From an uncultured Candidatus Saccharibacteria bacterium (GTDB lineage Bacteria > Patescibacteriota > Minisyncoccia > Minisyncoccales > RBG-13-42-11): DNA of 64,000 bases. How positions within the stretch are numbered: position 1 is the stretch's first letter; each line of letters starts with the position of its first letter. The notes beneath the pieces are model-generated. The model had not been told where the DNA came from. It was given only the letters and a program-made list of their open reading frames with translations, and did not search any database. This document shows positions 1-64,000 of this stretch, piece after piece. The position numbers and the translations under genes are program-made. The stretch is taken from positions 4,727 to 68,726 of the forward strand of contig CAYZSL010000003.1 of the NCBI GenBank assembly GCA_964481125.1. The letters run 5' to 3'.

Positions 1-92
1 AAAACTGTTCTAACATCGTCCCATAGCCCCAGGGGAGCCGATTACTTATGGATAATACCGCCTTATTATTGTGGTGGTTTCTTGATGGGGTA

Positions 93-126
93 TTGACATA
101 TTGGTTAACATACGTTAACCTAAAAT
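93..126 (+). promoter_or_regulatory. promoter-like region with perfect inverted repeat GGTTAAC-N4-GTTAACC (103-120), a candidate operator for the downstream HTH protein
   Basis: TTGACA at 93-98 and TAAAAT at 121-126, with a non-canonical 22-nt spacing. The 7-bp perfect IR lies between them. ATG at 134. Confidence 0.35.
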
Positions 127-133
127 AAAGAGC

Positions 134-850
134 ATGGAATCAAAAGAATTTTTTACAACGAGTGAATTGGCCAAAAAACTGGGCATTAGCAGGGTAGCGG
201 TTTTTAAAAAGATTAAGAACGGCGTAATTAAAGCTCAAAAAATAGGACGTAATTTTGTCATATATAAAAAAGATATAGAGATCCTTTCGAATAATTTATT
301 CAAGCTTGCGTACGGTTGGGCGGTTTTTAATAAAAAATTTCCTGAAGAATTTTATTGCCAAAATAGTTCGATTTTCCAAGACCGCCTTATAAGAATGGAA
401 AATTTGATGATTAAGAATGAAACGACTAAAAATATTTTTTCTCTAATCGTTTCTGCGACTGGAGAGATAGGGGATAATTCTTTTGCTCATAATTTAGGGC
501 AATGGCCCGATATGCCCGGAATTTTCTTTGGCTACGATTTAAACAAGAAACAAGTAGTTTTAGCAGATAGAGGATTAGGGGTTTTAAAAACCCTGGAAAG
601 AGTAAAGCCTACTCTAAAAAATCATAAACAAGCATTAGAGGTGGCTTTTACCGAAATAATTTCCGGCCGGGCGCCGGAATCCAGGGGAAACGGATTGAAA
701 TATGTAAGAAAAATTATCTCTGAAAACAATATAGATTTGCTTTTCCAAAGCGGAAACGCCAAGTTGCAAATTAGCGGCAAAAGCCCTGATTTAAAAATAA
801 CAAATACGGCAGACAATTTTCACGGCTGTCTTGCCTTAATTTCTTTTTAA
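134..850 (+). CDS. excisionase/MerR-type HTH fused to a GHKL (HATPase_c, SpoIIAB/RsbW-like) ATPase domain
   Basis: 238-aa ORF. N-terminal HTH: TTSELAKKLGISRVAVFKKIKNG. C-terminal N-box-like EIGDNSFAHN, G1 DRGLG, G2-like SRGNGLKYV. Confidence 0.55.
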   Translation: MESKEFFTTSELAKKLGISRVAVFKKIKNGVIKAQKIGRNFVIYKKDIEILSNNLFKLAYGWAVFNKKFPEEFYCQNSSIFQDRLIRMENLMIKNETTKNIFSLIVSATGEIGDNSFAHNLGQWPDMPGIFFGYDLNKKQVVLADRGLGVLKTLERVKPTLKNHKQALEVAFTEIISGRAPESRGNGLKYVRKIISENNIDLLFQSGNAKLQISGKSPDLKITNTADNFHGCLALISF

Positions 851-852
851 CT

Positions 853-1146
853 ATGATTATAAAAATGAAAAAATTCGGCACAACCCTTACGTCTCGACAA
901 ATGGGCAGGGAGGCGTTTTTAGCTTTTCAGCCAGCTTTAAACAACAGAAAAAAAGAAGAAAAAATTGAAATTGATTTTGAGGGAGTATTGACGTTTTCTC
1001 CTTCTTGGGGAGATGAGTTTTTAAGTCCTTTAACGGAAAAATACGGAGAAGGAATGATTTTTAAAAATACGGACAACCCTTCCGTAAAAGCTACTTTGGA
1101 GATGTTGCAAGAGGTTTCAAAAAAGAAATTAAATATTCTCAGATAA
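853..1146 (+). CDS. STAS-like DUF4325-family protein
   Basis: 97-aa ORF starting 3 nt after the upstream stop. IEIDFEGV..FSPSWGDEF pattern recalled from the DUF4325/STAS-like family. Confidence 0.5.
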   Translation: MIIKMKKFGTTLTSRQMGREAFLAFQPALNNRKKEEKIEIDFEGVLTFSPSWGDEFLSPLTEKYGEGMIFKNTDNPSVKATLEMLQEVSKKKLNILR

Positions 1147-1264
1147 ACAAAATTGAGAAAATTGCCAATTAAAAATCAAACTCATAAAAATTGTTAAAGA
1201 ATTAAAATAATATTAAACAGGGTCCAATATCGTCCAGTGCCCACAGCAAATTAAGTTTAAAAAA

Positions 1265-1293
1265 TCGCCAATCAGGCGGTTTTTTGGTATGAT
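1265..1293 (+). promoter_or_regulatory. conserved hairpin / T-tract / -10 module, copy A (TCGCCA-N17-TATGAT)
   Basis: TCGCCAATCAGGCGGTTTTTTGGTATGAT. CGCC/GGCG hairpin + T6, with a -10-like box 8 nt before ATG 1302. Near-identical copies at 11713 and 13159. Confidence 0.45.
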
Positions 1294-1301
1294 AGACTAA
1301 T

Positions 1302-1670
1302 ATGAAAAACCAAAAGTTTTTAAAAAGATTAAAAATCGCATCTTTAGGAATTATGACAGCTCTTAAAGAAGAGAAGAGTTTTAGAATACAATTTCTTATA
1401 GGGCTTGTAGTCATATTTCTTATGATAGTTCTTGGTTTGAATTACATTGAAAAAACTATCTTGATTTTGATTATTTTAGTGGTTCTAAGCCTTGAATTGA
1501 TTAATTCCCAAGTTGAAAAGTTTTTGGATTTGATTAATCCGGACCATCATCCAGTGGTGAAAAGGATCAAAGATTTAACAGCGGCTGCGGTTTTGCTTTC
1601 GGTAATTGGCTCTATTGCCATGGGGGTTCTGATATTTCTGCCCTATATCATTAATCTCGTTAAAAGATAA
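1302..1670 (+). CDS. dgkA: diacylglycerol kinase / undecaprenol kinase family (DgkA) membrane protein
   Basis: 122 aa with 3 hydrophobic segments. Motifs FRIQ, ELINSQVE and KDLTAAAVLL are typical of prokaryotic DAGK. Confidence 0.75.
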   Translation: MKNQKFLKRLKIASLGIMTALKEEKSFRIQFLIGLVVIFLMIVLGLNYIEKTILILIILVVLSLELINSQVEKFLDLINPDHHPVVKRIKDLTAAAVLLSVIGSIAMGVLIFLPYIINLVKR

Positions 1671-1672
1671 TT

Positions 1673-2218
1673 ATGTATTGCGACCTTAAAATCTTTGAAG
1701 CGATCAACGGTCTAGCTAATCATTCAAAAATTCTGGATGCTTTGGGAATATTCCTGGCAGAATATCTGCCTTATTTATTAATACTATTGCTATTGTCTTT
1801 TTTATTTTGGCCGAAGAAAGACAGGATAAAAAACAGGGCAATGGTTTTGGTTTCTATAATCGCTGCCCTTATCGCCAAATTCGTAGTTAAAGAGATAATA
1901 TTGCTTTTTTATACTTGTCCAAGACCGTATGTAGATTTGCCTTTAACCCATAAGCTTATATCTGCCAGTCCTGCTCAAAACTTAGAATCTTTTCCTTCCG
2001 GTCACACTATTCTGTTTTTTGCCTTAAGCACCGTCATATACAGCTTTAATAAAAAATTAGGGATATTCTTTTTCATATGTTCCACGTTAATGGGCACAGC
2101 AAGAATATTTGTCGGAGTTCATTGGCCAAGCGATATTTTGGCCGGAGCTGTTTTGGGAATAATAGTCGGAGTTACCACTAATTGGCTTTATACGAAATAT
2201 TGGAGAATGAGATACTAA
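1673..2218 (+). CDS. PAP2-family phosphatase (undecaprenyl-diphosphatase-like)
   Basis: 181-aa multi-TM protein. PAP2 motifs PSGHT and GVHWPSD. Confidence 0.8.
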   Translation: MYCDLKIFEAINGLANHSKILDALGIFLAEYLPYLLILLLLSFLFWPKKDRIKNRAMVLVSIIAALIAKFVVKEIILLFYTCPRPYVDLPLTHKLISASPAQNLESFPSGHTILFFALSTVIYSFNKKLGIFFFICSTLMGTARIFVGVHWPSDILAGAVLGIIVGVTTNWLYTKYWRMRY

Positions 2219-2271
2219 AATATGCTCTTATTGTGCTTCGTTTACTAGTAAACTTTATAAACTTTTTAGAT

Positions 2272-2300
2272 TTGACATACTTTATAAAGTTTTATATAAT
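2272..2300 (+). promoter_or_regulatory. consensus sigma70-type promoter TTGACA-17-TATAAT with a 12-bp palindrome ACTTTATAAAGT in the spacer
   Basis: TTGACA 2272-2277, TATAAT 2295-2300, palindrome 2279-2290. The ATG at 2309 is only 8 nt after the -10 and has no SD. Confidence 0.6.
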
Positions 2301-2308
2301 GGGAACGT

Positions 2309-3235
2309 ATGACCATACAAGATAAACTGAAAATCATTCAAAATCTTTCTGGATTAACGCAGGAAAAACTAGCTGAAAAACTCAGAGTGTCTTTTGCTAC
2401 ACTTAATAGTTGGATCAATGGAAAATCAAAAGCGCACAGAAAAGGCGATAAAAATATAAATGATTTGTATTTTCTTTACACCGAGCAGAAAAATATCCAA
2501 GAGGATCCTTTACGGGCAAAAAAACAAATAATTGCAGACAAATCGCGGAAATGCGGTAACATCTTAAAGAAAATAGTAAAGAGTACTGACATTTACGACC
2601 AATTTTTACTTTCTTTAACTTATCATTCAAATAAAATAGAAGGCAGCACCCTTACCGAGGACGAAACCAGGGCGATTATGTTTGATAATGTTTCTTTGCC
2701 GAATAAAAATATTATAGAACAGTTAGAGGTAAAAAATCATCAAGCCGCTTTAGAATATCTGTTAAAAAGCCTTTCATCCGCTTCTTTTAAAATCAATGAA
2801 ATATTTATTTTGAAACTCCATGGCATTCTGATGAATAGTATTAGAAAGGACGCTGGTGCTTATAGGAACCACGGAGTACGCATTGTCGGAACATACGTGC
2901 CAACAGCCAATTATTTAAAGGTGCCAAGATTAATGCAAGAATTGACAAAAGATATTAACCATAAGGACAAAGATGCTGTCGCCCATACTGCGAATATACA
3001 CAGCAGATTTGAACAAATCCATCCTTTTTCCGACGGCAACGGAAGGGTAGGGCGTTTGCTGGCTGACGCGATGCTGTTGAAGAATAATTTGCCGCCGGCC
3101 GTCATAGAACAAAAAAAGAAGCGTTTTTATAATAATTGTTTGAGAAAGGCGCAGCTTGGCAACGACTTTATTCCCCTAGAAAACTTTCTTTGCGATTCAA
3201 TAATTGTCGGATTCAAGGTTTTAGAAAGAAGATGA
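2309..3235 (+). CDS. XRE-type HTH + Fic domain protein (AMPylase family)
   Basis: 308 aa. N-terminal HTH: LTQEKLAEKLRVSFATLNSWINGK. Fic motif HPFSDGNGRVGR. Confidence 0.85.
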   Translation: MTIQDKLKIIQNLSGLTQEKLAEKLRVSFATLNSWINGKSKAHRKGDKNINDLYFLYTEQKNIQEDPLRAKKQIIADKSRKCGNILKKIVKSTDIYDQFLLSLTYHSNKIEGSTLTEDETRAIMFDNVSLPNKNIIEQLEVKNHQAALEYLLKSLSSASFKINEIFILKLHGILMNSIRKDAGAYRNHGVRIVGTYVPTANYLKVPRLMQELTKDINHKDKDAVAHTANIHSRFEQIHPFSDGNGRVGRLLADAMLLKNNLPPAVIEQKKKRFYNNCLRKAQLGNDFIPLENFLCDSIIVGFKVLERR

Positions 3236-3256
3236 AAATACCCAGAACATAAATTA

Positions 3257-3964
3257 ATGCCTAAAATAAACTTTGAAAATCGTATTTTGTTTGGTATTAC
3301 CGACGGGAAAGGTCCTCACTGCCGTGCAGAAGAAAAATTAAAAGCCTTAAATAAGCTGAAAATTAAGAAAGCAGCTTTGTTTTTGGAAGAACTTGACCAG
3401 GCTGAAAGAAAGAAAATCTACCGGGCTCTTTTGGATTCCACTTTAAAAGAAATACCTCTTTGCCATGCGAGAAACGACATGGAAGTAGAAGAATTTGTTT
3501 TTCTGGAAAGCAAATTCAAAACCAAATACTTTACGATCCATGAGAACAGTTTCGCTTTCTTGGACAAATGGCCGGGATTTGAAAAAAAGCTTTATCTGGA
3601 AATGAATACTGACGATTACGTTTCCCCTAAAGTAAAAATTGAGAATATCGGCGGATTCTGCGTTGATCTGTCCCATTTCAAGGTAGCTTTAACTTCCTGG
3701 ACCAAAGAGTTTGATTATACCTATATCAAGAAAAATAAAAGCAAATTTGCCTGTAATCATTTAAACGGCTATGATTGGGGAAAGAACACTGATATGCATA
3801 CGGTAAAAAACGTAAAAGACTTCAATTACTTGGAAACCCTTCCCAGATTCATTTTTTCAAAGGTTATTGCTCTGGAAATGTATAATTCAATAGCCGAACA
3901 GATAAAGTTCAAGAATTATCTGAAAAAACTGCTGGGAGAATATTTTAATAGAAAAATTCAATGA
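3257..3964 (+). CDS. hypothetical protein
   Basis: 235-aa ORF whose stop overlaps the next start (ATGA). No motif recognised. Confidence 0.45.
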   Translation: MPKINFENRILFGITDGKGPHCRAEEKLKALNKLKIKKAALFLEELDQAERKKIYRALLDSTLKEIPLCHARNDMEVEEFVFLESKFKTKYFTIHENSFAFLDKWPGFEKKLYLEMNTDDYVSPKVKIENIGGFCVDLSHFKVALTSWTKEFDYTYIKKNKSKFACNHLNGYDWGKNTDMHTVKNVKDFNYLETLPRFIFSKVIALEMYNSIAEQIKFKNYLKKLLGEYFNRKIQ

Positions 3965-4326
3965 AATTTAACTATATCTTACTTTACGTATCAGATTTGA
4001 ATAAAACAGCTTCTTTTTATGAAAAGCTGGGTTTTGAGATTGCAAAACAAACAGATAACTATATTATTGCTAAATTAGGCGATTTTGAACTTCATTGCTA
4101 CGACCAGGCAAAAGTGTTCTTTAAACAGGATATTGACAGATTTAAGGGAGCTGGCGTGTTTTTGTACATTAACGTTGATAATGTTGACGAGAAATATTCA
4201 GAATTAGTAAATAACGGACTGAATCCTTCAGCTCCTCCCAAAGACTTTGAATGGGGGAATAGGGAATTCGCCATTAAAGATCCTGACGGCTACAAGCTGG
4301 TTTTTTACAGTAAAATAGCAGAGTAG
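3961..4326 (+). CDS. VOC / glyoxalase-bleomycin resistance family protein
   Basis: 121 aa. N-terminal ILLYVSDLNKTASFYEKLGFE and C-terminal IKDPDGYKLVF are typical of the VOC fold. Confidence 0.7.
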   Translation: MKFNYILLYVSDLNKTASFYEKLGFEIAKQTDNYIIAKLGDFELHCYDQAKVFFKQDIDRFKGAGVFLYINVDNVDEKYSELVNNGLNPSAPPKDFEWGNREFAIKDPDGYKLVFYSKIAE

Positions 4327-4360
4327 ATTTAAAACAGAAGGGTCTGTAATTAATCAAGTA

Positions 4361-4385
4361 AAAACCCCTCTCGGGGATTTTTATT
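4361..4385 (+). terminator. rho-independent terminator candidate
   Basis: CCCC-tctc-GGGG hairpin followed by a T-run, 35 nt after the VOC stop. Confidence 0.5.
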
Positions 4386-4471
4386 TCTTATATCGCTTGA
4401 CATAATACTTGATATAATTTAAACTAAAGGTACCCAAATATGACTACCAATGGGGCATAAATTATAAATTT

Positions 4472-5059
4472 ATGAGAGAAAACCATATTTTAGACTTAAT
4501 GAAGTCAAAAAAAACCGTCTTTACTTTTAAAGAGCTAATTTTACTTTGGAGAAAGTCCGATATAAATTTTGTAAAGAAAAAAATTCATCGCTATGTTAAA
4601 GCCGGTAAAATAAATTCCATACGCAAAGGTATTTATTCCAAAGATAAAAATTATGACAAATATGAGCTGGCTACGAAAATATATACACCTTCATATATCA
4701 GCTTAGAGACGGTTTTGGGAGCTACGGGCGTTACTTTTCAATTATACGGTCAGATTTTTATCGTATCATATAAAACAAAAGAGATTGAGTGCGACGGACA
4801 AAAATATTCTTATAAAAAAATTAAAGATACCATTCTTACCAATCAGGCCGGCATAGAATGGAGAGAAAATTATAATATTGCTTCGCCCGAAAGAGCGTTT
4901 TTAGACGTTGTCTATCTGCATAAGGATTATCACTTTGATAATCTGTCTATTTTAAATTGGGAAAAAGTGTATGAAATTTTACCCATTTACAGAGGCAATA
5001 AACGAATGGGAAAAATGGTGAAAATGTATTATGAAGCAATTAAGGAAAATTTAAACTAA
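4472..5059 (+). CDS. AbiEi-like type IV TA antitoxin (wHTH transcriptional regulator)
   Basis: 195 aa directly upstream of the AbiEii-type gene. YVKAGKINSIRKGIY pattern is typical of AbiEi. Confidence 0.55.
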   Translation: MRENHILDLMKSKKTVFTFKELILLWRKSDINFVKKKIHRYVKAGKINSIRKGIYSKDKNYDKYELATKIYTPSYISLETVLGATGVTFQLYGQIFIVSYKTKEIECDGQKYSYKKIKDTILTNQAGIEWRENYNIASPERAFLDVVYLHKDYHFDNLSILNWEKVYEILPIYRGNKRMGKMVKMYYEAIKENLN

Positions 5060-5066
5060 CGGCATT

Positions 5067-5771
5067 ATGGCTCTTGATACTGCAAAACATAAGAGTATAT
5101 TGATTAAAATTCTTAAAGACATTTATAGTGACCCTACCGTTGGTCCAATTTTAGGATTTAAAGGCGGGACAGCTGCTATACTTTTCTACAATCTTGACCG
5201 TTTTTCAGTAGATTTAGATTTTGATTTGCTTAGTGTCAAAAAAGAAGATTATGTATTTGAGCGCGTTAAATCCATTCTTGAAAATTACGGCAAATTAAAA
5301 CAGATAAGGAAGAAAAGATTTAATCTTTTTTACGTTCTTTCTTACGATCAAAAAAGTATCAATGCTCAAAATATTAAGGTAGAAATCAATCGCCGAGAGT
5401 TTGGTTCAAAATATGATGTGAAGTCATTTCTTGGCATCTCTATGCAGGTAATGGTTAGGGAAGATATGACTGCCCATAAGCTTTGCGCGATGTACGAACG
5501 AATTGGCAAAACCAACCGTGACATTTATGACGCGTATTTTTTTCTTGCTCGCGACTGGCCAATCAATAAGAAAATCATTGAAAAACGCATGGCTATGCCG
5601 TATAAAGAATTTTTGGGGAAAGCCATTACTGCTATGGAAAAATTCAGCGATAGAGATATTCTCGGAGGCATGGGTGAGCTATTGACCGAAAAACAAAAGG
5701 ACTGGGTGCGAACCAAGCTTAAGACAGAAACAATTTTTTTGCTTAAAATAAAATTGGAAAGCGAAAAATAA
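5067..5771 (+). CDS. AbiEii/AbiGii nucleotidyltransferase toxin family protein
   Basis: 234 aa. GFKGGTAAILFYNLDRFSVDLDFD nucleotidyltransferase signature. Confidence 0.75.
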   Translation: MALDTAKHKSILIKILKDIYSDPTVGPILGFKGGTAAILFYNLDRFSVDLDFDLLSVKKEDYVFERVKSILENYGKLKQIRKKRFNLFYVLSYDQKSINAQNIKVEINRREFGSKYDVKSFLGISMQVMVREDMTAHKLCAMYERIGKTNRDIYDAYFFLARDWPINKKIIEKRMAMPYKEFLGKAITAMEKFSDRDILGGMGELLTEKQKDWVRTKLKTETIFLLKIKLESEK

Positions 5772-5779
5772 ATAAGTTT

Positions 5780-6451
5780 ATGAAGAAAAAAGTATCAATA
5801 TTAGGAATAATAATAGTTTTCGTTATCGGAGGAATATTAGTCTGGCAGTATTTTAAAGCAGAGGAAAAGCCAGAAGAACCAGAACAACAGAAAGAAATAA
5901 ATCAAACCGATAAGTATGACGAACAGATTGTCTGGTGGGATAATGAGGCTTTAGACGAGCTTCATAAGTGTATCGGAGGAGAACCTGCTTGCGTTAAAGC
6001 TGTAATGGAGAAATACGGGGCTGGAGCAAAAGCGATTGAGTTTTACGAGGAAACCGGCTGGTTTGTCACAGAGTTCAAGGAATACGGGACAGTGGATTTG
6101 GTTTATCTTTTGAATCCCTGGAGGGCAAATGCTAACGACGATTATGCTATGATCAATGGAGAGCCTTCCATAGTCGTAGCAGAAGAAGAAATCGGGGTAG
6201 GCAATAAGGATATTGAAAACTACGAATTGTTATCTCAAATAAATCCAGAATACAGTATCTGGGGGAACGATAATGGCTTTATAGAGAAAGAAAACGATAA
6301 TTTTATCTTTGAAGCAGATATAAAAGATGAACGGGGATGCCATGCTTGCAGTTCCGGTTATGCTGCTGTTATTTCTTTTCAATTTGATTCAGAGGGTGTT
6401 TATCAAGGAATGCGGTTGAAAGAAATAAAGAACACAACAAATCAAGAATAA
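5780..6451 (+). CDS. membrane-anchored/secreted hypothetical protein
   Basis: 223 aa. N-terminal TM/signal segment ILGIIIVFVIGGILVW followed by an acidic region. Confidence 0.5.
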   Translation: MKKKVSILGIIIVFVIGGILVWQYFKAEEKPEEPEQQKEINQTDKYDEQIVWWDNEALDELHKCIGGEPACVKAVMEKYGAGAKAIEFYEETGWFVTEFKEYGTVDLVYLLNPWRANANDDYAMINGEPSIVVAEEEIGVGNKDIENYELLSQINPEYSIWGNDNGFIEKENDNFIFEADIKDERGCHACSSGYAAVISFQFDSEGVYQGMRLKEIKNTTNQE

Positions 6452-6469
6452 ACAATATCTGCTTATATT

Positions 6470-7303
6470 ATGAAAAAAATAATTCTTATCATCTGTCTAA
6501 TAATTTTTATCGCTCTGGCTCTCTGGCTGTTTATTGAAAGGCCTTTTATAGAAAAAAGTCTTGTTTTTACTAATCTACAGGTTACAGAATATAAAAATCC
6601 TGATGCTCTTGTCCGGGTGATAAACGAAATGGAAATAAGAGGCATTAAACCGGCCACTATTTTTGTCGGTAAAGAACTGGTACAGGACAATTGTTCTCTT
6701 ATAAAGAATTTAGATGAAAAAGGTTATGAAATCGCTATTTTTGGCTATGCCCTGGATGAAAATGGGCAGTTTTTGCAGCTGGCAGACTTAACGAAAAAAG
6801 AACAGGAAATAATTATCAAAGAGGCCAAAGATACCCTTGAAGATTGCTTGGGTCATAAGGTTTCAGGCTTTAGAGCCCAGAGATTCAGTCAGAATAAAGA
6901 TACCAACGAGATTATCAAAGATTTGGGGGTTAATTGGCACGGAAGCTTTGTGGTCAATTGGCATCCCGAAGCTTCTTTTGCTCCTTATTATTCGAACAAT
7001 TACGGCTTTTACATAGTTTCCATAGAGGGGGTAGGGCAAACAGGCTATGTGCTTTGTGATACAGCTATGGCATCTTTTGGTAAAACAGCCAAAGAGTGGA
7101 AAAATACTATCCAGGATTATTTTGTCAGACACCAGCAAGAAGAAAGTCCTTTTATCACTGAATTCCATCCTTATCTTCTGGTTAGTGACGATAACTGGTG
7201 GGACGAGTTCATTAAACTTTTGAATTGGTTTAAAAAACAGAATATTAACTACCTAACCACTCAGCAAATGATTGATAGTTGCCAGCCTGTTTGCGGCGAA
7301 TAG
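6470..7303 (+). CDS. exported protein, possibly of the polysaccharide deacetylase-like fold
   Basis: 277 aa with an N-terminal signal/TM segment. The GHKVSGFRAQRFS segment resembles the deacetylase R(A/P)P motif. Weak call. Confidence 0.4.
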   Translation: MKKIILIICLIIFIALALWLFIERPFIEKSLVFTNLQVTEYKNPDALVRVINEMEIRGIKPATIFVGKELVQDNCSLIKNLDEKGYEIAIFGYALDENGQFLQLADLTKKEQEIIIKEAKDTLEDCLGHKVSGFRAQRFSQNKDTNEIIKDLGVNWHGSFVVNWHPEASFAPYYSNNYGFYIVSIEGVGQTGYVLCDTAMASFGKTAKEWKNTIQDYFVRHQQEESPFITEFHPYLLVSDDNWWDEFIKLLNWFKKQNINYLTTQQMIDSCQPVCGE

Positions 7304-7352
7304 TCTAAATAATTTTTTATAAAAAGTCGAAAAATAATTAATAACTAAATAT

Positions 7353-7670
7353 ATGGAAGAAAAAACAAAAAAAGAAGAATCTAACGTAATGGCCATAATC
7401 AGCTATATCGGCTTTCTTTGTCTGATTCCTATATTGAATAAGGAAAAAGACGAATTTGTTAAGTTTCACGCCAGACAAGGGTTTATCTTATTTCTGGCTG
7501 AAGCAGCTACCTGTATAGTTTTTTATATTGTGCCGTTTTTGTGGTTTCTGACTAATATCTTTTGGCTTGTTTGGTTTGTTTTGGGTATTATCGGGATTGT
7601 TAACGTTTTGAACAAAAAAAAGAAAGAAATTCCGCTATTGGGCGGATTTGCCGAAAAAATCAAGTTCTAG
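7353..7670 (+). CDS. DUF4870-like small membrane protein
   Basis: 105 aa. MAIISYIGFLCLIPIL start and three hydrophobic segments. Confidence 0.5.
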   Translation: MEEKTKKEESNVMAIISYIGFLCLIPILNKEKDEFVKFHARQGFILFLAEAATCIVFYIVPFLWFLTNIFWLVWFVLGIIGIVNVLNKKKKEIPLLGGFAEKIKF

Positions 7671-7901
7671 GGGTAGGACAACCCTAGGAAACTTGACAGA
7701 TTTTCTTGATGTGTTATTTTGAATTAGACACATTTACACCGCCACGAAAGATTATAGGAGGTAATTTTTCAAAACTAGTATCCTAATTTTTAAAGGAAAT
7801 TAGAATGGTGGTTTTTTTATCGTTTTAATCAGTCGATTCGTTTATAATTAATTTAACGTTAAATGGTCGTTTTTCGGCATTTAACAAAATACAAAACATA
7901 T

Positions 7902-10139
7902 ATGAGTAAGTTATATAAAAAAGGAAATAAGTTCCTTTCGATAGCAACTATATTATTTTTATTTACGTCGATTGCGCCGTTGGTTGAGTTACCGGAAGCA
8001 GGAGCAATAACTGAAGGATGGGTAGATACTTCTGATTGTGTTACTACTGACTGCGGTACTTTTGAAGGAACCAAAACGCAAGATTTTTACGAAGAAGTGT
8101 GTGGTGACGAATGTCCTGTTATTCATTATGAATGGACGACTAAAGAATATGGTGATTGTTCGCCTGGTTGCGACGAAAGGAAGAAATATCCTGATAAATG
8201 TTATTGTGGAGATTGGCCTCGGGGGCATTATGAGGAAAGGCCATATACAACCACTAATCATAATACAGATGTAGTTTATGAGAAATCAGCTGATCCAACT
8301 AAGTGTCATCGTCCTTCTGATAATGATTTATGTAATATCTATGGGTTGTGTGGTGATATTCGCAGCGACTTTAAAAAAGATTATCCTCAACATTTAGACG
8401 TTGAAGAAGAATGTACAATAGAAATCATTGATACTAGAACAATTCCTTGTAGTAATGCCGAGATTACTCTTTGCGATTCTGTTTGCGGAAACGGAATAGT
8501 AGAAGAAGGAGAAGATTGTGATGGAGATGGAAATAGCACTGGTGGCGAAACAGCGACTTGCAATATAGATTGTACTCTTTCATCTTGTGGCGATGGCATT
8601 CTCAACTCAACCGCAGGCGAACAATGCGATGATGGAGGAAATATAGATAGCGATGGCTGTTCGGCAAACTGTCAAATAGAGACTAATGGTGAAGAACCAG
8701 ATCCTATATTTCACTTTATAAAAGTAGAGTGTCCAGCTTGGACCGATATTACCGGTAATGGCGATGCAAGCAATAAAGATGCTACCGGAGGAGAGTATAT
8801 TAATTTTACTAATTACCCCGCCTTCTCAGTTCCTTACCTAAACAAACCAGTTGTTCCGTGCGAAATTCCTTCTAGCTGTCAAAGAACAGATGGTTGGCAA
8901 TTTAAGTTTTCTATTGACCAAGCACAGACTCAATGGGTTAGTTTTATCGGTTCTACCGACAGCAACGGAGAAGCAACTACTAGTTTTTCCCAACTTGACT
9001 CGGAACAACAGGACCAACTAATAAATGGTGGTTCATTGTGGGTGAGTGAAAACTTATCCATCAAGCCCAACGATGCTGAGTTTGCAGCTATACGTTGCCA
9101 TACAGATGCACTTAATGGAGATAATTTGGAATGGATAAATTTGGGAAGCAATTCTTCTAATTGGCCCAGCGATGTTTATTGTATCGCCTACAATGTTCTT
9201 GAAGAAGAAGGACCTGATTGTGGTGATGGTGTAAAAGAGGGATATGAGCAGTGTGATGGCGATGATGGTGTCTCATACGGACAGATTTGTACTGATAATT
9301 GCACTCTTGATTGTGATCCCAATGTGAATCTTGTTCTTAATGGTGGGTTTGAAAATCCTATGGTTGAGCACTCAGCCAAGTGGGATATTTTCCAGAGCGG
9401 AACTTCCCTTTTGGAATGGATTGTCCAATGGATAAGCTCATTCCTTGATGCTCCAGGAACAGCTAATGCTGAACTACACAGAGGCGTTAACGGTTGGCAG
9501 CCCTTTGAAGGAAGCCAGTATGCCGAACTAGATACTGACTGGGACGGACCAGATGGCAGTATCAACGGAGAAGAAGCATCAGTTTCCCTTTCACAAAATC
9601 TTAATACTGTTCCTGGAAGAGATTACACAATTTCTTTTGCTTTCTCTCCACGACCAAATAAGAGTGATGCTGAAAATGTTTTAAAGACTCAATGGAACGG
9701 TAGCGAAGTTAGTACTTTGAATCAAAGTGGAGTGGGTAATTCTAATACGGTCTGGACTGAATATCAGTATGATGTTTCTGCTACGGGTTATCTTTCCCAT
9801 ATTCAGTTTGAAGATCTTGGAACTCCTAATTCAGAAGGTACTTTCCTGGATAATGTAGCAGTTTACTGTAAGGTAGAAACGGGCCCAGTTTGTGGCAACC
9901 AAATAACAGAAGATGAGGAAGAGTGTGATGGTGATGCTCCAAAAAGTTGTACAACTGAAAATGGTTATAGCGGTGTACAAAATTGTGTTAGTTGCCAATG
10001 GGGAGCATGTGAAACAACCGAATATTGTGGAGACGATATAAAGAATGGTAATGAAGAGTGTGACGATGGAAATACTGATGACGATGACGGTTGCTCGGGA
10101 AACCTGTCAATTAGAAGGAACAGAGTCAGAATGCGGTAA
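7902..10139 (+). CDS. large secreted cysteine-rich-repeat surface protein, N-terminal portion (reading frame breaks near 10098-10104)
   Basis: Signal-like N-terminus [27 protein letters not shown] (ATG 7902; the longest ORF starts at 7863). Repeats of the CGNG/CGDG..E.CD.G..DGCS..C type (Myxococcus cysteine-rich repeat/DUF4215-like) at about 8484-8681, 9219-9314 and 9891-10100. A LVLNGGFE.. DUF642/CBM-like domain at about 9321-9870. Confidence 0.75.
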
Positions 10140-11547
10140 TAGAAGCCTAGAATCTGGGGAGGAATGTGATGGTGCGGCTGGAGTAACTCAAGGCGCAAAC
10201 TTCTGTACTTTTGATTGTAAACTCGTTCCTATTTATGACGGCTTGCACAGCTGTCCAAAAGGAACAGTAAAGAGCGAACAGGCTATTTGGTCTGGAACAG
10301 TTGCTGGAAACGATATAGATGGAACGCTTGTTGACAGCGGTATAAATGGTCAATTGTTATTTGAAGTTACAGGAACGTTTATGCCGAACGGAAGCTATTA
10401 TGCTGACGCTGGCTACACTACTAACAATAACTGGTCATCTTTAGCAACAGAATACGGAATTCAGGGAGTAGATAGTGATTACGCTGCCCATGCACTTTTA
10501 TCTGATATGGGTACAGGTAATGTTGGTGTAGTAGATTGGAGTAATTTCAACTCTGACCATGTCTATACCAAGTATTACAATGTAACAGGAGATAATGGTA
10601 TACAGTTTGTTATCGGAGACAGATATGGTGAATGGTTTGACACTTCATGGCAGAATCAAACAGGTATGAGTGACAATTCAGGTAGTTTAAACTTAGATAT
10701 ATACCAGTGTGAAGCAACCCAAGAACCTATAAATGGAGGTTGGTCAGACTGGAGTGCCTGTTCTGTAGAATGTGGCGGTGGAACACAAACGAGAACTTGT
10801 ACAAATCCAACTCCAGCTAATGGTGGCGCAGATTGTAGCGAATTAGATGGAGGAAATAGTTCACGAAGTTGTAACACACAAGCATGTCTTACAGGTGGAT
10901 CCTACCCGGGCGGATATGTAGCAACTCAAGGACAAGTTTTAGGTGAAGCAACAGAAGCTGCTTGCGGTATATATTTGCTCCAATACATCAAATACGGAGC
11001 TGACAATGACCCGGCAGAAGTAACAAAGCTTCAGTTGTTCTTAAATGACTTTATGGCAGCTAATTTGACGGTAAACGGCATTTACGACGAAGCAACCTTA
11101 AACGCTGTAAACCAGTTCCAATTAGCTTACAAAGAACAGGTTTTAAGGCCTTGGGTGCAAGCTGGAATGCATGATGATGAAAACGTTCCTACAGGTTATG
11201 TTTATAAGACAACCAAAAGATGGATTAACCTTTTGAAATGTCCTTCTCTTAACATACCTTTGCCTGACCTTTTAGCAGATTGGATTGGTTATTCAGGCGG
11301 AACAGGTGAAGTATTGGGAGAAGAAACTGGTGCAGAAGAGATGACTGGAGAAGAAGAAACTCAGAATGGAGAGGAAACTTTCACTACAGAAGAGCCGGGA
11401 ACTACTGAACAAACACCTGAAGAAACTCCAGGAGAGACTACGCAAGAACCTCAAGGAGGCATCTCATGGTGGATTTGGCTGATAATTATTCTGGTACTTA
11501 TCGGAGGCTTCATTTTCTGGACTTCCGGAAAGAAACCTAAGCAATAA
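10045..11547 (+). CDS. C-terminal portion of the same surface protein (TSP1 repeat, peptidoglycan-binding domain, acidic linker, C-terminal TM anchor)
   Basis: The frame becomes meaningful from about 10099 ([14 protein letters not shown]...), continuing the Cys repeat of the upstream [23 protein letters not shown] at 10741-10800. [20 protein letters not shown] anchor at the end. Confidence 0.75.
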
Positions 11548-11576
11548 GATCTCAAAGTCGAAAAAGAAAAAGCTTC

Positions 11577-11597
11577 GCCCCTATGGCGGGGCTTTTT
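11577..11597 (+). terminator. rho-independent terminator
   Basis: GCCCC-tatggc-GGGGC followed by TTTTT, 30 nt after stop 11547. Confidence 0.7.
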
Positions 11598-11604
11598 CGT
11601 TAAC

Positions 11605-11632
11605 TTGACTTCTAAACACGGTTTGATATATT
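11605..11632 (+). promoter_or_regulatory. orphan promoter TTGACT-16-TATATT with a TGn extension
   Basis: TTGACT 11605-11610, TGaTATATT 11624-11632. No ORF with a plausible start follows. Confidence 0.5.
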
Positions 11633-11638
11633 TGAAGT

Positions 11639-11735
11639 GGCAAGAAGTGAGACCGGCAGAAGCGGAAAGCAAAGGAAAGATGTGGTTGTTTCTCTTCTTG
11701 CCTTTTTCTTTGTCGCCAAATAGGCGGTTTTTTGT
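11639..11735 (+). ncRNA. candidate ~95-nt small RNA
   Basis: Bounded by the promoter above. A long hairpin pairs GGCAAGAAG (11639-11647) with CTTCTTGCC (11694-11702), followed by a T-run. A second CGCC/GGCG hairpin + T6 ends near 11735. Confidence 0.3.
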
Positions 11736-11741
11736 TAAAAT
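11713..11741 (+). promoter_or_regulatory. conserved hairpin / T-tract / -10 module, copy B (TCGCCA-N17-TAAAAT)
   Basis: TCGCCAAATAGGCGGTTTTTTGTTAAAAT, nearly identical to the copies at 1265 and 13159. Confidence 0.45.
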
Positions 11742-11954
11742 AAATCAGGAATAGGAATAGGAAAACAATCAACCTTAGTAGTAGTCCGCCTTCGGCGGAC
11801 ACTACGGGGCAGAAATTTAGGCCTCGTTTACCCTTTGACAGGCTCGGGGCCCCGAGAGACTCGGTTGAAATCTAAGATCAATAAGTGTTGCTTAATTAAG
11901 TTAAGCTTAACCGAGTTAAGTAAAAATAATCAAAATTCAGCTCGAAATAAAATT

Positions 11955-12947
11955 ATGGTAAAGCAGAAATTTAATAAAGGTAAAATAGTAATTTATAAAA
12001 GTTCAAAAGGTCCGGAAATTCAAGTTAAGCTTGAAAAGGATACTGTTTGGCTTGATGCGCATTTAATAGCACAACTTTTTGGCGTTAATAGACCGGCAAT
12101 AGTCAAACATCTAAACAATATCTACGGAACAGGCGAGTTAGATAAAAAATCAACTTGTTCCGTTTTGGAACAGGTTGCCGCAGATAAAAAGATTAGGAAA
12201 ATGAATCTTTACAATCTGGACATGATTATTTCTGTTGGTTATCGAGTTAATTCTAAACGCGCTACTCAATTTAGGATTTGGGCGACTAAAACACTTAAAG
12301 AACATTTAGTTAGGGGCTATACCATCAATGAAAAACGGCTTTTAAGGACACAGAATCAATTAAAAGAATTGCAAGGAGCGGTTGATTTTTTACAGAAAAA
12401 AGCTAAACATGAACTTTTGGTCGGGCAAGAACAAGAAATTTTAAATCTTCTTGCCAGTTATTCTAAAACATTAACGCTCCTTGAACAGTATGATAAAGAA
12501 AAGTTGCCGCTCATTAAGAAAGCAAGAGGGAAATTCGTTTTAAAGTATAAAGATGCAAAGGGCGTGATTGATGAAGTAAAAAAAGAATTAATTGTCCAAA
12601 AAGAAACTAGTGATTTATTCGGGCAAGAAACCAGCGAAAAGTTTAAAGCGATTTTGGGAAATATTTATCAAACTTTTACCGGGAAAGAACTATATTCTTC
12701 GCTTGAAGAAAAAGCAGCGCATTTTTTATATTTTACGATAAAAGACCATCCTTTTATTGATGGTAACAAACGAATTGCCTCATTTTTATTCATCTATTTT
12801 TTGGATAGAAACAATTATCTTTATCGTTCTTCCGGCGAAAAGAAAATCAATGATAATGCTTTGACCGCTTTGACGCTTTTAATTGCGACAAGCGATCCAA
12901 AAGACAAAGATATTTTGATCAAAATTATCACCAATTTCTTGGCGTGA
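11955..12947 (+). CDS. RhuM-family N-terminal domain fused to a Doc/Fic-type domain
   Basis: ATG at 11955; the track ORF starts at a TTG at 11835. RhuM-like YNLDMIISVGYRVNSKRATQFRIWATKTL. C-terminal Doc motif HPFIDGNKRIA. Confidence 0.75.
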   Translation: MVKQKFNKGKIVIYKSSKGPEIQVKLEKDTVWLDAHLIAQLFGVNRPAIVKHLNNIYGTGELDKKSTCSVLEQVAADKKIRKMNLYNLDMIISVGYRVNSKRATQFRIWATKTLKEHLVRGYTINEKRLLRTQNQLKELQGAVDFLQKKAKHELLVGQEQEILNLLASYSKTLTLLEQYDKEKLPLIKKARGKFVLKYKDAKGVIDEVKKELIVQKETSDLFGQETSEKFKAILGNIYQTFTGKELYSSLEEKAAHFLYFTIKDHPFIDGNKRIASFLFIYFLDRNNYLYRSSGEKKINDNALTALTLLIATSDPKDKDILIKIITNFLA

Positions 12948-13158
12948 AAAAAGAGTAATAATTTTCTCTTCTCGAAAAACTATCTCTTGGGAAATAAAAT
13001 TAGAGGCGTCTAATTATGTTTATTTAGAGGATATTAAAAATAAAATAACGCGAGAATAAAAAACCGCCCCAGCTTTCGCCAGGACGTACTGTAAAACTAT
13101 TATAATTATAGCAAGCCAAAAAGAGTTATCAAGAGTTAAAAGGTTTTATCTCAATAAG

Positions 13159-13187
13159 TCGCCAAATGGGCGATTTTTTGTTAAAAT
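13159..13187 (+). promoter_or_regulatory. conserved hairpin / T-tract / -10 module, copy C (TCGCCA-N17-TAAAAT)
   Basis: TCGCCAAATGGGCGATTTTTTGTTAAAAT. The -10 ends 6 nt before ATG 13194 and there is no SD. Confidence 0.45.
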
Positions 13188-13193
13188 TGACCA

Positions 13194-14033
13194 ATGTATG
13201 TTATAAATTCAAACGGAGAAAAAGAACCTTTCTCCTTCCAAAAACTATACAGGTCTATAAGAAGGGTAGGAACGCCCCCAAAGTTAGCCATGGAAATTGC
13301 CAATGCCATTGAAAAGGAAGTTTATTCCGGCATCAGCACTTCAGACATTTTTAAAAAGGTAAAAAGACTTATTTATCCTAGGCTAAAAAGGGCTGCTTTA
13401 AGGTTTAATCTGAAAAAGGGGATGAGAAAGTTAGGGCCCAGCGGATTTCCTTTTGAAAAGTTTATCGGAGAAATATTCAAGAAAATGGGGTTTGAGGTAA
13501 AGATTAATCAACATTTACCTGGATTTTGCCTGAAAGATTACGAAATAGATTTTATAGCCAAGAAAGGTAATCTGATATACGTAGGAGAATGCAAATACAG
13601 AAATTATGCCGGGGAAAAGGTTCATTCAAAAGACGCTCTGGTAAACTATGCCCGTTTTCTGGATATTCTTAAGGGCCCTTACTTTAAAACCCAAAAATAC
13701 AAGAACTTCAAAGTAAAAAGCGTTTTAGTTACTAATGAAAAATTCACCACCAGCTCTTTAGTTTATTCCAAGTGCAACAATATAGGCCTTTTAGGATGGA
13801 AATACCCGAAAAATAGGGGACTGGAATATCTGATAGAGGAATATGCTCTTTATCCTATTACCATCCTTCCTTCTTTAAGGGGGCCTTTAAGGGAAATTTT
13901 CGTTTCAGAGAAAATGATGCTTGTTCAGGATGTAGTTAAAATTAATCCTAAAAAATTCTCAAAGATATTCAGAGTTCCTCCAAAACTTATTTTCTCTTTG
14001 ACAGAAGAAGCTAAATCCTTATTAAAGATATAA
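13194..14033 (+). CDS. ATP-cone domain fused to a PD-(D/E)xK (Mrr-type) restriction endonuclease domain
   Basis: 279 aa. N-terminal ATP-cone pattern VINSNGEKEPFSFQKLYRSIRRVG. Nuclease core FEKFIGEIFKKMGF .. EIDFIAKKGNLIYVGECKY (D..ExK). Confidence 0.7.
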   Translation: MYVINSNGEKEPFSFQKLYRSIRRVGTPPKLAMEIANAIEKEVYSGISTSDIFKKVKRLIYPRLKRAALRFNLKKGMRKLGPSGFPFEKFIGEIFKKMGFEVKINQHLPGFCLKDYEIDFIAKKGNLIYVGECKYRNYAGEKVHSKDALVNYARFLDILKGPYFKTQKYKNFKVKSVLVTNEKFTTSSLVYSKCNNIGLLGWKYPKNRGLEYLIEEYALYPITILPSLRGPLREIFVSEKMMLVQDVVKINPKKFSKIFRVPPKLIFSLTEEAKSLLKI

Positions 14034-14035
14034 AT

Positions 14036-14638
14036 ATGAAAAAACAAGTTGTCATTATTCACGGCGGCGACACTTTTAAAAGCTATAAGGATTATTTGGC
14101 TTTTTTGAAAAACTATGAAATTGAGATTAATAAGCTGAAAAAGAAAAGGTGGAAAGAAACTTTAGCTGAAAAACTGGGAAAGAACTTCGAAGTCATTTAT
14201 CCTAAAATGCCAAATCCGATGAACGCTAAGTACAAGGAATGGAAGATAATCTTTGAGAAGCTCTTTCCCTTTTTAAAGAACAAAGTCATCTTACTGGGAC
14301 ATTCTCTTGGCGCTGTTTTTTTAGCTAAATACTTATCTGAAAACAAATTTCCTAAGAAAATATCGGCTGTTTTCCTGGTTTCTGCCTCCTTTGGCGGGAA
14401 AAGCAAGAAATACTACTTAGCTGACTTTAAACTGCCCAAAAGCCTTAAAAACCTTGAAAAACAGGCCAATAAAATCGTTATTTACCACAGCAAGGACGAC
14501 AAAGTTGCTCCTTTTTCCAATATGAAAAAATATGCTAAAGCTTTGCCTAAAGCAAAAGCTGTAGTATTTAAAAACAGGGGACACTTTAACCAGTCTTCTT
14601 TCCCAGAGTTAGTAAAAAACATTAAAAGCCTATATTAA
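14036..14638 (+). CDS. alpha/beta hydrolase (YdeN/RBBP9-like serine hydrolase)
   Basis: 200 aa. Nucleophile elbow GHSLGA, with D and H downstream (KDD, GHF). Confidence 0.65.
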   Translation: MKKQVVIIHGGDTFKSYKDYLAFLKNYEIEINKLKKKRWKETLAEKLGKNFEVIYPKMPNPMNAKYKEWKIIFEKLFPFLKNKVILLGHSLGAVFLAKYLSENKFPKKISAVFLVSASFGGKSKKYYLADFKLPKSLKNLEKQANKIVIYHSKDDKVAPFSNMKKYAKALPKAKAVVFKNRGHFNQSSFPELVKNIKSLY

Positions 14639-14639
14639 T

Positions 14640-15218
14640 ATGAATACTAATCAAAAAATCAAAGAACTAGAAAAGAAAATAGAAATACTCGAAAAAGAAA
14701 ATTCTAAATTGAAGAAGCTGGAAGGAAATTTAAAAAGCTCGGAAGAAAGGTTTAAGATAATTTTTGAGGAAGCGCCTGACGGCTATTTTTTAAGCAAATT
14801 AAACGGCGTCTTTATCGATGGCAACAAAGCAGCGGAAAAACTGAGCGGCTATAGAAAAGATGAACTACTAGGCAAAAGCATGCTCAAATTGAATTTAGTA
14901 TCTTTAGACCAGATGCCAAAGATTGCCAAACGTTTAGCTGAACATGCCCTAGGGAAAAGGACGGAATACGACGAATTTATATTAAATAAAAAAGACGGAA
15001 GCAAAATTATTGTAGAAATAAGCGGAACAATGGTAAAGCTTGAAGGACAAAGATTGGTTCTGGGTATTGTCCGCGACATTACCGAAAGAAAAAAAACAGA
15101 AGAAGAACTTAAAGAAAAGAACGAAGATTTGGAAAAGTTCAATAAGTTTGCCGTGGGCAGGGAACTGAAGATTATTGAATTGAAGAATAAGATAAAGGAA
15201 CTGGAAAAACAAACTTAA
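14640..15218 (+). CDS. PAS-domain protein with coiled-coil flanks and no recognisable output domain
   Basis: 192 aa. PAS core (SEERFKIIFEEAPDGYF..DITERK) followed by the tail NEDLEKFNKFAVGRELKIIELKNKI. Confidence 0.7.
   Translation: MNTNQKIKELEKKIEILEKENSKLKKLEGNLKSSEERFKIIFEEAPDGYFLSKLNGVFIDGNKAAEKLSGYRKDELLGKSMLKLNLVSLDQMPKIAKRLAEHALGKRTEYDEFILNKKDGSKIIVEISGTMVKLEGQRLVLGIVRDITERKKTEEELKEKNEDLEKFNKFAVGRELKIIELKNKIKELEKQT
15097..15209. repeat. 3' gene-module repeat, copy 1 (shared by the two PAS genes)
   Basis: About 113 nt, nearly identical to 15660-15772. It includes a 56-nt perfect match, 15111-15166 = 15674-15729. Confidence 0.85.
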
Positions 15219-15271
15219 AATGCTGCTTAAGGCAGCTTTTCAAAAAGCTAATTTTTGATATAATCTGATGT

Positions 15272-15790
15272 ATGGAGAAAGAACAGAAAAAAGACAACTC
15301 TAAGGAAACATTAGAAGCTATCTTTGACAGCGTCAGGGATGGTTTAGTCATGTTAGATAAGACAGGGAAAATCACCAAAATAAGCGAAAGCCTTATTGAA
15401 ATAGGGGGCTATCCGAAAGAAGAGCTTATTGGCAAACGTTTGAAATTTATGACCATGTTCACCCCTAAAAGCTTGGCTCAAATGATGATGAATTTCATTA
15501 GAACAATAGCTGATAACGAAATAATGCCTTATGAAGTTGAAGGCATGACAAAAGACGGCAAAAAATTATTTGCTGAAATTTCTGGCTCTCCCTTGAAAGT
15601 ACAAGGAAAAATTATTGGCGTAGTGGCAGTTTTCAGAGATATCACCGAAAAGAAAACAACAGAAGAAGAATTGAAAGAAAAGAACGAAGATTTGGAAAAG
15701 TTCAATAAGTTTGCCGTGGGCAGGGAACTAAAGATTATTGAATTGAAAAATAAGATAAAGGAATTGGAAAAGAAATTGGAAAGGAAATAA
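15272..15790 (+). CDS. PAS-domain protein, paralog of 14640-15218
   Basis: 172 aa. PAS core and the same C-terminal tail. TGaTATAAT (15256-15264) ends 7 nt before the ATG. Confidence 0.7.
   Translation: MEKEQKKDNSKETLEAIFDSVRDGLVMLDKTGKITKISESLIEIGGYPKEELIGKRLKFMTMFTPKSLAQMMMNFIRTIADNEIMPYEVEGMTKDGKKLFAEISGSPLKVQGKIIGVVAVFRDITEKKTTEEELKEKNEDLEKFNKFAVGRELKIIELKNKIKELEKKLERK
15660..15772. repeat. 3' gene-module repeat, copy 2
   Basis: See copy 1. Confidence 0.85.
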
Positions 15791-15794
15791 GGCT

Positions 15795-16169
15795 ATGACC
15801 ATGGAAGAGTTTGAAAAGCTGGTAGACGAAGGAATAAAAGCAATTCCCGAGCATTTTTTAAAAATGCTGGAAAACGTCGATATTATTGTCGAGGAAACGC
15901 CTACAACAGAACAATTGGAAAAGTTAAAGATAAGAAAGGGCGTTTTTCTTTTCGGCTTGTATGAAGGCATTCCCCAGACCAAAAGGTGGAGTTACAGCCA
16001 GGCTTTACCCGACAAAATCACTATTTTTAAAGATCCGATTGAAAAAGTGGGCAGTTCTGACGAAAAAATTAAAAAGATTGTCACAGATACTGTCTGGCAC
16101 GAATTGGCCCACCATTTCGGCATGGACGAAGGAAGCGTAAGAAAGGCTGAAAAACGAAAAAGAATATGA
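15795..16169 (+). CDS. zincin-like metallopeptidase family protein (DUF1025/Zincin_1-like)
   Basis: 124 aa. HELAHHFG metal-binding motif near the C-terminus. Confidence 0.65.
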   Translation: MTMEEFEKLVDEGIKAIPEHFLKMLENVDIIVEETPTTEQLEKLKIRKGVFLFGLYEGIPQTKRWSYSQALPDKITIFKDPIEKVGSSDEKIKKIVTDTVWHELAHHFGMDEGSVRKAEKRKRI

Positions 16170-17305
16170 AAAAAATAACCTTAGCCATTTTATTCTCTAT
16201 AATTGTCTTTATGCCGGTTCTGCCTGTTTTCGGACAAACAGAGAACAAACCGACGCTTTATTTTTTTGGCAGCCCAACCTGCCCTCATTGTATTGCTGAA
16301 AAGGCGTTTTTGGATGGATTAGAGCTAAAATGCACCAATATTGAAATAATCAGATATGACTTTGCTGAAAACCTTGAATTAGTAAAGGAATTATACCAAA
16401 AGTACAATGTTTCCGACCAGGAACAGGGTTTCGTGCCGCTTACTTTTATCGGAGACAGATATTTTATCGGATTCAATGAAAAAATCGGCCAAAACATTGA
16501 AAATTACATTATGGAACTGACCGAAGGAAAAGATATACCGGGACAATGTCCGGCAACAACTTCGGCAAATATAATAGAAATCCCTATTTTGGGAAAAATT
16601 GATATTGGCAACTTTTCTCTACCTGCTCTGGCTGTTATTTTAGGCACTCTTGACGGGTTTAACGTCTGCTCTTTGGGGGCTTTGGTTCTGATTTTAGGAT
16701 TAACCCTTGCTTTAAAATCAAAAAGGAAGATATTGATTTTTGGAGGAATATATATCTTAACTACGATAATTATCTACGGTCTTTTGATTTTCTTATGGAA
16801 TCGGCTTTTCGTTTTTGTCGCTCCCCATATAAAACAAATGGAGATACTGATAGGCCTTCTGGCTTTTGCTGGAGCTGTTTATTTCTTGAAAGAATTCTTT
16901 AAAACGCGCAAAAAGGGAGCTACCTGCCAGTTTGGAGGCATTTCCGATAAGTTTTCCAGAAAGATCCAGGGAATATTCGAAAGCAAAACAAGTATCTTAG
17001 CTTTGGCTGGAGCAGTCCTGCTGTTCAGCGCCATCGTTACTATTGTTGAATTTCCTTGCTCTGCTGTTTTTCCAGCCGTATTTTCAGGCATACTGGCTGA
17101 AGCTAATCTGCCCCTTTATTTGTCTTTGCTGTATATCGGAGTCTATATTCTGTTTTATATGCTGGATGAAATCGCTGTTTTCCTGATCGCTGTTTTCACG
17201 ATGAAAATCTGGATTCTTTCTCCAAGGTTTATTGTAGCGCTTAATCTTTTTGCTTCAATTCTATTATTCTTACTCGCTTTCTATTATTTCGCTGCTATAT
17301 TTTAA
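16166..17305 (+). CDS. exported thioredoxin-fold domain fused to a DsbD/CcdA-like multi-TM thiol-disulfide transporter
   Basis: 379 aa. Signal peptide, CPHC redox motif, then about 6 TM segments with membrane Cys (FNVCSLG, EFPCSAVFP). Confidence 0.5.
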   Translation: MKKITLAILFSIIVFMPVLPVFGQTENKPTLYFFGSPTCPHCIAEKAFLDGLELKCTNIEIIRYDFAENLELVKELYQKYNVSDQEQGFVPLTFIGDRYFIGFNEKIGQNIENYIMELTEGKDIPGQCPATTSANIIEIPILGKIDIGNFSLPALAVILGTLDGFNVCSLGALVLILGLTLALKSKRKILIFGGIYILTTIIIYGLLIFLWNRLFVFVAPHIKQMEILIGLLAFAGAVYFLKEFFKTRKKGATCQFGGISDKFSRKIQGIFESKTSILALAGAVLLFSAIVTIVEFPCSAVFPAVFSGILAEANLPLYLSLLYIGVYILFYMLDEIAVFLIAVFTMKIWILSPRFIVALNLFASILLFLLAFYYFAAIF

Positions 17306-17321
17306 AAAAGAAAGAGGGGTC

Positions 17322-17380
17322 TTGACAAGGTTCTATTATGGGTATATATTCATAATAGAGAACGCCTGGTCGAGTTCTCT
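17322..17380 (+). promoter_or_regulatory. promoter TTGACA-17-TATATT with 8-bp IR CTATTATG/CATAATAG bracketing the -10, plus a leader hairpin
   Basis: TTGACA 17322-17327, TATATT 17345-17350. IR arms at 17333-17340 and 17351-17358. AGAGAAC-N10-GTTCTCT at 17357-17380. Confidence 0.55.
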
Positions 17381-17406
17381 GATACAATCAACTATTATTT
17401 AAAAAT

Positions 17407-17679
17407 ATGCCAAGATTTGACGGAACAGGTCCTGGAGGTTACGGTCCCGGCACAGGCCGGGGAATTGGTCCTTGTGGCGCCGGAACGGGCTTTAGAAGGG
17501 GATCCGGTCGCGGATTAGGAAGAGGTTTCGGACGAAGAGGTTTCTGGGGTTATCAGCCGTATCAGCCTCAAATTACAAAAACAGAAGAAAAAGAAATATT
17601 AGCAGAAGATATGGCAGATTTGAAAGAAGAACTTAAAGCCATTGAAGCTCGTTTAGCCAAACTTAAAGGAAAAAAATAA
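17407..17679 (+). CDS. DUF5320-family protein (Gly-rich N-terminus, coiled-coil C-terminus)
   Basis: 90 aa. MPRFDGTGPGGYGPGTGRG start is typical of DUF5320. Confidence 0.6.
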   Translation: MPRFDGTGPGGYGPGTGRGIGPCGAGTGFRRGSGRGLGRGFGRRGFWGYQPYQPQITKTEEKEILAEDMADLKEELKAIEARLAKLKGKK

Positions 17680-17697
17680 AATTAAATAAAGAATAAA

Positions 17698-18036
17698 ATG
17701 AAAACAGCAATAAGTTCAACCGGAAAAAAACTCACAGATAATGTCAGCGAGGTATTTGCCAGATGCCCTTATTTTATTATTGCAGAAATTGAAAACGGAA
17801 AAATTCAAAAAGTTGAAACGATAGAAAATAAAATCGCAAGCCAGTTGGGCCAGGCGGGAATTGCAGCCGCGCAATTAATAGCAGAAAAAGACGCTAAGGT
17901 CGTAATTACAAAGAATGTCGGACCGAGAGCTCTTGATGTTTTGAATCAATTTAAGGTGGATATTTATATCGGGGACGGCACGATAGAAAAAGTTTTGCAA
18001 GAATTTATTGACGGAAAACTCAAAAAAATGAATTAA
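17698..18036 (+). CDS. NifB/NifX-family (dinitrogenase FeMo-cofactor-binding-like) protein
   Basis: 112 aa. VSEVFARCPYFII and GPRALDVL patterns. Confidence 0.7.
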   Translation: MKTAISSTGKKLTDNVSEVFARCPYFIIAEIENGKIQKVETIENKIASQLGQAGIAAAQLIAEKDAKVVITKNVGPRALDVLNQFKVDIYIGDGTIEKVLQEFIDGKLKKMN

Positions 18037-18037
18037 G

Positions 18038-18199
18038 ATGAAAATTAATTATCTTATTCCGATAGTTACAATTCTTGGATTGATTATATTATTCTTTTTT
18101 CCTGAACCAGAAACTAATTTTTTCGCATACGCCGGAACAGCATTATTTTTTGTGATAGTGATTATTTTTTTAATAATTAGATCTAGGAGAAAAAAATGA
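18038..18199 (+). CDS. small two-TM membrane protein (53 aa; below the ORF-track length cutoff)
   Basis: The ATG at 18038 lies 1 nt after the upstream stop. MKINYLIPIVTILGLIILFFF..ALFFVIVIIFLIIRSRRKK. Its TGA overlaps the next ATG (ATGA at 18196). Confidence 0.4.
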   Translation: MKINYLIPIVTILGLIILFFFPEPETNFFAYAGTALFFVIVIIFLIIRSRRKK

Positions 18200-18555
18200 A
18201 AATAGTAATTCCGACCAATAACAAGAAAGGGCTAGAAGATACGGTAGCCGAGCATTTCGGCCGCTGTTTGACATATACTTTCCTTAATGAAAAAGGCGAA
18301 GTTGTTGAAATTATAGACAACCCCAGCGAACACATGGGCGGTGCGGGTTTACCGCCGGAGTTAATGAAAAAACACGGGGCAGATATTCTATTATGCGGAG
18401 ATCTTGGACCGAGGGCCCTAGCCTTATGCGGTCAGTTGGGAATTGATGTTTATGTTAGCCAAGCGGAGACGGTAAAAGAGATTTTTGATATGTGGAAAAA
18501 TAATAAACTTAAAAAAGCAAGCACGGAAGATGTTTGCGAAGAGCATAAGATATGA
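18196..18555 (+). CDS. NifB/NifX-family protein, second copy
   Basis: 119 aa. VAEHFGRCLTYTF and GPRALALC. SD AGGAGA upstream. Confidence 0.7.
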   Translation: MKIVIPTNNKKGLEDTVAEHFGRCLTYTFLNEKGEVVEIIDNPSEHMGGAGLPPELMKKHGADILLCGDLGPRALALCGQLGIDVYVSQAETVKEIFDMWKNNKLKKASTEDVCEEHKI

Positions 18556-19745
18556 ATCAAAATTGGATTAAAGAAATTCAAGACAGAACTAAAGGGATTC
18601 CGATTAGTAGCGGTCGGTCTAATAAAACTGGCAAAATTAGCTTTGATGATTTAGTTTTTGTTCCAGCCCAATTAGCCAAAAAGCCAGTAGATTATTTTAC
18701 AGAAAAGATTAACTCAAAAACAATTATTGGAAAAAACAGTAAAAAACCGATTGAACTTAATACTCCGATAATAATTGGAGCCATGAGTTTTGGCGCTTTG
18801 TCCAAGGAAGCTAAAATCGCTTTAGCTAAAGCATCTACTATGACAGGCACTATGGAAAATACCGGTGAAGGAGGAATGTTGCCAGAAGAAAGAGAATTTT
18901 CAGAAAAACTCATTATTCAATATTCTACCGGCAGATTCGGAATTACGGAAGAAATTCTTAAAAAAGCAGATGCCATTGAAATTAAAATCGGTCAGGGAGC
19001 AAAACCAGGGCAAGGCGGATTGCTTTCAGGAGAAAAAGTAACAGAGGAAGTCGCTACAGTAAGAAAAATTGAAAAAGGTAAAGATATTCATTCTCCAGCT
19101 TATCACTCAGACATTAAAAACGTTGAAGATTTAAAGAAAAAAATTGATTGGTTGAGAGAAATTACCGGGGGAGTACCCATTATTTTAAAATTAGGAGCAG
19201 GAGACATAGAGGCAGATGTTAAAATCGCAGTAGAAGCTAATCCGGATATTATCGCTATTGATAGTTTAGAAGGAGGAACCGGCGCTGCTCCGGAAGTAAT
19301 GTTAGATGAAGTAGGCATTCCTATTTTAGCAGCCTTAGCAAAAGCCAGAGAAGTTTTAGATAAATTAGGAGCTAAACAGGAATTATGGATAGGGGGAGGC
19401 TTAAATAAGGGCGGAGATTTTGCTAAAGCTTTAGCCCTAGGAGCAGACGCAGTTTTTGTTGCTTTCCCATTATTAATTGCTATGGGTTGTGTTTATTGCC
19501 AGCAATGCTATTTAGGAAAATGTCCAAAGGGAATTGCCACTCAGAATCCGGAATTAAGAAAAAATTTAGATGTTGGAAAGACTTCCCAGAATATCGCCAG
19601 TTTCATTAAAAATTGTACCGAAGAAATAAAAATGGTGGCTGGAGCTTGCGGCGAAGCTGATATTCATAATTTAGATAAGGGTCATTTAAGGGCCTTAAAC
19701 TCAGAGATAGCTCAAATAATTAAAATTAAATTAATTTCGGAATAG
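18552..19745 (+). CDS. FMN-binding glutamate synthase family protein (stand-alone GltB FMN domain)
   Basis: 397 aa. GEGGMLPEE, IKIGQGAKPGQGGLL, EGGTGAAP and Cys cluster CVYCQQCYLGKCPKG. Confidence 0.75.
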   Translation: MNQNWIKEIQDRTKGIPISSGRSNKTGKISFDDLVFVPAQLAKKPVDYFTEKINSKTIIGKNSKKPIELNTPIIIGAMSFGALSKEAKIALAKASTMTGTMENTGEGGMLPEEREFSEKLIIQYSTGRFGITEEILKKADAIEIKIGQGAKPGQGGLLSGEKVTEEVATVRKIEKGKDIHSPAYHSDIKNVEDLKKKIDWLREITGGVPIILKLGAGDIEADVKIAVEANPDIIAIDSLEGGTGAAPEVMLDEVGIPILAALAKAREVLDKLGAKQELWIGGGLNKGGDFAKALALGADAVFVAFPLLIAMGCVYCQQCYLGKCPKGIATQNPELRKNLDVGKTSQNIASFIKNCTEEIKMVAGACGEADIHNLDKGHLRALNSEIAQIIKIKLISE

Positions 19746-19746
19746 T

Positions 19747-19923
19747 ATGGCTTATAAAATAAATAAAGAAAAATGTGTTGGCTGTGGAGCCTGTATGACT
19801 AATTGTCCTGAAGCAATTAAGCTTGGGATAGACGGAAAAGCAGAAATAATAGATCAAGAGAAATTAGCAAAATGTGAAGGAGAAAATGTCTGTCCAATGG
19901 AAGCAATAGAAAAAAACTTCTAA
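19747..19923 (+). CDS. small 4Fe-4S ferredoxin (58 aa; below the ORF-track cutoff)
   Basis: MAYKINKEKCVGCGACMTNCPEAI...CEGENVCPMEAI. The ATG lies 1 nt after the upstream stop. Confidence 0.7.
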   Translation: MAYKINKEKCVGCGACMTNCPEAIKLGIDGKAEIIDQEKLAKCEGENVCPMEAIEKNF

Positions 19924-19936
19924 AGACTAGATAAAT

Positions 19937-20251
19937 ATGATTACTTTGACTGACGAAAATTTTGAAAAGGAAATTGCAAATGCCTCGAAACCGATTTTAG
20001 TTGATTTTTGGGCGCAGTGGTGTTCACCTTGTTTAGTACTCGGACCAATTTTAGAAAAAGTAACTCAAGAGTACGAAGATAAATTGACTTTTGCTAAAGT
20101 TGATTTAGATACCGTTTCTCAAATTCCCCAAAAATACGGGATTGAGCAAATTCCAACTGTAATTTTATTTAAAGAAGGAAAACCGATTAGTAAATTTATC
20201 GGGGTAAAACCAGAAGCTATTATAAAAAATTGGCTAGAGCAAAACTTATAA
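19937..20251 (+). CDS. trxA: thioredoxin with a variant WCSPC active site
   Basis: 104 aa. VDFWAQWCSPC and the typical Trx fold pattern. Confidence 0.85.
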   Translation: MITLTDENFEKEIANASKPILVDFWAQWCSPCLVLGPILEKVTQEYEDKLTFAKVDLDTVSQIPQKYGIEQIPTVILFKEGKPISKFIGVKPEAIIKNWLEQNL

Positions 20252-20256
20252 TAAAT

Positions 20257-20529
20257 ATGGATGATAAGAAAATAGAAAATTTAATAGATAATTATGAAAA
20301 ATATGCTGAGGCTAATGGATTTAAATTAAACCCGGATAAAAAAGCAGTGGAAAGGTTGGTTAATGGTTTATTGGAAAATGAGAAAAAATACAGCGCCAAA
20401 TATTGTCCTTGTCGGAGAGTTACCGGGGACAAAGAAGAAGATAAGTCTAAAATTTGTCCCTGCCAATGGCATCGGGAAGAAATCGAAAAAGACGGCCATT
20501 GTTTTTGCCGTTTATTCATTAAGGCTTAA
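20257..20529 (+). CDS. ferredoxin:thioredoxin reductase catalytic-subunit-like protein
   Basis: ATG at 20257; the track ORF starts at a TTG at 20230. CPC..(16)..CPC..(8)..HCFC Cys pattern of the FTR catalytic subunit. Confidence 0.7.
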   Translation: MDDKKIENLIDNYEKYAEANGFKLNPDKKAVERLVNGLLENEKKYSAKYCPCRRVTGDKEEDKSKICPCQWHREEIEKDGHCFCRLFIKA

Positions 20530-20544
20530 TAAAAAGTTAAGAAT

Positions 20545-21417
20545 ATGAAAATTGCAATAACAGGGGGAAAAGGCGGGGTGGGAAAATCAATGGTGGCGAC
20601 TTCTCTGGCGATTGAATTCGCAAGACGAAATAAAACAATGTTAGTGGATGCAGATGCCGAATGCCCAAATGACCACCTTTTACTTTCCGTAAAAAGAAAA
20701 AAATATATTACTGTTTATCAACCGATTCCAAAATGGGATTTTAAGAAATGCACAAAATGCGGCAAATGCGCTTCTGTTTGCAAACAAAACGCTATTGTTT
20801 TCACCAAGGGCAAATATCCTGCTTTTGTCAAAGATGTTTGTATCGGTTGCAAGGCCTGTATTGTTGCCTGTCCGACTGGCGCAATAACGGAAACTAAAAA
20901 AGAAATCGGCACAATTTATACTGGAAAGAATTATAATGTTAATTTGGTTTCAGGCGAGCTTAAATTGGGAGAACTCGCTTCCGGCGAAGTAGTAGCTGAA
21001 GTAAGAAAATATTCCGATAAGATTAATAAAAAGATGAAAGCCGAAGTAATTGTTATTGATTCCTCGCCGGGAATCGGCTGCCCCGTCATTGCTTCTTTGG
21101 TCGGCACCGATTATATCGTCGGGGTAACCGAGCCGACACCGTCCGCCCTTTTTGATTTAAAAAGGGTTTTATACCTTGCCGATCATTTCAAGATTAAACA
21201 TGGAATTGTTATTAATAAATTCGGTCTCTCAAAAGATTTTTATAAAGAGATAGAAAAATTTGCCAAAAAAAATAATATTCCAATTTTGGGAAAAATCCCT
21301 TACAGAAAAGATTTTGTTGAATCAACGATAAAAATGAAGCCCGTGGTTAAAATAAATCCAAAATATAGAAAATTGTTCAAAGAAATTATCAACGGAATAA
21401 GCGCAAGACTAAAATGA
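20545..21417 (+). CDS. MinD/ParA-type P-loop ATPase with an inserted 2x[4Fe-4S] ferredoxin domain
   Basis: 290 aa. Walker A GGKGGVGKS. CTKCGKCASVC and CIGCKACIVACP. Confidence 0.75.
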   Translation: MKIAITGGKGGVGKSMVATSLAIEFARRNKTMLVDADAECPNDHLLLSVKRKKYITVYQPIPKWDFKKCTKCGKCASVCKQNAIVFTKGKYPAFVKDVCIGCKACIVACPTGAITETKKEIGTIYTGKNYNVNLVSGELKLGELASGEVVAEVRKYSDKINKKMKAEVIVIDSSPGIGCPVIASLVGTDYIVGVTEPTPSALFDLKRVLYLADHFKIKHGIVINKFGLSKDFYKEIEKFAKKNNIPILGKIPYRKDFVESTIKMKPVVKINPKYRKLFKEIINGISARLK

Positions 21418-22463
21418 AAGAAAAAGTTGCTATTATCTCAATACTGACGAATGCGATTTTAGCGGGAGGAAAAATCGCTGTCGGTGTGTTTTCGAGTTCG
21501 GCCGCTATTTTAGCAGAGGGAGTTCATTCTTTTATGGATATTTTCTCCTCGGCCGTTGGTTATATTGGAATCAAAATATCTAAAAAACCAGAAGACCAAA
21601 AACATCCCTATGGCCATTATAAATTTGAGGTTTTAAGCGGCACAATTATTACTATAATTCTTCTGGCAACAGGCTTGGGAATTATTTACGAAGCCTATCA
21701 AAGTTTTCTTGGCCCTGAAAAAATTAAAGTCAGCTATTTAGCTTTCGGAATAATGATATTTTCAGCAGCTGTCAACGAAATAATGGCCAGAGTAAAAATT
21801 CATTATGGCAAAAAAGAGAACTCCATCAGCTTGCTTTCAGACGGATTCCATTCAAGGATTGATGTTTATGCTTCGCTGGCTGTTTTAGCTGGTTTATTTC
21901 TGACAAAATATTGGATTTATACTGATTCCTTGTTAGCTTTTTTGATCGGCGCTTATATCATTAAAAAATCTTTTTCTTTGGGAAAAGAAGCAATTGATTC
22001 TTTGCTTGATGTTTCAGCTGGTGAAGAAATTGAGGAAAAGATAAAAACAATCGCTAAAACACAGAATATTGAAATTTCCTCTTTAAAGACCCAAAAAAAA
22101 GGTTCGGCTGTTACTGCCAATTTGGAAATAAAACTGCCAAGCAATTTAAAAGTAGAAGAAGCAACTAAAATTTCCGACAACTTAAGAGAAAAACTTATAA
22201 AAGCAATAGAAAGTCTTCAGTACGTCGCCATTCAAATCACAAGCCACGAAGTAGAAACGGGATTCTATAAACCAGAATTCGGCAGGAGTTTTGGTTGGCA
22301 AAGAAAAGGCAAATTTAGAGGAAAGATTGAAGAGGCGAAAGGAGAAGGGCCGGGCGGCTATTGTGCCTGCTCGAAATGCGGTTATAAAACCCTTCACGAA
22401 CGCGGCGTCCCTTGTTCGACGCTTGAATGTCCAAAATGTAAAATTAATTTAGTTAGAAAATAA
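21414..22463 (+). CDS. cation diffusion facilitator transporter with a C-terminal Gly-rich + zinc-ribbon extension
   Basis: 349 aa. CDF HxxxD motifs (HSFMD, HSRID). Tail GEGPGGYCACSKCGYKTLHERGVPCSTLECPKCK. Confidence 0.8.
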   Translation: MKEKVAIISILTNAILAGGKIAVGVFSSSAAILAEGVHSFMDIFSSAVGYIGIKISKKPEDQKHPYGHYKFEVLSGTIITIILLATGLGIIYEAYQSFLGPEKIKVSYLAFGIMIFSAAVNEIMARVKIHYGKKENSISLLSDGFHSRIDVYASLAVLAGLFLTKYWIYTDSLLAFLIGAYIIKKSFSLGKEAIDSLLDVSAGEEIEEKIKTIAKTQNIEISSLKTQKKGSAVTANLEIKLPSNLKVEEATKISDNLREKLIKAIESLQYVAIQITSHEVETGFYKPEFGRSFGWQRKGKFRGKIEEAKGEGPGGYCACSKCGYKTLHERGVPCSTLECPKCKINLVRK

Positions 22464-22464
22464 T

Positions 22465-22746
22465 ATGACAAGACCAATAAAACCGAGAAGAGTGTTATTT
22501 AACCCAAATGTGGTCTATTTTAAACCGAGAGCGGTGCCTTTATCTATGCTGGATGAGGTTGATTTGAACATAGACGAACTGGAGGCATTGCGGCTTTGCG
22601 ATTTTAAAAACCTAGACCAAGCTGAAGCGGCAAAAAAAATGAAAATTTCTCAAAGCACTCTTCAACGGACTTTAACATCAGCCCGCCAAAAAATAGCTGA
22701 AGCCCTAATTGAGGGCAAGGCGATAAAGATAATAAAAGAAAAATAA
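22465..22746 (+). CDS. DUF134 (UPF0251) family putative DNA-binding regulator
   Basis: 93 aa. RPIKPRRV..FKPRAVPL start and an HTH (MKISQSTLQRTLTSARQKIAEAL). Confidence 0.7.
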   Translation: MTRPIKPRRVLFNPNVVYFKPRAVPLSMLDEVDLNIDELEALRLCDFKNLDQAEAAKKMKISQSTLQRTLTSARQKIAEALIEGKAIKIIKEK

Positions 22747-22774
22747 AGAAGAGAAAATACTAGAAATGATCAAA

Positions 22775-22808
22775 TAAAAAACGAGGCTCCTAATTAAGTC
22801 TCGTTTTT
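22775..22808. terminator. bidirectional terminator candidate between convergent genes
   Basis: A-run, ACGAG..CTCGT stem, T-run. Confidence 0.5.
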
Positions 22809-22812
22809 AATT

Positions 22813-23376
22813 TTATTCCACCCTTCTAACGTATTCTGCTTTTTCCGTATTGATCTCAACAATATCGCCGGTTTCAACGAAAAGGGGAGCGTTAATTTCA
22901 GCTTCTGTTTCCAATTTTATTATCTTTGTCCCTCCCTGGGCCCTGTCTCCTCTGATTCCCGGCGGAGCTTCAACAACTTTCAATTGGACTTTTATCGGCA
23001 GGGAAATATTGATTATTTTTCCCTTAAATTCCAATCCTTCGACAATCTCGTTCGGTTTTAAAAAAACAGCGCTCTCTCCAACAGCTTCCTCAACCAAGTC
23101 AAAACGCTTGGAAGGGTTTTTTTCGTGGCAGAAGAAAAACTTGCTCTGCTTGTGGTAAACGAATTTCACTTTGATTTTTTCAATTTCCGCTTCTTCAAGT
23201 TCTTCTCCGGCGTGGAAAGTTTTTGAAACTACACTACCGGTAATCAGATTTTTTATCTTTGTCTGGACAACCGAACCTCCTCTGCCTTTAAAAACTAAAG
23301 AAGAATCCAGCACTTCATAGGGCTGGTTGTTTAAAATGAAATCTATCCCTTTTTTTAAATCGTTATGTGAGAGCAT
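22813..23376 (-). CDS. efp: elongation factor P
   Basis: 187 aa with full-length EF-P pattern. The tip loop reads KGRGGS, with Arg where E. coli has Lys34. Confidence 0.9.
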   Translation of the reverse strand: MLSHNDLKKGIDFILNNQPYEVLDSSLVFKGRGGSVVQTKIKNLITGSVVSKTFHAGEELEEAEIEKIKVKFVYHKQSKFFFCHEKNPSKRFDLVEEAVGESAVFLKPNEIVEGLEFKGKIINISLPIKVQLKVVEAPPGIRGDRAQGGTKIIKLETEAEINAPLFVETGDIVEINTEKAEYVRRVE

Positions 23377-23377
23377 G

Positions 23378-24340
23378 TTATTCTAGGATTGAGCCAGCAA
23401 AGTCGGAATAACCTCGTAGAAATTCTTCTGCATTTGATTCTTTTTTACCTTCTATTTGCAGTTTTTCAATAACCAGAAAGTCCTCTTTACACTGCACGCC
23501 GATTTCGTTCTGGGGGACGACTAAAACCTTACCTATATCATATCTCTTTTGCTGGGGTGATTTGTAAACTCTTGTTTTTAAAATCTTTATCTTTACTGTT
23601 TTGCCTTTATTCTGCCAGAAAGTGTGGGTACCTGGCCAAAGAGAGAAAGCTCTTACTTTTCTTTCAATTTCTTTGGCTAATTTGTGCCAATCAACTTTTC
23701 CGTCTTCTTTTTTTAATATTTTAGTGTAGGTTGCTCTTTTCTCGTCTTGAGAATTGGGCTCTATTTCATTATTTATCCATTTTGGAATGATATTCAGTAA
23801 TAATTCTGCCCCTAGGTCAGCTGTTTTTTCAGTTAGTTGCTCTGCTGTTATTTCTTCTGATATAGAAAGCCTAGAAAGGGAAACTATCTTACCTCTATCC
23901 AGTTTTTCATCCATTAGCATTATGGTTACGCCTGTTTCTTCGTCTCCATTCAAGATTGCGTATTGGATAGGGGATGGACCTCGGTATTTTGGCAATAAAG
24001 AAGGATGAACGTTCAGAAAGCCGAAACTTGGAATCTCCAATATGTCCTTTGGAATTAGCTGGCTGTAGGCTGCAACAACTACCAAATCAGGTTTTAAGTT
24101 TTGGATTTCCGATTTAATGTCTTTAATATTTTCTGGCTGAGCTACTGGAATCTCATATTTTTCAGCTGTAATCTTCACTGGCGGGGGAGTAATAGTTTGT
24201 TTTCTGCCGATTGGCTTATCGGGCGAAGCAACAACCAAAACCGGCTTGTATTCGCCTTGACAAAGCTTATCTAAAATAATGGCGCCGAATTCTGGCGTCC
24301 CAATAAATACTATTTTTAGATCTCTTAACATATATATCAC
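23378..24340 (-). CDS. fmt: methionyl-tRNA formyltransferase
   Basis: 320 aa. IVFIGTPEFG, HPSLLPKYRG. GTG start overlaps the upstream stop; alternative ATG at 24331. Confidence 0.9.
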   Translation of the reverse strand: MIYMLRDLKIVFIGTPEFGAIILDKLCQGEYKPVLVVASPDKPIGRKQTITPPPVKITAEKYEIPVAQPENIKDIKSEIQNLKPDLVVVAAYSQLIPKDILEIPSFGFLNVHPSLLPKYRGPSPIQYAILNGDEETGVTIMLMDEKLDRGKIVSLSRLSISEEITAEQLTEKTADLGAELLLNIIPKWINNEIEPNSQDEKRATYTKILKKEDGKVDWHKLAKEIERKVRAFSLWPGTHTFWQNKGKTVKIKILKTRVYKSPQQKRYDIGKVLVVPQNEIGVQCKEDFLVIEKLQIEGKKESNAEEFLRGYSDFAGSILE

Positions 24341-24792
24341 TTAACAATGCGCCACTCTATTTCTTCTTCTTTCCCGGCAAATTCCAGCCAGTCGTTCTCA
24401 GGAGAAATGACATACCATTTTTTCTTGGATTCTGACCAAACCATATGATTTCCCTGGAAATACGGCTTTTTGACTATTTCTTTCGGCTTCAATTTATCCA
24501 ATTCCAGCCATTTTTTAAAAACCGTTTCAATGGCATAATCCAAACCTCTGGACCTTGCCCATTCAGCTACTTTATTGATGGCGTTCTTTGCTTTTCTGGC
24601 AGAACCTGCCAGCTCTAAAAGCTGTTTTGCCGGCCTGGTAAATCTAGAATAGATTATCTTTTTCTTTTTGGCGTCTTTTTTAATCTGTTCCAGATTTAAG
24701 CCTTTGCTGTAGAAATAACAATTGACTATTTCCTGGATTTTTGTTTCTTCTCTTTGTTTCTTTAATTTCTTTTTTTCTTTGTCTATTTTCAT
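24337..24792 (-). CDS. hypothetical basic protein
   Basis: 151-aa ORF overlapping both neighbours by 4 nt, so likely translationally coupled. Confidence 0.45.
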   Translation of the reverse strand: MKIDKEKKKLKKQREETKIQEIVNCYFYSKGLNLEQIKKDAKKKKIIYSRFTRPAKQLLELAGSARKAKNAINKVAEWARSRGLDYAIETVFKKWLELDKLKPKEIVKKPYFQGNHMVWSESKKKWYVISPENDWLEFAGKEEEIEWRIVK

Positions 24793-25349
24793 TGGTATTT
24801 TTCTGCTGTAAAGCGATAAATGAATACTTTTTCCTTTTTGGGGTTGATGCCTGCTTTTTGGCAGGCAATGGAAAACTGCTCCTCTGATATGTTGATTCCT
24901 TCCAAATCAGGCAGTAAAAGCCCTGTTTTGGAGGAAATATTAGCGTCAAACACCGGATCTTCATTAGGAAAGGCAAAAGGCGCTGTCTTTACAATTATAC
25001 CAAATTTTTTAGGATTCAGCTCGTTAATATTCTCGATTAATTCCGGTTCGCTTAAAATATATACAGTATAGGAAAGATAGGGAAGTTCTTCTTTTTTGAT
25101 AGGTTCAAACCGGTAGTCTTCGGTAGCTGCGGCAATGGCGTTATTGATGATTTCTTCAACTATGTTTATTTTTGTTGGCAGATAAGTGCCGATGCAGCCT
25201 CTTAGTTTTTTATCCTGTTCAATAGTAACAAAAACGCCTGCTCTTTTCTCGAAAAATTCTTTGGGCAGGTTTGTTGGAGGTTCAATGATTTTCCTTTCTG
25301 TCAGATATGTTTCTACAGTTTGTTTGGCGAGTGAAATGTATTGATTCAT
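24789..25349 (-). CDS. amrA: AMMECR1 domain protein (AmmeMemoRadiSam system protein A-like)
   Basis: 186 aa. LRGCIGT motif. Confidence 0.8.
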   Translation of the reverse strand: MNQYISLAKQTVETYLTERKIIEPPTNLPKEFFEKRAGVFVTIEQDKKLRGCIGTYLPTKINIVEEIINNAIAAATEDYRFEPIKKEELPYLSYTVYILSEPELIENINELNPKKFGIIVKTAPFAFPNEDPVFDANISSKTGLLLPDLEGINISEEQFSIACQKAGINPKKEKVFIYRFTAEKYQ

Positions 25350-25963
25350 TTTAATTTGAAGTTTACTACTAAATATCCAACGCCGAAAGGGAATTCATAT
25401 GATAAGATTTCAGGAATCCAATTGGTTTTTGATTCTTCCAGCATGCCCAATAAAAAACAAATGGATCTCAACCCGCATTCTCCGGCTTCAGGGTATTTAT
25501 CGTCCAGTTTTAAAATATTTTCAATATCTTTCTTTTTTAAAGATTCTATCAGTTCTTTATCGAATTTCTCGCCTTGAGGATTTAATCCGTAAGGACCGTC
25601 TTCTTTTAAGCAATGGGAAAGATCTCCTGAGGCAATTAAAGCGTATTTCTTGCCTTCTGCCAAATTCTTATATATCCTTTTTCCTTCGTTAAAATAGAAT
25701 TCCGAGGATTCTGAACCGGTTAAAACCCTGTCAATCTTTCCTTGAAAGTTATTAGCCAGGAAATACAAAGGAACTTCAAAACCCCAATCAGGATGAGGAG
25801 AAGAAATGACAATCTGTTGGGGATTCGCTTTTGTAAATTCCTTTGATAAAACGTAAAGGCTTTCAATTGTTGTTTTAACTTTCTCTCTGTCTTCTTTTGA
25901 ACCAACTGAAGGTAGGATTATCGGCGGGTGAGGGGAGATGAAAGCTGAAACTATATTTGACAT
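25346..25963 (-). CDS. class III extradiol dioxygenase (LigB/Memo superfamily) protein in the AmrB position
   Basis: 205 aa. N-terminal AFISPHPPIILP is LigB-like. Located between the AMMECR1 and radical SAM genes. Confidence 0.55.
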   Translation of the reverse strand: MSNIVSAFISPHPPIILPSVGSKEDREKVKTTIESLYVLSKEFTKANPQQIVISSPHPDWGFEVPLYFLANNFQGKIDRVLTGSESSEFYFNEGKRIYKNLAEGKKYALIASGDLSHCLKEDGPYGLNPQGEKFDKELIESLKKKDIENILKLDDKYPEAGECGLRSICFLLGMLEESKTNWIPEILSYEFPFGVGYLVVNFKLK

Positions 25964-25988
25964 TTTGTTTTGGAAGTATTAAGTTTTC

Positions 25989-27005
25989 CTATTTTAAAAT
26001 CAAGTTCAAATTCTTCCCGCATTTCTGGCATTTGCCTTTTTCATCGTGGCGGGAAATGCTGTATCCTGTCCTGTCGATTGCCAAAGTGCCGCATTTGGGG
26101 CAGAAAGTGTCTTCTGTCGGCAATCCTGGAACATTACCGGTATATACGTATCTTAGCCCGGCTTTTTTACCTATATCATAGGCCATTTTTAAAGTACTGA
26201 TCGGGGTTTCCAACGAACCTTGCAATTGCCATGACATGCTGCCGGAAAACTGGCTGATATGCCAGGGAGTTTCTTTGCCCAGTTCTTCCTTAATAAATCT
26301 GGCTATATTTTCAAACATTTCCTTTGAATCACTCAGTCTTGGAATGGCTAGGGTAGTGATTTCAACCCAAATATCCTTATCTTTTAATCTTTTTAAAGTA
26401 TCTAAGACCGGCTGGAGTTTGGCTCCGCAGTTTTTAATATAGAATTCATTGGAAAAGCTTTTCAAGTCAACATTGGCCGCATCAAGATATGGCGATACCC
26501 AGTCAAAAAGTTCTCTTGACCAAAAGCCGTTGGTCACCCAGACGTTCTTTATTCCTTTCTTTTTGGCCAGTTTCATAATATCTATGGCATATTCTGAAAA
26601 AATGGCTGGTTCAGTATAGGTGTAAGAAATGCTGGGCACTTTATTTTTTAAAGCGATATCGATAATTTTTTCTGGCTGTACGTAATCTCCCGGTATTTCT
26701 TTTGTTTCTTTAACTTCCTGGGAAATATCCCAATTCTGACAGTTCAAACATCTCAAGTTGCAGCCTACTGTGGCAATAGATAAAGAACGAGTGCCTGGCA
26801 GAAAATGGAAAAATGGCTTTTTTTCTATCGGATCAATATTGCAGGCAACAAGTTTTGCGTAGTTTAAAGCACATAACTTACCGTTGATATTTTCTCTGAC
26901 TCCGCAAATGCCTCTTTTGCCCGGTTCAATAAGACAATAATGGGCGCAATTCTGGCATTGCGTTTTTTGATCAGCGGTTGTTTGATATAAATAAGCTTCT
27001 TTCAT
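25989..27005 (-). CDS. amrS: AmmeMemoRadiSam system radical SAM enzyme
   Basis: 338 aa. CNLRCLNCQNW radical SAM cluster motif, plus N- and C-terminal Cys pairs. Confidence 0.85.
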   Translation of the reverse strand: MKEAYLYQTTADQKTQCQNCAHYCLIEPGKRGICGVRENINGKLCALNYAKLVACNIDPIEKKPFFHFLPGTRSLSIATVGCNLRCLNCQNWDISQEVKETKEIPGDYVQPEKIIDIALKNKVPSISYTYTEPAIFSEYAIDIMKLAKKKGIKNVWVTNGFWSRELFDWVSPYLDAANVDLKSFSNEFYIKNCGAKLQPVLDTLKRLKDKDIWVEITTLAIPRLSDSKEMFENIARFIKEELGKETPWHISQFSGSMSWQLQGSLETPISTLKMAYDIGKKAGLRYVYTGNVPGLPTEDTFCPKCGTLAIDRTGYSISRHDEKGKCQKCGKNLNLILK

Positions 27006-27045
27006 ACTTAAATTTTAATCCTTTTTATGATAAAATACAATTATC

Positions 27046-27606
27046 ATGTCCCACAGAATTTTCATTGCCGTTAATTTGCCAGAGAACGTTAAGAAAAAAC
27101 TGGCTGAATACGAAGAAGGGTGGCCCGATCTTCCTGTCAGGTGGACGAAAAAGGAAAACCTACACATCACCCTTGTTTTTTTAGGTTATCTGAACGACGA
27201 AGAACTCTTGGAAACTATCAATATTGCCAAAGACATTGCTCCGAAAATTAAGCCATTTTCAATTAATTTGAATAGAATCATTTACGGGCCGCCAAAAAAA
27301 ATGCCCCCTCGCATAGTTTGGGTGGAAGGAGAGAAAAACCAGGAATTGGCTGATTTGCAAAAGGATCTGGAAAATTCCCTTTACGGCGGTTCGGAAAAAA
27401 GCGAAATGAAACCGTATAGTCCTCATATTACTTTAGGACGAATAAAAACATGGGAATTCAGGAAATTGGAGCCGGAAGAAAGGCCGGAAGTCAATAAAGA
27501 TATATCCTTATCTTTTGAAGTTAATTCTATTGAAGTGATGGAAAGCCAATTAAAAAGGGGAGGGCCCGAATATACTATTTTAGAATCATGTCCGCTAAAA
27601 AGCTAA
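27046..27606 (+). CDS. thpR: RNA 2',3'-cyclic phosphodiesterase (2H family)
   Basis: 186 aa. Two HxTx motifs (HITLVF, HITLGR). Confidence 0.8.
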   Translation: MSHRIFIAVNLPENVKKKLAEYEEGWPDLPVRWTKKENLHITLVFLGYLNDEELLETINIAKDIAPKIKPFSINLNRIIYGPPKKMPPRIVWVEGEKNQELADLQKDLENSLYGGSEKSEMKPYSPHITLGRIKTWEFRKLEPEERPEVNKDISLSFEVNSIEVMESQLKRGGPEYTILESCPLKS

Positions 27607-28910
27607 AAATCCATTTTATCGGCATCGGCGGAATCGGCGTTTCCGCTTTAGCCCAATATTATTTATCTCAGGGCCACAAAGTTTCAGGCTCTGATTTGAA
27701 TTCTTCGGAAATTACAAAAGCTCTAAAAAGCAGGGGAGTGAAAGTTTTCATTGGTTCTCATAAAGGTTCAAATCTCAAGAATCTGACAGACTTAGTCATA
27801 TATAGTCCGGCAGTAAAGCCAGATAATCCTGAATTTAAAGAAGCGAAAAAGCTTAAAATCAAATGCCAAAGCTATCCTCAGGCCTTGGGGGAATTAACCA
27901 AACAGCATTTTACGATCGCTGTTTCAGGAACCCATGGAAAAAGCACAACCACCTGCATGCTCGGGCTTGTTTTGATAAAGGCTGGCCTTGATCCGACAAT
28001 AATCGTCGGCACAAAAATGAAAGAATTTAAAGACAGCAATTGTCGGGTAGGTAAAAGCAAATATCTGGTTATTGAAGCTGATGAACACTTTGCTTCCTTT
28101 TTGAATTACTGGCCGAAAATAATCGTTCTGACAAATATTGAAAAAGACCATCTGGATTATTATAAGAACTTTAGCAATATCCTTAAAGCTTTCAGAAAAT
28201 ACGTTTCTCATTTGCCGAAAGACGGAATACTGCTTTTGAATAAAGACGATGAAAGTATTAAAAAGATATCTTGTTCTGCTTTAAAAAAATATTATTCATT
28301 GAAGCAGGCTGAAGCAAAAAAGCTGAAAAAGATTCTTAAAGTTCCAGGACAGCATAATGTTTCCAATGCTCTGGCTGCTTTGGCTGTAGCTAGAATTTTG
28401 AAAATACCTGATAAAGTTTCTTTTAAAGCTCTGTCGTCCTTCACGGGATGCTGGCGCCGTTTTGAAATTAAGAAAATGATAATTAAGAGAAAACCATTGA
28501 CCGTTGTTTCTGATTACGGACACCATCCCACGGAAATAAAAGCAACCTTGAAAGCAACTAGAGAGAAATTCTTGAAAAGCAGAATCTGGTGCGTTTTCCA
28601 GCCACACCAATATCAGAGAACCTATTATCTGTTTAAAGACTTTGTGCAGGCTTTTAGGGAGGCGCCAATGGATAAGATAATCATTACTGATATTTTTGAC
28701 GTGGCTGGCAGGGAAGAAAAGAATATTAAAAAGAAAGTTTCTTCTGAAAAACTGGTTAAATCAATAAAAAAGGGGAATGTGGCTTATCTTTCCAAAGAAA
28801 AACTGCTTGGCCATATTAAAAGCAATATTAAGAAGATTGACGTTTTGGTTATAATGGGAGCTGGAAACATATATCAGCTGGTTTTAAAACTTGACAAGAA
28901 AGGCAAATAA
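27588..28910 (+). CDS. murC: UDP-N-acetylmuramate--L-alanine ligase
   Basis: 440 aa. HFIGIGGIGVSALA, GTHGKSTT. Confidence 0.9.
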   Translation: MSAKKLKIHFIGIGGIGVSALAQYYLSQGHKVSGSDLNSSEITKALKSRGVKVFIGSHKGSNLKNLTDLVIYSPAVKPDNPEFKEAKKLKIKCQSYPQALGELTKQHFTIAVSGTHGKSTTTCMLGLVLIKAGLDPTIIVGTKMKEFKDSNCRVGKSKYLVIEADEHFASFLNYWPKIIVLTNIEKDHLDYYKNFSNILKAFRKYVSHLPKDGILLLNKDDESIKKISCSALKKYYSLKQAEAKKLKKILKVPGQHNVSNALAALAVARILKIPDKVSFKALSSFTGCWRRFEIKKMIIKRKPLTVVSDYGHHPTEIKATLKATREKFLKSRIWCVFQPHQYQRTYYLFKDFVQAFREAPMDKIIITDIFDVAGREEKNIKKKVSSEKLVKSIKKGNVAYLSKEKLLGHIKSNIKKIDVLVIMGAGNIYQLVLKLDKKGK

Positions 28911-28978
28911 AGAAAAAATGTATATAGAAGTTATTGTTCTCAAGGTCGATAGTTTTAAAAATAATCGAACATATTAAC

Positions 28979-29131
28979 ATGACATTATTTTGGGCAATCG
29001 TAGCAATAGTGGCAGTCGGAATTCTTTGGATTCTAATGTCAAAAAAGAAAAAGGGCAACACTCTGCCAAATAAACCGGAAGAACCAATGCCGCCAATGAC
29101 ACCACCGCCTTCTGAACCACCGGCAATGTAA
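28979..29131 (+). CDS. small TM protein with a Pro-rich tail
   Basis: 50 aa from the ATG at 28979 (MTLFWAIVAIVAVGILWILMSKKKK..PPMTPPPSEPP). Weak call. Confidence 0.3.
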   Translation: MTLFWAIVAIVAVGILWILMSKKKKGNTLPNKPEEPMPPMTPPPSEPPAM

Positions 29132-29153
29132 ATTTAGTTTTTGTAAGATAAAC

Positions 29154-29182
29154 AAAAAAGCACTCTTTTTGGGTGCTTTTTT
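29154..29182. terminator. bidirectional rho-independent terminator
   Basis: AAAAAAGCACTC-ttttt-GGGTGCTTTTTT between convergent genes. Confidence 0.7.
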
Positions 29183-29195
29183 GGGTAGTCGGAAA

Positions 29196-29804
29196 TTAGC
29201 CTATTAAAAATACTTCCTGTTTTCCCGAAGGGAAATATATTACTTTATCGAAAATGATCATTGCACCGTTGAATTTTTCAACTTTTAATTCTTGGAATTC
29301 TATCTTGCCAAGCCTTTTTTTAATCTCCTGATAAACTCTTTTTAATGATTCAGAACTGATCGGAATATCCTTTTGATTGATGATAATGATTTTCGGAGTG
29401 GAACTAAAAGAAATTATTTCTTCTAAACTTCTCAAGCTCTCTTTTCCCTTAAAGACTCTGATGCCTTCTTCTCTCGAATATTTTGCTTCTAAAGTTGCGA
29501 TGATTCTAATAAATTCTCTTTCTTTTTCTTCAATTTCTCTTTTTTGCGTTCTTAAAATTCCTAAAATGCTTTCTGGCGATTGGGCCCTAAAAAGCCTTTT
29601 GCCTCTTTGCTTTGTTTCAAGAAATAATTTCTTATCTTCTAGCTTCTTAACGATTTCATAGGCAGTCGGCCTACTTAATCCCGCTTCCTTCGCTATGTTC
29701 TGAACCGAATTTGGACCCAATTCCAAGCCAGCCAAATAGACTCTGACTTCCTTTTCAGAAAGCCCTAGTTTTCTTAACTCCAATTCCATTAATGAAAATG
29801 TCAT
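29196..29804 (-). CDS. TrmB-family transcriptional regulator
   Basis: 202 aa. LGLSEKEVRVYLAGLELGPNSVQNIAKEAGLSRPTAYEIVKKL wHTH. Confidence 0.7.
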   Translation of the reverse strand: MTFSLMELELRKLGLSEKEVRVYLAGLELGPNSVQNIAKEAGLSRPTAYEIVKKLEDKKLFLETKQRGKRLFRAQSPESILGILRTQKREIEEKEREFIRIIATLEAKYSREEGIRVFKGKESLRSLEEIISFSSTPKIIIINQKDIPISSESLKRVYQEIKKRLGKIEFQELKVEKFNGAMIIFDKVIYFPSGKQEVFLIG

Positions 29805-29921
29805 GGGCTTATTATACTTTAAGATTTATTTGAAGTCAATTCTTGATTGTGTCGGAATTCACTTTACAAAGATAATCCTATTTTTAGCTTTAAAAATGGA
29901 TGTTTTATATTTTTAGACAAA

Positions 29922-29965
29922 TTCTGTCAATAAGTCTTGACAGAAATTTCCCACTTTGCTAATCT
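29922..29965 (+). promoter_or_regulatory. promoter TTGACA-17-TAATCT with a perfect 9-bp inverted repeat TTCTGTCAA-N6-TTGACAGAA overlapping the -35
   Basis: IR arms at 29922-29930 and 29937-29945. -10 at 29960-29965. Divergent from the TrmB gene. Confidence 0.6.
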
Positions 29966-29981
29966 AAATTAGAGAAGTTCT

Positions 29982-30074
29982 ATGAAAAGGGGGAATTTAA
30001 TTCTAACAATTTTAGAGGTTTTAATAACAATTATAGCAATCATTGCTATAGTTTGGGTATTAATCCATTTCTAA
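29982..30074 (+). CDS. 30-aa hydrophobic leader/micro-protein candidate
   Basis: MKRGNLILTILEVLITIIAIIAIVWVLIHF. First ORF after the promoter, with a weak SD. Confidence 0.25.
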   Translation: MKRGNLILTILEVLITIIAIIAIVWVLIHF

Positions 30075-30144
30075 AAAAAATATTTAATTAAGATCTTCTC
30101 TAAAAACAGTACTTTACAACTAAATATAAAATGGAGGTGCAGTA

Positions 30145-31176
30145 ATGAAAAGAATAGGTATTTTGGGACATTTAATACAGGCTTCGGATCTAAAAAGGGG
30201 ATCTAAATTGCTCAAGGTAATACCCGACAGATTGCTAGAAGAAGTAATGAAAAACCTCAAAGGTAAAAGGGGAGTTTTCTTTGCTTCAAAATTCAATGCC
30301 TTTGACCAAGTAGACGGTTATCTTATGGCTGTATTGCTTACAGCTTCCCAGGTCATGAATTTGCCCAGGGAATTTGTGCAAAAAAGAATCATTGATGCCC
30401 TCGTCATTGCCCAAGAAAAATTCGGCATAGAACTGGTTCAATTAGGAGCCCTAACGAAATCGGTTACTGGTGCCGGACAGTGGATAGTCCAACAAGGCGT
30501 GTATAAGGGTTTCGTCAACCACGGCGATGCACTTACTGCCGCTATAACGATTGAGGCAGTTGAAAAAATTGCCAAAATCAAAGAAATTGATTTGGCGAAA
30601 GCGTCTATCGGAATAGTTGGAGCCTATGGAACCATTGGTGAAGCAGTTTCAAGAATACTAGTTCCAATTTGCGACAAAGCGATTCTCGTAGGACGAAACA
30701 TGGAGGGTTTTAAGAAACTGAAAGATGCCGTCTCAAGTAACTATTGCTTGATGACAAATGATCTTACGACAGTAAAAGAGGCTGACATAATTATAACCGC
30801 AACCAACCATCCTTCTGCGCTGTTAAGTTCATCTCATCTAAAGCAAGGAGTTGTTATTGTAGATGTCTCTACTCCGCCCAACGTTTCAAAAACGGTAACC
30901 AACGAAAGACCCGATATCTTGCGAATTGATGGTGGGTTGGTCAGTAATGCCGGAATAAACTTGGGCTTCCAGATAGGACCGCCAAAGGGCGCAATGTATG
31001 CCTGTGTTGCTGAAGTAATAATGCAGGCGCTCGAAAATGAGCAAAAAAGCTATGTCGGTCCCGTTGATCTCGATCACCTGGAAATAACCCAAAAATGGAG
31101 TAAGAAGTGGGGATTCAAATTAGCGCCGTTCACTTGCTTTGGTAAAATAATTCCAGAATTAGGAGGTAAAAAATGA
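30145..31176 (+). CDS. acyl-ACP reductase (AAR)-like NAD(P)-dependent reductase (COG5322 family)
   Basis: 343 aa. Collinear with cyanobacterial AAR as recalled: IGILGHL start, GIVGAYGTIGEAV Rossmann motif, MYACVAEVIM with the conserved Cys. SD GGAGG. Confidence 0.6.
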   Translation: MKRIGILGHLIQASDLKRGSKLLKVIPDRLLEEVMKNLKGKRGVFFASKFNAFDQVDGYLMAVLLTASQVMNLPREFVQKRIIDALVIAQEKFGIELVQLGALTKSVTGAGQWIVQQGVYKGFVNHGDALTAAITIEAVEKIAKIKEIDLAKASIGIVGAYGTIGEAVSRILVPICDKAILVGRNMEGFKKLKDAVSSNYCLMTNDLTTVKEADIIITATNHPSALLSSSHLKQGVVIVDVSTPPNVSKTVTNERPDILRIDGGLVSNAGINLGFQIGPPKGAMYACVAEVIMQALENEQKSYVGPVDLDHLEITQKWSKKWGFKLAPFTCFGKIIPELGGKK

Positions 31177-32753
31177 CGAAAGAAAAAGCATGGTTCAGAC
31201 ATTATCCACCACAGGTACCACGTTCCATAACCATCCCGAAAATCCCGGTATCTCAGATTCTAACAAATTCAGCAAACCGGTCTCCTGAAGATATTGCCCT
31301 GGTCTTCGCTCCTATAAAAGCTGAAATGACCTACGGCGAGCTGGAAGAAAAGAGTAATCGCTTCGCCGGCGCCCTTCAACAAATGATAAAAAAGGGTGAT
31401 AAGGTCGCAATGCTCCTTCCAAACTGCCTGGAAATGGCAATTGCTTTCTTCGGAACGCTAAAAGCAGGAGGCGTAATCGTTCCTTTAAACCCAAGGTATA
31501 CGCCCAATGAATTACAGCACGTGTTAGCTGATTCGGGAACAAAGGCGATGATCTGCTTTGAGCAGATGTATCCGATGGTTGCCCAGATCAAAGAGGGAGT
31601 GATGATAGAAAACATAATCACTGTTTCCATGGGTCCTCCGTCAGATATAGGCATTCCCTTCCAAAGGCTTGTAGCCGGGCCTCTCAACTATAAGGAAGTC
31701 GAAATTCTTCCAAATGATATTGCGGTAATCCAATACACTGCCGGGACTACTGGTCTATCCAAGGGAGTAATGATAACCCATAAGAACATTGTCAGTAATG
31801 TTCTGCAACTTAACGCCTTCTGTTGGCCAATGGAAAAAGAAAAGGAAACCTTTGTGGTGGTAGTGCCGCCGTTCCATGTTGCAGGCCTGGTCAATGTAAT
31901 CAGCTGGGGGATATATATCGGCGCTAAGCTGGTTTTGCTCCCGAAGTTCAATCCAGCGGAAACCATGGAAACAATTACGCAGTACAAGTCAAGCTTTTTC
32001 TTCGGAGTGCCGGCTATCTATGCAGCTATGCTCGGAGCGATGCAGGAACAATACAAATTTGACTCTCTGAAATTCTGCGCGATCGGAACTGCTTCTTGTC
32101 CGCTTCCGCTCTTCCAGATCTTGGATACAATATTCCCGGCGCTTACCGAGGGCTACGGCTTAACCGAAAGTACAGGGGTATGCTTCGCGAATCCAATCGA
32201 CGGCCTAAAGAAGGCAAAGAGCGTAGGCATTCCTTTTTCTGGAGTAGACGTCAAAATCGTAGATGTCGATTCCGGGAAGAAGTTAAATCCTGGCGAAAAG
32301 GGTGAAATCCTAATTAAGGGTCCCAATATCGCTCTCGGATACTGGAATCATCCCGAAGAAACTGAAAAAGTTTTCGGGGCCGGTTGGCTGCACACGGGAG
32401 ACATAGGATGTTTAGATGAAGATGGATATCTTTACGTGATAGACCGGATAAAAGACGTGATTAACGTCCGGGGCGAAAAGGTAAGCTCAGTAGAGATTGA
32501 ACAAACGCTTGAGTCTCATCCGTCTATCGCCGAAGCTGCAGCTATCGGCGTGCCTGATCAATTCTGGGGGGAAAAAATAATTGCTTTCGTGGTTCTGAGA
32601 GAACCGCAAAGTGTTAAGCTTATTCTGGCGCATTGCCAAAAGAACTTAACCGACTATAAAGTACCCCAGGAAATCAGGATTGTTGAGTCTTTACCCAGAT
32701 CCGGAGTAGGAAAAATCCTGAAAAGAAAACTCAGGGAAGATTCAGCAAGCTAG
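31173..32753 (+). CDS. AMP-dependent acyl-CoA synthetase/ligase (FadD-like)
   Basis: 526 aa. YTAGTTGLSKGV, GYGLTES, GWLHTGDIG, GKILKR. Confidence 0.85.
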   Translation: MTKEKAWFRHYPPQVPRSITIPKIPVSQILTNSANRSPEDIALVFAPIKAEMTYGELEEKSNRFAGALQQMIKKGDKVAMLLPNCLEMAIAFFGTLKAGGVIVPLNPRYTPNELQHVLADSGTKAMICFEQMYPMVAQIKEGVMIENIITVSMGPPSDIGIPFQRLVAGPLNYKEVEILPNDIAVIQYTAGTTGLSKGVMITHKNIVSNVLQLNAFCWPMEKEKETFVVVVPPFHVAGLVNVISWGIYIGAKLVLLPKFNPAETMETITQYKSSFFFGVPAIYAAMLGAMQEQYKFDSLKFCAIGTASCPLPLFQILDTIFPALTEGYGLTESTGVCFANPIDGLKKAKSVGIPFSGVDVKIVDVDSGKKLNPGEKGEILIKGPNIALGYWNHPEETEKVFGAGWLHTGDIGCLDEDGYLYVIDRIKDVINVRGEKVSSVEIEQTLESHPSIAEAAAIGVPDQFWGEKIIAFVVLREPQSVKLILAHCQKNLTDYKVPQEIRIVESLPRSGVGKILKRKLREDSAS

Positions 32754-32779
32754 AGAAGAATCGTTCTTTTACCAATCGT

Positions 32780-32827
32780 AGAGGGGAGTGAAGTTAAGAA
32801 ATTAACCCAGCCCCCCTCTTTTTTTAT
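32780..32827 (+). terminator. rho-independent terminator
   Basis: AGAGGGG..(inner GTTAA/TTAAC)..CCCCTCT followed by a T-run. Confidence 0.65.
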
Positions 32828-32861
32828 TTATATATATTTGCTAATATAAGGAAAGATATTT

Positions 32862-34433
32862 ATGAATATCGCAATTTATATTCCTTTAGTCAGCGCTATT
32901 TTTGTTTTGTTTTTAGTTCTCTTTATTTTTTTGAAGGGAGAGAAATCCAAATCTCAATTTCTGTTCCTATTAATCTCTTTCTCTTTTATTCTTTGGTTTA
33001 TCGGCACCTTTAAAATGTTCACCTCGGAAACAGACGCTGAAATTATTTTCTGGGATAAAATTAATTATATTACAGCGATTTTTGCACCAATTTTGTTATA
33101 TCACTTTGGATTGGAATTTACTAAACTATACACGAAAAATAAGAAAAAGCTCTTAATTATAGGTTATATTCTGGCTGTTATATTTTTTCTCTTGTTAAGA
33201 ACGAATTATTTTATAGATGATGTTTACAAATATTCTTGGGGAGGTCACGCAAAAGCTGCGATAGCTCATCATCCTTTTGTACTGTATTTTATTTTTTACA
33301 TGTGCCTCTTCTTTTTTATTCTTTATGAAAACTATAAAAGAACAAAAAAAGACCCCCTCAAAAATATCCAAGTGAAATATCTCCTTTGGGGGTTTGTCAT
33401 TTTCTCTCTTGTTGCTTCGCCTGCTTTTCTACCCGCTTATGGAATTAGCATATACCCGTTTGAATACCTCGCGGGCGTTATATTTGTTATTGTCGCTGCT
33501 GTCGGTATCACTAGGCATTTTCTTTTTGGAGTTCGTGTTATTCTGACCGAATTTCTAATTGGAATAATGGGGTTGATGTTATTTATCTTACCTTTTCTAA
33601 TAGAAATTCCTATACTAAAAACAATAACCCTTATCATACTTCTTTTATTCTGTGTTTTTAGTTATCTTTTGATTAGGGCCACTTATCAAGAAATCAAAAG
33701 GAGAAACGAAATAGAAAAATTATATAAAGAATTAGAGAAATTAGATAAAGCAAAATCAGAATTTGTTTCTATTGCTTCACACCAATTGAGAACACCTTTA
33801 ACGGCGGTTAAGGGATATATTTCAATGATGCTAGAGAATGATTACGGAAACCCACCAGAAAAAATGAAGTTACCTTTAAAAAATATTTATACTTCCAATG
33901 AAAGATTGATAAAATTGGTAAATGATCTTCTGAATGTTTCCAGAATTGAAGCCGGAAGACTACAATTTAAAAAAGAAAGTTTCTCTCTGGAAGAAATGAT
34001 AAACAGTATAATTGAAGAATTAAGAAGCTTAGCTGAAAATAAAAATATTTATTTAAAACTTGAAAAGTCAAAAAAGGTACTACCTAATATTTTTGCCGAT
34101 AAAGATAAAATTAGACAAGCAATTATTAATATTATAGATAATGCAATCCATTACACGGAAAAAGGTGGAATAACTGTAAAAATAGAGAATCAAGGCAATA
34201 AATTACGAACCAGTATCACAGACACTGGAGAGGGTATGACAAAAAAAGAACTTTCCTTTCTTTTTGAAAGCTTTTCCAGGGGTAAGGCGGGAACTAAATT
34301 ATGGACAGAGGGAGCTGGACTTGGCCTTTATGTAACTAAAAAATTTATTGAACTAAATAAAGGTAAAGCCTGGGCTGAGTCAAAAGGTAAAAATAAAGGT
34401 TCAACTTTTTATATAGAACTACCAATAAAATAA
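32862..34433 (+). CDS. sensor histidine kinase with a multi-TM N-terminal domain
   Basis: 523 aa. H-box SIASHQLRTPLT. N/G boxes (IDNAIHYT, DTGEGM, GAGLGL). Confidence 0.85.
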   Translation: MNIAIYIPLVSAIFVLFLVLFIFLKGEKSKSQFLFLLISFSFILWFIGTFKMFTSETDAEIIFWDKINYITAIFAPILLYHFGLEFTKLYTKNKKKLLIIGYILAVIFFLLLRTNYFIDDVYKYSWGGHAKAAIAHHPFVLYFIFYMCLFFFILYENYKRTKKDPLKNIQVKYLLWGFVIFSLVASPAFLPAYGISIYPFEYLAGVIFVIVAAVGITRHFLFGVRVILTEFLIGIMGLMLFILPFLIEIPILKTITLIILLLFCVFSYLLIRATYQEIKRRNEIEKLYKELEKLDKAKSEFVSIASHQLRTPLTAVKGYISMMLENDYGNPPEKMKLPLKNIYTSNERLIKLVNDLLNVSRIEAGRLQFKKESFSLEEMINSIIEELRSLAENKNIYLKLEKSKKVLPNIFADKDKIRQAIINIIDNAIHYTEKGGITVKIENQGNKLRTSITDTGEGMTKKELSFLFESFSRGKAGTKLWTEGAGLGLYVTKKFIELNKGKAWAESKGKNKGSTFYIELPIK

Positions 34434-34437
34434 ATCT

Positions 34438-34806
34438 ATGGCTAAAAAAATACTAATTATCGAAGACGAAAAAATATTAAGGGAAATGTACTATGATAAA
34501 TTTGTTCAGGCTGGTTTTGATATTACTTTAGTTGGTTCGGCAGAAGAGGGGATTAAAGTTGTTTTAAAAGTAAAGCCAGATTTAGTTCTCCTTGATATTC
34601 TACTTCCTGAAAAAAATGGAATCAGCTTTTTAACCAAATTAAGGGAAAAACCGGAATTCGATTCTTTGCCGGTAGTTGCTTTTTCCAATTTTGACAGTCC
34701 TGAAACTAAAAAAGCTGCTTTTGAACTGGGTGTAAAAGATTATTTGATTAAAACAAGCTTTACTCCAAAACAAATTATTGAGAAAATCAAAAGCTATCTT
34801 AAATAA
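34438..34806 (+). CDS. single-domain response regulator (receiver only)
   Basis: 122 aa. DE..D..LLDILLP..K pattern. Confidence 0.85.
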   Translation: MAKKILIIEDEKILREMYYDKFVQAGFDITLVGSAEEGIKVVLKVKPDLVLLDILLPEKNGISFLTKLREKPEFDSLPVVAFSNFDSPETKKAAFELGVKDYLIKTSFTPKQIIEKIKSYLK

Positions 34807-34808
34807 TT

Positions 34809-36203
34809 ATGCAAAGAACTTTAAACGCAGAAACAGTAAAATACATCGGCAAAAAAGTTAAGGTTTCAGGCTGGATTAATATCAGAAGAGACCACGGAAA
34901 AATCATTTTTATCGATTTAAGGGATATTTCCGGAATCCTTCAGGCTGTCTTCACTCCTAAAAACAGCGAGATTTACAAAAAAGCCCAAGGCCTGAGACCT
35001 GAATGGGTCATTTCGCTTGAAGGAACCATACAAGAAAGGCCAAAACAAATGGTCAACCCGAAACTGCTAACAGGTCAGATTGAACTTCAGGTTGAAAAAT
35101 TGGAAGTTCTTAGCGAGGCTAAAACCTTGCCTTTTGAGATAGACGATAAAAAAGAAGCTGTTGGAGAAGACGTAAGGATGAAATACCGCTATCTGGATTT
35201 GAGAAGAGAAAAAATGAAGAATAATCTGATTTTAAGGCACAAGGTGATAAACGAGATACGAAGCTTTTTAACTGAAGAAGGGTTTATTGAAGTGGAAACG
35301 CCGATTCTTACCAAATCAACTCCAGAAGGAGCTAGGGATTTCATCGTTCCCAGCAGATTGCACCCTGGCAAATTCTACGCTTTACCCCAATCGCCCCAAC
35401 AGTACAAACAGCTTTTAATGGTGGCCGGCCTTGAAAAATACTTCCAAATTTCCAGATGCTTCAGGGACGAAGACCCAAGATCTGACCGGCAAGCTGAGTT
35501 CACCCAATTGGATCTGGAAATGTCTTTTGTCGAACAGGAAGATATTTTATGTCTCATTGAAAAACTTTATATTGAATTAGTAAAAAAGATTTTTCCGGAA
35601 AAAAAGATTCAAACCATTCCTTTCCCTCGTTTAAACTACAAGGAAGTGATGGAAAAGTATAAATCTGACAAGCCGGACCTGAGAAAAGATAAAAACAATC
35701 CCAATGAGCTTGCTTTTGCTTTTGTAGTCGACTTTCCGATGTTTGAATGGAAAAAAGAAGAAAAAAGATGGGATGCTGTCCATCATCCTTTTACCCGGCC
35801 GCAAACCGAAGATATTAAGGAACTGAAAAAGAATCCGAAAGACGTTCTGGCCCACCAATACGATTTTGTTTTAAACGGATATGAAATCGGCGGCGGCTCT
35901 TTACGTTCTTATAAGCCTGAAATCCTGGAAGCGGTTTTTGAGGTAATGGGGCATGAAAAACAGAATATCAGAAAGAAATTCGGCCATCTCTTGGAAGCTT
36001 TTGAATACGGCGTTCCTCCCCACGGCGGAATTGCTTCAGGTCTAGACAGATTCGTTTCCATATTGTGTAATGAACCCAATATCAGGGAAGTCATCGCTTT
36101 TCCGAAAACAGGGGATAATAGGGACTTGATGATGGATGCGCCTTCTGAAGTTGAAAAAGCCCAACTGAAAGAACTTCACATAGAAATAAAAAAGAAAAAA
36201 TAA
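34809..36203 (+). CDS. aspS: aspartate--tRNA ligase, bacterial type but lacking the GAD insertion domain
   Basis: 464 aa. FYALPQSPQQYKQLLM, RCFRDED. SDKPDLR is followed almost directly by VVDFPMFEW. Confidence 0.9.
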   Translation: MQRTLNAETVKYIGKKVKVSGWINIRRDHGKIIFIDLRDISGILQAVFTPKNSEIYKKAQGLRPEWVISLEGTIQERPKQMVNPKLLTGQIELQVEKLEVLSEAKTLPFEIDDKKEAVGEDVRMKYRYLDLRREKMKNNLILRHKVINEIRSFLTEEGFIEVETPILTKSTPEGARDFIVPSRLHPGKFYALPQSPQQYKQLLMVAGLEKYFQISRCFRDEDPRSDRQAEFTQLDLEMSFVEQEDILCLIEKLYIELVKKIFPEKKIQTIPFPRLNYKEVMEKYKSDKPDLRKDKNNPNELAFAFVVDFPMFEWKKEEKRWDAVHHPFTRPQTEDIKELKKNPKDVLAHQYDFVLNGYEIGGGSLRSYKPEILEAVFEVMGHEKQNIRKKFGHLLEAFEYGVPPHGGIASGLDRFVSILCNEPNIREVIAFPKTGDNRDLMMDAPSEVEKAQLKELHIEIKKKK

Positions 36204-37168
36204 TGTCAAAAAAAACAAAGATATTCTTAACTTCTTTAATATTGAGTTTGCCCATTTTCTGGGGAACGAACGTTTTGGAAAAAAGCCTGAACGATTTTTT
36301 CTTTTGGCACCAGGTGAGCAATAATCCTAAGATTTTTGCCGCGCAAATCGCTTTTGAAGAAAGGTTAATGGAAATGAAGCCTATCAGGAACAAGGCGATA
36401 GCCGTTTTCGAAACAGAAGCAAAGTCAGCAATTTCAGTCTTGGTTGAGAAAGAAAGGGTGTTGTTTGATAAATCACCAGACGAAAAGCTGCCGATTGCCA
36501 GCCTGACCAAGTTAATGACGACTTTGGTCGTTTTGGAAAACTACGACCTGGCAAAAGAAATTACCATTTCCAAAGAAGCTGCCAATCAGAACGGAAGCAT
36601 TCCAAAACTGCAAGAAGGAAAAAGTTTCCCGACAGAATATTTGCTTTATCCTTTATTAATGGAATCAAGCAATATAGCGGCTTTTGCCCTGGCTAACGAT
36701 TATGACGGAATAACAGGAAAAGAGTTTACAGAACTAATGAACAGTAAAGCAAAAGAAATAGGGATGAACGATACTTTTTTTGACAATCCGAGCGGCCTTG
36801 ACCCTGAAGAATCCAGTACGGAAATGAATTATTCAACTACTAACGATCTAGCAAAACTTGTTAAAAGATTACTGGAAAAGCCATTAGTCTGGCAGATACT
36901 TTCTACCCCCCGATATTCTTTGTACGGACCGGAACTGATAAATACCAACAGATTCTTAATGGACGACTCGAATATCTGGCAAAACAGGATAATCGGCGGC
37001 AAAACAGGATATACGGAAAAAGCAGGAGGCTGTTTGCTTATGGTCATGGAATCGCCGAGAGGCCAGGGAACTTTAATCAATATAATCTTGGGCGCCAGGG
37101 GAACTGAAGACAGATTCCAGGAAATGAAAAGACTGGTTGACTGGCTTAACCAAGCATATAAATGGTAA
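36203..37168 (+). CDS. D-alanyl-D-alanine carboxypeptidase (S11, PBP5-like)
   Basis: 321 aa. SLTK (SxxK), SSN, KTGYT motifs. Confidence 0.8.
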   Translation: MSKKTKIFLTSLILSLPIFWGTNVLEKSLNDFFFWHQVSNNPKIFAAQIAFEERLMEMKPIRNKAIAVFETEAKSAISVLVEKERVLFDKSPDEKLPIASLTKLMTTLVVLENYDLAKEITISKEAANQNGSIPKLQEGKSFPTEYLLYPLLMESSNIAAFALANDYDGITGKEFTELMNSKAKEIGMNDTFFDNPSGLDPEESSTEMNYSTTNDLAKLVKRLLEKPLVWQILSTPRYSLYGPELINTNRFLMDDSNIWQNRIIGGKTGYTEKAGGCLLMVMESPRGQGTLINIILGARGTEDRFQEMKRLVDWLNQAYKW

Positions 37169-37172
37169 CCAT

Positions 37173-38240
37173 ATGTATTTGCCTGAAGCAGCCATAGACG
37201 CCATTAAAATATTCACCCTGGGAGCATTCAGCTTTATCGTTGCTTTTTTATTTACTCCTTTTGTAACCAAGCTTTTGTACAAATACAAGCTCTGGAGAAA
37301 AGAAGTAAGGCAGAAAGCGATTGACGGAGGAGATGTAACTGTTTTCCAGAAATTCCACACAGAAGGGGAGACGAATGTTCCAAGGGCAGGAGGCATCTTA
37401 ATCTGGGGCACTGTGGTAATAACCATCTTTTTTTTCTGGTTAGTTTCGCAATTCACTGATATCTGGTGGATAGAGAAGCTTAACTTTCTAAGCAGAAACC
37501 AAACCTGGCTGCCGCTTTTTACTTTGGTAGCTGCTTCTTTATTAGGCCTGACAGACGATATTATGCAGGTTTTCGGCAAAGGCAAATACATTGCCGGAGG
37601 AGTAAGTTTGAAAAAAAGGCTTTTTATTGTCGCTTTAATTGGATTAGCTGGCGCTTTATGGTTTTATTTCAAACTGGACTGGACAACTATCCATGTCCCG
37701 GGACTGGGTAATCTGGAAATTGACGGCTGGTATGTTCCTGTTTTTGTCCTAGTAATGCTGGCTGTTTATTCCGGGGGAGTAATTGACGGATTGGACGGTT
37801 TGGCTGCCGGTTCCTTTGTCTTCATTTTTGCTGCTTTTGCCGGCATTTCCTTGTTTACAGGACAAATTGACATTGCTGCTTTCTGCGCAGTTATTTTGGG
37901 GGCTTTGCTTGCTTTTTTATGGTTCAACATCCCTCCTGCCAGGTTTTATATGGGGGAAACAGGTATGATGGGGCTTTGCGCTGTTCTGACCGTGGTTGCT
38001 TTTTTGACTGACTCTGTTTTTGTTCTGCCGATCATTGCTTTTTTGCTGGTTATGGAATCAGCCTCTGTTATCCTGCAGCTTCTTTCTAAGAAATTCCGGC
38101 ATAAAAAGATCTTTCTGTCTTCGCCCATTCACCATCATTTTGAAGCTAAAGGCTGGCCCCACTACAAGGTAACCATGCGATTCTGGATTATCGGAGTGGT
38201 GGCAGCCATTGTCGGCATGACCATTAGATTATTAGGATAA
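37173..38240 (+). CDS. mraY: phospho-N-acetylmuramoyl-pentapeptide transferase
   Basis: ATG at 37173; the track ORF extends to 37137. Multi-TM. DDxxQ-like LTDDIMQV, VIDGLDGLAAG, HHHFE. Confidence 0.9.
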   Translation: MYLPEAAIDAIKIFTLGAFSFIVAFLFTPFVTKLLYKYKLWRKEVRQKAIDGGDVTVFQKFHTEGETNVPRAGGILIWGTVVITIFFFWLVSQFTDIWWIEKLNFLSRNQTWLPLFTLVAASLLGLTDDIMQVFGKGKYIAGGVSLKKRLFIVALIGLAGALWFYFKLDWTTIHVPGLGNLEIDGWYVPVFVLVMLAVYSGGVIDGLDGLAAGSFVFIFAAFAGISLFTGQIDIAAFCAVILGALLAFLWFNIPPARFYMGETGMMGLCAVLTVVAFLTDSVFVLPIIAFLLVMESASVILQLLSKKFRHKKIFLSSPIHHHFEAKGWPHYKVTMRFWIIGVVAAIVGMTIRLLG

Positions 38241-39485
38241 ATGAAACTCCAACAATTAAGGAAAAAATATCCGAGGTTTGTTTTTGAAAAATATTCCTAC
38301 AGAATCTCTGGAAAGAACTTAGAGGTTTTTTTTAATTTTAAGATTGGACCTGACATATCTTTTCGACCGAAAATTGTTATTAAAAACATTCAGGGAAAAG
38401 TTAATAATTTGGAAAACCTAATTTTTCATTTAGGATTAATGGAAATTCCCACTTATTGGAAAGCGACTTGTTCTCCGGAAGTAATTATTCGGGCTGGATT
38501 CCTGAACAGAGAACAGATCAGCTGGTGGAAAAGCTTGATTATTAAAGGTATGGGGCAGTTCTTTTTTGAAAATAAAATTGACTGGCAATCTAAGAATTTT
38601 TTGAAAATTAAATCTGAGAGCAATAATAAACACAAAGTATTTAACGGAAAATTAAAAAACAGATATCTGGTGCCTTTTTCCGGAGGCAGGGATTCAATCG
38701 TAACGATTGAGCTTTTAAAAAAGAAATTAAAAACAGCTTTGTTCTTGGTAAACCCAAACGAGCAGATTAAAAAAGCGGCCAAGGTAACAAACATTAAAAA
38801 ACAAATCATTGTTCAACGTATTATTGATAAAAAACTTTTAGCTTTAAATAAAAAAGGATATTTGAACGGACACACTCCCTTTACCGCACTTTTGTCGTTT
38901 CTGAGCGTTTTCTGCGCCGTTCTGTTTGATTACAAAAATATTGTTTTCTCAAACGAAAAAAGTGCTAATGAAGGAAATGTAAAGTATTTGGGCAGAATGA
39001 TAAACCACCAGTGGGCGAAAAGTTCTGAATTTGAAATAATGTTTAAGAAATACTGTAAAAAATATTTAGCAAGAAACATAAATTACTCCAGTTTTTTGAG
39101 AAAATATACTGAGTTGGAAATATCCAAAAAGCTAATTAACTTTCCTCAATATTTTCCTGTTTTTTCCAGCTGCAATAACAGTATGCGTATGGGCGCTAAA
39201 CAAGTGAGGTGGTGCGGCAACTGTCCAAAATGTTTATTCGTTTATTTGACCTTGTATCCTTTTTTAAATAAGAAACAATTGCTTTTGATTTTTGGAAAAG
39301 ACATTTTCCAAAATAAAAAATTACTGCCAATTATGAAAGCTTTAATGGGGCAGGGGAGAGCAAAGCCTTTTGAATGTGTAGGTACTAGAAAAGAAAGCTT
39401 AGATGCTTTAAAATTAAGCTTGGAGAAAGCGGGGAAAAACAAAGTTCCTTATCTATTGACAAAAGTGAAAAAAGTGGTATATTAG
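38241..39485 (+). CDS. PP-loop (SGGxDS) ATP pyrophosphatase-superfamily protein of unknown function, embedded in the cell-wall cluster
   Basis: 414 aa. LVPFSGGRDS PP-loop. C-terminal WCGNCPKC Cys motif. Starts 1 nt after the mraY stop. Confidence 0.5.
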   Translation: MKLQQLRKKYPRFVFEKYSYRISGKNLEVFFNFKIGPDISFRPKIVIKNIQGKVNNLENLIFHLGLMEIPTYWKATCSPEVIIRAGFLNREQISWWKSLIIKGMGQFFFENKIDWQSKNFLKIKSESNNKHKVFNGKLKNRYLVPFSGGRDSIVTIELLKKKLKTALFLVNPNEQIKKAAKVTNIKKQIIVQRIIDKKLLALNKKGYLNGHTPFTALLSFLSVFCAVLFDYKNIVFSNEKSANEGNVKYLGRMINHQWAKSSEFEIMFKKYCKKYLARNINYSSFLRKYTELEISKKLINFPQYFPVFSSCNNSMRMGAKQVRWCGNCPKCLFVYLTLYPFLNKKQLLLIFGKDIFQNKKLLPIMKALMGQGRAKPFECVGTRKESLDALKLSLEKAGKNKVPYLLTKVKKVVY

Positions 39486-39506
39486 ACATAAAGGAGGTAA
39501 ATCTTA

Positions 39507-39785
39507 ATGAAAAAGTTAGTAGCACCATTCATAATATTAATATGTGTTTTCCTGGCGCTAGCCGTTTTATTAATTATGGCTGGCATAACATCCCCGACAG
39601 TGGATATAGCAAGTGATAGTGGTTTTATCCCAAATGGGACACCATCATTGACCATAGCGGCAATATTTATCGCAATCGCCATTGGTCTTACTATCGCACT
39701 GATAGTAACCTGCATCCATACCAACCGTGGGAACACTAACCATGGAAACAGAACGGCAATCTGCTCACCTCCTAAAGTTTTTTAG
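39507..39785 (+). CDS. small two-TM membrane protein
   Basis: 92 aa. Strong SD AAGGAGG 8 nt upstream. Preferred over the antisense ORF 39482-39736. Confidence 0.45.
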   Translation: MKKLVAPFIILICVFLALAVLLIMAGITSPTVDIASDSGFIPNGTPSLTIAAIFIAIAIGLTIALIVTCIHTNRGNTNHGNRTAICSPPKVF

Positions 39786-39824
39786 CACTCTAAGGAGAGC
39801 CGCTCGTTTCCTTCCTAAGTTTAT

Positions 39825-39865
39825 GCCCCCTATACACCTATACGGTCGTGTGGGGGGCTTTTTTA
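39825..39865 (+). terminator. rho-independent terminator
   Basis: GCCCCC..GGGGGC stem followed by TTTTTT. Confidence 0.7.
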
Positions 39866-39903
39866 TTCCAAAAAGCTAAAAAATATGGTATTTTTAAGAT
39901 AAT

Positions 39904-41157
39904 ATGGTGTTAAACGAATTTAAAAACAAGCGTATTCTTATTCTCGGTTTTGGCAAAGAGGGGAAAGACGCTTTTTTATTTTTCAGGAAGATGTTTCCAA
40001 ACAAAGTTCTAGGAATAGCAGATAAAAATCAAATCAAAGTTAATGCTAAAAGAATCAAAAAGCATTTCGGAAAAAACTATTTAAAAGCGTTAAAGAAATA
40101 TGATATCGTAATCAAATCACCAGGCATTCCTTTTAAGACACTGCCGAAATCCGAAATTAAGAAAGTTACTACACAAACTGAAATTTTCTTTGATAATTGT
40201 AAGGGCAAGATTGTCGGGGTTACCGGCACCAAAGGAAAAAGTACTACCGCTTCCTTGATTTTCCAGATATTGAAAAAAGCAGGATTAAAAGTCCATTTGG
40301 TCGGTAATATTGGAAAACCGATTCTGAATCTTTTGCCTTCAACTACCGATAAAGATATCTATGTTTACGAGCTTTCCAGCCATCAACTGCATAATCTTAA
40401 AAAATCTCCTCAAGTTGCCGTATTTCTGAATATTTACCCGGAACATTTGGATTATTACCGCAGCTTCAAAGAATATGCTTCAGCCAAAGCAAATATTGCC
40501 CGTTACCAAAAAAAAGAAGATTTCTTGATTTTTAATTCCCAAGACAAAATAATCAAAGCAACCGCTAAAAAATCTAAAGCCAGAAAAATCCCGATTAAGG
40601 GAAAATACTACGAGCTGAATAAGGCTGCAGCTAAAGCAGCGGCTAAGGTTTTCAAGATTAAAGAAAAAATCATTGAAAAAGCGATTAAAGAATTCAAACC
40701 TCTGCCTCATAGATTGGAATTAGTAGGAACTTATAAAGGAATTACTTTTTACAATGACGCTTTAGCCACCATACCCGAAGCAACAATGGCAGCCATGGAT
40801 ACTTTGGGAAAAAGAGTGGAAACGATAATGCTTGGCGGTTTCGACAGAAAGATTGATTTCAAAAAATTAGCTGAAAAAGTTTTGAAAAACGGAGTAAGAA
40901 CAGTTATCCTGTTTCCGACGACAGGACAAAAGATCTGGAAAGAGATTGTGCGACAGGCAAAAAAAGAAAGGCCAAATCATTTTTTCGCAAACAATATGGA
41001 AAGGGCAGTTAAAGTGGCATATCAATATACCGGTGAAAACAATATTTGTCTTCTTTCAACTGCTTCTTCCAGCTTCAGCATTTTCAAAGACTATGAAGAA
41101 AAGGGGAATCTGTTTAAAAAATACGTAAGAAAATATGGTACTGGGGAAAAAACCTAA
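39904..41157 (+). CDS. murD: UDP-N-acetylmuramoylalanine--glutamate ligase
   Basis: 417 aa. ILGFGKEG, GVTGTKGKSTT. Confidence 0.9.
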   Translation: MVLNEFKNKRILILGFGKEGKDAFLFFRKMFPNKVLGIADKNQIKVNAKRIKKHFGKNYLKALKKYDIVIKSPGIPFKTLPKSEIKKVTTQTEIFFDNCKGKIVGVTGTKGKSTTASLIFQILKKAGLKVHLVGNIGKPILNLLPSTTDKDIYVYELSSHQLHNLKKSPQVAVFLNIYPEHLDYYRSFKEYASAKANIARYQKKEDFLIFNSQDKIIKATAKKSKARKIPIKGKYYELNKAAAKAAAKVFKIKEKIIEKAIKEFKPLPHRLELVGTYKGITFYNDALATIPEATMAAMDTLGKRVETIMLGGFDRKIDFKKLAEKVLKNGVRTVILFPTTGQKIWKEIVRQAKKERPNHFFANNMERAVKVAYQYTGENNICLLSTASSSFSIFKDYEEKGNLFKKYVRKYGTGEKT

Positions 41158-42250
41158 CCGTCCCGATTATGCCCTCCTGGGAGCAATAGGATTTTTGCTG
41201 GCTTTCGGCATGGTTATTCTGGCCAGCGTTTCCGCTCCCTACTCCCAGGAGAAATTCGGCAATACTTTCGGCTTTTTGCAGCATCAGATTATTTTCGGCT
41301 TGATTCCGGGATTAATCTTGGCTTTCTTTTTTTACAAAATTAAGCTTTCTCTTTTGAAAAAATGGGTTCCTTTTCTGCTTTTTGGAAGTTTGGCTTTGGT
41401 TATTATGGTTTTCATTCCTGGAATAGGCCTGAAGATCGAAGGAGCAGCCAGATGGCTGAGTTTGGGACCGATAGCTTTCCAACCCTCTGAAATTCTAAAA
41501 CTGACCTTTATCCTTTACTTAGCTGCCTGGCTGGCCAGCAAGGTACCCTCGCAAAACAAAGGTGAAAAGAAAATCAGCCAGACTTTCATTGTTTTTCTCA
41601 TTATCTTTAGCATTGTTGCTTTAGCTCTGGCTTTTCAGCCGGATATCAGCACTTTGGCAGTCATATTCGTTGTCGTTGCCATAATGTATTTTTCCGCCAA
41701 TACTCCTTTTATCCAAAGCGTTTTTACCATGACATTAGGAGTAACTGCTATTTTCATTTTAGCTAAAATAGCTCCTTATCGGGCTAACCGGCTTTTGGTA
41801 TTCTTCAATCCGGAAATAGACCCGATGGGAATAGGCTATCAGTTAAAGCAGTCATTGATTGCCATTGGTTCTGGAGGAATTTCTGGAGCTGGTTTGGGTA
41901 TGGGCATACAGAAGTTCGGATTCATTCCCCAGCCCTTTTCAGATTCGGTTTTTGCTGCTTTTTCCGAAGAAACAGGCTTTATCGGCGGCTTTGTTTTAAT
42001 CCTGCTTTTTTTGATATTTTTGTGGAGAGGGTTTAAAATAGCTAAAGACAGCAAAGACAGGTTTTTGCAGCTAAGCGCCGTAGGTATCACTTCCTGGATT
42101 GTTGTCCAGGCATTCATTAATATCGGAGCAATGATAGGCCTTCTGCCCTTGACCGGAATTCCTTTGCCTTTTATCAGCTATGGAGGCTCAGCTCTGATCA
42201 TGGTTCTGATTGCTTCAGGCATACTGTTAAATATATCTAAAAATACATGA
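41135..42250 (+). CDS. ftsW: FtsW/RodA/SpoVE family lipid II flippase / glycosyltransferase
   Basis: 371 aa, about 10 TM. QPSE, LPLTGIPLPFISYGGS. Confidence 0.85.
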   Translation: MVLGKKPNRPDYALLGAIGFLLAFGMVILASVSAPYSQEKFGNTFGFLQHQIIFGLIPGLILAFFFYKIKLSLLKKWVPFLLFGSLALVIMVFIPGIGLKIEGAARWLSLGPIAFQPSEILKLTFILYLAAWLASKVPSQNKGEKKISQTFIVFLIIFSIVALALAFQPDISTLAVIFVVVAIMYFSANTPFIQSVFTMTLGVTAIFILAKIAPYRANRLLVFFNPEIDPMGIGYQLKQSLIAIGSGGISGAGLGMGIQKFGFIPQPFSDSVFAAFSEETGFIGGFVLILLFLIFLWRGFKIAKDSKDRFLQLSAVGITSWIVVQAFINIGAMIGLLPLTGIPLPFISYGGSALIMVLIASGILLNISKNT

Positions 42251-43374
42251 AAATACTTTTTGCCGGCGGAGGTACAGCCGGACATATCATACCGATTGTC
42301 GCTATTGCCCGAGAGCTGAGGAAAATCCGTCCGCAAAACGATTTAAAGCTTTTCTTTATCGGACCGCGGGACGATTTCGGTTATGTTCTGCTTTCCCAGG
42401 AAAACATTAAGGTAAAAACTGTTTTTGCCGGAAAAATCAGAAGGTACTTGGATTGGAAAACAGTTCTCCGTAATTTTGTTGACGTTTGCATAAAAATTCC
42501 CATCGGCATCATCCAATCCTTTTTCCATATTTTCTTTATGTCTCCTGATTTGGTTTTTTCCAAAGGCGGATTCGGATCTATTCCAGTGGTTATTGCCGCT
42601 AAAATGCTTTTCGTGCCGGTATTCCTGCACGAGTCTGACGTTGCTCCGGGAGCAGCCAATAAGTTCTTAAGCGACCTTACTTTCAAGATTTTCGTTTCCT
42701 TTCCGAAAACAGAATATTTCCCCCGGGGAAAAATGGTCTTAGTGGGCAATCCGACCAGAAAAGAACTGATGGACAGCAATAAAGAAGAAGCAAAAAAGTT
42801 TTTCAATTTAAATTCAAACAAGCCCGTCCTCCTGATTCTGGGAGGTTCGCAGGGATCGCAAAGGATAAACGACGGCATTCTTGATATTCTGCCGCAGCTT
42901 TTAAAGGATTTTGAACTGATCCACCAGTGCGGCGAAAACAATTATCAGACAACAAGAGCAGAATCAAAAGCAGTGATGAAGACAGAAGAAGAGCCCTTTT
43001 ACCATCTTTTTCCTTTTTTAAAAGAACCTGAACTGCGCCGGGCATATGCTGTAGCTGATTTGATCATCAGCCGGGCAGGCGCTGGTAGTATATTCGAAAT
43101 TGCCGCTGTAGCCAAGCCTTCAATTCTCATTCCTTTGCCGGAAGCCGCCCAGAATCACCAAGTAAAAAACGCTTATTCTTACCAAGAAAACGGAGCCTGT
43201 TTGGTTATTGAAGAAAATAATTTCACTCCCAGCCTTTTTCTTGAAAAGTTAAAAACTCTTTTTACCGATCAGGAAGAATTAAAACGAATGGCTGAAAAAG
43301 CTAAAGCCTTTTCCAAGATAGAAGCAGCCAAGACCATTGCCAATTATCTTAACCAATATCTTAACGAAAAATGA
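42247..43374 (+). CDS. murG: undecaprenyldiphospho-muramoylpentapeptide beta-N-acetylglucosaminyltransferase
   Basis: 375 aa. GGGTAGHIIP, ISRAGAGS. Confidence 0.9.
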   Translation: MKILFAGGGTAGHIIPIVAIARELRKIRPQNDLKLFFIGPRDDFGYVLLSQENIKVKTVFAGKIRRYLDWKTVLRNFVDVCIKIPIGIIQSFFHIFFMSPDLVFSKGGFGSIPVVIAAKMLFVPVFLHESDVAPGAANKFLSDLTFKIFVSFPKTEYFPRGKMVLVGNPTRKELMDSNKEEAKKFFNLNSNKPVLLILGGSQGSQRINDGILDILPQLLKDFELIHQCGENNYQTTRAESKAVMKTEEEPFYHLFPFLKEPELRRAYAVADLIISRAGAGSIFEIAAVAKPSILIPLPEAAQNHQVKNAYSYQENGACLVIEENNFTPSLFLEKLKTLFTDQEELKRMAEKAKAFSKIEAAKTIANYLNQYLNEK

Positions 43375-44843
43375 TCAGCGAAGATTTCAAATTCATAAAG
43401 CCTGGCGAGGTAAGAACGAGAATAGCCCCTTCGCCCACAGGACATTTCCATATAGGTTCAGCCAGAACCGCTCTTTTCAATTATCTTTTTTCCAAGAAGC
43501 ACAAGGGAAGCTTTGTTTTGAGGATTGAAGATACGGACCAAGAAAGATCATCGGCCGAATTTGAAAAAGACATTATGGAAAGCTTGAAATGGCTCGGCCT
43601 TAACTGGGACGAGGGCCCTGATACCGAAGAAAAATACGGTCCTTACAGGCAGAGCCAGAGAACTGATATTTATAAAAAGTATATGGAAAAACTGATTGTG
43701 GAAGATAAAGTTTACTACTGCTTTTGTTCTGAACAGGATTTGGAAGCTGAAAGGCAATACCAGATGTCCCAGGGGTTAACTCCTCATTATTCCGGCCAAT
43801 GTGCCAGCTTGGACAAAAAAACAGTAAAGAAATATTTAGATGAAAAAAGACCATCAATAATACGTTTCAGGATCGCTCAAAAAAAAGTTGCTTTTGAAGA
43901 TTTGATACGGGGGCACTTGGAATTCGACGCCTCTTTGATGGGGGATATGGTCATTGCCAAAAGTCTGGATTCGCCTTTATATAATTTCGCTGCGGTTATT
44001 GATGATTTTGAAATGAAAATCTCCCACATCATCAGGGGAGAAGACCACATTTCCAACACTCCGAAACAAATCCTGCTTCAGGAGGCTTTAGGATTTCCCC
44101 AGCCTTTATACGCCCACCTGCCCCTTATATTGGGAGAAGACAGGGCGAAAATGAGCAAAAGAGAAGGTTCTGCTTCAGTTTATGATTTCAGGAAAGAAGG
44201 CTATTTGCCCGAGGCCCTGATTAATTTCATGGCGTTTTTAGGCTGGAATCCGGGAGACGAAAGAGAAATATATTCTCTGCCTTCTTTAATCAAGGAATTC
44301 TCTTTGGAAAAAATCCAAAAAGGCGGAGCTATTTTTAATATTAAAAAGCTGGATTTTTTAAACGGCTTTTACATCAGGCAGCGCTCTACTGAAAAACTGG
44401 CAGAATTATGCCTTCCTTATTTGGCTGCAGCCGGATTGCCCATAAAAACTGAATCTGACGATCTGGTGAAAATCGTTTCACTCTACCAAGAAAGACTGAA
44501 AAAACTTTCTGAAATCGTTGAGTTGGCTGATTTCTTTTTCAAAGACAAACTTGATTACGAGAAAGATATGCTAAAATGGAAAGAGATGTCAGATAAAGAA
44601 ATAAAAGATTCTCTTGATAAAACTGAAAAGCTGCTGTCCAAAATAGGGGAGTGGCGCAAAGAAAAACTGGAAGAGGTTTTATCGGAAGAAGCTGAGAAAA
44701 CAAACAATAGGGGAGCAATACTTTGGCCACTGAGAGTAGCGCTTACCGCTAAGGAAGCATCGGCCGGACCGTTTGAAATAGCAGAAATCCTGGGAAAAGA
44801 AAAAACATTAAAAAGAATAAAAGAAGCTAAAGAGCTTTTCTAA
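43371..44843 (+). CDS. gltX: glutamate--tRNA ligase
   Basis: 490 aa. PSPTGHFHIGSART (HIGH), KMSKR. Confidence 0.9.
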   Translation: MISEDFKFIKPGEVRTRIAPSPTGHFHIGSARTALFNYLFSKKHKGSFVLRIEDTDQERSSAEFEKDIMESLKWLGLNWDEGPDTEEKYGPYRQSQRTDIYKKYMEKLIVEDKVYYCFCSEQDLEAERQYQMSQGLTPHYSGQCASLDKKTVKKYLDEKRPSIIRFRIAQKKVAFEDLIRGHLEFDASLMGDMVIAKSLDSPLYNFAAVIDDFEMKISHIIRGEDHISNTPKQILLQEALGFPQPLYAHLPLILGEDRAKMSKREGSASVYDFRKEGYLPEALINFMAFLGWNPGDEREIYSLPSLIKEFSLEKIQKGGAIFNIKKLDFLNGFYIRQRSTEKLAELCLPYLAAAGLPIKTESDDLVKIVSLYQERLKKLSEIVELADFFFKDKLDYEKDMLKWKEMSDKEIKDSLDKTEKLLSKIGEWRKEKLEEVLSEEAEKTNNRGAILWPLRVALTAKEASAGPFEIAEILGKEKTLKRIKEAKELF

Positions 44844-44844
44844 A

Positions 44845-45216
44845 ATGAAAAAGATAATCGTAATTTCAATATTAGTTTGCTTTCTCTTACCCACTTTTTC
44901 TTTTGCCCAAAAGATGCCGGAAACCATGGAAGAAGCCGGACAATTCGGCGAAAAATTATTTGAAGAAGGTGAAAGGCAAATGCCGGGAATAGTTGAAAAA
45001 ATGTGGAACGAAGACGTTCTGCCCATCTGGCAGAAAATGTGGGGCTGGCTTTCTTCATACATCAACTCAAAGATTATGAGCTGGCTTAGTCCGGAAGTCG
45101 AAAAAAGAAAAGAAATCTTCCAAGAAAACTTTCCTGAAGAAAAAGAGGAAATGAAACAGGAAGCGAAAAACGAAGCGTCCTCATTGTGGAATAAATTTAA
45201 AGAACTAATAAAATAA
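44845..45216 (+). CDS. secreted hypothetical protein
   Basis: 123 aa. Signal peptide MKKIIVISILVCFLLPTFSFA. Confidence 0.5.
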   Translation: MKKIIVISILVCFLLPTFSFAQKMPETMEEAGQFGEKLFEEGERQMPGIVEKMWNEDVLPIWQKMWGWLSSYINSKIMSWLSPEVEKRKEIFQENFPEEKEEMKQEAKNEASSLWNKFKELIK

Positions 45217-45220
45217 AACT

Positions 45221-45829
45221 ATGAAAGAAATTTTAACTAAAGAAATTGCCGACAAGTTAATGAATATAAAAGGGGAGGCCAGAGGCATTGCCATAAAGCA
45301 AGATGGTGAATACATTTTAAAAGAAAAAGGCAGGGAAGGTCTGGAAAAAGTGGAAAAAGAAATGGAAAAAGCAGGCTATCCTTTTAAATATTCTAAAATA
45401 AACAACATGAAATTTTATCCGGCAGGATTAAGGGCCTTGTCTTTGCTGGCCTTTAAACAGGCTTTTGATTCCGACGATGAAGCTATCAGAAAGGTTTGCG
45501 CTTTCCAGCCCAAAACTTCTTTGGTCATCAGATTGTTTGCCAAATATTTTTTTTCAATTCCCAATATAATGAAAAGGGCTCAGGATATGTGGGGGAAATA
45601 TTGGAATATAGGTAAATTGACTTTCGTAGAATATGATGAAAAAGGAGGCCGCGCCGTTTTAAAGGTAGAGGATATGGAATTAGATCCTATTTGGTGCAGG
45701 TGCAACGAAGGATACATGGCTTCTTTGGCTGAGCTGGTTTTACCCAAAAAAGGCAAAAAAATACAATGCAGGGAAACTAAATGCCCGTCCAAGGGCGATA
45801 AATATCACGAGTTTGTGATAACTTTTTAA
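45221..45829 (+). CDS. hypothetical protein (possibly DUF2378-like)
   Basis: 202-aa ORF. Only a weak resemblance recalled. Confidence 0.45.
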   Translation: MKEILTKEIADKLMNIKGEARGIAIKQDGEYILKEKGREGLEKVEKEMEKAGYPFKYSKINNMKFYPAGLRALSLLAFKQAFDSDDEAIRKVCAFQPKTSLVIRLFAKYFFSIPNIMKRAQDMWGKYWNIGKLTFVEYDEKGGRAVLKVEDMELDPIWCRCNEGYMASLAELVLPKKGKKIQCRETKCPSKGDKYHEFVITF

Positions 45830-45835
45830 TTCATA

Positions 45836-45852
45836 TTATTGTGCGACATTAA
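45836..45852. repeat. candidate recombinase core site L: TTATTGT-GCG-ACATTAA
   Basis: Its reverse complement matches site R (48410-48426) at 16 of 17 nt, including the 13-nt block TGTCGCACAATAA. Confidence 0.4.
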
Positions 45853-45865
45853 AAAATGATACAGG

Positions 45866-45900
45866 CCATTAGGGCAGGGAACTCTAATGGTTTTTGTTTT
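45866..45900 (+). terminator. rho-independent terminator
   Basis: CCATTAG-N11-CTAATGG followed by TTTTT. Confidence 0.75.
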
Positions 45901-45909
45901 CTTTGGCGC

Positions 45910-45939
45910 TTGACAACACGTCTGTGGAAAATATATAAT
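45910..45939 (+). promoter_or_regulatory. orphan consensus promoter TTGACA-18-TATAAT
   Basis: TTGACA 45910-45915, TATAAT 45934-45939. No plus-strand ORF downstream before the terminator at 46186. Confidence 0.55.
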
Positions 45940-45945
45940 TAAAGT

Positions 45946-46219
45946 AGGAGATTAGCTTTATCGTATTTCAAAGGACAAGGAGGAAGCAAATCTCTTAAGA
46001 GAAAGATTTGGACATTAGCTCCTATGTAAAGGGTTAACAACATATAATCCTGGCGGAGCAAACACTTCAACCCAATCTCTCTCTTTACCGAACAAAGTTC
46101 TTTTTATTAAACACTGTTCTTTCCTGATTATCTCGCCAACTATGATTGGCATATAAACTCCTACATCCAATTCCGTAAGAGTAAAGGGCTCACTATTTGT
46201 TCTATTGTGAGTCCTTTTT
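45946..46219 (+). ncRNA. candidate ~270-nt non-coding transcript (or antisense RNA to the 45-aa minus-strand ORF)
   Basis: Delimited by the promoter above and the terminator hairpin GGGCTCAC-N13-GTGAGTCC + T5 (46186-46219). Confidence 0.25.
46015..46152 (-). CDS. 45-aa ORF candidate, divergent from the recombinase gene
   Basis: MPIIVGEIIRKEQCLIKRTLFGKERDWVEVFAPPGLYVVNPLHRS. SD AGGAG 5 nt upstream of the ATG at 46152. Below the ORF-track cutoff. Confidence 0.25.
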   Translation of the reverse strand: MPIIVGEIIRKEQCLIKRTLFGKERDWVEVFAPPGLYVVNPLHRS

Positions 46220-46255
46220 CCCTTTTTATACAGAGATAAGTATTGAGGGGAGCAC

Positions 46256-46283
46256 TTGACAGGCCTTTTGGGCTTGATATTAT
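46256..46283 (+). promoter_or_regulatory. promoter TTGACA-16-TATTAT with a TGn extension
   Basis: Read directly upstream of the recombinase gene. Confidence 0.55.
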
Positions 46284-46328
46284 GAGTATAGACTAGTGCG
46301 TATAATATCCCTTACACGCATAAAGAAT

Positions 46329-47273
46329 ATGAGCAAATTACAGCTACCTTATTTAGATGACTTTCTTCTAGGGCTTCAAACAAGGAATCTTTCAGAAGAA
46401 ACTGTATATAATTATGAACGGGACTTAAAAGTTTTTGAAAATTTTTTGAATGAGATTAATACCCCATTCGAAAAGATTGACAAGAAAACTGTTCTTAATT
46501 ATAAAGCTTACCTAACTTCCCAAGACCGCAGGACTCCAAAATCTATCCTTGGAAAGAAAAGATTGGCCAGTTTCTCGATGAATAGAATGCTTTCTACTCT
46601 TAGATCTTATTTAAGATTCCTAACAAATATAGATTGTGCTATACCCGTTCCTCCCAATGCCATAGAGCTGGTAAAAACTGAAAAAAATCTGCCCCGCGTC
46701 GGAGAGTTTGATGAAATAAAAAAACTAGTTGAAGCTCCCACGCAACTGGAAAAAAACAAAATCGTCTCTTTGCGTAATCGAGCAATATTAGAAACTTTCT
46801 TTTCTACAGGGGCAAGAATTTCAGAGCTTATAAACATCAAGATGAGTGATATTGATAAGAATGGCCGAATTTTCATCAAAGGCAAAGGAAAAAAAGAAAG
46901 ATTTGTTTATCTAACACCTAGGGCCCAAAGGCATATTGGAAAATATTTGGATGTTCGTGCTGGAGGTGAATCTCCTTACTTATTTGTTCCCTATCGTGGA
47001 AGAAACGTAAACCTTAAAGCGAAAAAGCTTTCTCCTAACTATTTAGAAGAAAGAATTAAAAAATATCGGGAATTACTTGGTCTGAATATTCCCATTACTC
47101 CTCACGGTCTCCGCAGAGCTTTTGCTACATTTTTAGCTGAAAAAGGAGCCAGTGTAGCTGCAATTCAGATATTATTGGGCCATGAATCTTTGGATACTAC
47201 CACGCGTTACGTTCGAATTTCCAATCGTTTCGCAGAAAAAAGCTTCCAAAAATATCATCCGCTAAAAGAATAA
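46329..47273 (+). CDS. tyrosine recombinase (XerC/XerD/integrase family)
   Basis: ATG at 46329 (alternative GTG at 46296). Catalytic pattern GARISEL .. HGLRRAFAT .. LLGHESLDTTTRY. Confidence 0.85.
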   Translation: MSKLQLPYLDDFLLGLQTRNLSEETVYNYERDLKVFENFLNEINTPFEKIDKKTVLNYKAYLTSQDRRTPKSILGKKRLASFSMNRMLSTLRSYLRFLTNIDCAIPVPPNAIELVKTEKNLPRVGEFDEIKKLVEAPTQLEKNKIVSLRNRAILETFFSTGARISELINIKMSDIDKNGRIFIKGKGKKERFVYLTPRAQRHIGKYLDVRAGGESPYLFVPYRGRNVNLKAKKLSPNYLEERIKKYRELLGLNIPITPHGLRRAFATFLAEKGASVAAIQILLGHESLDTTTRYVRISNRFAEKSFQKYHPLKE

Positions 47274-47275
47274 TT

Positions 47276-47818
47276 ATGTCCTATTTGCCTAAACCTAAGA
47301 CACTTTGGAAAAATTGGAATACGGTAGAAAAAAAGATTGAAGAAGAAACATTTTGGCTAAACAATGCTATAAATACTTTCTTTAAAGAAGAAAAAGGTGC
47401 TCCTATGGGATGTCGCGAATGCTTTCTACGAAGAATTGCTATTTTAATTGTCTCAGGAAAAGTAAAAGCAAAAGAAATTACAAGATCCCCAATTTTAAAA
47501 AGTTTTTGGATTAATAAAAAACTGAGGAAAAAGAATAAAACCAAAAAATGTCATGGAAGTGATTGGCACCAAGAAACAATGGAAAAAATTGAAAGTCATT
47601 TTCTTTCTCTCGGTTTTAAAGTAGACAGCGAGCCAGAAATACATGGTGGTCGCGCCGATCTAGGAATATTTAAAAAGGGTAAACCAAATTTATATATTGA
47701 AGTAGGAACAACTTCCTTTTTTAAACTTTGGTTAAATTTAGAAAGAAAAAGAATAAAAAAATTTATCTATTTGATAGTACCTAATGACGATAAATTAATT
47801 GAATTTACTTGTTTATGA
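47276..47818 (+). CDS. hypothetical protein, possibly PD-(D/E)xK nuclease-like
   Basis: 180 aa. The GGRADLGIFKKGKPNLYIEVGT segment resembles a nuclease core but lacks the Lys. Confidence 0.35.
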   Translation: MSYLPKPKTLWKNWNTVEKKIEEETFWLNNAINTFFKEEKGAPMGCRECFLRRIAILIVSGKVKAKEITRSPILKSFWINKKLRKKNKTKKCHGSDWHQETMEKIESHFLSLGFKVDSEPEIHGGRADLGIFKKGKPNLYIEVGTTSFFKLWLNLERKRIKKFIYLIVPNDDKLIEFTCL

Positions 47819-48306
47819 ATATATCTAAAATAGTCAATGAAACCAGCTGTTTTGACCTACAGTTCCGCAGAGATGTCAGGCATAAAAGAACTAACTCTCC
47901 CATATACTACTCCTGGAAGGCGCAGTTTGTCATTGTCGGTTCTATCGATAAAGAAGAGCTGTTAAGGAGGATAAAAGAAACCTTGGACTGCGGCCGGCTC
48001 CACTATATTACTGGAACCCAGATAAGGTATTCTGTGCAGAATATTGACGAGCTTCACGATAAAATTGTTCCCTTTTTCAAAGAACATTCTCTTTCCGAAG
48101 ACAAAAAGAAAGATTTCGAACTTTGGTCTGAAGCAATTGCCATTCTTTATCAAAATAAAGGCAAAGCTCTCAGCCAATGGCCTAAGGAGCGATTTGAACG
48201 ATTAATAACTATCCAAAAATCATCCCAGCAGTATAAAAGCAAAAAAAACAGGATTCCAAAGTGGATTCCTGTGGCTCAAGCTGTCTTGGAACATCTCACA
48301 AAATAG
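47815..48306 (+). CDS. LAGLIDADG homing-endonuclease-like protein with a degenerate/truncated N-terminal motif
   Basis: The ATG at 47815 overlaps the upstream TGA. Collinear with the single-motif LAGLIDADG family (W.AQF.I..S.DKEELL..IKETL..G.....G..IRYSV.NIDEL.DKIVPFF..H.L...KKKDFELW). The motif position reads IVNETSCF. Confidence 0.55.
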   Translation: MNISKIVNETSCFDLQFRRDVRHKRTNSPIYYSWKAQFVIVGSIDKEELLRRIKETLDCGRLHYITGTQIRYSVQNIDELHDKIVPFFKEHSLSEDKKKDFELWSEAIAILYQNKGKALSQWPKERFERLITIQKSSQQYKSKKNRIPKWIPVAQAVLEHLTK

Positions 48307-48327
48307 CCTTATTCCCCCCTTATTTTT

Positions 48328-48347
48328 AGGCCAAAATAGGCCTTTTT
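48328..48347 (+). terminator. rho-independent terminator candidate
   Basis: AGGCC-aaaata-GGCCT followed by TTTTT. Confidence 0.6.
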
Positions 48348-48409
48348 AGCCCTATTATAGCTTATATAGTATAAAACTACCCTCCTTCCCTATTTACCGT
48401 TATACCCTA

Positions 48410-48426
48410 TTATTGTCGCACAATAA
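48410..48426. repeat. candidate recombinase core site R: perfect palindrome TTATTGT-CGC-ACAATAA
   Basis: See site L. Three CCCTATT(A/T) repeats lie just upstream, at about 48351, 48388 and 48405. Confidence 0.4.
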
Positions 48427-48432
48427 ATTAGA

Positions 48433-48465
48433 AAGCTCTCCTCGTAAGAAGAGAGCTTCTTTTTT
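48433..48465. terminator. bidirectional terminator
   Basis: AAGCTCTC-N10-GAGAGCTT followed by a T-run. Lies between convergent genes. Confidence 0.7.
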
Positions 48466-48488
48466 GATTTCTTTGCAGGTTATTGGTT

Positions 48489-49007
48489 CTATCTTCGCCG
48501 CAAGGCTATTATTCTGGTAAGCGTGGACTGCTGCACTAAATTTTCGTCTAGAACATGAATCGTAGGGAAACGACAACCTGTTGTAGATACTCTATCGTGG
48601 GTTTTGAAAATTTTTATGATCAGCTCTCGAGATCCTTGTCCCCTGCTATCAGTTTCACTAAGTAAACCAGGGTCAAACTCATCTCTCCAACCACATGCTG
48701 GACAAAAAGCAGTATATCCTAAAGGAGAAATAACCTCTTTAATCTCCTGGGTCAATCCCCCTTCTTGGAACAATTCCCTTGCTCTTTTGCCAAGCTGGGT
48801 ATTGGTGGTTTTCACAAATTCATGTATCATCAACTGGCCATCACTCGCTGAAATTAAAATCAATTCGTTACCAATACAGATAGTGATGTTTGCGTCGCCG
48901 TAAGGATTATTCAGCGACTCCTTACCCCAATAGTGTCCTTTCAACCAAGCCTTACTCCATAAAGACTGCAAAAGCTTTCTAGCCCTCAACAACAAATCAT
49001 AGTTCAT
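48489..49007 (-). CDS. hypothetical protein
   Basis: 172-aa ORF. SD GGGAGGA 5 nt upstream. TTGATT-17-TATAAT promoter on the minus strand at about 49035-49063. Confidence 0.5.
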   Translation of the reverse strand: MNYDLLLRARKLLQSLWSKAWLKGHYWGKESLNNPYGDANITICIGNELILISASDGQLMIHEFVKTTNTQLGKRARELFQEGGLTQEIKEVISPLGYTAFCPACGWRDEFDPGLLSETDSRGQGSRELIIKIFKTHDRVSTTGCRFPTIHVLDENLVQQSTLTRIIALRRR

Positions 49008-49114
49008 TTCAATCCTCCCTAATAAAAATAGCTGATAATATTATATTAAAAATAAACAAAAAAATCAAGCTGCAAAACTTGACACTAACTCTTAAATAAT
49101 AGTGTAATAAATAT

Positions 49115-49190
49115 CGAATTAAAACGTCTTAATATTAAGAGAAAACTAATCCCGCTCGCGGGATTGTACCCGCCCTACGGCGGGTTTTTC
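49115..49190 (+). ncRNA. candidate ~75-nt small RNA (could also be just the uppS terminator region)
   Basis: TTGACA (49079-49084)-18-TGTAAT (49103-49108). Then palindrome TCTTAATATTAAGA, hairpins ATCCCG-ctcg-CGGGAT (49149-49164) and ACCCGCC-ctac-GGCGGGT (49168-49185), and T5. Confidence 0.2.
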
Positions 49191-49192
49191 GT

Positions 49193-49909
49193 TCAGGCGC
49201 CTAATCTCCTTTCTCTGTTTGAATAATCATTAATGATTTTTTCAAATTCTTTTGGACCGAAATCGGGACAAAAAGTTTTTGTAAAATGAAGCTGTGAGTA
49301 AGCCGTGTCCCACATCATGAAACCGGCAGAAACGTGCGGATCGTTTTTGCAGCCCGTTCTGATAAGCAGATCGACTGGCGGCAGATCTTTTGTCCAAAGA
49401 TTTTCTTTTATCAAAGTTTTATTAATTTTTATTTTTTTCTTCTGGTAAAGTTTGGATATTCTCTCAATACAGTCTCTCATCTCGTCGGTTCCGTCGTAAG
49501 CCAAAAGAAAAGTCAAAAAATAATTATTGTAATTTTTAGTCGCTGCCAAAGACATTTCTATCGCTTCCTGGGCTTTCTCGGGCAAAATCTCTTTCCATCG
49601 GCCGATAACATTTATTTTCACTTTGTTCTTGTGGATTTCTTTATCTTTAGCTATTCTTTCAAAATGTTCGGTATATAGCTTAAATAGAAAATCCACCTCT
49701 TTTTTAGGCCTTTTGGTCAGATTATCCCAGGAGCCGGCCCAGAAAGTAATGTATGGAATTCCAAGCTCTTTGCCTTTCTTCAATATCTTCTCAAACATTT
49801 TTATACCCTGCTGGTGGCCAATCCAGGCACTCAATCCCCTTTTCTGCGCCCATCTGCGGTTACCGTCAGGAATAATGGATACATGTTTGGGAATGTTTTT
49901 ATTAGACAT
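49193..49909 (-). CDS. uppS: isoprenyl transferase (undecaprenyl diphosphate synthase)
   Basis: ATG at 49909; the track ORF extends to 49936. HVSIIPDGNRRWA. Confidence 0.9.
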   Translation of the reverse strand: MSNKNIPKHVSIIPDGNRRWAQKRGLSAWIGHQQGIKMFEKILKKGKELGIPYITFWAGSWDNLTKRPKKEVDFLFKLYTEHFERIAKDKEIHKNKVKINVIGRWKEILPEKAQEAIEMSLAATKNYNNYFLTFLLAYDGTDEMRDCIERISKLYQKKKIKINKTLIKENLWTKDLPPVDLLIRTGCKNDPHVSAGFMMWDTAYSQLHFTKTFCPDFGPKEFEKIINDYSNRERRLGA

Positions 49910-49913
49910 AATT

Positions 49914-50849
49914 TTAAAGTAAAAAATCGCTTTCAATTTTAATGCTTTTCGGCAGAATCCAAGGAAAATGGAATCCGAAAAAGTAAACCAGCTTTACGGC
50001 CAGTTTCGAAAATATAATCCGCGGAATAAAAAAAACTTTAACTGCTCTAATATATTTTATAAAATCAGGGAAATTTTTCAAGAGTAAATCTGCAGCGATC
50101 AAGCCCCAGACCACTCCCCCGCCAGACCAGGGTTTGCAAAGTCCGGCAGCATCCCCGCAAAGTGTAACCTGTTTTTGAGAAAGAAAAAGGAAACTCTGAG
50201 GGACAAGCGCTGATGTTATTCTTTCCAAATGAAGATTATTTTTCTTTAAAAATTCTTCAAAAACATCTTTCACTTCTTTCGAATTGCCGATTACGCCGTA
50301 TTCAATCTCATTGCCCCTGGGAATCTTCCAGATAAAACCTTGATTTATCGGCCAAGTCTCAACAAAATCAGAATTGTCTTGTTTCGCTAAAAATCCCTGT
50401 ATGGCCAGACGAACGTCCAACTCTTTCGGACTCAAACTTTTTCTGACTGCAGAATTCGGACCGTCACAACCGATAACTCTTTCGAAGTCTTCTTTTAATT
50501 CAGAGACATCGGTTACTGCATGCTTTAACATAATCCTTGCGCCTGATTTCTCAGCCAAATCAGCTGCCAAGTTATCAAGCTCAAGATGGCTCATGACGAA
50601 AAACTTTTTGGAAAATATGACTTTAACAGTTTTTTTCGGAAAATGAATCAAAACAGAATTAATCTGGTTTTGAATCAAATCCCTGCTTTGGGGAATAAAA
50701 TCCAAAATCCTCTGGCTAAACAATCCGGAGCAAGCTTCTTTTCCTATTCTATCTCTCTTTTCAAAAACAATAACCTCATGGCCCTTTTTCGAAAGGCGCC
50801 TCGCTAAATAAAGCCCGTTGATACCTGCTCCGACAATAGCTATTTTCAT
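49914..50849 (-). CDS. FAD-dependent oxidoreductase (geranylgeranyl reductase-like)
   Basis: 311 aa. MKIAIVGAGINGLYLARRL dinucleotide-binding motif. Confidence 0.7.
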   Translation of the reverse strand: MKIAIVGAGINGLYLARRLSKKGHEVIVFEKRDRIGKEACSGLFSQRILDFIPQSRDLIQNQINSVLIHFPKKTVKVIFSKKFFVMSHLELDNLAADLAEKSGARIMLKHAVTDVSELKEDFERVIGCDGPNSAVRKSLSPKELDVRLAIQGFLAKQDNSDFVETWPINQGFIWKIPRGNEIEYGVIGNSKEVKDVFEEFLKKNNLHLERITSALVPQSFLFLSQKQVTLCGDAAGLCKPWSGGGVVWGLIAADLLLKNFPDFIKYIRAVKVFFIPRIIFSKLAVKLVYFFGFHFPWILPKSIKIESDFLL

Positions 50850-50854
50850 AGGTT

Positions 50855-51001
50855 TTAATCTGCCTGATACTCTATTTTAAGCGGTTCTTTGTCCTGCTGT
50901 TTTGCGGTTATATAACCTAAAGCAAAAGAAAGCAAAGATACCAGAATAACGCCGACAACCAAAATTATGTCCGCTCTATGAATTTTGACAAAATCTTTCA
51001 T
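50855..51001 (-). CDS. 48-aa single-TM protein candidate
   Basis: MKDFVKIHRADIILVVGVILVSLLSFALGYITAKQQ.. Ends 5 nt before the oxidoreductase ATG. Below the ORF-track cutoff. Confidence 0.3.
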   Translation of the reverse strand: MKDFVKIHRADIILVVGVILVSLLSFALGYITAKQQDKEPLKIEYQAD

Positions 51002-51040
51002 CTTTGTTAATATCATCTTGTTAATTAAATTATATATATT

Positions 51041-51313
51041 ATGGCAAAAACAAAAGCTACAGGATCAACTAAATTAGGAAGGGATTCAAGGCCTAAATAT
51101 TTGGGTATAAAGCTATTTGCAGGACAAAAGGTTAAAGCTGGCGGCATTATCGTCAGACAGAGAGGCACCAAGTTCCTTCCCGGAAAAAACGTCAAACGAG
51201 GAAACGACGACACTCTTTTTGCTTTGAAAGAAGGTACGGTTAACTTTAAAACTAAAAAGAAAAGGAGTTTCAATAACTCCCAAAGAACCGCTAAGGTTGT
51301 TAACGTTGAATAG
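51041..51313 (+). CDS. rpmA: 50S ribosomal protein L27
   Basis: 90 aa. [28 protein letters not shown]. Confidence 0.9.
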
Positions 51314-52952
51314 CTGCCCTGATAAACTCACGGAATAAAGGATGCGGATTTAATGGTTTTGATTTGAATTCAGGATGAAACTGGCTTCCCACAAAAAAGG
51401 GATGCTTTTTAATTTCAATGATCTCCACTAAATCCCTTTCAGGATTAACTCCTGATGTTATCAAGCCCTTTGCTTCAAGCTCTTTCCTAAATTCATTGTT
51501 CAATTCATAGCGATGGCGATGCCTTTCTTTTACTAGGATATCGCCTTTTTTGTTCGGCTTTCCCCAACGGGATTTTAAATAAGCTGAATGGGCAATGGTT
51601 CCCTTTTTAATCAAACAGGAATAATCTCCCAGCCTCATAGTCCCTCCGTATTTTTTCTCCTGGATTAAGGCTTCCTGCTCTGGCATAGTGTCAATAACCG
51701 GATACTTGCAGTGTTTAACGATTTCAGTCGTATTGGCCTCTTTCATATGACAAACGTTTCTAGCAAATTCAATAACTGCCAGCTGCATGCCAAAACAAAG
51801 CCCTAAGTAAGGAATCTTATTCTTCCTGCAGTATTCAATCGCTTTGATCTTGCCCTCTGTCCCCCTGCTGCCGAATCCGCCAGGCACGATTACGCCATTA
51901 AGCTTCTTCAATTCTTTAAGTTTACCCGGGTCTTTCTCATAAGATTCGCTTGATAACCAGGATAACTCTATTTTCAATTTATAGAACCAGGAAGCGTGCT
52001 TTACCGCCTCAATTATGGAAATGTAAGAATCTGCCAGGGTAAAATCTCCTGTTTCAAAATATTTTCCGACAATACCGATTTTAACCGTTTTCTTTGCCGT
52101 TTTAATAACCTTGACCAGCTTTTTCCAGTCTTTTAGATTCTGTTTTCTCTGCCTTAAGCCGAACTTCTTCAAAATCATTTTCCCAAGATTGTCTTTTTCA
52201 AAATTAACCGGTATCTCGTAAATTGATTTGATGTCAGGAGCGGATATTACGTCTTCTTCCTGAACGTTGCAGAAAATCGATATTTTCTTTTTCCTGGGCT
52301 GGTCAAGCGCCACTTCCGAACGAGCAATAATAATATCAGGCTGTATGCCGCCGGAATTCAAGGTTCTGACAGCGTGCTGGGTAGGTTTGGTTTTCATTTC
52401 CCCGATCATATTGGGAACCGGCAGATAACTGACTAAAATAAAAAGAACATCTTTTGGATGTTGCAGTTTCATCATTCTGGCTGCTTCCAGAAAAAGAAGA
52501 TTCTGGTATTCGCCGACAGTCCCGCCGATCTCAATCAAAACGAATTCAGCTTTTGTTTTTTTAGTAGCATTCTGGATGCGGGAAATCACTTCGTTAGGAA
52601 TATGAGGCACCACTTCCACGCATTTGCCTCCGTATTCCAAATTCCTTTCCTTACGGATGACCGTTTCGTAAACGCGGCCGGTGGTAATGTAATTCTCGGT
52701 TGTCAGTTCTTCATCCAAAAACCTTTCATAATTACCGACATCCTGATCGCACTCCACTCCGTCTTTTGTCACGAAAACCTCTCCGTGCTCTATGGGATTC
52801 ATCGTCCCTGCGTCAACGTTAATGTACGGGTCGATTTTCACTGCCGTCACTTTGAAGCCCTTGCCCTGCAGAATCTTTCCGATGGAAGCTGTGGCCACGC
52901 CTTTTCCAATGCCGGACATCACTCCGCCTGCAATGAAAATGAATTTAGCCAT
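51300..52952 (-). CDS. pyrG: CTP synthase
   Basis: 550 aa. [23 protein letters not shown]. Confidence 0.95.
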
Positions 52953-52954
52953 AG

Positions 52955-53404
52955 CTACTCTTCCAATTTACTGACTATCGCTCTGATTTCGACCTCTAAA
53001 TTGTGCTCAAGTTTAATTTTAACCGGGAACTCCCCTATCTCTTTTATGGGTTCTGGCAAACCAACCTGGGTTTTTTTTACGTCAAACCCCATTTCCTTTA
53101 ATTTGTCGGAAATCTTTTGCGCATTAATTGATTCGAACAGCTGTCCTTCTTCTCCGACTTTAACGGCAATAGCCAGTTCCATGTCATCAATCTTTGAAGC
53201 AAGCTCCTGGGCTTTTTTCAATTCATCTTCAGCTTTTTTCTCCTGGATTTCTTTCTGTACTTCAAGCCATTTTAAAGCTTCTTCGGTCGCTGGCTTTGCC
53301 AAACCTTTATCAATCAAAAAGTTCCTGGCATAGCCTTCTTTAACTTCCTTAACCTCAAACTGCTTTCCCACCCTTTCAACGTCTTTTAATAAAATAACCT
53401 TCAT
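52955..53404 (-). CDS. rplI: 50S ribosomal protein L9
   Basis: 149 aa. [30 protein letters not shown]. Confidence 0.9.
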
Positions 53405-53415
53405 AATATATTATC

Positions 53416-54603
53416 TTAATTCAATTCTTTAATTATTTCAACTGCTTTATCAAGTTGGGGGTCGCGGCCGGCATTGTAATCTTCATCCGTCATCTCTACC
53501 ATTATATCAGGTTCCAGGCCTTTGTCAGTAATGAAGTCTCCTTTTGGAGTCAACCATTTGGCAATAGTCACTTTCAAGGAAGAACCGTCCCTTAATTCAG
53601 CCAATTCCTGGACAGACCCTTTGCCGAATGATGTTTCGCCGATTAACTTGATTCCCCGATTATCCCTTAAAGCCCCTGCCAGAATCTCAGAGCCTGAAGC
53701 TGATCCTTTATTAATTAATATTACTACAGGATAAGCAAGCAGTTTTGAATTTCCTTGGGCCAAATATGAATATGGTTCTTCTGCTCCGCCAAAGTCCTCA
53801 ACAACCACTACCTGGTTCTTTTCCAAAAACCAGCCGGCAATATCCTGAGCAACATCCAGATACCCTCCAGGATTATTCCTTAAATCAATAATTATTCTGT
53901 CAGCATCGCTATTTAATATTTTAGCAGCTGCATCTCTAAAATCAAAAGAAGCTACTTCAGAAAATTGGTAAAGTTTCAGATAAGCGATATTATCATCCCT
54001 GATTTCCAGTTTCAAGGAAGGAATATCAATCACTCCCCTAATTATTTTAATATCTCTATTCTCTCCCCACTCTTCCCGAAAAATCGTCAGAACAACTTCA
54101 GTCCCTTTTTGGCCGCGGATCAGACTGACTGCCTCATCTGTTGTTATATCAACAGTGGATTTTCCGTCAACACTCATAATCTTATCGCCAGCTCTCAGCC
54201 CTGCTTTTTGGGCCGGCGTTCCTTCTAATGGAGCGACTACCTGAAGCTGGCCGTCCTTGATGTCAATTTCCATGCCCACGCCTTCAAAACTTCCTTTAAC
54301 GTCTTCAACAAATCTTTTAGCGTCATCAGGCTTTAAAAAAACAGTATATGGGTCGTTCAAAGAATCAACCATGCCGGAAATCGCTCCGTAAATCAGTTCC
54401 TGAACATTGATTTCCGCTTTGCCTACATATTTATCCTGTATGGTCTGCCAAGTTTCCCAGAAAAGAGAGAAATCAAGGTCTTCTGGCGGGCAAACCTGGC
54501 AGACAACCTTGGACTGGCCATACCAAAAGCCAAAGCCGAAAGCAACCGCTATCATGACGATTACAAAAAAAAGAATGGAAACTTTAGCTATTTTGCTCAA
54601 CAT
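53416..54603 (-). CDS. S41 family C-terminal processing peptidase with a PDZ domain
   Basis: 395 aa. N-terminal TM, PDZ (GLRAGDKIMSVDG), GSASGSEILAGAL, KG catalytic region. Confidence 0.85.
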   Translation of the reverse strand: MLSKIAKVSILFFVIVMIAVAFGFGFWYGQSKVVCQVCPPEDLDFSLFWETWQTIQDKYVGKAEINVQELIYGAISGMVDSLNDPYTVFLKPDDAKRFVEDVKGSFEGVGMEIDIKDGQLQVVAPLEGTPAQKAGLRAGDKIMSVDGKSTVDITTDEAVSLIRGQKGTEVVLTIFREEWGENRDIKIIRGVIDIPSLKLEIRDDNIAYLKLYQFSEVASFDFRDAAAKILNSDADRIIIDLRNNPGGYLDVAQDIAGWFLEKNQVVVVEDFGGAEEPYSYLAQGNSKLLAYPVVILINKGSASGSEILAGALRDNRGIKLIGETSFGKGSVQELAELRDGSSLKVTIAKWLTPKGDFITDKGLEPDIMVEMTDEDYNAGRDPQLDKAVEIIKELN

Positions 54604-54688
54604 ATTAGAAATAAACTAAAAAACAAAACTTTGTTTTGATTTAAACACTATTATATTAATTTACCATAATAAAATATTTGAAACAAGC

Positions 54689-54712
54689 AAAAAACCCTTG
54701 ATCAGGGTTTTT
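54689..54712. terminator. bidirectional rho-independent terminator ending the hrcA-grpE-dnaK-dnaJ-tRNA unit
   Basis: AAAAACCCT-tgatc-AGGGTTTTT. Confidence 0.8.
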
Positions 54713-54718
54713 CTGCTG

Positions 54719-54791
54719 TGCCCCCGCCGCGACTCGAACGCGGAACCACTTCCTTAAAAGGGAATTGCTCTACCAATTGAGCTACGGGGGC
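54719..54791 (-). tRNA. tRNA-Lys (anticodon UUU), no encoded CCA
   Basis: Hand-folded cloverleaf: GCCCCCG/CGGGGGC acceptor, GCTC/GAGC D-stem, anticodon loop CTTTTAA, CCGCG-TTCGAGT-CGCGG T-arm. Confidence 0.9.
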
Positions 54792-55871
54792 TTAAATGCC
54801 TTCTTCCTGTAATTCTTCCAATAATTCTTTTTGTTTTTTTGTTAACTTCTTGGGAGTTCTGACAACTAACTCAACATACATACTCCCTGTTCCAAAACCT
54901 GAAAAATGAGTTAATCCTTTGCCTGAAATCTTCAATATTTTTCCTGATTCTGTTCCAGATGGTATTCTAAGAAAAATCTTCTTTCCTTGCAAGGTCATTA
55001 TCTCTGTCTCGCCTCCCAAAGCTGCCTGGCTGAAAGAAATCGACTCTTGAGAATATAAATCATCTCCTTTCCTTTTGAAAACAGGATGCTTCCTGACGAA
55101 TATTCTAACATATAAATCGCCTGCTTTTCCAGAGCGCCTGCCAGCTTCTCCCTGCCCCTCAATCTTAATTATCTGATTGCTGTCTACGCCAGCCGGAACG
55201 AAAACTTTAATTCTCTCCTGTTTTTTTATCCTTCCTTCTCCCTGGCAAACATTGCAGGGTTTCTCCGGTTTAAAACCTTCTCCTCCGCATTCAGGACAAG
55301 TGGCGTTTTGTGCAAAAGAACCAAGAGGAGTTCTTCTTATCTGCTGGACCCAGCCCGTGCCTCTGCAGGAAAAGCATTCTTTTACTTTGGTCCCCGGTTC
55401 GCCTCCTGTGCCCTGGCACCTGGAACAGGAAACGAATTTATCCAAAATAATTTCTTTTTCTTTGCCGGAAAGCACGTCCTCCAAAGGAATTTCCATTTCA
55501 ACCTCAATGTCTTTACCGCGTTTGAAGTCTTTTTTCTTTCTTCCCATTCCGAAACCCAAAAAGTCCTCCATCAAATCGCTCAAGTCTCCGAAATCAAACT
55601 CAAAATCAACATTCTGCCTGCCGGAAAATGAACTAAAATCAAATCCGGAATCAAAACCAGCTCCTTCTTCAAAAACCCTACCGAATTGATCGTACTGGGC
55701 TCTCTTGTCTTTATTCGAAAGGGTCTGATAAGCTTCGCTTATCTCTTTGAATTTTTTCTCGTCTCCGCCTTTGTCAGGATGATATTTATGGGCCAGCTTG
55801 TAATATGCTTTTTTAACTTCTTCATGAGAAGCATCCCGAGAAAGACCCAGGATTTGATAATAGTCCTTCAT
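54792..55871 (-). CDS. dnaJ: molecular chaperone DnaJ
   Basis: 359 aa. J domain with HPD, four CxxCxGxG repeats. Confidence 0.95.
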
Positions 55872-55874
55872 AAA

Positions 55875-57758
55875 TTATTTTTCTTTGTATTCCCCTTCTT
55901 CCGGTTTTTTTTCTTCTTCTGATACTTTCTCTTCTTTCGGTTTCTCCTGCTTTTGCGCTTGCTGATAAAGTTCAGTCCCTACTTTTTGTAGGCTCTGTGA
56001 TAAATCTGAAGTTTTCTGTTTAATTTCTTCAATATTATCACCATCTTTCACTTTCTTCAACTCATTAAGTTTTTCTTCTATTTCTTTCTTGGCTTCCGGG
56101 GAAATCTTATCTCCCGATTCTCTCATTGTTTTCTCCGTCATATAAACAACATTGTCAGCCATGTTCTTAGCCTCAATTGATTCCTGCTTTTTCTTGTCTT
56201 CTTGGGCATGTGCTTCAGCTTCCTTTTTCATTTTTTCCACTTCTTCTTTTGAAATGCCGGTAGATCCTTCTATCCTTATTGAGTGGGATTTACTGGTTGC
56301 CTTATCTTTGGCAGTAACGTTCAAAATGCCGTTGGCGTCAATATCAAAAATCACCTCAATCTGGGGAACACCTCTGGGAGCTGGCGGAATACCGTCCAAC
56401 ATAAACTTTCCCAAACTTTTGTTATCGTGAGCCATAGGCCTTTCTCCCTGCAGAACATGGATTTCAACTGATGTCTGACTATCAGCCGCCGTGGAAAAAA
56501 CCTGGTTTTTTGAAGTAGGTACGGTCGTATTCTTAACAATCAAAGGAGTACTTACCCCGCCCAAAGTTTCAATTCCCAAAGAAAGCGGAGTTACGTCCAA
56601 CAATAAAACATCTTTAACGTCTCCCTGCATAATGCCAGCCTGGATAGCTGCTCCGACAGCCACCACTTCATCAGGATTAATTGAACGATTGGCTTCCTTG
56701 CCGAATATTTTCTTTAATTCTTCCTGGATCTTCGGCATTCTGGTCTGGCCTCCGACTAAAACTATTTCTTCAATATCTTTCGGCTCTAACTTGGCTTCTC
56801 TCAAAGTCTGTTTTACCAAATCAATAGACTTATCGATATAATCATTAACTAATTCTTCAAGCTTTGACCTGCTCAACTTAAAATAGAAATGCTTGGGACC
56901 GGAAGAATCAGCTGTAACAAAAGGCAGATTGATTTCAGCTTCCACGACAGAAGACAATTCAATCTTTGCTTTTTCAGCCGCTTCCTTTATTCTTTGCAAA
57001 GCTAAAGGATCTTTTGATAAATCAATACCATCGCTCTTTTTGAATTCATTAACCAGCCAGTCCATTATCTTCTGGTCAAAATCATCCCCTCCCAAATGAG
57101 TATCTCCGCCAGTTGCTTTTACTTCTATGGTGTCTTCAGAAACATCCAGAACAGATATGTCAAAAGTGCCTCCGCCAAAATCATAAACAATAATCTGCTC
57201 TCCTTTCTTTTTATTCAAGCCGTAAGCCAAAGCAGCGGCTGTCGGTTCGTTAATCACCCTTTTTACGTTAAATCCGGCAATTTCTCCGGCAACCTTAGTT
57301 GCTTTTCTCTGGCTGTCGTCAAAGTAGGCAGGGCAGGTAATAATAGCTTCGTCTATCTTTTCTCCCAGTTTTGCCTCAGCATCAGCTTTCAACTTTTGTA
57401 AAATCATGGCCGAAATCTCAGCTGGCTTTAACCATTTTTCGCTCATCTTCACTTCAACGCCGCCATCTCCAGCTTCTCTAATCTCGTAAGGCATAAGCTT
57501 TTTGTCTTTTTGCACCTCCGGATCGGAAAAGCGCCGGCCGATTAATCTCTTAACTGAGAAAATGGTGTTTTGAGGATTGGTTACCTGCTGCCTTTTAGCC
57601 AAAACGCCGACCAGCCTTTCTCCACTTTTAGTTAAAGCAACGACAGAGGGAGTGGTTCTTCCTCCTTCTTTGTTTTCAATTATTTTTGGTTCCCCGCCTT
57701 CCATGGCTGCCATGGCAGAAAAGGTTGTTCCCAAATCAATACCTAATATTTTACCCAT
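55875..57758 (-). CDS. dnaK: molecular chaperone DnaK
   Basis: 627 aa. [25 protein letters not shown]. Confidence 0.97.
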
Positions 57759-57791
57759 ATTTTTATTAATTTAATAAATTAAAAAATAATA

Positions 57792-58262
57792 TTATTTTGC
57801 GACTTTTACTTTCGCAGGCCTTAATAACCTGCCGTTAATAATATAGCCTTTTTGAACTTCTTCTAATATAACTCCGGATTGACCGCCTTCTTTGGTTTCA
57901 ATCGCCTCGTGCAAGTTAGGATCGAACTTCTCACCAGCTGTCTTCATTTCTTCAACCCCCTGGTTTTTCAAGAAATCCATGATCTGATTTTTAAGCTGTA
58001 AAATCCCTTTTACGTTTTCGTCTTTCTTTAACCCTTCTGGCAATTTATTTTCAATCAGTTCAAAATTATCCAGAATGGGAATAATCTTCAAAATAAGTTC
58101 TTCGCCGGCATAAGCGAGTAAAGCAGTAATTCTCTCCATTTCTTCTTTTTTGTAATTCAAAAAATCAGCTCTCGCTCTCTGCCAGCCGGCCAAATACTCG
58201 TCTTTCTGCTTTAAACACTCTTCCAGTTTCTTTTTTAAATTTTCATCTTGTTTTTCAACCAT
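57792..58262 (-). CDS. grpE: nucleotide exchange factor GrpE
   Basis: 156 aa. RARADFLNYKKE, GYIINGRLLRPAKV. Confidence 0.9.
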   Translation of the reverse strand: MVEKQDENLKKKLEECLKQKDEYLAGWQRARADFLNYKKEEMERITALLAYAGEELILKIIPILDNFELIENKLPEGLKKDENVKGILQLKNQIMDFLKNQGVEEMKTAGEKFDPNLHEAIETKEGGQSGVILEEVQKGYIINGRLLRPAKVKVAK

Positions 58263-58265
58263 ATA

Positions 58266-58976
58266 TTAAACTTTATCCAATAAATGAATTAAAGAATTCA
58301 GAGAACAGATGCTTTTATCGTAATCCATTCTTTTCGGGCCGAATATGGCCAAAAGTCCCTGTTCATTTTTCGGGAAATGGCATTTGGTCACTATGGCGCT
58401 GAATTCTCTGGCTTTGGGCAAAGGATTTTCTTTGCCGATGTAAACTTTAATATCAGCATCTAAATCAAAATCAGCTATTTCTTCCTCAAAGCTTTTAACC
58501 ATAGCAATGAAATCGTCAATCAGCTTTCTTTCCTTGAATTCCGGCTCTTTGATTATTTCCTCCCAGCCTTCCTTCCAAAATATTTTCTTGTCAGATAAAT
58601 ACCCTAAAGAAAAATTTGAGGAAACCAAGGCCAAATTCTTGGTTACGGATTGGAGAAACTTTATTGTATCATCCATTTCCCCATTAAACCAGTCAGATTC
58701 AAAAATATCCTCTTTCAAAGAATGTTCCTGCAATAAACTATCAACGAAAAAGCGATAGCCCTTATCGGTCGGCACTCTGCCGGCCGAAGTATGGGGTTGG
58801 GAAAGAAAACCCGCATCGGTCAGCTTCTGCATTTCGTTCCTAATAGTAGCAGAGCAAACATCAAAATCACATTTCTTTTCCAGAAATTCAGAACTGACCG
58901 GTTCAACCGACCTGATGTAGTTTTTGATGATATTATTCAATATCCCTGTCTGCCTTTCGGTTAATTCCATATACAT
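58266..58976 (-). CDS. hrcA: heat-inducible transcription repressor HrcA (short form; likely start at 58970)
   Basis: MELTERQTGILNNII..SSEFL..SATIRNEM..L.DAGFL.QPHTSAGRVPTDKGYRFFVD. 234-236 aa, against about 340 aa as recalled for typical HrcA. Confidence 0.8.
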   Translation of the reverse strand: MYMELTERQTGILNNIIKNYIRSVEPVSSEFLEKKCDFDVCSATIRNEMQKLTDAGFLSQPHTSAGRVPTDKGYRFFVDSLLQEHSLKEDIFESDWFNGEMDDTIKFLQSVTKNLALVSSNFSLGYLSDKKIFWKEGWEEIIKEPEFKERKLIDDFIAMVKSFEEEIADFDLDADIKVYIGKENPLPKAREFSAIVTKCHFPKNEQGLLAIFGPKRMDYDKSICSLNSLIHLLDKV

Positions 58977-58978
58977 CC

Positions 58979-59007
58979 ATAATAACCGGATTAGCAGTCA
59001 CTGTCAA
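58979..59007 (-). promoter_or_regulatory. hrcA promoter TTGACA-17-TATTAT overlapping CIRCE
   Basis: Minus strand: TTGACA = 59007-59002, TATTAT = 58984-58979. The -10 ends 8 nt before the ATG at 58970. Confidence 0.55.
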
Positions 59008-59017
59008 GGAGTGCTAA
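58991..59017 (-). promoter_or_regulatory. CIRCE operator (TTAGCAGTC-N9-GAGTGCTAA on the plus strand)
   Basis: Matches the CIRCE consensus TTAGCACTC-N9-GAGTGCTAA at 17 of 18 positions, immediately upstream of hrcA. Confidence 0.85.
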
Positions 59018-59801
59018 CGCCTCTAAACTTAGGATTGGCAAAATTGCCGAACCTCAATTCAATGTATTCCAAGTCATGCCTCTCTTCTGAAGATATTCTC
59101 TCCTCCAAAAGCACTTTCAGCTTCATTAGTTGCCAGTCTATATCGTTCTGAAGATTAAAATACAGCTCCCAACCGTCTTCAGCAACCGCCACCAGCTTGT
59201 CCGTAGAAGAAACGAAAAACTCTGCAACCTGAATATTCAAATTTTTCTCCAGATTAAAATTAATCTGCAAAATCTTAGCCAAATCGTCTTTATCAATCGC
59301 CTGCTCCCCTGTTTTCTTCTCGTCCTGGGAATAAGAATCATTGATTATTATTTCTCCAGCAGGAACTTCTTCAATCTTTTCAAAGACTATTCCGTTTTCA
59401 TCTATTTTAAAACAATCGTTCTCATTAGCACACCAAAGAGCAACTCTCTGTCTTTCTTGTATCTCAATGGATAATTTGTCCGGCAGCCTCATTTTCACGT
59501 CGGCCAAACCGATCTCAGGATATTTCATCAAAATATTCTCTTCTATCTTCCCAGCATTAATTCTAAAAAATAGACTGCCTTTTAAGCCAACCTCTTCTTT
59601 AACTATACTTTCAATATCCTCAGTCGATATTTTCTCATTGCCGTTTATCTTAATTTCTTTAATCTTAAAAAATGGCGTAAAAAAAACGAAATAACAAAGG
59701 CCGGTAGCAACAATCAAAAACAAAAGAAAAAACCAAAAAAAGCGATTGCGGTAAATCGGTTTTCTCCTCTTATATCTGTGCGATTTCCTGTAATGCTTCA
59801 T
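59004..59801 (-). CDS. ftsQ: FtsQ-type POTRA domain cell-division protein
   Basis: 265 aa. Basic N-terminus, one TM, POTRA (FKIKEIKINGNEKIS). Confidence 0.7.
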   Translation of the reverse strand: MKHYRKSHRYKRRKPIYRNRFFWFFLLFLIVATGLCYFVFFTPFFKIKEIKINGNEKISTEDIESIVKEEVGLKGSLFFRINAGKIEENILMKYPEIGLADVKMRLPDKLSIEIQERQRVALWCANENDCFKIDENGIVFEKIEEVPAGEIIINDSYSQDEKKTGEQAIDKDDLAKILQINFNLEKNLNIQVAEFFVSSTDKLVAVAEDGWELYFNLQNDIDWQLMKLKVLLEERISSEERHDLEYIELRFGNFANPKFRGVSTP

Positions 59802-60833
59802 TTAAAGGCTTCTTTTAATTTTTCTCAGTTTCTCAAAAGCGAAAGTCAGCCAGTATTTCTTAGATAAAGGAAAATCCTGCGTCTTTAAGTACTGATAAAG
59901 TTCTCCGGAAAAGCCCATTTTAAAAAGGGTCGGGCCTGCCCAGGGATGATTGGGGTTTTCTTTGGGATCAACAAACCCCCAGAAATCATATGTCTTACAT
60001 CCCCTTTCTTTTGCTTCTTTTATCGCCTCCCACTGCAAAAGATAGGCAACAGGAACCTTATGGTATTTCGGAGATAAAGCTGCCTGATGGTAAAAAGCAA
60101 TGCCAGACCAAAAAACAACCAAAGCTGAAGCAACAATCTCGCCTTTGTACTTACCGAAAAATAATAAAGTTTGATTATCCTTTGATAAAACATCAAACTC
60201 ATTCTTAACAAAATTAAGGGAAAAAGGAACAAACCTCTGGTGTTTGGCAACTTCTTTATTAAGTTTATCGTAACAAGCCACGTCTTTCATTTCATTGCTC
60301 TTTGAAATTTCAATTTCAGGATTCTTTTGAGCCTGGCGGATAAGGTAGCGGGTGGTTTTGCGCATATCAGACAAAAGTTCTTGTTCTGGCAAACTAATAT
60401 CAAGCTTCCAGGTAGCTTCATAAGCATTGGCATGCATTTGGGCTGTTTTAAAGCAAAGATTCTTAAAAATGTTTTGGTTTTCCGGATTATCTTCCCATAA
60501 GGGATTCATCCTGATAAAAGCAGCTCCCTCTTTTTCCCCGAGCTTTTTCAAATATTCCAAAAGCGCGTTCAAGACTTTTAAATTCTGTTTTTGCGATTTA
60601 ACGTTCGGCCCGTGCTGAATAAGCAAGAAAGTGCCTCTTCTGGCAGCTACCTTTGAAACCAAAGCCGTTCCAATCAATTCCCCATCGTAAATCCCCAACC
60701 GCCAAATCTTATTTCCCATAGCCTTATTGAAATCTCCCCAATTCCAAGATTGCAAAAAAGTTTTATCTTCGCAACCTAAAAGAAAGTCTTCCCAAATCTT
60801 TTTATCCTGTATTTCTTTTATTTCTAGTTTCAT
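59802..60833 (-). CDS. FemAB-family peptidoglycan branch aminoacyltransferase
   Basis: 343 aa. FLQSWNWGDF start typical of FemX/FemAB. Stop abuts the ftsQ start. Confidence 0.75.
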   Translation of the reverse strand: MKLEIKEIQDKKIWEDFLLGCEDKTFLQSWNWGDFNKAMGNKIWRLGIYDGELIGTALVSKVAARRGTFLLIQHGPNVKSQKQNLKVLNALLEYLKKLGEKEGAAFIRMNPLWEDNPENQNIFKNLCFKTAQMHANAYEATWKLDISLPEQELLSDMRKTTRYLIRQAQKNPEIEISKSNEMKDVACYDKLNKEVAKHQRFVPFSLNFVKNEFDVLSKDNQTLLFFGKYKGEIVASALVVFWSGIAFYHQAALSPKYHKVPVAYLLQWEAIKEAKERGCKTYDFWGFVDPKENPNHPWAGPTLFKMGFSGELYQYLKTQDFPLSKKYWLTFAFEKLRKIKRSL

Positions 60834-61270
60834 TATATTATTTTATTTAAATCGTCATTAATAATAATCGGTTGCATCGCTAAAATTTCATCTTTATACA
60901 AAACGTCTGGGATATCATTTAATAAAAATATCTTTTTATCTAATATATGAGCAAAGCCCATTTCTAAAAAAACATTGCCGCCGATATAATTTTTTATTCC
61001 CTTTTTATCAATATTAACAACCAGGATAGCATCCGAATTTTGAATCAAATGGAAGTATCTTTTTATCAAATCTTCTTCTGATTCCTTTCTAAAACTTATA
61101 TCTCCACTTTCTCCTTTAGTTTTTAAAAATTCTTCCATAGATATTTTACCACTCAAAATCTTTCTAGAATAAAAAGGAATTTCTACTCTGTGTCCTTGCT
61201 TTAATAATTTATCAGCTATTTCCTTAGTTTTATATGTAAAATCAATACTTGCACAAATTGCTATTTTCAT
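60833..61270 (-). CDS. nucleoside 2-deoxyribosyltransferase-like (Rossmann-like) protein
   Basis: 145 aa. MKIAICASI.. and ..GGNVFLEMGFA pattern. Weak call. Confidence 0.35.
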   Translation of the reverse strand: MKIAICASIDFTYKTKEIADKLLKQGHRVEIPFYSRKILSGKISMEEFLKTKGESGDISFRKESEEDLIKRYFHLIQNSDAILVVNIDKKGIKNYIGGNVFLEMGFAHILDKKIFLLNDIPDVLYKDEILAMQPIIINDDLNKII

Positions 61271-62532
61271 ACCTTATTAAATTGCTTTAAAAATTTTACG
61301 ATTATTTTCGCTTCTTTCTCAGATATATTAATATGGGTCGGCAGATTCAAAACAATTTTAGACAATTTTTCAACCTGAGGACAAGAACCCAAGGCATACC
61401 CCACCTTTTCCAATCTGGTATCGTGTGGAGCAATAGGAGTCGTATACCAATCCCCTATTAAAAGGTTTTTCTGCCAGGCTGATTTAATAATCTCGTGCGC
61501 TTTTAAGTGTTTTATTGTAAACCTTAAAAAAGTTTGTTTTGAATCAACTGAATCCAAGGGTAATTCAAAGCCAGTATTCTTTAATTCATTATAGTAAAAA
61601 TCAGCAATTTCCCGGCGATGATTATTAAACTTCTCTAACTTTTTAAACTGATTTAAAGCAAGTACAGCCAAGGCATTAGGCATTCTTTTGGGAAAATAAC
61701 AGGGCCTTTTGCCCCTTTTCTCCTTCCAGTGGACAGCTTTTGATAAAACCCGAAGCCACTGAAATAAAACAAGTAGATATTTGCCGAATATTTTATAAGT
61801 CGGTAGAATCAGCCAGTTCATCAACACAGGATGCAATAATTGCTGAAAAGTCCAACAGCGAGAAGGATATCCGACTTTCTTTTGGAACTGCCTCAATCTT
61901 CTAGCCAATTCATCATCATCAGTTACAGCCATTCCGCCGTAAACGGAAGAAATAATCTTATCCCTGGAAAAACTGAAAAAAGCAGCTTTGCCAAAAGTAC
62001 CCACCTTCTTTCTTTTATAGTTTGCTCCCAAAGCATGAGCGCAATCTTCAATCAGAATTAAATTGTTTTTTTGGCAAACCTCCAAAACTTCATCCATGGC
62101 TGCTGGCAAACCGAAAGTATGCTGAACCATTACTGCCCTGCTTTGAGAACCAATCTTTTTCTGCAAATCAGCTGTATCAATATTAAAAGTTTTCTCGTCG
62201 CAATCCACGTAAATGGGCCTTAATCCCGACCAAATTACAGGATTGGAAGCTGCGTTGCAGGTAAAAGTCTGGAGCAAGACTTCATCATTTTTTTTCAATC
62301 CTAAAGATTCAAGAATAGCCATTAAAGCTGACCTTCCGCTGTTAAAAGAAACAGCATGTTTCACCCCAAGATATTTTTTAAACTCATCTTCCAGTTTTTG
62401 CGGCAAAGTGCCGGTAATCCGACACCAAGGCTGAAAAAGTAATTTAAAAGCCAGCCAAACATCGTCTTTCTCAACATTGGGCGACAAAGATATTGAAATT
62501 GGCTTAAAATATTGACAAAACTTGGAAAACAT
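61267..62532 (-). CDS. DegT/DnrJ/EryC1/StrS family PLP-dependent aminotransferase
   Basis: 421 aa. EDCAHALGA, FSFSRDKII (PLP Lys). Confidence 0.85.
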   Translation of the reverse strand: MFSKFCQYFKPISISLSPNVEKDDVWLAFKLLFQPWCRITGTLPQKLEDEFKKYLGVKHAVSFNSGRSALMAILESLGLKKNDEVLLQTFTCNAASNPVIWSGLRPIYVDCDEKTFNIDTADLQKKIGSQSRAVMVQHTFGLPAAMDEVLEVCQKNNLILIEDCAHALGANYKRKKVGTFGKAAFFSFSRDKIISSVYGGMAVTDDDELARRLRQFQKKVGYPSRCWTFQQLLHPVLMNWLILPTYKIFGKYLLVLFQWLRVLSKAVHWKEKRGKRPCYFPKRMPNALAVLALNQFKKLEKFNNHRREIADFYYNELKNTGFELPLDSVDSKQTFLRFTIKHLKAHEIIKSAWQKNLLIGDWYTTPIAPHDTRLEKVGYALGSCPQVEKLSKIVLNLPTHINISEKEAKIIVKFLKQFNKV

Positions 62533-62565
62533 ATTATGATAATTTATTAATTAAGGAGGAATAAA

Positions 62566-62760
62566 TTGGCAAATCAAGTAGTAGTTGAAGGATTTGTACT
62601 TTTAACCAAAGCTGTTTTAGAAAGCGATAAATACTTAGATGAGCCACTAGTAGAGATTACTCTTTGTGGAGTAACTTCCTATCGCAACAAAGCTTCTATC
62701 AGAGTGAAACTTGCTGATTTAGAAAAAGCTCTTAAAAAACTGAAAGGAGGAACTTGCTGA
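62566..62760 (+). CDS. small hypothetical protein
   Basis: 64 aa. TTG start 6 nt after the SD AAGGAGG. Confidence 0.4.
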   Translation: MANQVVVEGFVLLTKAVLESDKYLDEPLVEITLCGVTSYRNKASIRVKLADLEKALKKLKGGTC

Positions 62761-62934
62761 ATGAAAAATATTATTAGAGTTTTTCTGATATGTGTGGCTG
62801 CCTTACTCTTGTGTTTCAGTTTGCTCGGCGGAATATTACTGATGGCAGGCGAAATACCTTTTGATGGTAAGGTAGTTGGCTCTATCGTCATAATGCTTGC
62901 TTCAAGTCTGCTCTTTTATATTATCGCAACTTAA
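62761..62934 (+). CDS. 57-aa two-TM membrane protein (below the ORF-track cutoff)
   Basis: The ATG immediately follows the upstream TGA. SD AGGAGG. MKNIIRVFLICVAALLLCFSLLGGILLMAG..VVGSIVIMLASSLLFYIIAT. Confidence 0.4.
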   Translation: MKNIIRVFLICVAALLLCFSLLGGILLMAGEIPFDGKVVGSIVIMLASSLLFYIIAT

Positions 62935-62951
62935 AATAGATCATTCTATTT

Positions 62952-62987
62952 GTACCTTCGTCTCTAAGACGAAGGTACTTTCATTTT
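62952..62987 (+). terminator. rho-independent terminator (11-bp stem)
   Basis: GTACCTTCGTC-tctaa-GACGAAGGTAC followed by TTTCATTTT. Confidence 0.75.
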
Positions 62988-64000
62988 AATAAATTTATAA
63001 GTTGCTTTGGCACTCTACTTTGCAAAAGAATTACATCCCCTCCCCGACAAAAACTTTCAATCTTTTTAAAAATATCTTTGGCATCTGGAATAAACACTGC
63101 CTTATCCCCTGCTCCTTCTTTAATCTCCTTAAGTCTATCTTTGGTAGTAATGATGGCTAAATCGCAGACCTCGCCAATCTTCCGACCAATCCTCAAGTGC
63201 ACTTCTTTCGAAGCACGACCTAATTCAATCAAACAAGGCATGACAATCACTTTCTTGCCGGAAAAACTCTTTAGATATTCAAGATTCGCCATAACCCCGT
63301 CAGGATTAGCAGAATACGTGGAATCAATAACAGTCAAACCGTTAATTCCCTTTTTGATTTGGACGCCTGGAACCTTATCAACTTTTTCAACAAACCTGAA
63401 AATTTCATCTTCCGGTACTTCCAATTCACGAGCCACAGCCACAGCTCCCAGAATATTCTCCCCTCCAGCAAATTTCGCCTCCTGGCCGTACAAAAACTTC
63501 TTAATATTGGTTTTATCATAAAGCTCCAAACAATATTTATTCTTAGCATTAAAAAACGCTACACCGTCTTCTGGCAAGCTTTCAATCAGCTCGTATTTTC
63601 CTTTAATAATGTTTTCCTGAGAGCCGAAAGTAGCCATGTGCTGTTCGTTGATCCCGGTCAAAATCCCTATTTTCGGCATAGCAATATCGCACAATAACTT
63701 TATCCCTCCCTTATTATAAGCTCCCATTTCACAGATAAATATCTCGTGTTCGTCTTTCAAATCGTTTAAAATGCACTGGCTAATACCCACTTCAGAATTC
63801 TGGTGCTCTTTTGTTTTCAAAACTTTATATTTTAAAGACAAAATATCAGCCAAAAACTCCTTGGTCGAAGTTTTACCGAAGCTACCGGTAATACCAATAA
63901 CCAATAAATTAGCAAACCTCTTCCTTTTTTCTTTCGCTTTCTGAATAACCCTATTTCTCATTAAAACAGTAAAGGGCTGAAAGAGTAAAACGATCAAAGA
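62981..64000 (-). CDS. murF: UDP-N-acetylmuramoyl-tripeptide--D-alanyl-D-alanine ligase, C-terminal part (runs off the window)
   Basis: ORF open to the window end. GITGSFGKTSTKEF P-loop and the Mur ligase C-terminal domain. Confidence 0.85.
   Translation of the reverse strand, partial: SLIVLLFQPFTVLMRNRVIQKAKEKRKRFANLLVIGITGSFGKTSTKEFLADILSLKYKVLKTKEHQNSEVGISQCILNDLKDEHEIFICEMGAYNKGGIKLLCDIAMPKIGILTGINEQHMATFGSQENIIKGKYELIESLPEDGVAFFNAKNKYCLELYDKTNIKKFLYGQEAKFAGGENILGAVAVARELEVPEDEIFRFVEKVDKVPGVQIKKGINGLTVIDSTYSANPDGVMANLEYLKSFSGKKVIVMPCLIELGRASKEVHLRIGRKIGEVCDLAIITTKDRLKEIKEGAGDKAVFIPDAKDIFKKIESFCRGGDVILLQSRVPKQLINLLK

Follow-up and report, generated by a model that had tools for sequence, protein, structure and literature searches.

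An eleven-gene operon with a possible ORP-like role in Fe-S or transition-metal handling and an inserted ferredoxin-thioredoxin block

Eleven + strand genes at 17407-22746 of a 64,000-nucleotide stretch of DNA (the window) are strongly supported as a single operon, predicted to run from a promoter at 17322 to a terminator at about 22772-22813. The conserved core comprises DUF5320, two NifX-like proteins, a MinD-ferredoxin ATPase, a CDF metal exporter and DUF134, and was found in CPR bacteria and DPANN archaea (ultra-small bacteria and archaea). Judged from sequence, the most likely function is the handling of Fe-S species or metals, with DUF134 as the repressor. The fuller reading, an ORP-like Fe-S/transition-metal handling system with its own regulator and a lineage-added, ferredoxin-driven thiol-reducing module, is given a little less than an even chance.

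In the window, which derives from an ultra-small groundwater bacterium, an ORF check recovered twelve + strand ORFs at 16166-22746, all with the coordinates first predicted. These had been described as a twelve-gene island. The dense packing held for eleven of them (intergenic gaps of -4 to +18 nt inside 17407-22746), but gene 1 lay upstream of the promoter and outside the operon, with no co-transcription predicted here; 101 nt separated it from DUF5320, and the promoter sits in that interval. The island is best described as an operon of 11 genes with a single neighbour. The promoter was sigma70-like (17322-17350, + strand; -35 TTGACA at 17322-17327, spacer of 17 nt, -10 TATATT at 17345-17350), matched 11/12 positions and had the top score on the + strand of the scanned region. 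Overlapping the -10 box was a candidate operator at 17336-17355, the 20-bp palindrome TTATGGGTATATATTCATAA (TTATG-N10-CATAA), with a single occurrence in the 64-kb window vs. 0.10 matches expected. Among 50 non-redundant upstream regions, 21 contained it, vs. 0.6% of background windows. In 1.72 Mb of related loci 52 sites were located, 40 of them ahead of DUF5320 and 6 ahead of NifX1, and the palindrome marks the cassette 5' end in relatives at 46/52 sites. Because this conserved operator overlaps the 17322 promoter and marks the cassette 5' end, the prediction of a single operon from that promoter is strongly supported. A hairpin terminator (22772-22813; 12-bp stem and T-run, dG -14.6 kcal/mol, z -3.0) was placed between DUF134 and the convergent efp.

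The TTGACA-like -35 box stood at an equal offset from the operator in 26/30 bacterial-order relatives vs. 0/12 archaeal-order loci, and a TATA-like box accompanied the operator in 8/12 archaeal-order loci vs. 1/30 bacterial-order loci; the motif is common to both groups, preceded by a TATA-like box in archaea and by the -35 box in bacteria. The likely repressor at this operator is DUF134, an HTH protein (22465-22746; PF02001, 95.4 bits) that also matched Sigma70_r4_2 (27.2 bits vs. a cut-off of 25.7). DUF134 was present in 32/34 operator-bearing loci, a 2x2 comparison that does not discriminate, as DUF134 is nearly always present and the pairing is one of guilt by association; Fur-family genes were found in only 2/160 loci.

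Profile searches placed ten of the twelve family assignments above HMM thresholds with curated cut-offs, as the original prediction had it; its 53-aa peptide found no support, and its DsbD-like gene 1 was supported indirectly. DUF5320 (17407-17679; PF17253, 78 bits) has a cationic, Gly/Arg/aromatic-rich region with one Cys at residues 1-56 (pI 11.55), followed by a charged helical C-terminus. NifX-like protein 1 (17698-18036; Nitro_FeMo-Co domain, 73.9 bits) was found in relatives. NifX-like protein 2 (18196-18555; Nitro_FeMo-Co, 57.2 bits) matched PH0822, TM1290, TM1816, MTH1175 and the ORP structure 2wfb; H20 of its HFG motif is its sole invariant His and it keeps no Cys ligands, which was counted against the Fe-S/metal handling model. 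The MinD/ParA-type ATPase (CbiA/ParA; 20545-21417) combines a deviant Walker A motif (GGKGGVGKS) with an inserted 2x[4Fe-4S] domain carrying two Fer4 motifs, the architecture of Orp3/Orp4. It is the most conserved protein of the cassette (68-90% identical across 80 species genomes, with C40 and C179 invariant as well), and its matches include CooC- and Mrp/HypB-related proteins. Between the NifX genes, the 53-aa hydrophobic ORF (18038-18199) occupies a 160-nt spacer. It had zero homologues in 160 related loci and was absent from independent gene calls on contigs with an identical gene 1 copy, and the two NifX genes were directly adjacent in 64/72 pairs; it is unlikely to be a conserved gene.

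The CDF exporter (21414-22463; TIGR01297, 220 bits) has a ZT_dimer domain, site A residues H38/D42/H146/D150 and a D61/H64/H68/E72 loop. The nearest named families were MamB/MamM, MntE and FieF, every one under its cut-off; the H/D/H/D site and many cassette neighbours (ZnuABC, ZIP, cobW) suit zinc equally with iron. The predicted zinc-ribbon tail proved real and conserved: at 22254-22460 a Gly/Arg-rich linker (FGWQRKGKF) leads into a six-Cys, one-His ribbon with weak zinc-ribbon HMM matches, in which C317, C319, C322, H328, C334, C339 and C342 were each conserved across 49 homologues (at least 98%). The ribbon occurred in 631 clusters, and its carrier differs, being the CDF in bacteria and DUF134 in archaea. 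By genome, the Gly/Arg-rich module is fused to CDF, DUF134, DUF5320-type (P0126 joins a DUF5320 N-region to the Cys ribbon) or NifX-like proteins, with further fusions to rhodanese and PDZ domains; one fusion combines NifX-like and rhodanese domains.

Across 33 species-representative loci with full flanks, selected, like the other locus sets, for their resemblance to proteins encoded in the window itself and with MAG taxonomic labels that are partly unreliable, NifX was present in 32, DUF134 in 27, CDF in 22 and DUF5320 in 20. The arrangement is far beyond chance, and one locus (L082) has the window's gene order, bar the unsupported 53-aa ORF. The predicted recurrence of the DUF134/NifX-like/MinD-ferredoxin/DUF5320 association was thereby borne out, as was co-conservation of the core genes in relatives; the metal transporter, first taken for a merged add-on, belongs to the core. 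In or beside cassettes were genes for FeoB, Fur-family, ZnuABC-type ABC-3, ZIP, ferritin-like EncFtn, cobW/FeS GTPase and radical SAM proteins, the last inserted in five cassettes.

Between NifX2 and MinD-ferredoxin lies the redox block, all accessory: a stand-alone GltB-type FMN/Fe-S domain (18552-19745; PF01645, 382 bits; C-x2-C-x2-C-x4-CP) with no other GltS domain and a score far under the full GltS cut-off, a 58-aa [4Fe-4S] ferredoxin (19747-19923; Fer4), a thioredoxin (19937-20251; active site WCSPC; TIGR01068, 119.8 bits vs. a cut-off of 96.8) and the FTR catalytic subunit (20257-20529; PF02943, FeThRed_B, 83.9 bits; CPC...CPC...CFC). For FTR, alignment with fused relatives supported the MDDKK start at ATG 20257, the alternative being TTG 20230; Trx and FTR were fused in 53 relatives and split in 25. 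FTR was found in 3/80 and GltB in 2/80 cassette-bearing species genomes, and close relatives such as L003 (87% MinD-ferredoxin identity) have no redox block. From the other side, core genes stood in 38/80 loci anchored on close FTR homologues, ferredoxin adjoining FTR in 50 of these 80 and GltB in 29. The block is an accessory insertion, rare among cassettes yet often inside one. Since most cassettes do without it, it is not essential to core function; the functional tie of the redox genes to the cassette is nevertheless supported, so that the electron-input module was rightly linked to the core but wrongly counted as part of it. Elsewhere the same slot holds a TrxR-like (L050) or CoADR-like (L038) gene, both non-orthologous disulfide reductases. 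In some other genomes the block stands by minimal SUF genes: the GltB-Fd-Trx/FTR module adjoins Rrf2 regulator, SufC, SufB/D-like, MnmA and TrxTM genes (L114, L120), and in L013 the cassette is followed by Fd, SufC, SufBD and MnmA.

Gene 1 (16166-17305) encodes a signal/anchor, an exported domain with a thioredoxin fold (CPHC) and a membrane domain of six helices, and shares 4 nt with the zincin gene upstream. Its family has 885 members, labelled 'thioredoxin family protein' in the sources. The CPxC motif is invariant, as are C168, C254 and C298 of the membrane domain. The AF2 model (pLDDT 71) matched the Trx fold at TMt ~0.6. The membrane domain had no HMM match in the profile searches; comparison of gene 1 with a relative matching SfLAP and DsbD_2 gave an hhalign probability of 77% (E 2e-5, 211 columns), indirect profile support for a DsbD/CcdA-superfamily-like thiol relay. 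The family adjoins the cassette elsewhere (22/80 loci), and in several loci Trx, or the FTR block, is directly upstream of TrxTM (e.g. L012, L017, L041; L091, L093).

Under the favored Fe-S/metal handling model, the NifX-like pair and a MinD-ferredoxin dimer would form an ORP-type complex that binds labile metal-sulfur species and hands them on in an ATP-dependent manner, with the cationic region of DUF5320 binding anionic Fe-S species electrostatically in trans. The CDF would export surplus Fe(II) or Zn(II), and DUF134 would act as the operon's repressor, bound at the -10 box in bacterial loci and a short way 3' of the TATA box in archaeal ones. The ribbon, moving between CDF, DUF134, DUF5320 and NifX-like proteins, may be a metal, Fe-S or redox-sensing element or a docking element. 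In the inserted block electrons would pass from ferredoxin to FTR to thioredoxin, keeping Cys ligands reduced, providing electrons for cluster mobilisation or assembly and probably feeding the DsbD-like gene 1 too; the GltB-like flavoprotein would share this ferredoxin. The predicted single metal or Fe-S system keeps its association, operon and redox tie; delivery across the membrane found no support.

A system linking the homeostasis of zinc, or of divalent metals in general, to thiol-redox stress was considered unlikely. The ribbon would be a zinc-thiolate redox switch, cf. zinc-binding anti-sigma factors; oxidised thiols or rising zinc would lead DUF134, with its similarity to sigma70 region 4, to derepress the operon, the CDF would export zinc, the Trx system and DsbD-like protein would restore thiols, and NifX and MinD-ferredoxin would be metallochaperones and not Fe-S handlers. 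The H/D/H/D-type CDF site with its ZT_dimer domain, the 6-Cys/1-His ribbon and its weak HMM matches, ZnuA/ABC-3, ZIP, cobW-type GTPase and Fur-family genes in or beside cassettes, and thioredoxin systems as recurrent cargo all suit it. Yet the best-conserved member of the set is an ATPase with Fe-S clusters, the only known role of NifX-like domains is to bind Fe-S or metal-sulfur clusters (PMC5524996, PMC6345978), and SUF adjacency, ferritin-like cargo, FeoB and the rhodanese-NifX-ribbon fusion indicate Fe and S. A role in cell division or positioning, of the kind put forward for the ORP complex of Desulfovibrio, is improbable: no division genes recurred in the 160 neighbourhoods, where metal transporter, ferritin-like, SUF and thiol-reductase genes do, and ribbon fusions tie CDF, DUF134, DUF5320 and NifX-like proteins together. 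On this view a MinD-family ATPase with redox-active clusters would make the position of the septum depend on redox state, and the genes for transport and redox proteins would be neighbours of convenience; MinD/ParA membership, the morphological defects of orp regulator mutants and MrpORP at a cell pole (PMC8359166, PMC6345978) speak for this, but the role of the ORP complex is 'still unclear' and its part in division a hypothesis (PMC8359166).

As no candidate target enzyme accompanies the core consistently (GltB and FTR being in at most 3/80 cassettes), and with a core metal exporter and autoregulator that suit homeostasis better than one-off maturation, a dedicated maturation system for one metalloenzyme is very improbable. 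NifX/NafY family proteins are cofactor carriers and MinD/CooC/HypB-type ATPases classical maturation factors, and the CooC and Mrp/HypB-related matches and the radical SAM genes in five cassettes would fit NifX-like proteins and a NifH/CooC-like ATPase inserting a complex cofactor, e.g. into the GltB-like protein, FTR or an enzyme encoded elsewhere. Chance juxtaposition of an ORP-like cluster, a Trx system and a transporter without shared function was largely refuted and retains hardly any probability. The redox block is missing in close relatives such as L003, and the NifX2/MinD-ferredoxin junction also accepts unrelated cargo (UDG, peptide deformylase, methyltransferases); against this stand the single operator-promoter and terminator with their tight gene spacing, the positive reciprocal neighbourhood test, the non-orthologous reductases in the same slot and the domain fusions across core families.

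Among known systems the nearest is the Desulfovibrio ORP complex, in which a NifX-like protein is purified together with MinD-ferredoxin ATPases; its co-purifying members Orp3, Orp4 and Orp8 are recipients of Fe-S clusters (PMC6345978). Its literature favours cell division, which was counted against the Fe-S/metal reading, and MrpORP profile matches here were sub-threshold. In D. alaskensis the expression of the ORP genes varies together with that of feoA and flavodoxin (PMC10533852). Cluster reconstitution mediated by IssA required DTT (PMC5524996), and the cationic Gly/Arg/aromatic region of DUF5320, acting in trans, is likened to the IssA tail in cis. The island had been put forward as the window's best candidate for an undescribed system; its core has a partial precedent in the MinD-ferredoxin ATPases and NifX-like protein of that complex (PMC6345978).

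The interval 16166-22746 held twelve open reading frames on the + strand, all as listed in the original prediction, and ten of its family assignments were confirmed above curated cut-offs in profile searches. These were DUF5320, two Nitro_FeMo-Co proteins (NifX1, 112 aa, and NifX2, 119 aa, both without a tail), a glutamate synthase FMN/Fe-S domain (the GltB-like protein), a 58-aa ferredoxin (Fd), a thioredoxin (Trx) with the active site WCSPC, the catalytic subunit of a ferredoxin-thioredoxin reductase (FTR), a CbiA/ParA ATPase, a CDF metal exporter, and DUF134 (22465-22746), which also passed the Sigma70_r4_2 threshold. The ATPase carried two Fer4 motifs as an insert (hence MinD-Fd); among its homologues the eight ferredoxin Cys were conserved at 99%, and C40 and C179 were also invariant. 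The CDF protein scored 220 bits against TIGR01297 (cut-off 82), with a ZT_dimer domain present and the TM2/TM5 metal site of the family signature conserved (D42, H146, D150). Its nearest named families were MamB/MamM, MntE and FieF, and the predicted site A residues do not settle the choice between Fe and Zn. The FTR subunit matched PF02943 at 83.9 bits (cut-off 22), and its Cys motif, YCPC...ICPC...HCFC, was read directly from the sequence; in the profile search FeThRed_A, the variable (alpha) subunit, matched none of the island's ORFs. FTR-like proteins of non-photosynthetic organisms usually have no variable subunit. The GltB-like protein matched PF01645 alone (NF008730, 188 bits against a cut-off of 1047), the amidotransferase and GXGXG domains of glutamate synthase were absent from it and from the rest of the operon, and its motif C-x2-C-x2-C-x4-CP has a fourth Cys in addition to those of the GltS cluster.

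Across 17407-22746, intergenic gaps ranged from -4 to +18 nt. Gene 1 (16166-17305, + strand) overlapped the upstream zincin gene by 4 nt and was separated from DUF5320 by 101 nt holding the promoter, TTGACA-17 nt-TATATT, which scored best among the sigma70-like matches on the + strand within the region scanned. A hairpin terminator (22772-22813, z -3.0) was located 3' of DUF134, and internal promoter-like or terminator-like matches within the operon did not exceed shuffle expectation. A 20-bp palindrome, TTATGGGTATATATTCATAA (17336-17355; the operator), overlapped the -10 box and occurred once in the 64-kb window, with 0.10 matches expected. As the operator marks the promoter and the 5' end of the cassette, gene 1 was placed outside the operon. 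A single operon from the 17322 promoter, as originally proposed, is strongly supported by the operator, the gaps and the terminator; gene 1 is a neighbour upstream of the promoter and not a member of the operon. The predicted 53-aa membrane peptide was discarded as spurious: no homologue was found among 160 related loci, its spacer was missing in other loci, and independent gene callers did not predict it. The predicted 5' UTR has a 7-bp inverted repeat (AGAGAAC...GTTCTCT, 10-nt loop; 17357-17380, + strand), placed after the operator and ahead of the DUF5320 start codon.

To define the conserved core, 80 loci were collected with MinD-Fd as anchor, using one genome per species (68-90% identity), and were annotated with the window's own proteins. 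A recurrent same-strand order was observed: DUF5320, NifX, NifX, MinD-Fd, CDF, DUF134. Among the 33 loci flanked by 4 kb or more on each side, and within locus sets that are biased to close relatives of the window proteins, NifX was found in 32, DUF134 in 27, CDF in 22 and DUF5320 in 20; the gene-1 family and Trx were each found in 7, Fd in 4, FTR in 2 and GltB in 1. In close relatives such as L003 (87% MinD-Fd identity), MinD-Fd came straight after NifX2. From these counts and the L003-type order, the CDF exporter was assigned to the core and the GltB-Fd-Trx-FTR block was regarded as an insertion. The original intuition of a recurrent core joined to other modules was sound, but its boundaries were redrawn: the core takes in the exporter and the regulator, with the redox block as an accessory. 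The cassette is a genuine, conserved and largely uncharacterised multi-gene system. In the literature searched, no paper tied it to CPR or DPANN, and a scan of viral contigs gave no relative and no sign of a phage vehicle.

A reciprocal test, anchored on close FTR homologues in metagenomes, altered the weight of the insertion conclusion. Core genes were found in 38 of 80 FTR loci (20 of the 35 with at least 2 kb flanks). One of these, L082, had the window's gene order exactly, save for the unsupported 53-aa ORF, and about a dozen others had NifX2, [GltB], Fd, Trx, FTR, MinD-Fd. Trx was present in 78/80 FTR loci, Fd in 50/80, and GltB, the usual Fd/FTR partner in this clade, in 29/80. Trx and FTR formed one protein in 53 loci and were split in 25. 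A sequencing frameshift within a fused gene was weighed as the cause of the frame overlap between the window's Trx and FTR, and was rejected because the split relatives include the window's closest. The fused protein, ~200 aa in most relatives (L092, L097, L114, L153 and 49 other FTR loci), had non-canonical Trx active sites (WCMPC, WCFPC, WCSPC).

The NifX2/MinD-Fd junction, and the cassette interior generally, carried varied cargo. The 74 inserted ORFs included metal ABC transporters (ABC_tran 8, ABC-3 5), radical SAM (5), EncFtn (ferritin-like; 4), MBL (4), UDG (4) and methyltransferases (4), with ZIP and the PF04060 Fe-S domain at 3 each. Several bacterial cassettes (L017, 1883-2164; L064, 8216-8497; also L057 and L065) had small ferritin-like proteins of the encapsulin-cargo type (EncFtn/EncB family; ~64 bits, below cut-off) between DUF5320 and NifX1, and no encapsulin shell gene was evident nearby. 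Most informative were an archaeal cassette (L050), where a TrxR-like flavoenzyme adjoined Trx, and a bacterial one (L038), where a CoA-disulfide-reductase-like enzyme occupied the junction that holds GltB-Fd-Trx-FTR in the window. That three non-orthologous disulfide reductases have been recruited speaks for a benefit to the core from a thiol-reducing input, though none of the three is obligatory. Cassette flanks often held FeoB, a Fur-family gene with ZnuABC, ZIP, or a cobW/FeS GTPase. Outside a cassette, as in L114 and L120, the redox block could precede an Rrf2 regulator, SufC, a SufB/D-like scaffold, MnmA and a gene-1 homologue; L013 had Fd, SufC, SufBD and MnmA after the cassette itself.

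With up to 2 mismatches allowed, 52 operator sites were detected in 1.72 Mb of related loci, 40 of them immediately upstream of DUF5320, 6 upstream of NifX1 in loci without DUF5320, 1 before a leading CDF and 1 before a gene-1 homologue. The strict pattern was found in 21/50 non-redundant upstream regions, compared with 0.6% of background windows. DUF134 was present in 32/34 operator-bearing loci, is the sole DNA-binding protein encoded in the cassette, and is the candidate for the protein acting at the operator. A Fur-family protein is an unlikely binder, as such genes were found in just 2/160 loci. The operator is placed where a bound protein would obstruct initiation, in bacterial and archaeal settings alike, and this geometry suggests a repressor. 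No functional account of DUF134 or DUF5320 was found in the literature searched. In the archaeal locus L048, an operator copy with 2 mismatches (5766-5785) preceded the ORF of a gene-1 homologue by 27 nt, which suggests that the DsbD-like protein can share the cassette regulon even outside the operon.

The cassette loci were drawn from metagenome-assembled genomes (MAGs), some labelled Patescibacteria and others DPANN archaea. Archaeal contexts were confirmed by flanking genes for ribosomal protein S6e and eIF2-gamma (L055) and for aIF5A (L072). For the window, efp and fmt (EF-P and Fmt) in its flanks confirmed a bacterial context and a CPR host, and L068 is part of a complete bacterial genome, that of Minisyncoccus archaeiphilus PMX.108 (NZ_AP038758, cassette at about 193-198 kb). 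Gene order was DUF5320, NifX, NifX, MinD-Fd, CDF, DUF134 in bacterial loci and DUF5320, DUF134, (CDF), NifX, NifX, MinD-Fd in archaeal loci. The operator was common to both domains and the core promoter differed: a TTGACA-like box 6-12 nt upstream of the operator was found in 26/30 bacterial-order and 0/12 archaeal-order loci, and a TTTAWAWA box ending at most 8 nt upstream of it in 8/12 archaeal-order and 1/30 bacterial-order loci.

Median MinD-Fd identity was 74% between bacteria, 74% between archaea and 73% across domains. In a Neighbor Joining tree without support values, bacterial and archaeal sequences were intermixed, and the nearest neighbour had the same label in 64/78 cases, several MAG labels being doubtful (e.g. 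'Gammaproteobacteria', 'Campylobacterales'). Identity of ~73% was also observed between verified archaeal contigs (L055, L072) and the verified bacterial window. CPR and DPANN genomes are minimal, yet MinD-Fd is ~73% identical across domains, far above vertical expectation, which implies inter-domain transfer (repeated exchange), extreme and unusually strong functional constraint, or both.

The tail of the window's CDF (residues 281-349) consisted of a Gly/Arg-rich linker (FGWQRKGRF) and a Cys-ribbon module, GPGGxCxCxxCG-x4-H-x5-C-x4-CPxC, whose six Cys and one His were each present in at least 98% of sequences. Archaeal-order cassettes had this ribbon on the DUF134 C-terminus, L055 had it on both CDF and DUF134, and in protein P0126, which heads an archaeal-type cassette, a DUF5320 N-region was joined straight to it. 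An exhaustive HMMER search, which superseded a word-indexed search with the 69-aa tail (6 proteins), gave 631 representative clusters, in which free-standing proteins 45-110 aa long predominate. Two large proteins of the representative library had 3-4 ribbon copies each, accompanied by NifX-like and PDZ domains in P0133 (988 aa) and by NifX-like and rhodanese domains in P0139 (600 aa); the rhodanese fusion points to sulfur chemistry. Across genomes the ribbon was fused to four core families, which is Rosetta-stone-type evidence that the fused core proteins work together.

No Pfam or NCBIfam model matched the membrane domain of gene 1. Its family had 885 members, mostly Patescibacteria 'thioredoxin family proteins', in which the CPxC motif and C168, C254 and C298 were invariant, and its 90%-identity cluster included a member from Candidatus Nealsonbacteria RBG_13_38_11. 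In the AF2 model (pLDDT 71) a thioredoxin fold came before a helical membrane domain, and an extracytoplasmic thioredoxin-fold CxxC domain was present. The membrane domain aligned with that of an archaeal neighbour protein, from L024 (hhalign probability 77%, E 2e-5), with both Cys motifs in register; the L024 protein itself scored 36.7 bits for SfLAP (cut-off 35) and 24.0 bits for DsbD_2 (cut-off 24.9). The name 'DsbD-like' is plausible but not proven. Upstream of the zincin gene and gene 1, on the same strand, were two tandem PAS-domain paralogues of 192 and 172 aa (14640-15790, + strand) without a kinase or output domain, which may be co-transcribed with them. The pair shared a 142-nt direct repeat (15067-15208 and 15630-15771, 91% identity) that gives both the same C-terminal coiled-coil.

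Architecture, conservation, residue patterns and fusions were observed directly, and a mechanism can be proposed from them conditionally. The NifX-like proteins and a dimeric MinD-Fd would form an ORP-like complex handling labile Fe-S or metal-sulfur species, in which C40 and C179 could make an inter-subunit site like that of NifH or Nbp35. The cationic region of DUF5320 may supply the function of the IssA tail in trans, and CDF would dispose of surplus metal. Electrons would pass from ferredoxin to FTR to thioredoxin. Feeding of a DsbD-type relay by a cytoplasmic Trx is established biology, and either Trx or the FTR block was immediately upstream of gene-1 homologues in several loci. The GltB-like protein, the usual Fd/FTR partner, has the least clear role; it might draw on reduced ferredoxin as a second consumer or else act as a ferredoxin reductase.

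A more speculative reading, considered rather improbable, is that the core is an undescribed Fe-S (thioferrate-like) buffering and export system common to ultra-small bacteria and archaea. The two NifX-like proteins and the DUF5320 cationic region would then be a 'split IssA', loaded or unloaded by the redox-active MinD-type ATPase, with CDF shedding surplus metal. Under the buffering/export reading a family of repressors would be founded on DUF134, and the 20-bp operator would have been retained as the core promoter was rebuilt from -35/-10 to TATA, or the reverse. The six-Cys ribbon would act as the Fe-S or thiol sensor, and its position on the regulator (archaea) or the transporter (bacteria) would imply transporter-regulator cross-talk.

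ORP-type sets of a MinD-ferredoxin ATPase with NifX-like proteins have been known since 2011, and their function is not agreed. Four results are new here: the operator, the shared ribbon module, the cross-domain spread with domain-specific promoters, and the interchangeable reductase slot. The locus offers testable handles in the operator, the candidate regulator DUF134, the obligatory metal exporter, the mobile ribbon and the recurrent need for a disulfide-reducing input. An operator shared by promoters that differ between the domains is the kind of natural experiment that regulatory evolution rarely provides, and experiments are feasible because a cultured carrier, Minisyncoccus archaeiphilus, exists.

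Other features were noted elsewhere in the window. At 7863-11547 (+ strand), a 758-aa protein without a Pfam match overlapped one of 500 aa whose thrombospondin type-1 (TSP1) repeat is unusual for a bacterium; the two may serve an episymbiont at its surface or in adhesion. Just upstream of the studied region (11835-14033, + strand), a RhuM/Fic-domain protein preceded one that joins an ATP-cone with an Mrr-like restriction-endonuclease domain, and these genes may be of defence or toxin type. Adjacent AMMECR1, Memo/LigB-like and radical SAM genes (24789-27005, - strand; Pfam calls taken from an identical contig's precomputed annotation) resemble the conserved 'AmmeMemoRadiSam' trio of unknown function.

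Compared with known systems, gene 1 resembles DsbD/CcdA/ScsB in its exported Trx-fold CxxC domain, its predicted polytopic membrane domain with two invariant, putatively membrane-embedded Cys (C168 and C298), and the cytoplasmic Trx gene immediately upstream of its homologue in several genomes. It differs in a membrane domain unrecognised by Pfam/NCBIfam models, a family largely confined to Patescibacteria, and a third invariant Cys, C254, in a loop. The redox block resembles the plastid/cyanobacterial FTR system and the FTR-like proteins of anaerobes in PF02943, the six-Cys pattern CPC...CPC...CxC, and adjacent Fd and Trx, but has no variable subunit, CFC instead of CHC, the Trx motif WCSPC, and a place within a metal/Fe-S operon beside a GltB-type flavoprotein. 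The thioferrate (iron-sulfur) storage protein IssA of Pyrococcus furiosus shares the NifX-type IPR003731 domain (PMC5524996). The DUF5320 N-region (20 Gly, 8 Arg, 8 aromatic residues, 1 Cys, pI 11.55) is, like the IssA tail (15 Gly, 7 cationic, 14 aromatic residues, 1 Cys, pI 10.7; PMC5524996), a cationic, Gly/aromatic-rich, single-Cys low-complexity region. That tail is the proposed binder of anionic thioferrate, and IssA-dependent cluster rebuilding in vitro required DTT (PMC5524996); here, in contrast, the tail-like region is on a separate, coiled-coil-ended DUF5320, and NifX1 and NifX2 are tailless. Likeness to minimal SUF systems (SufBC/SmsCB-like, with Rrf2/IscR-type regulators) lies in the same Fd-Trx-FTR-GltB module adjoining Suf genes in L114 and L120, and being next to both systems in L013; the window operon, however, has no Suf genes, and the cassette proteins are non-homologous to SufB, SufC and SufD.

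The closest comparison was with the ORP system of Desulfovibrio, in which Orp5 is a small Cys-rich [2Fe-2S] protein. The ORP set also includes the MinD-type ATPases Orp3 and Orp4 (two [4Fe-4S] motifs), the NifX-like Orp8 and Orp9/MrpORP (PMC6345978, PMC8359166); its function is 'still unclear', and a role in cell division is a hypothesis (PMC8359166; also PMC6345978, PMC3897727). In both systems a MinD-family ATPase with inserted 2x[4Fe-4S] (CbiA/ParA plus 2x Fer4, compared by architecture with Orp3/Orp4) stands beside single-domain Nitro_FeMo-Co genes, of which there are two copies here. NifX2 also matched the ORP structure 2wfb (E 5.7e-5), and both systems are confined to anaerobes (PMC6345978, PMC8359166). 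The window, however, has one ATPase where ORP has the Orp3/Orp4 pair, and no Mrp/NBP35-NifX fusion was found in its operon (NF041136, 35-58 bits against a cut-off of 450). ORP is organised as two divergent sigma54 operons under the enhancer-binding OrpR, whereas the window has a single co-directional operon with a sigma70-like promoter, a palindromic operator and DUF134, and no enhancer-binding protein was encoded in the island by profile search. The CDF exporter, DUF5320 and the Cys-ribbon module are in the core here, and the cassette is found in CPR bacteria and DPANN archaea. With two defining ORP features present and two absent, the cassette is treated as an ORP-like variant and not as a member of ORP.
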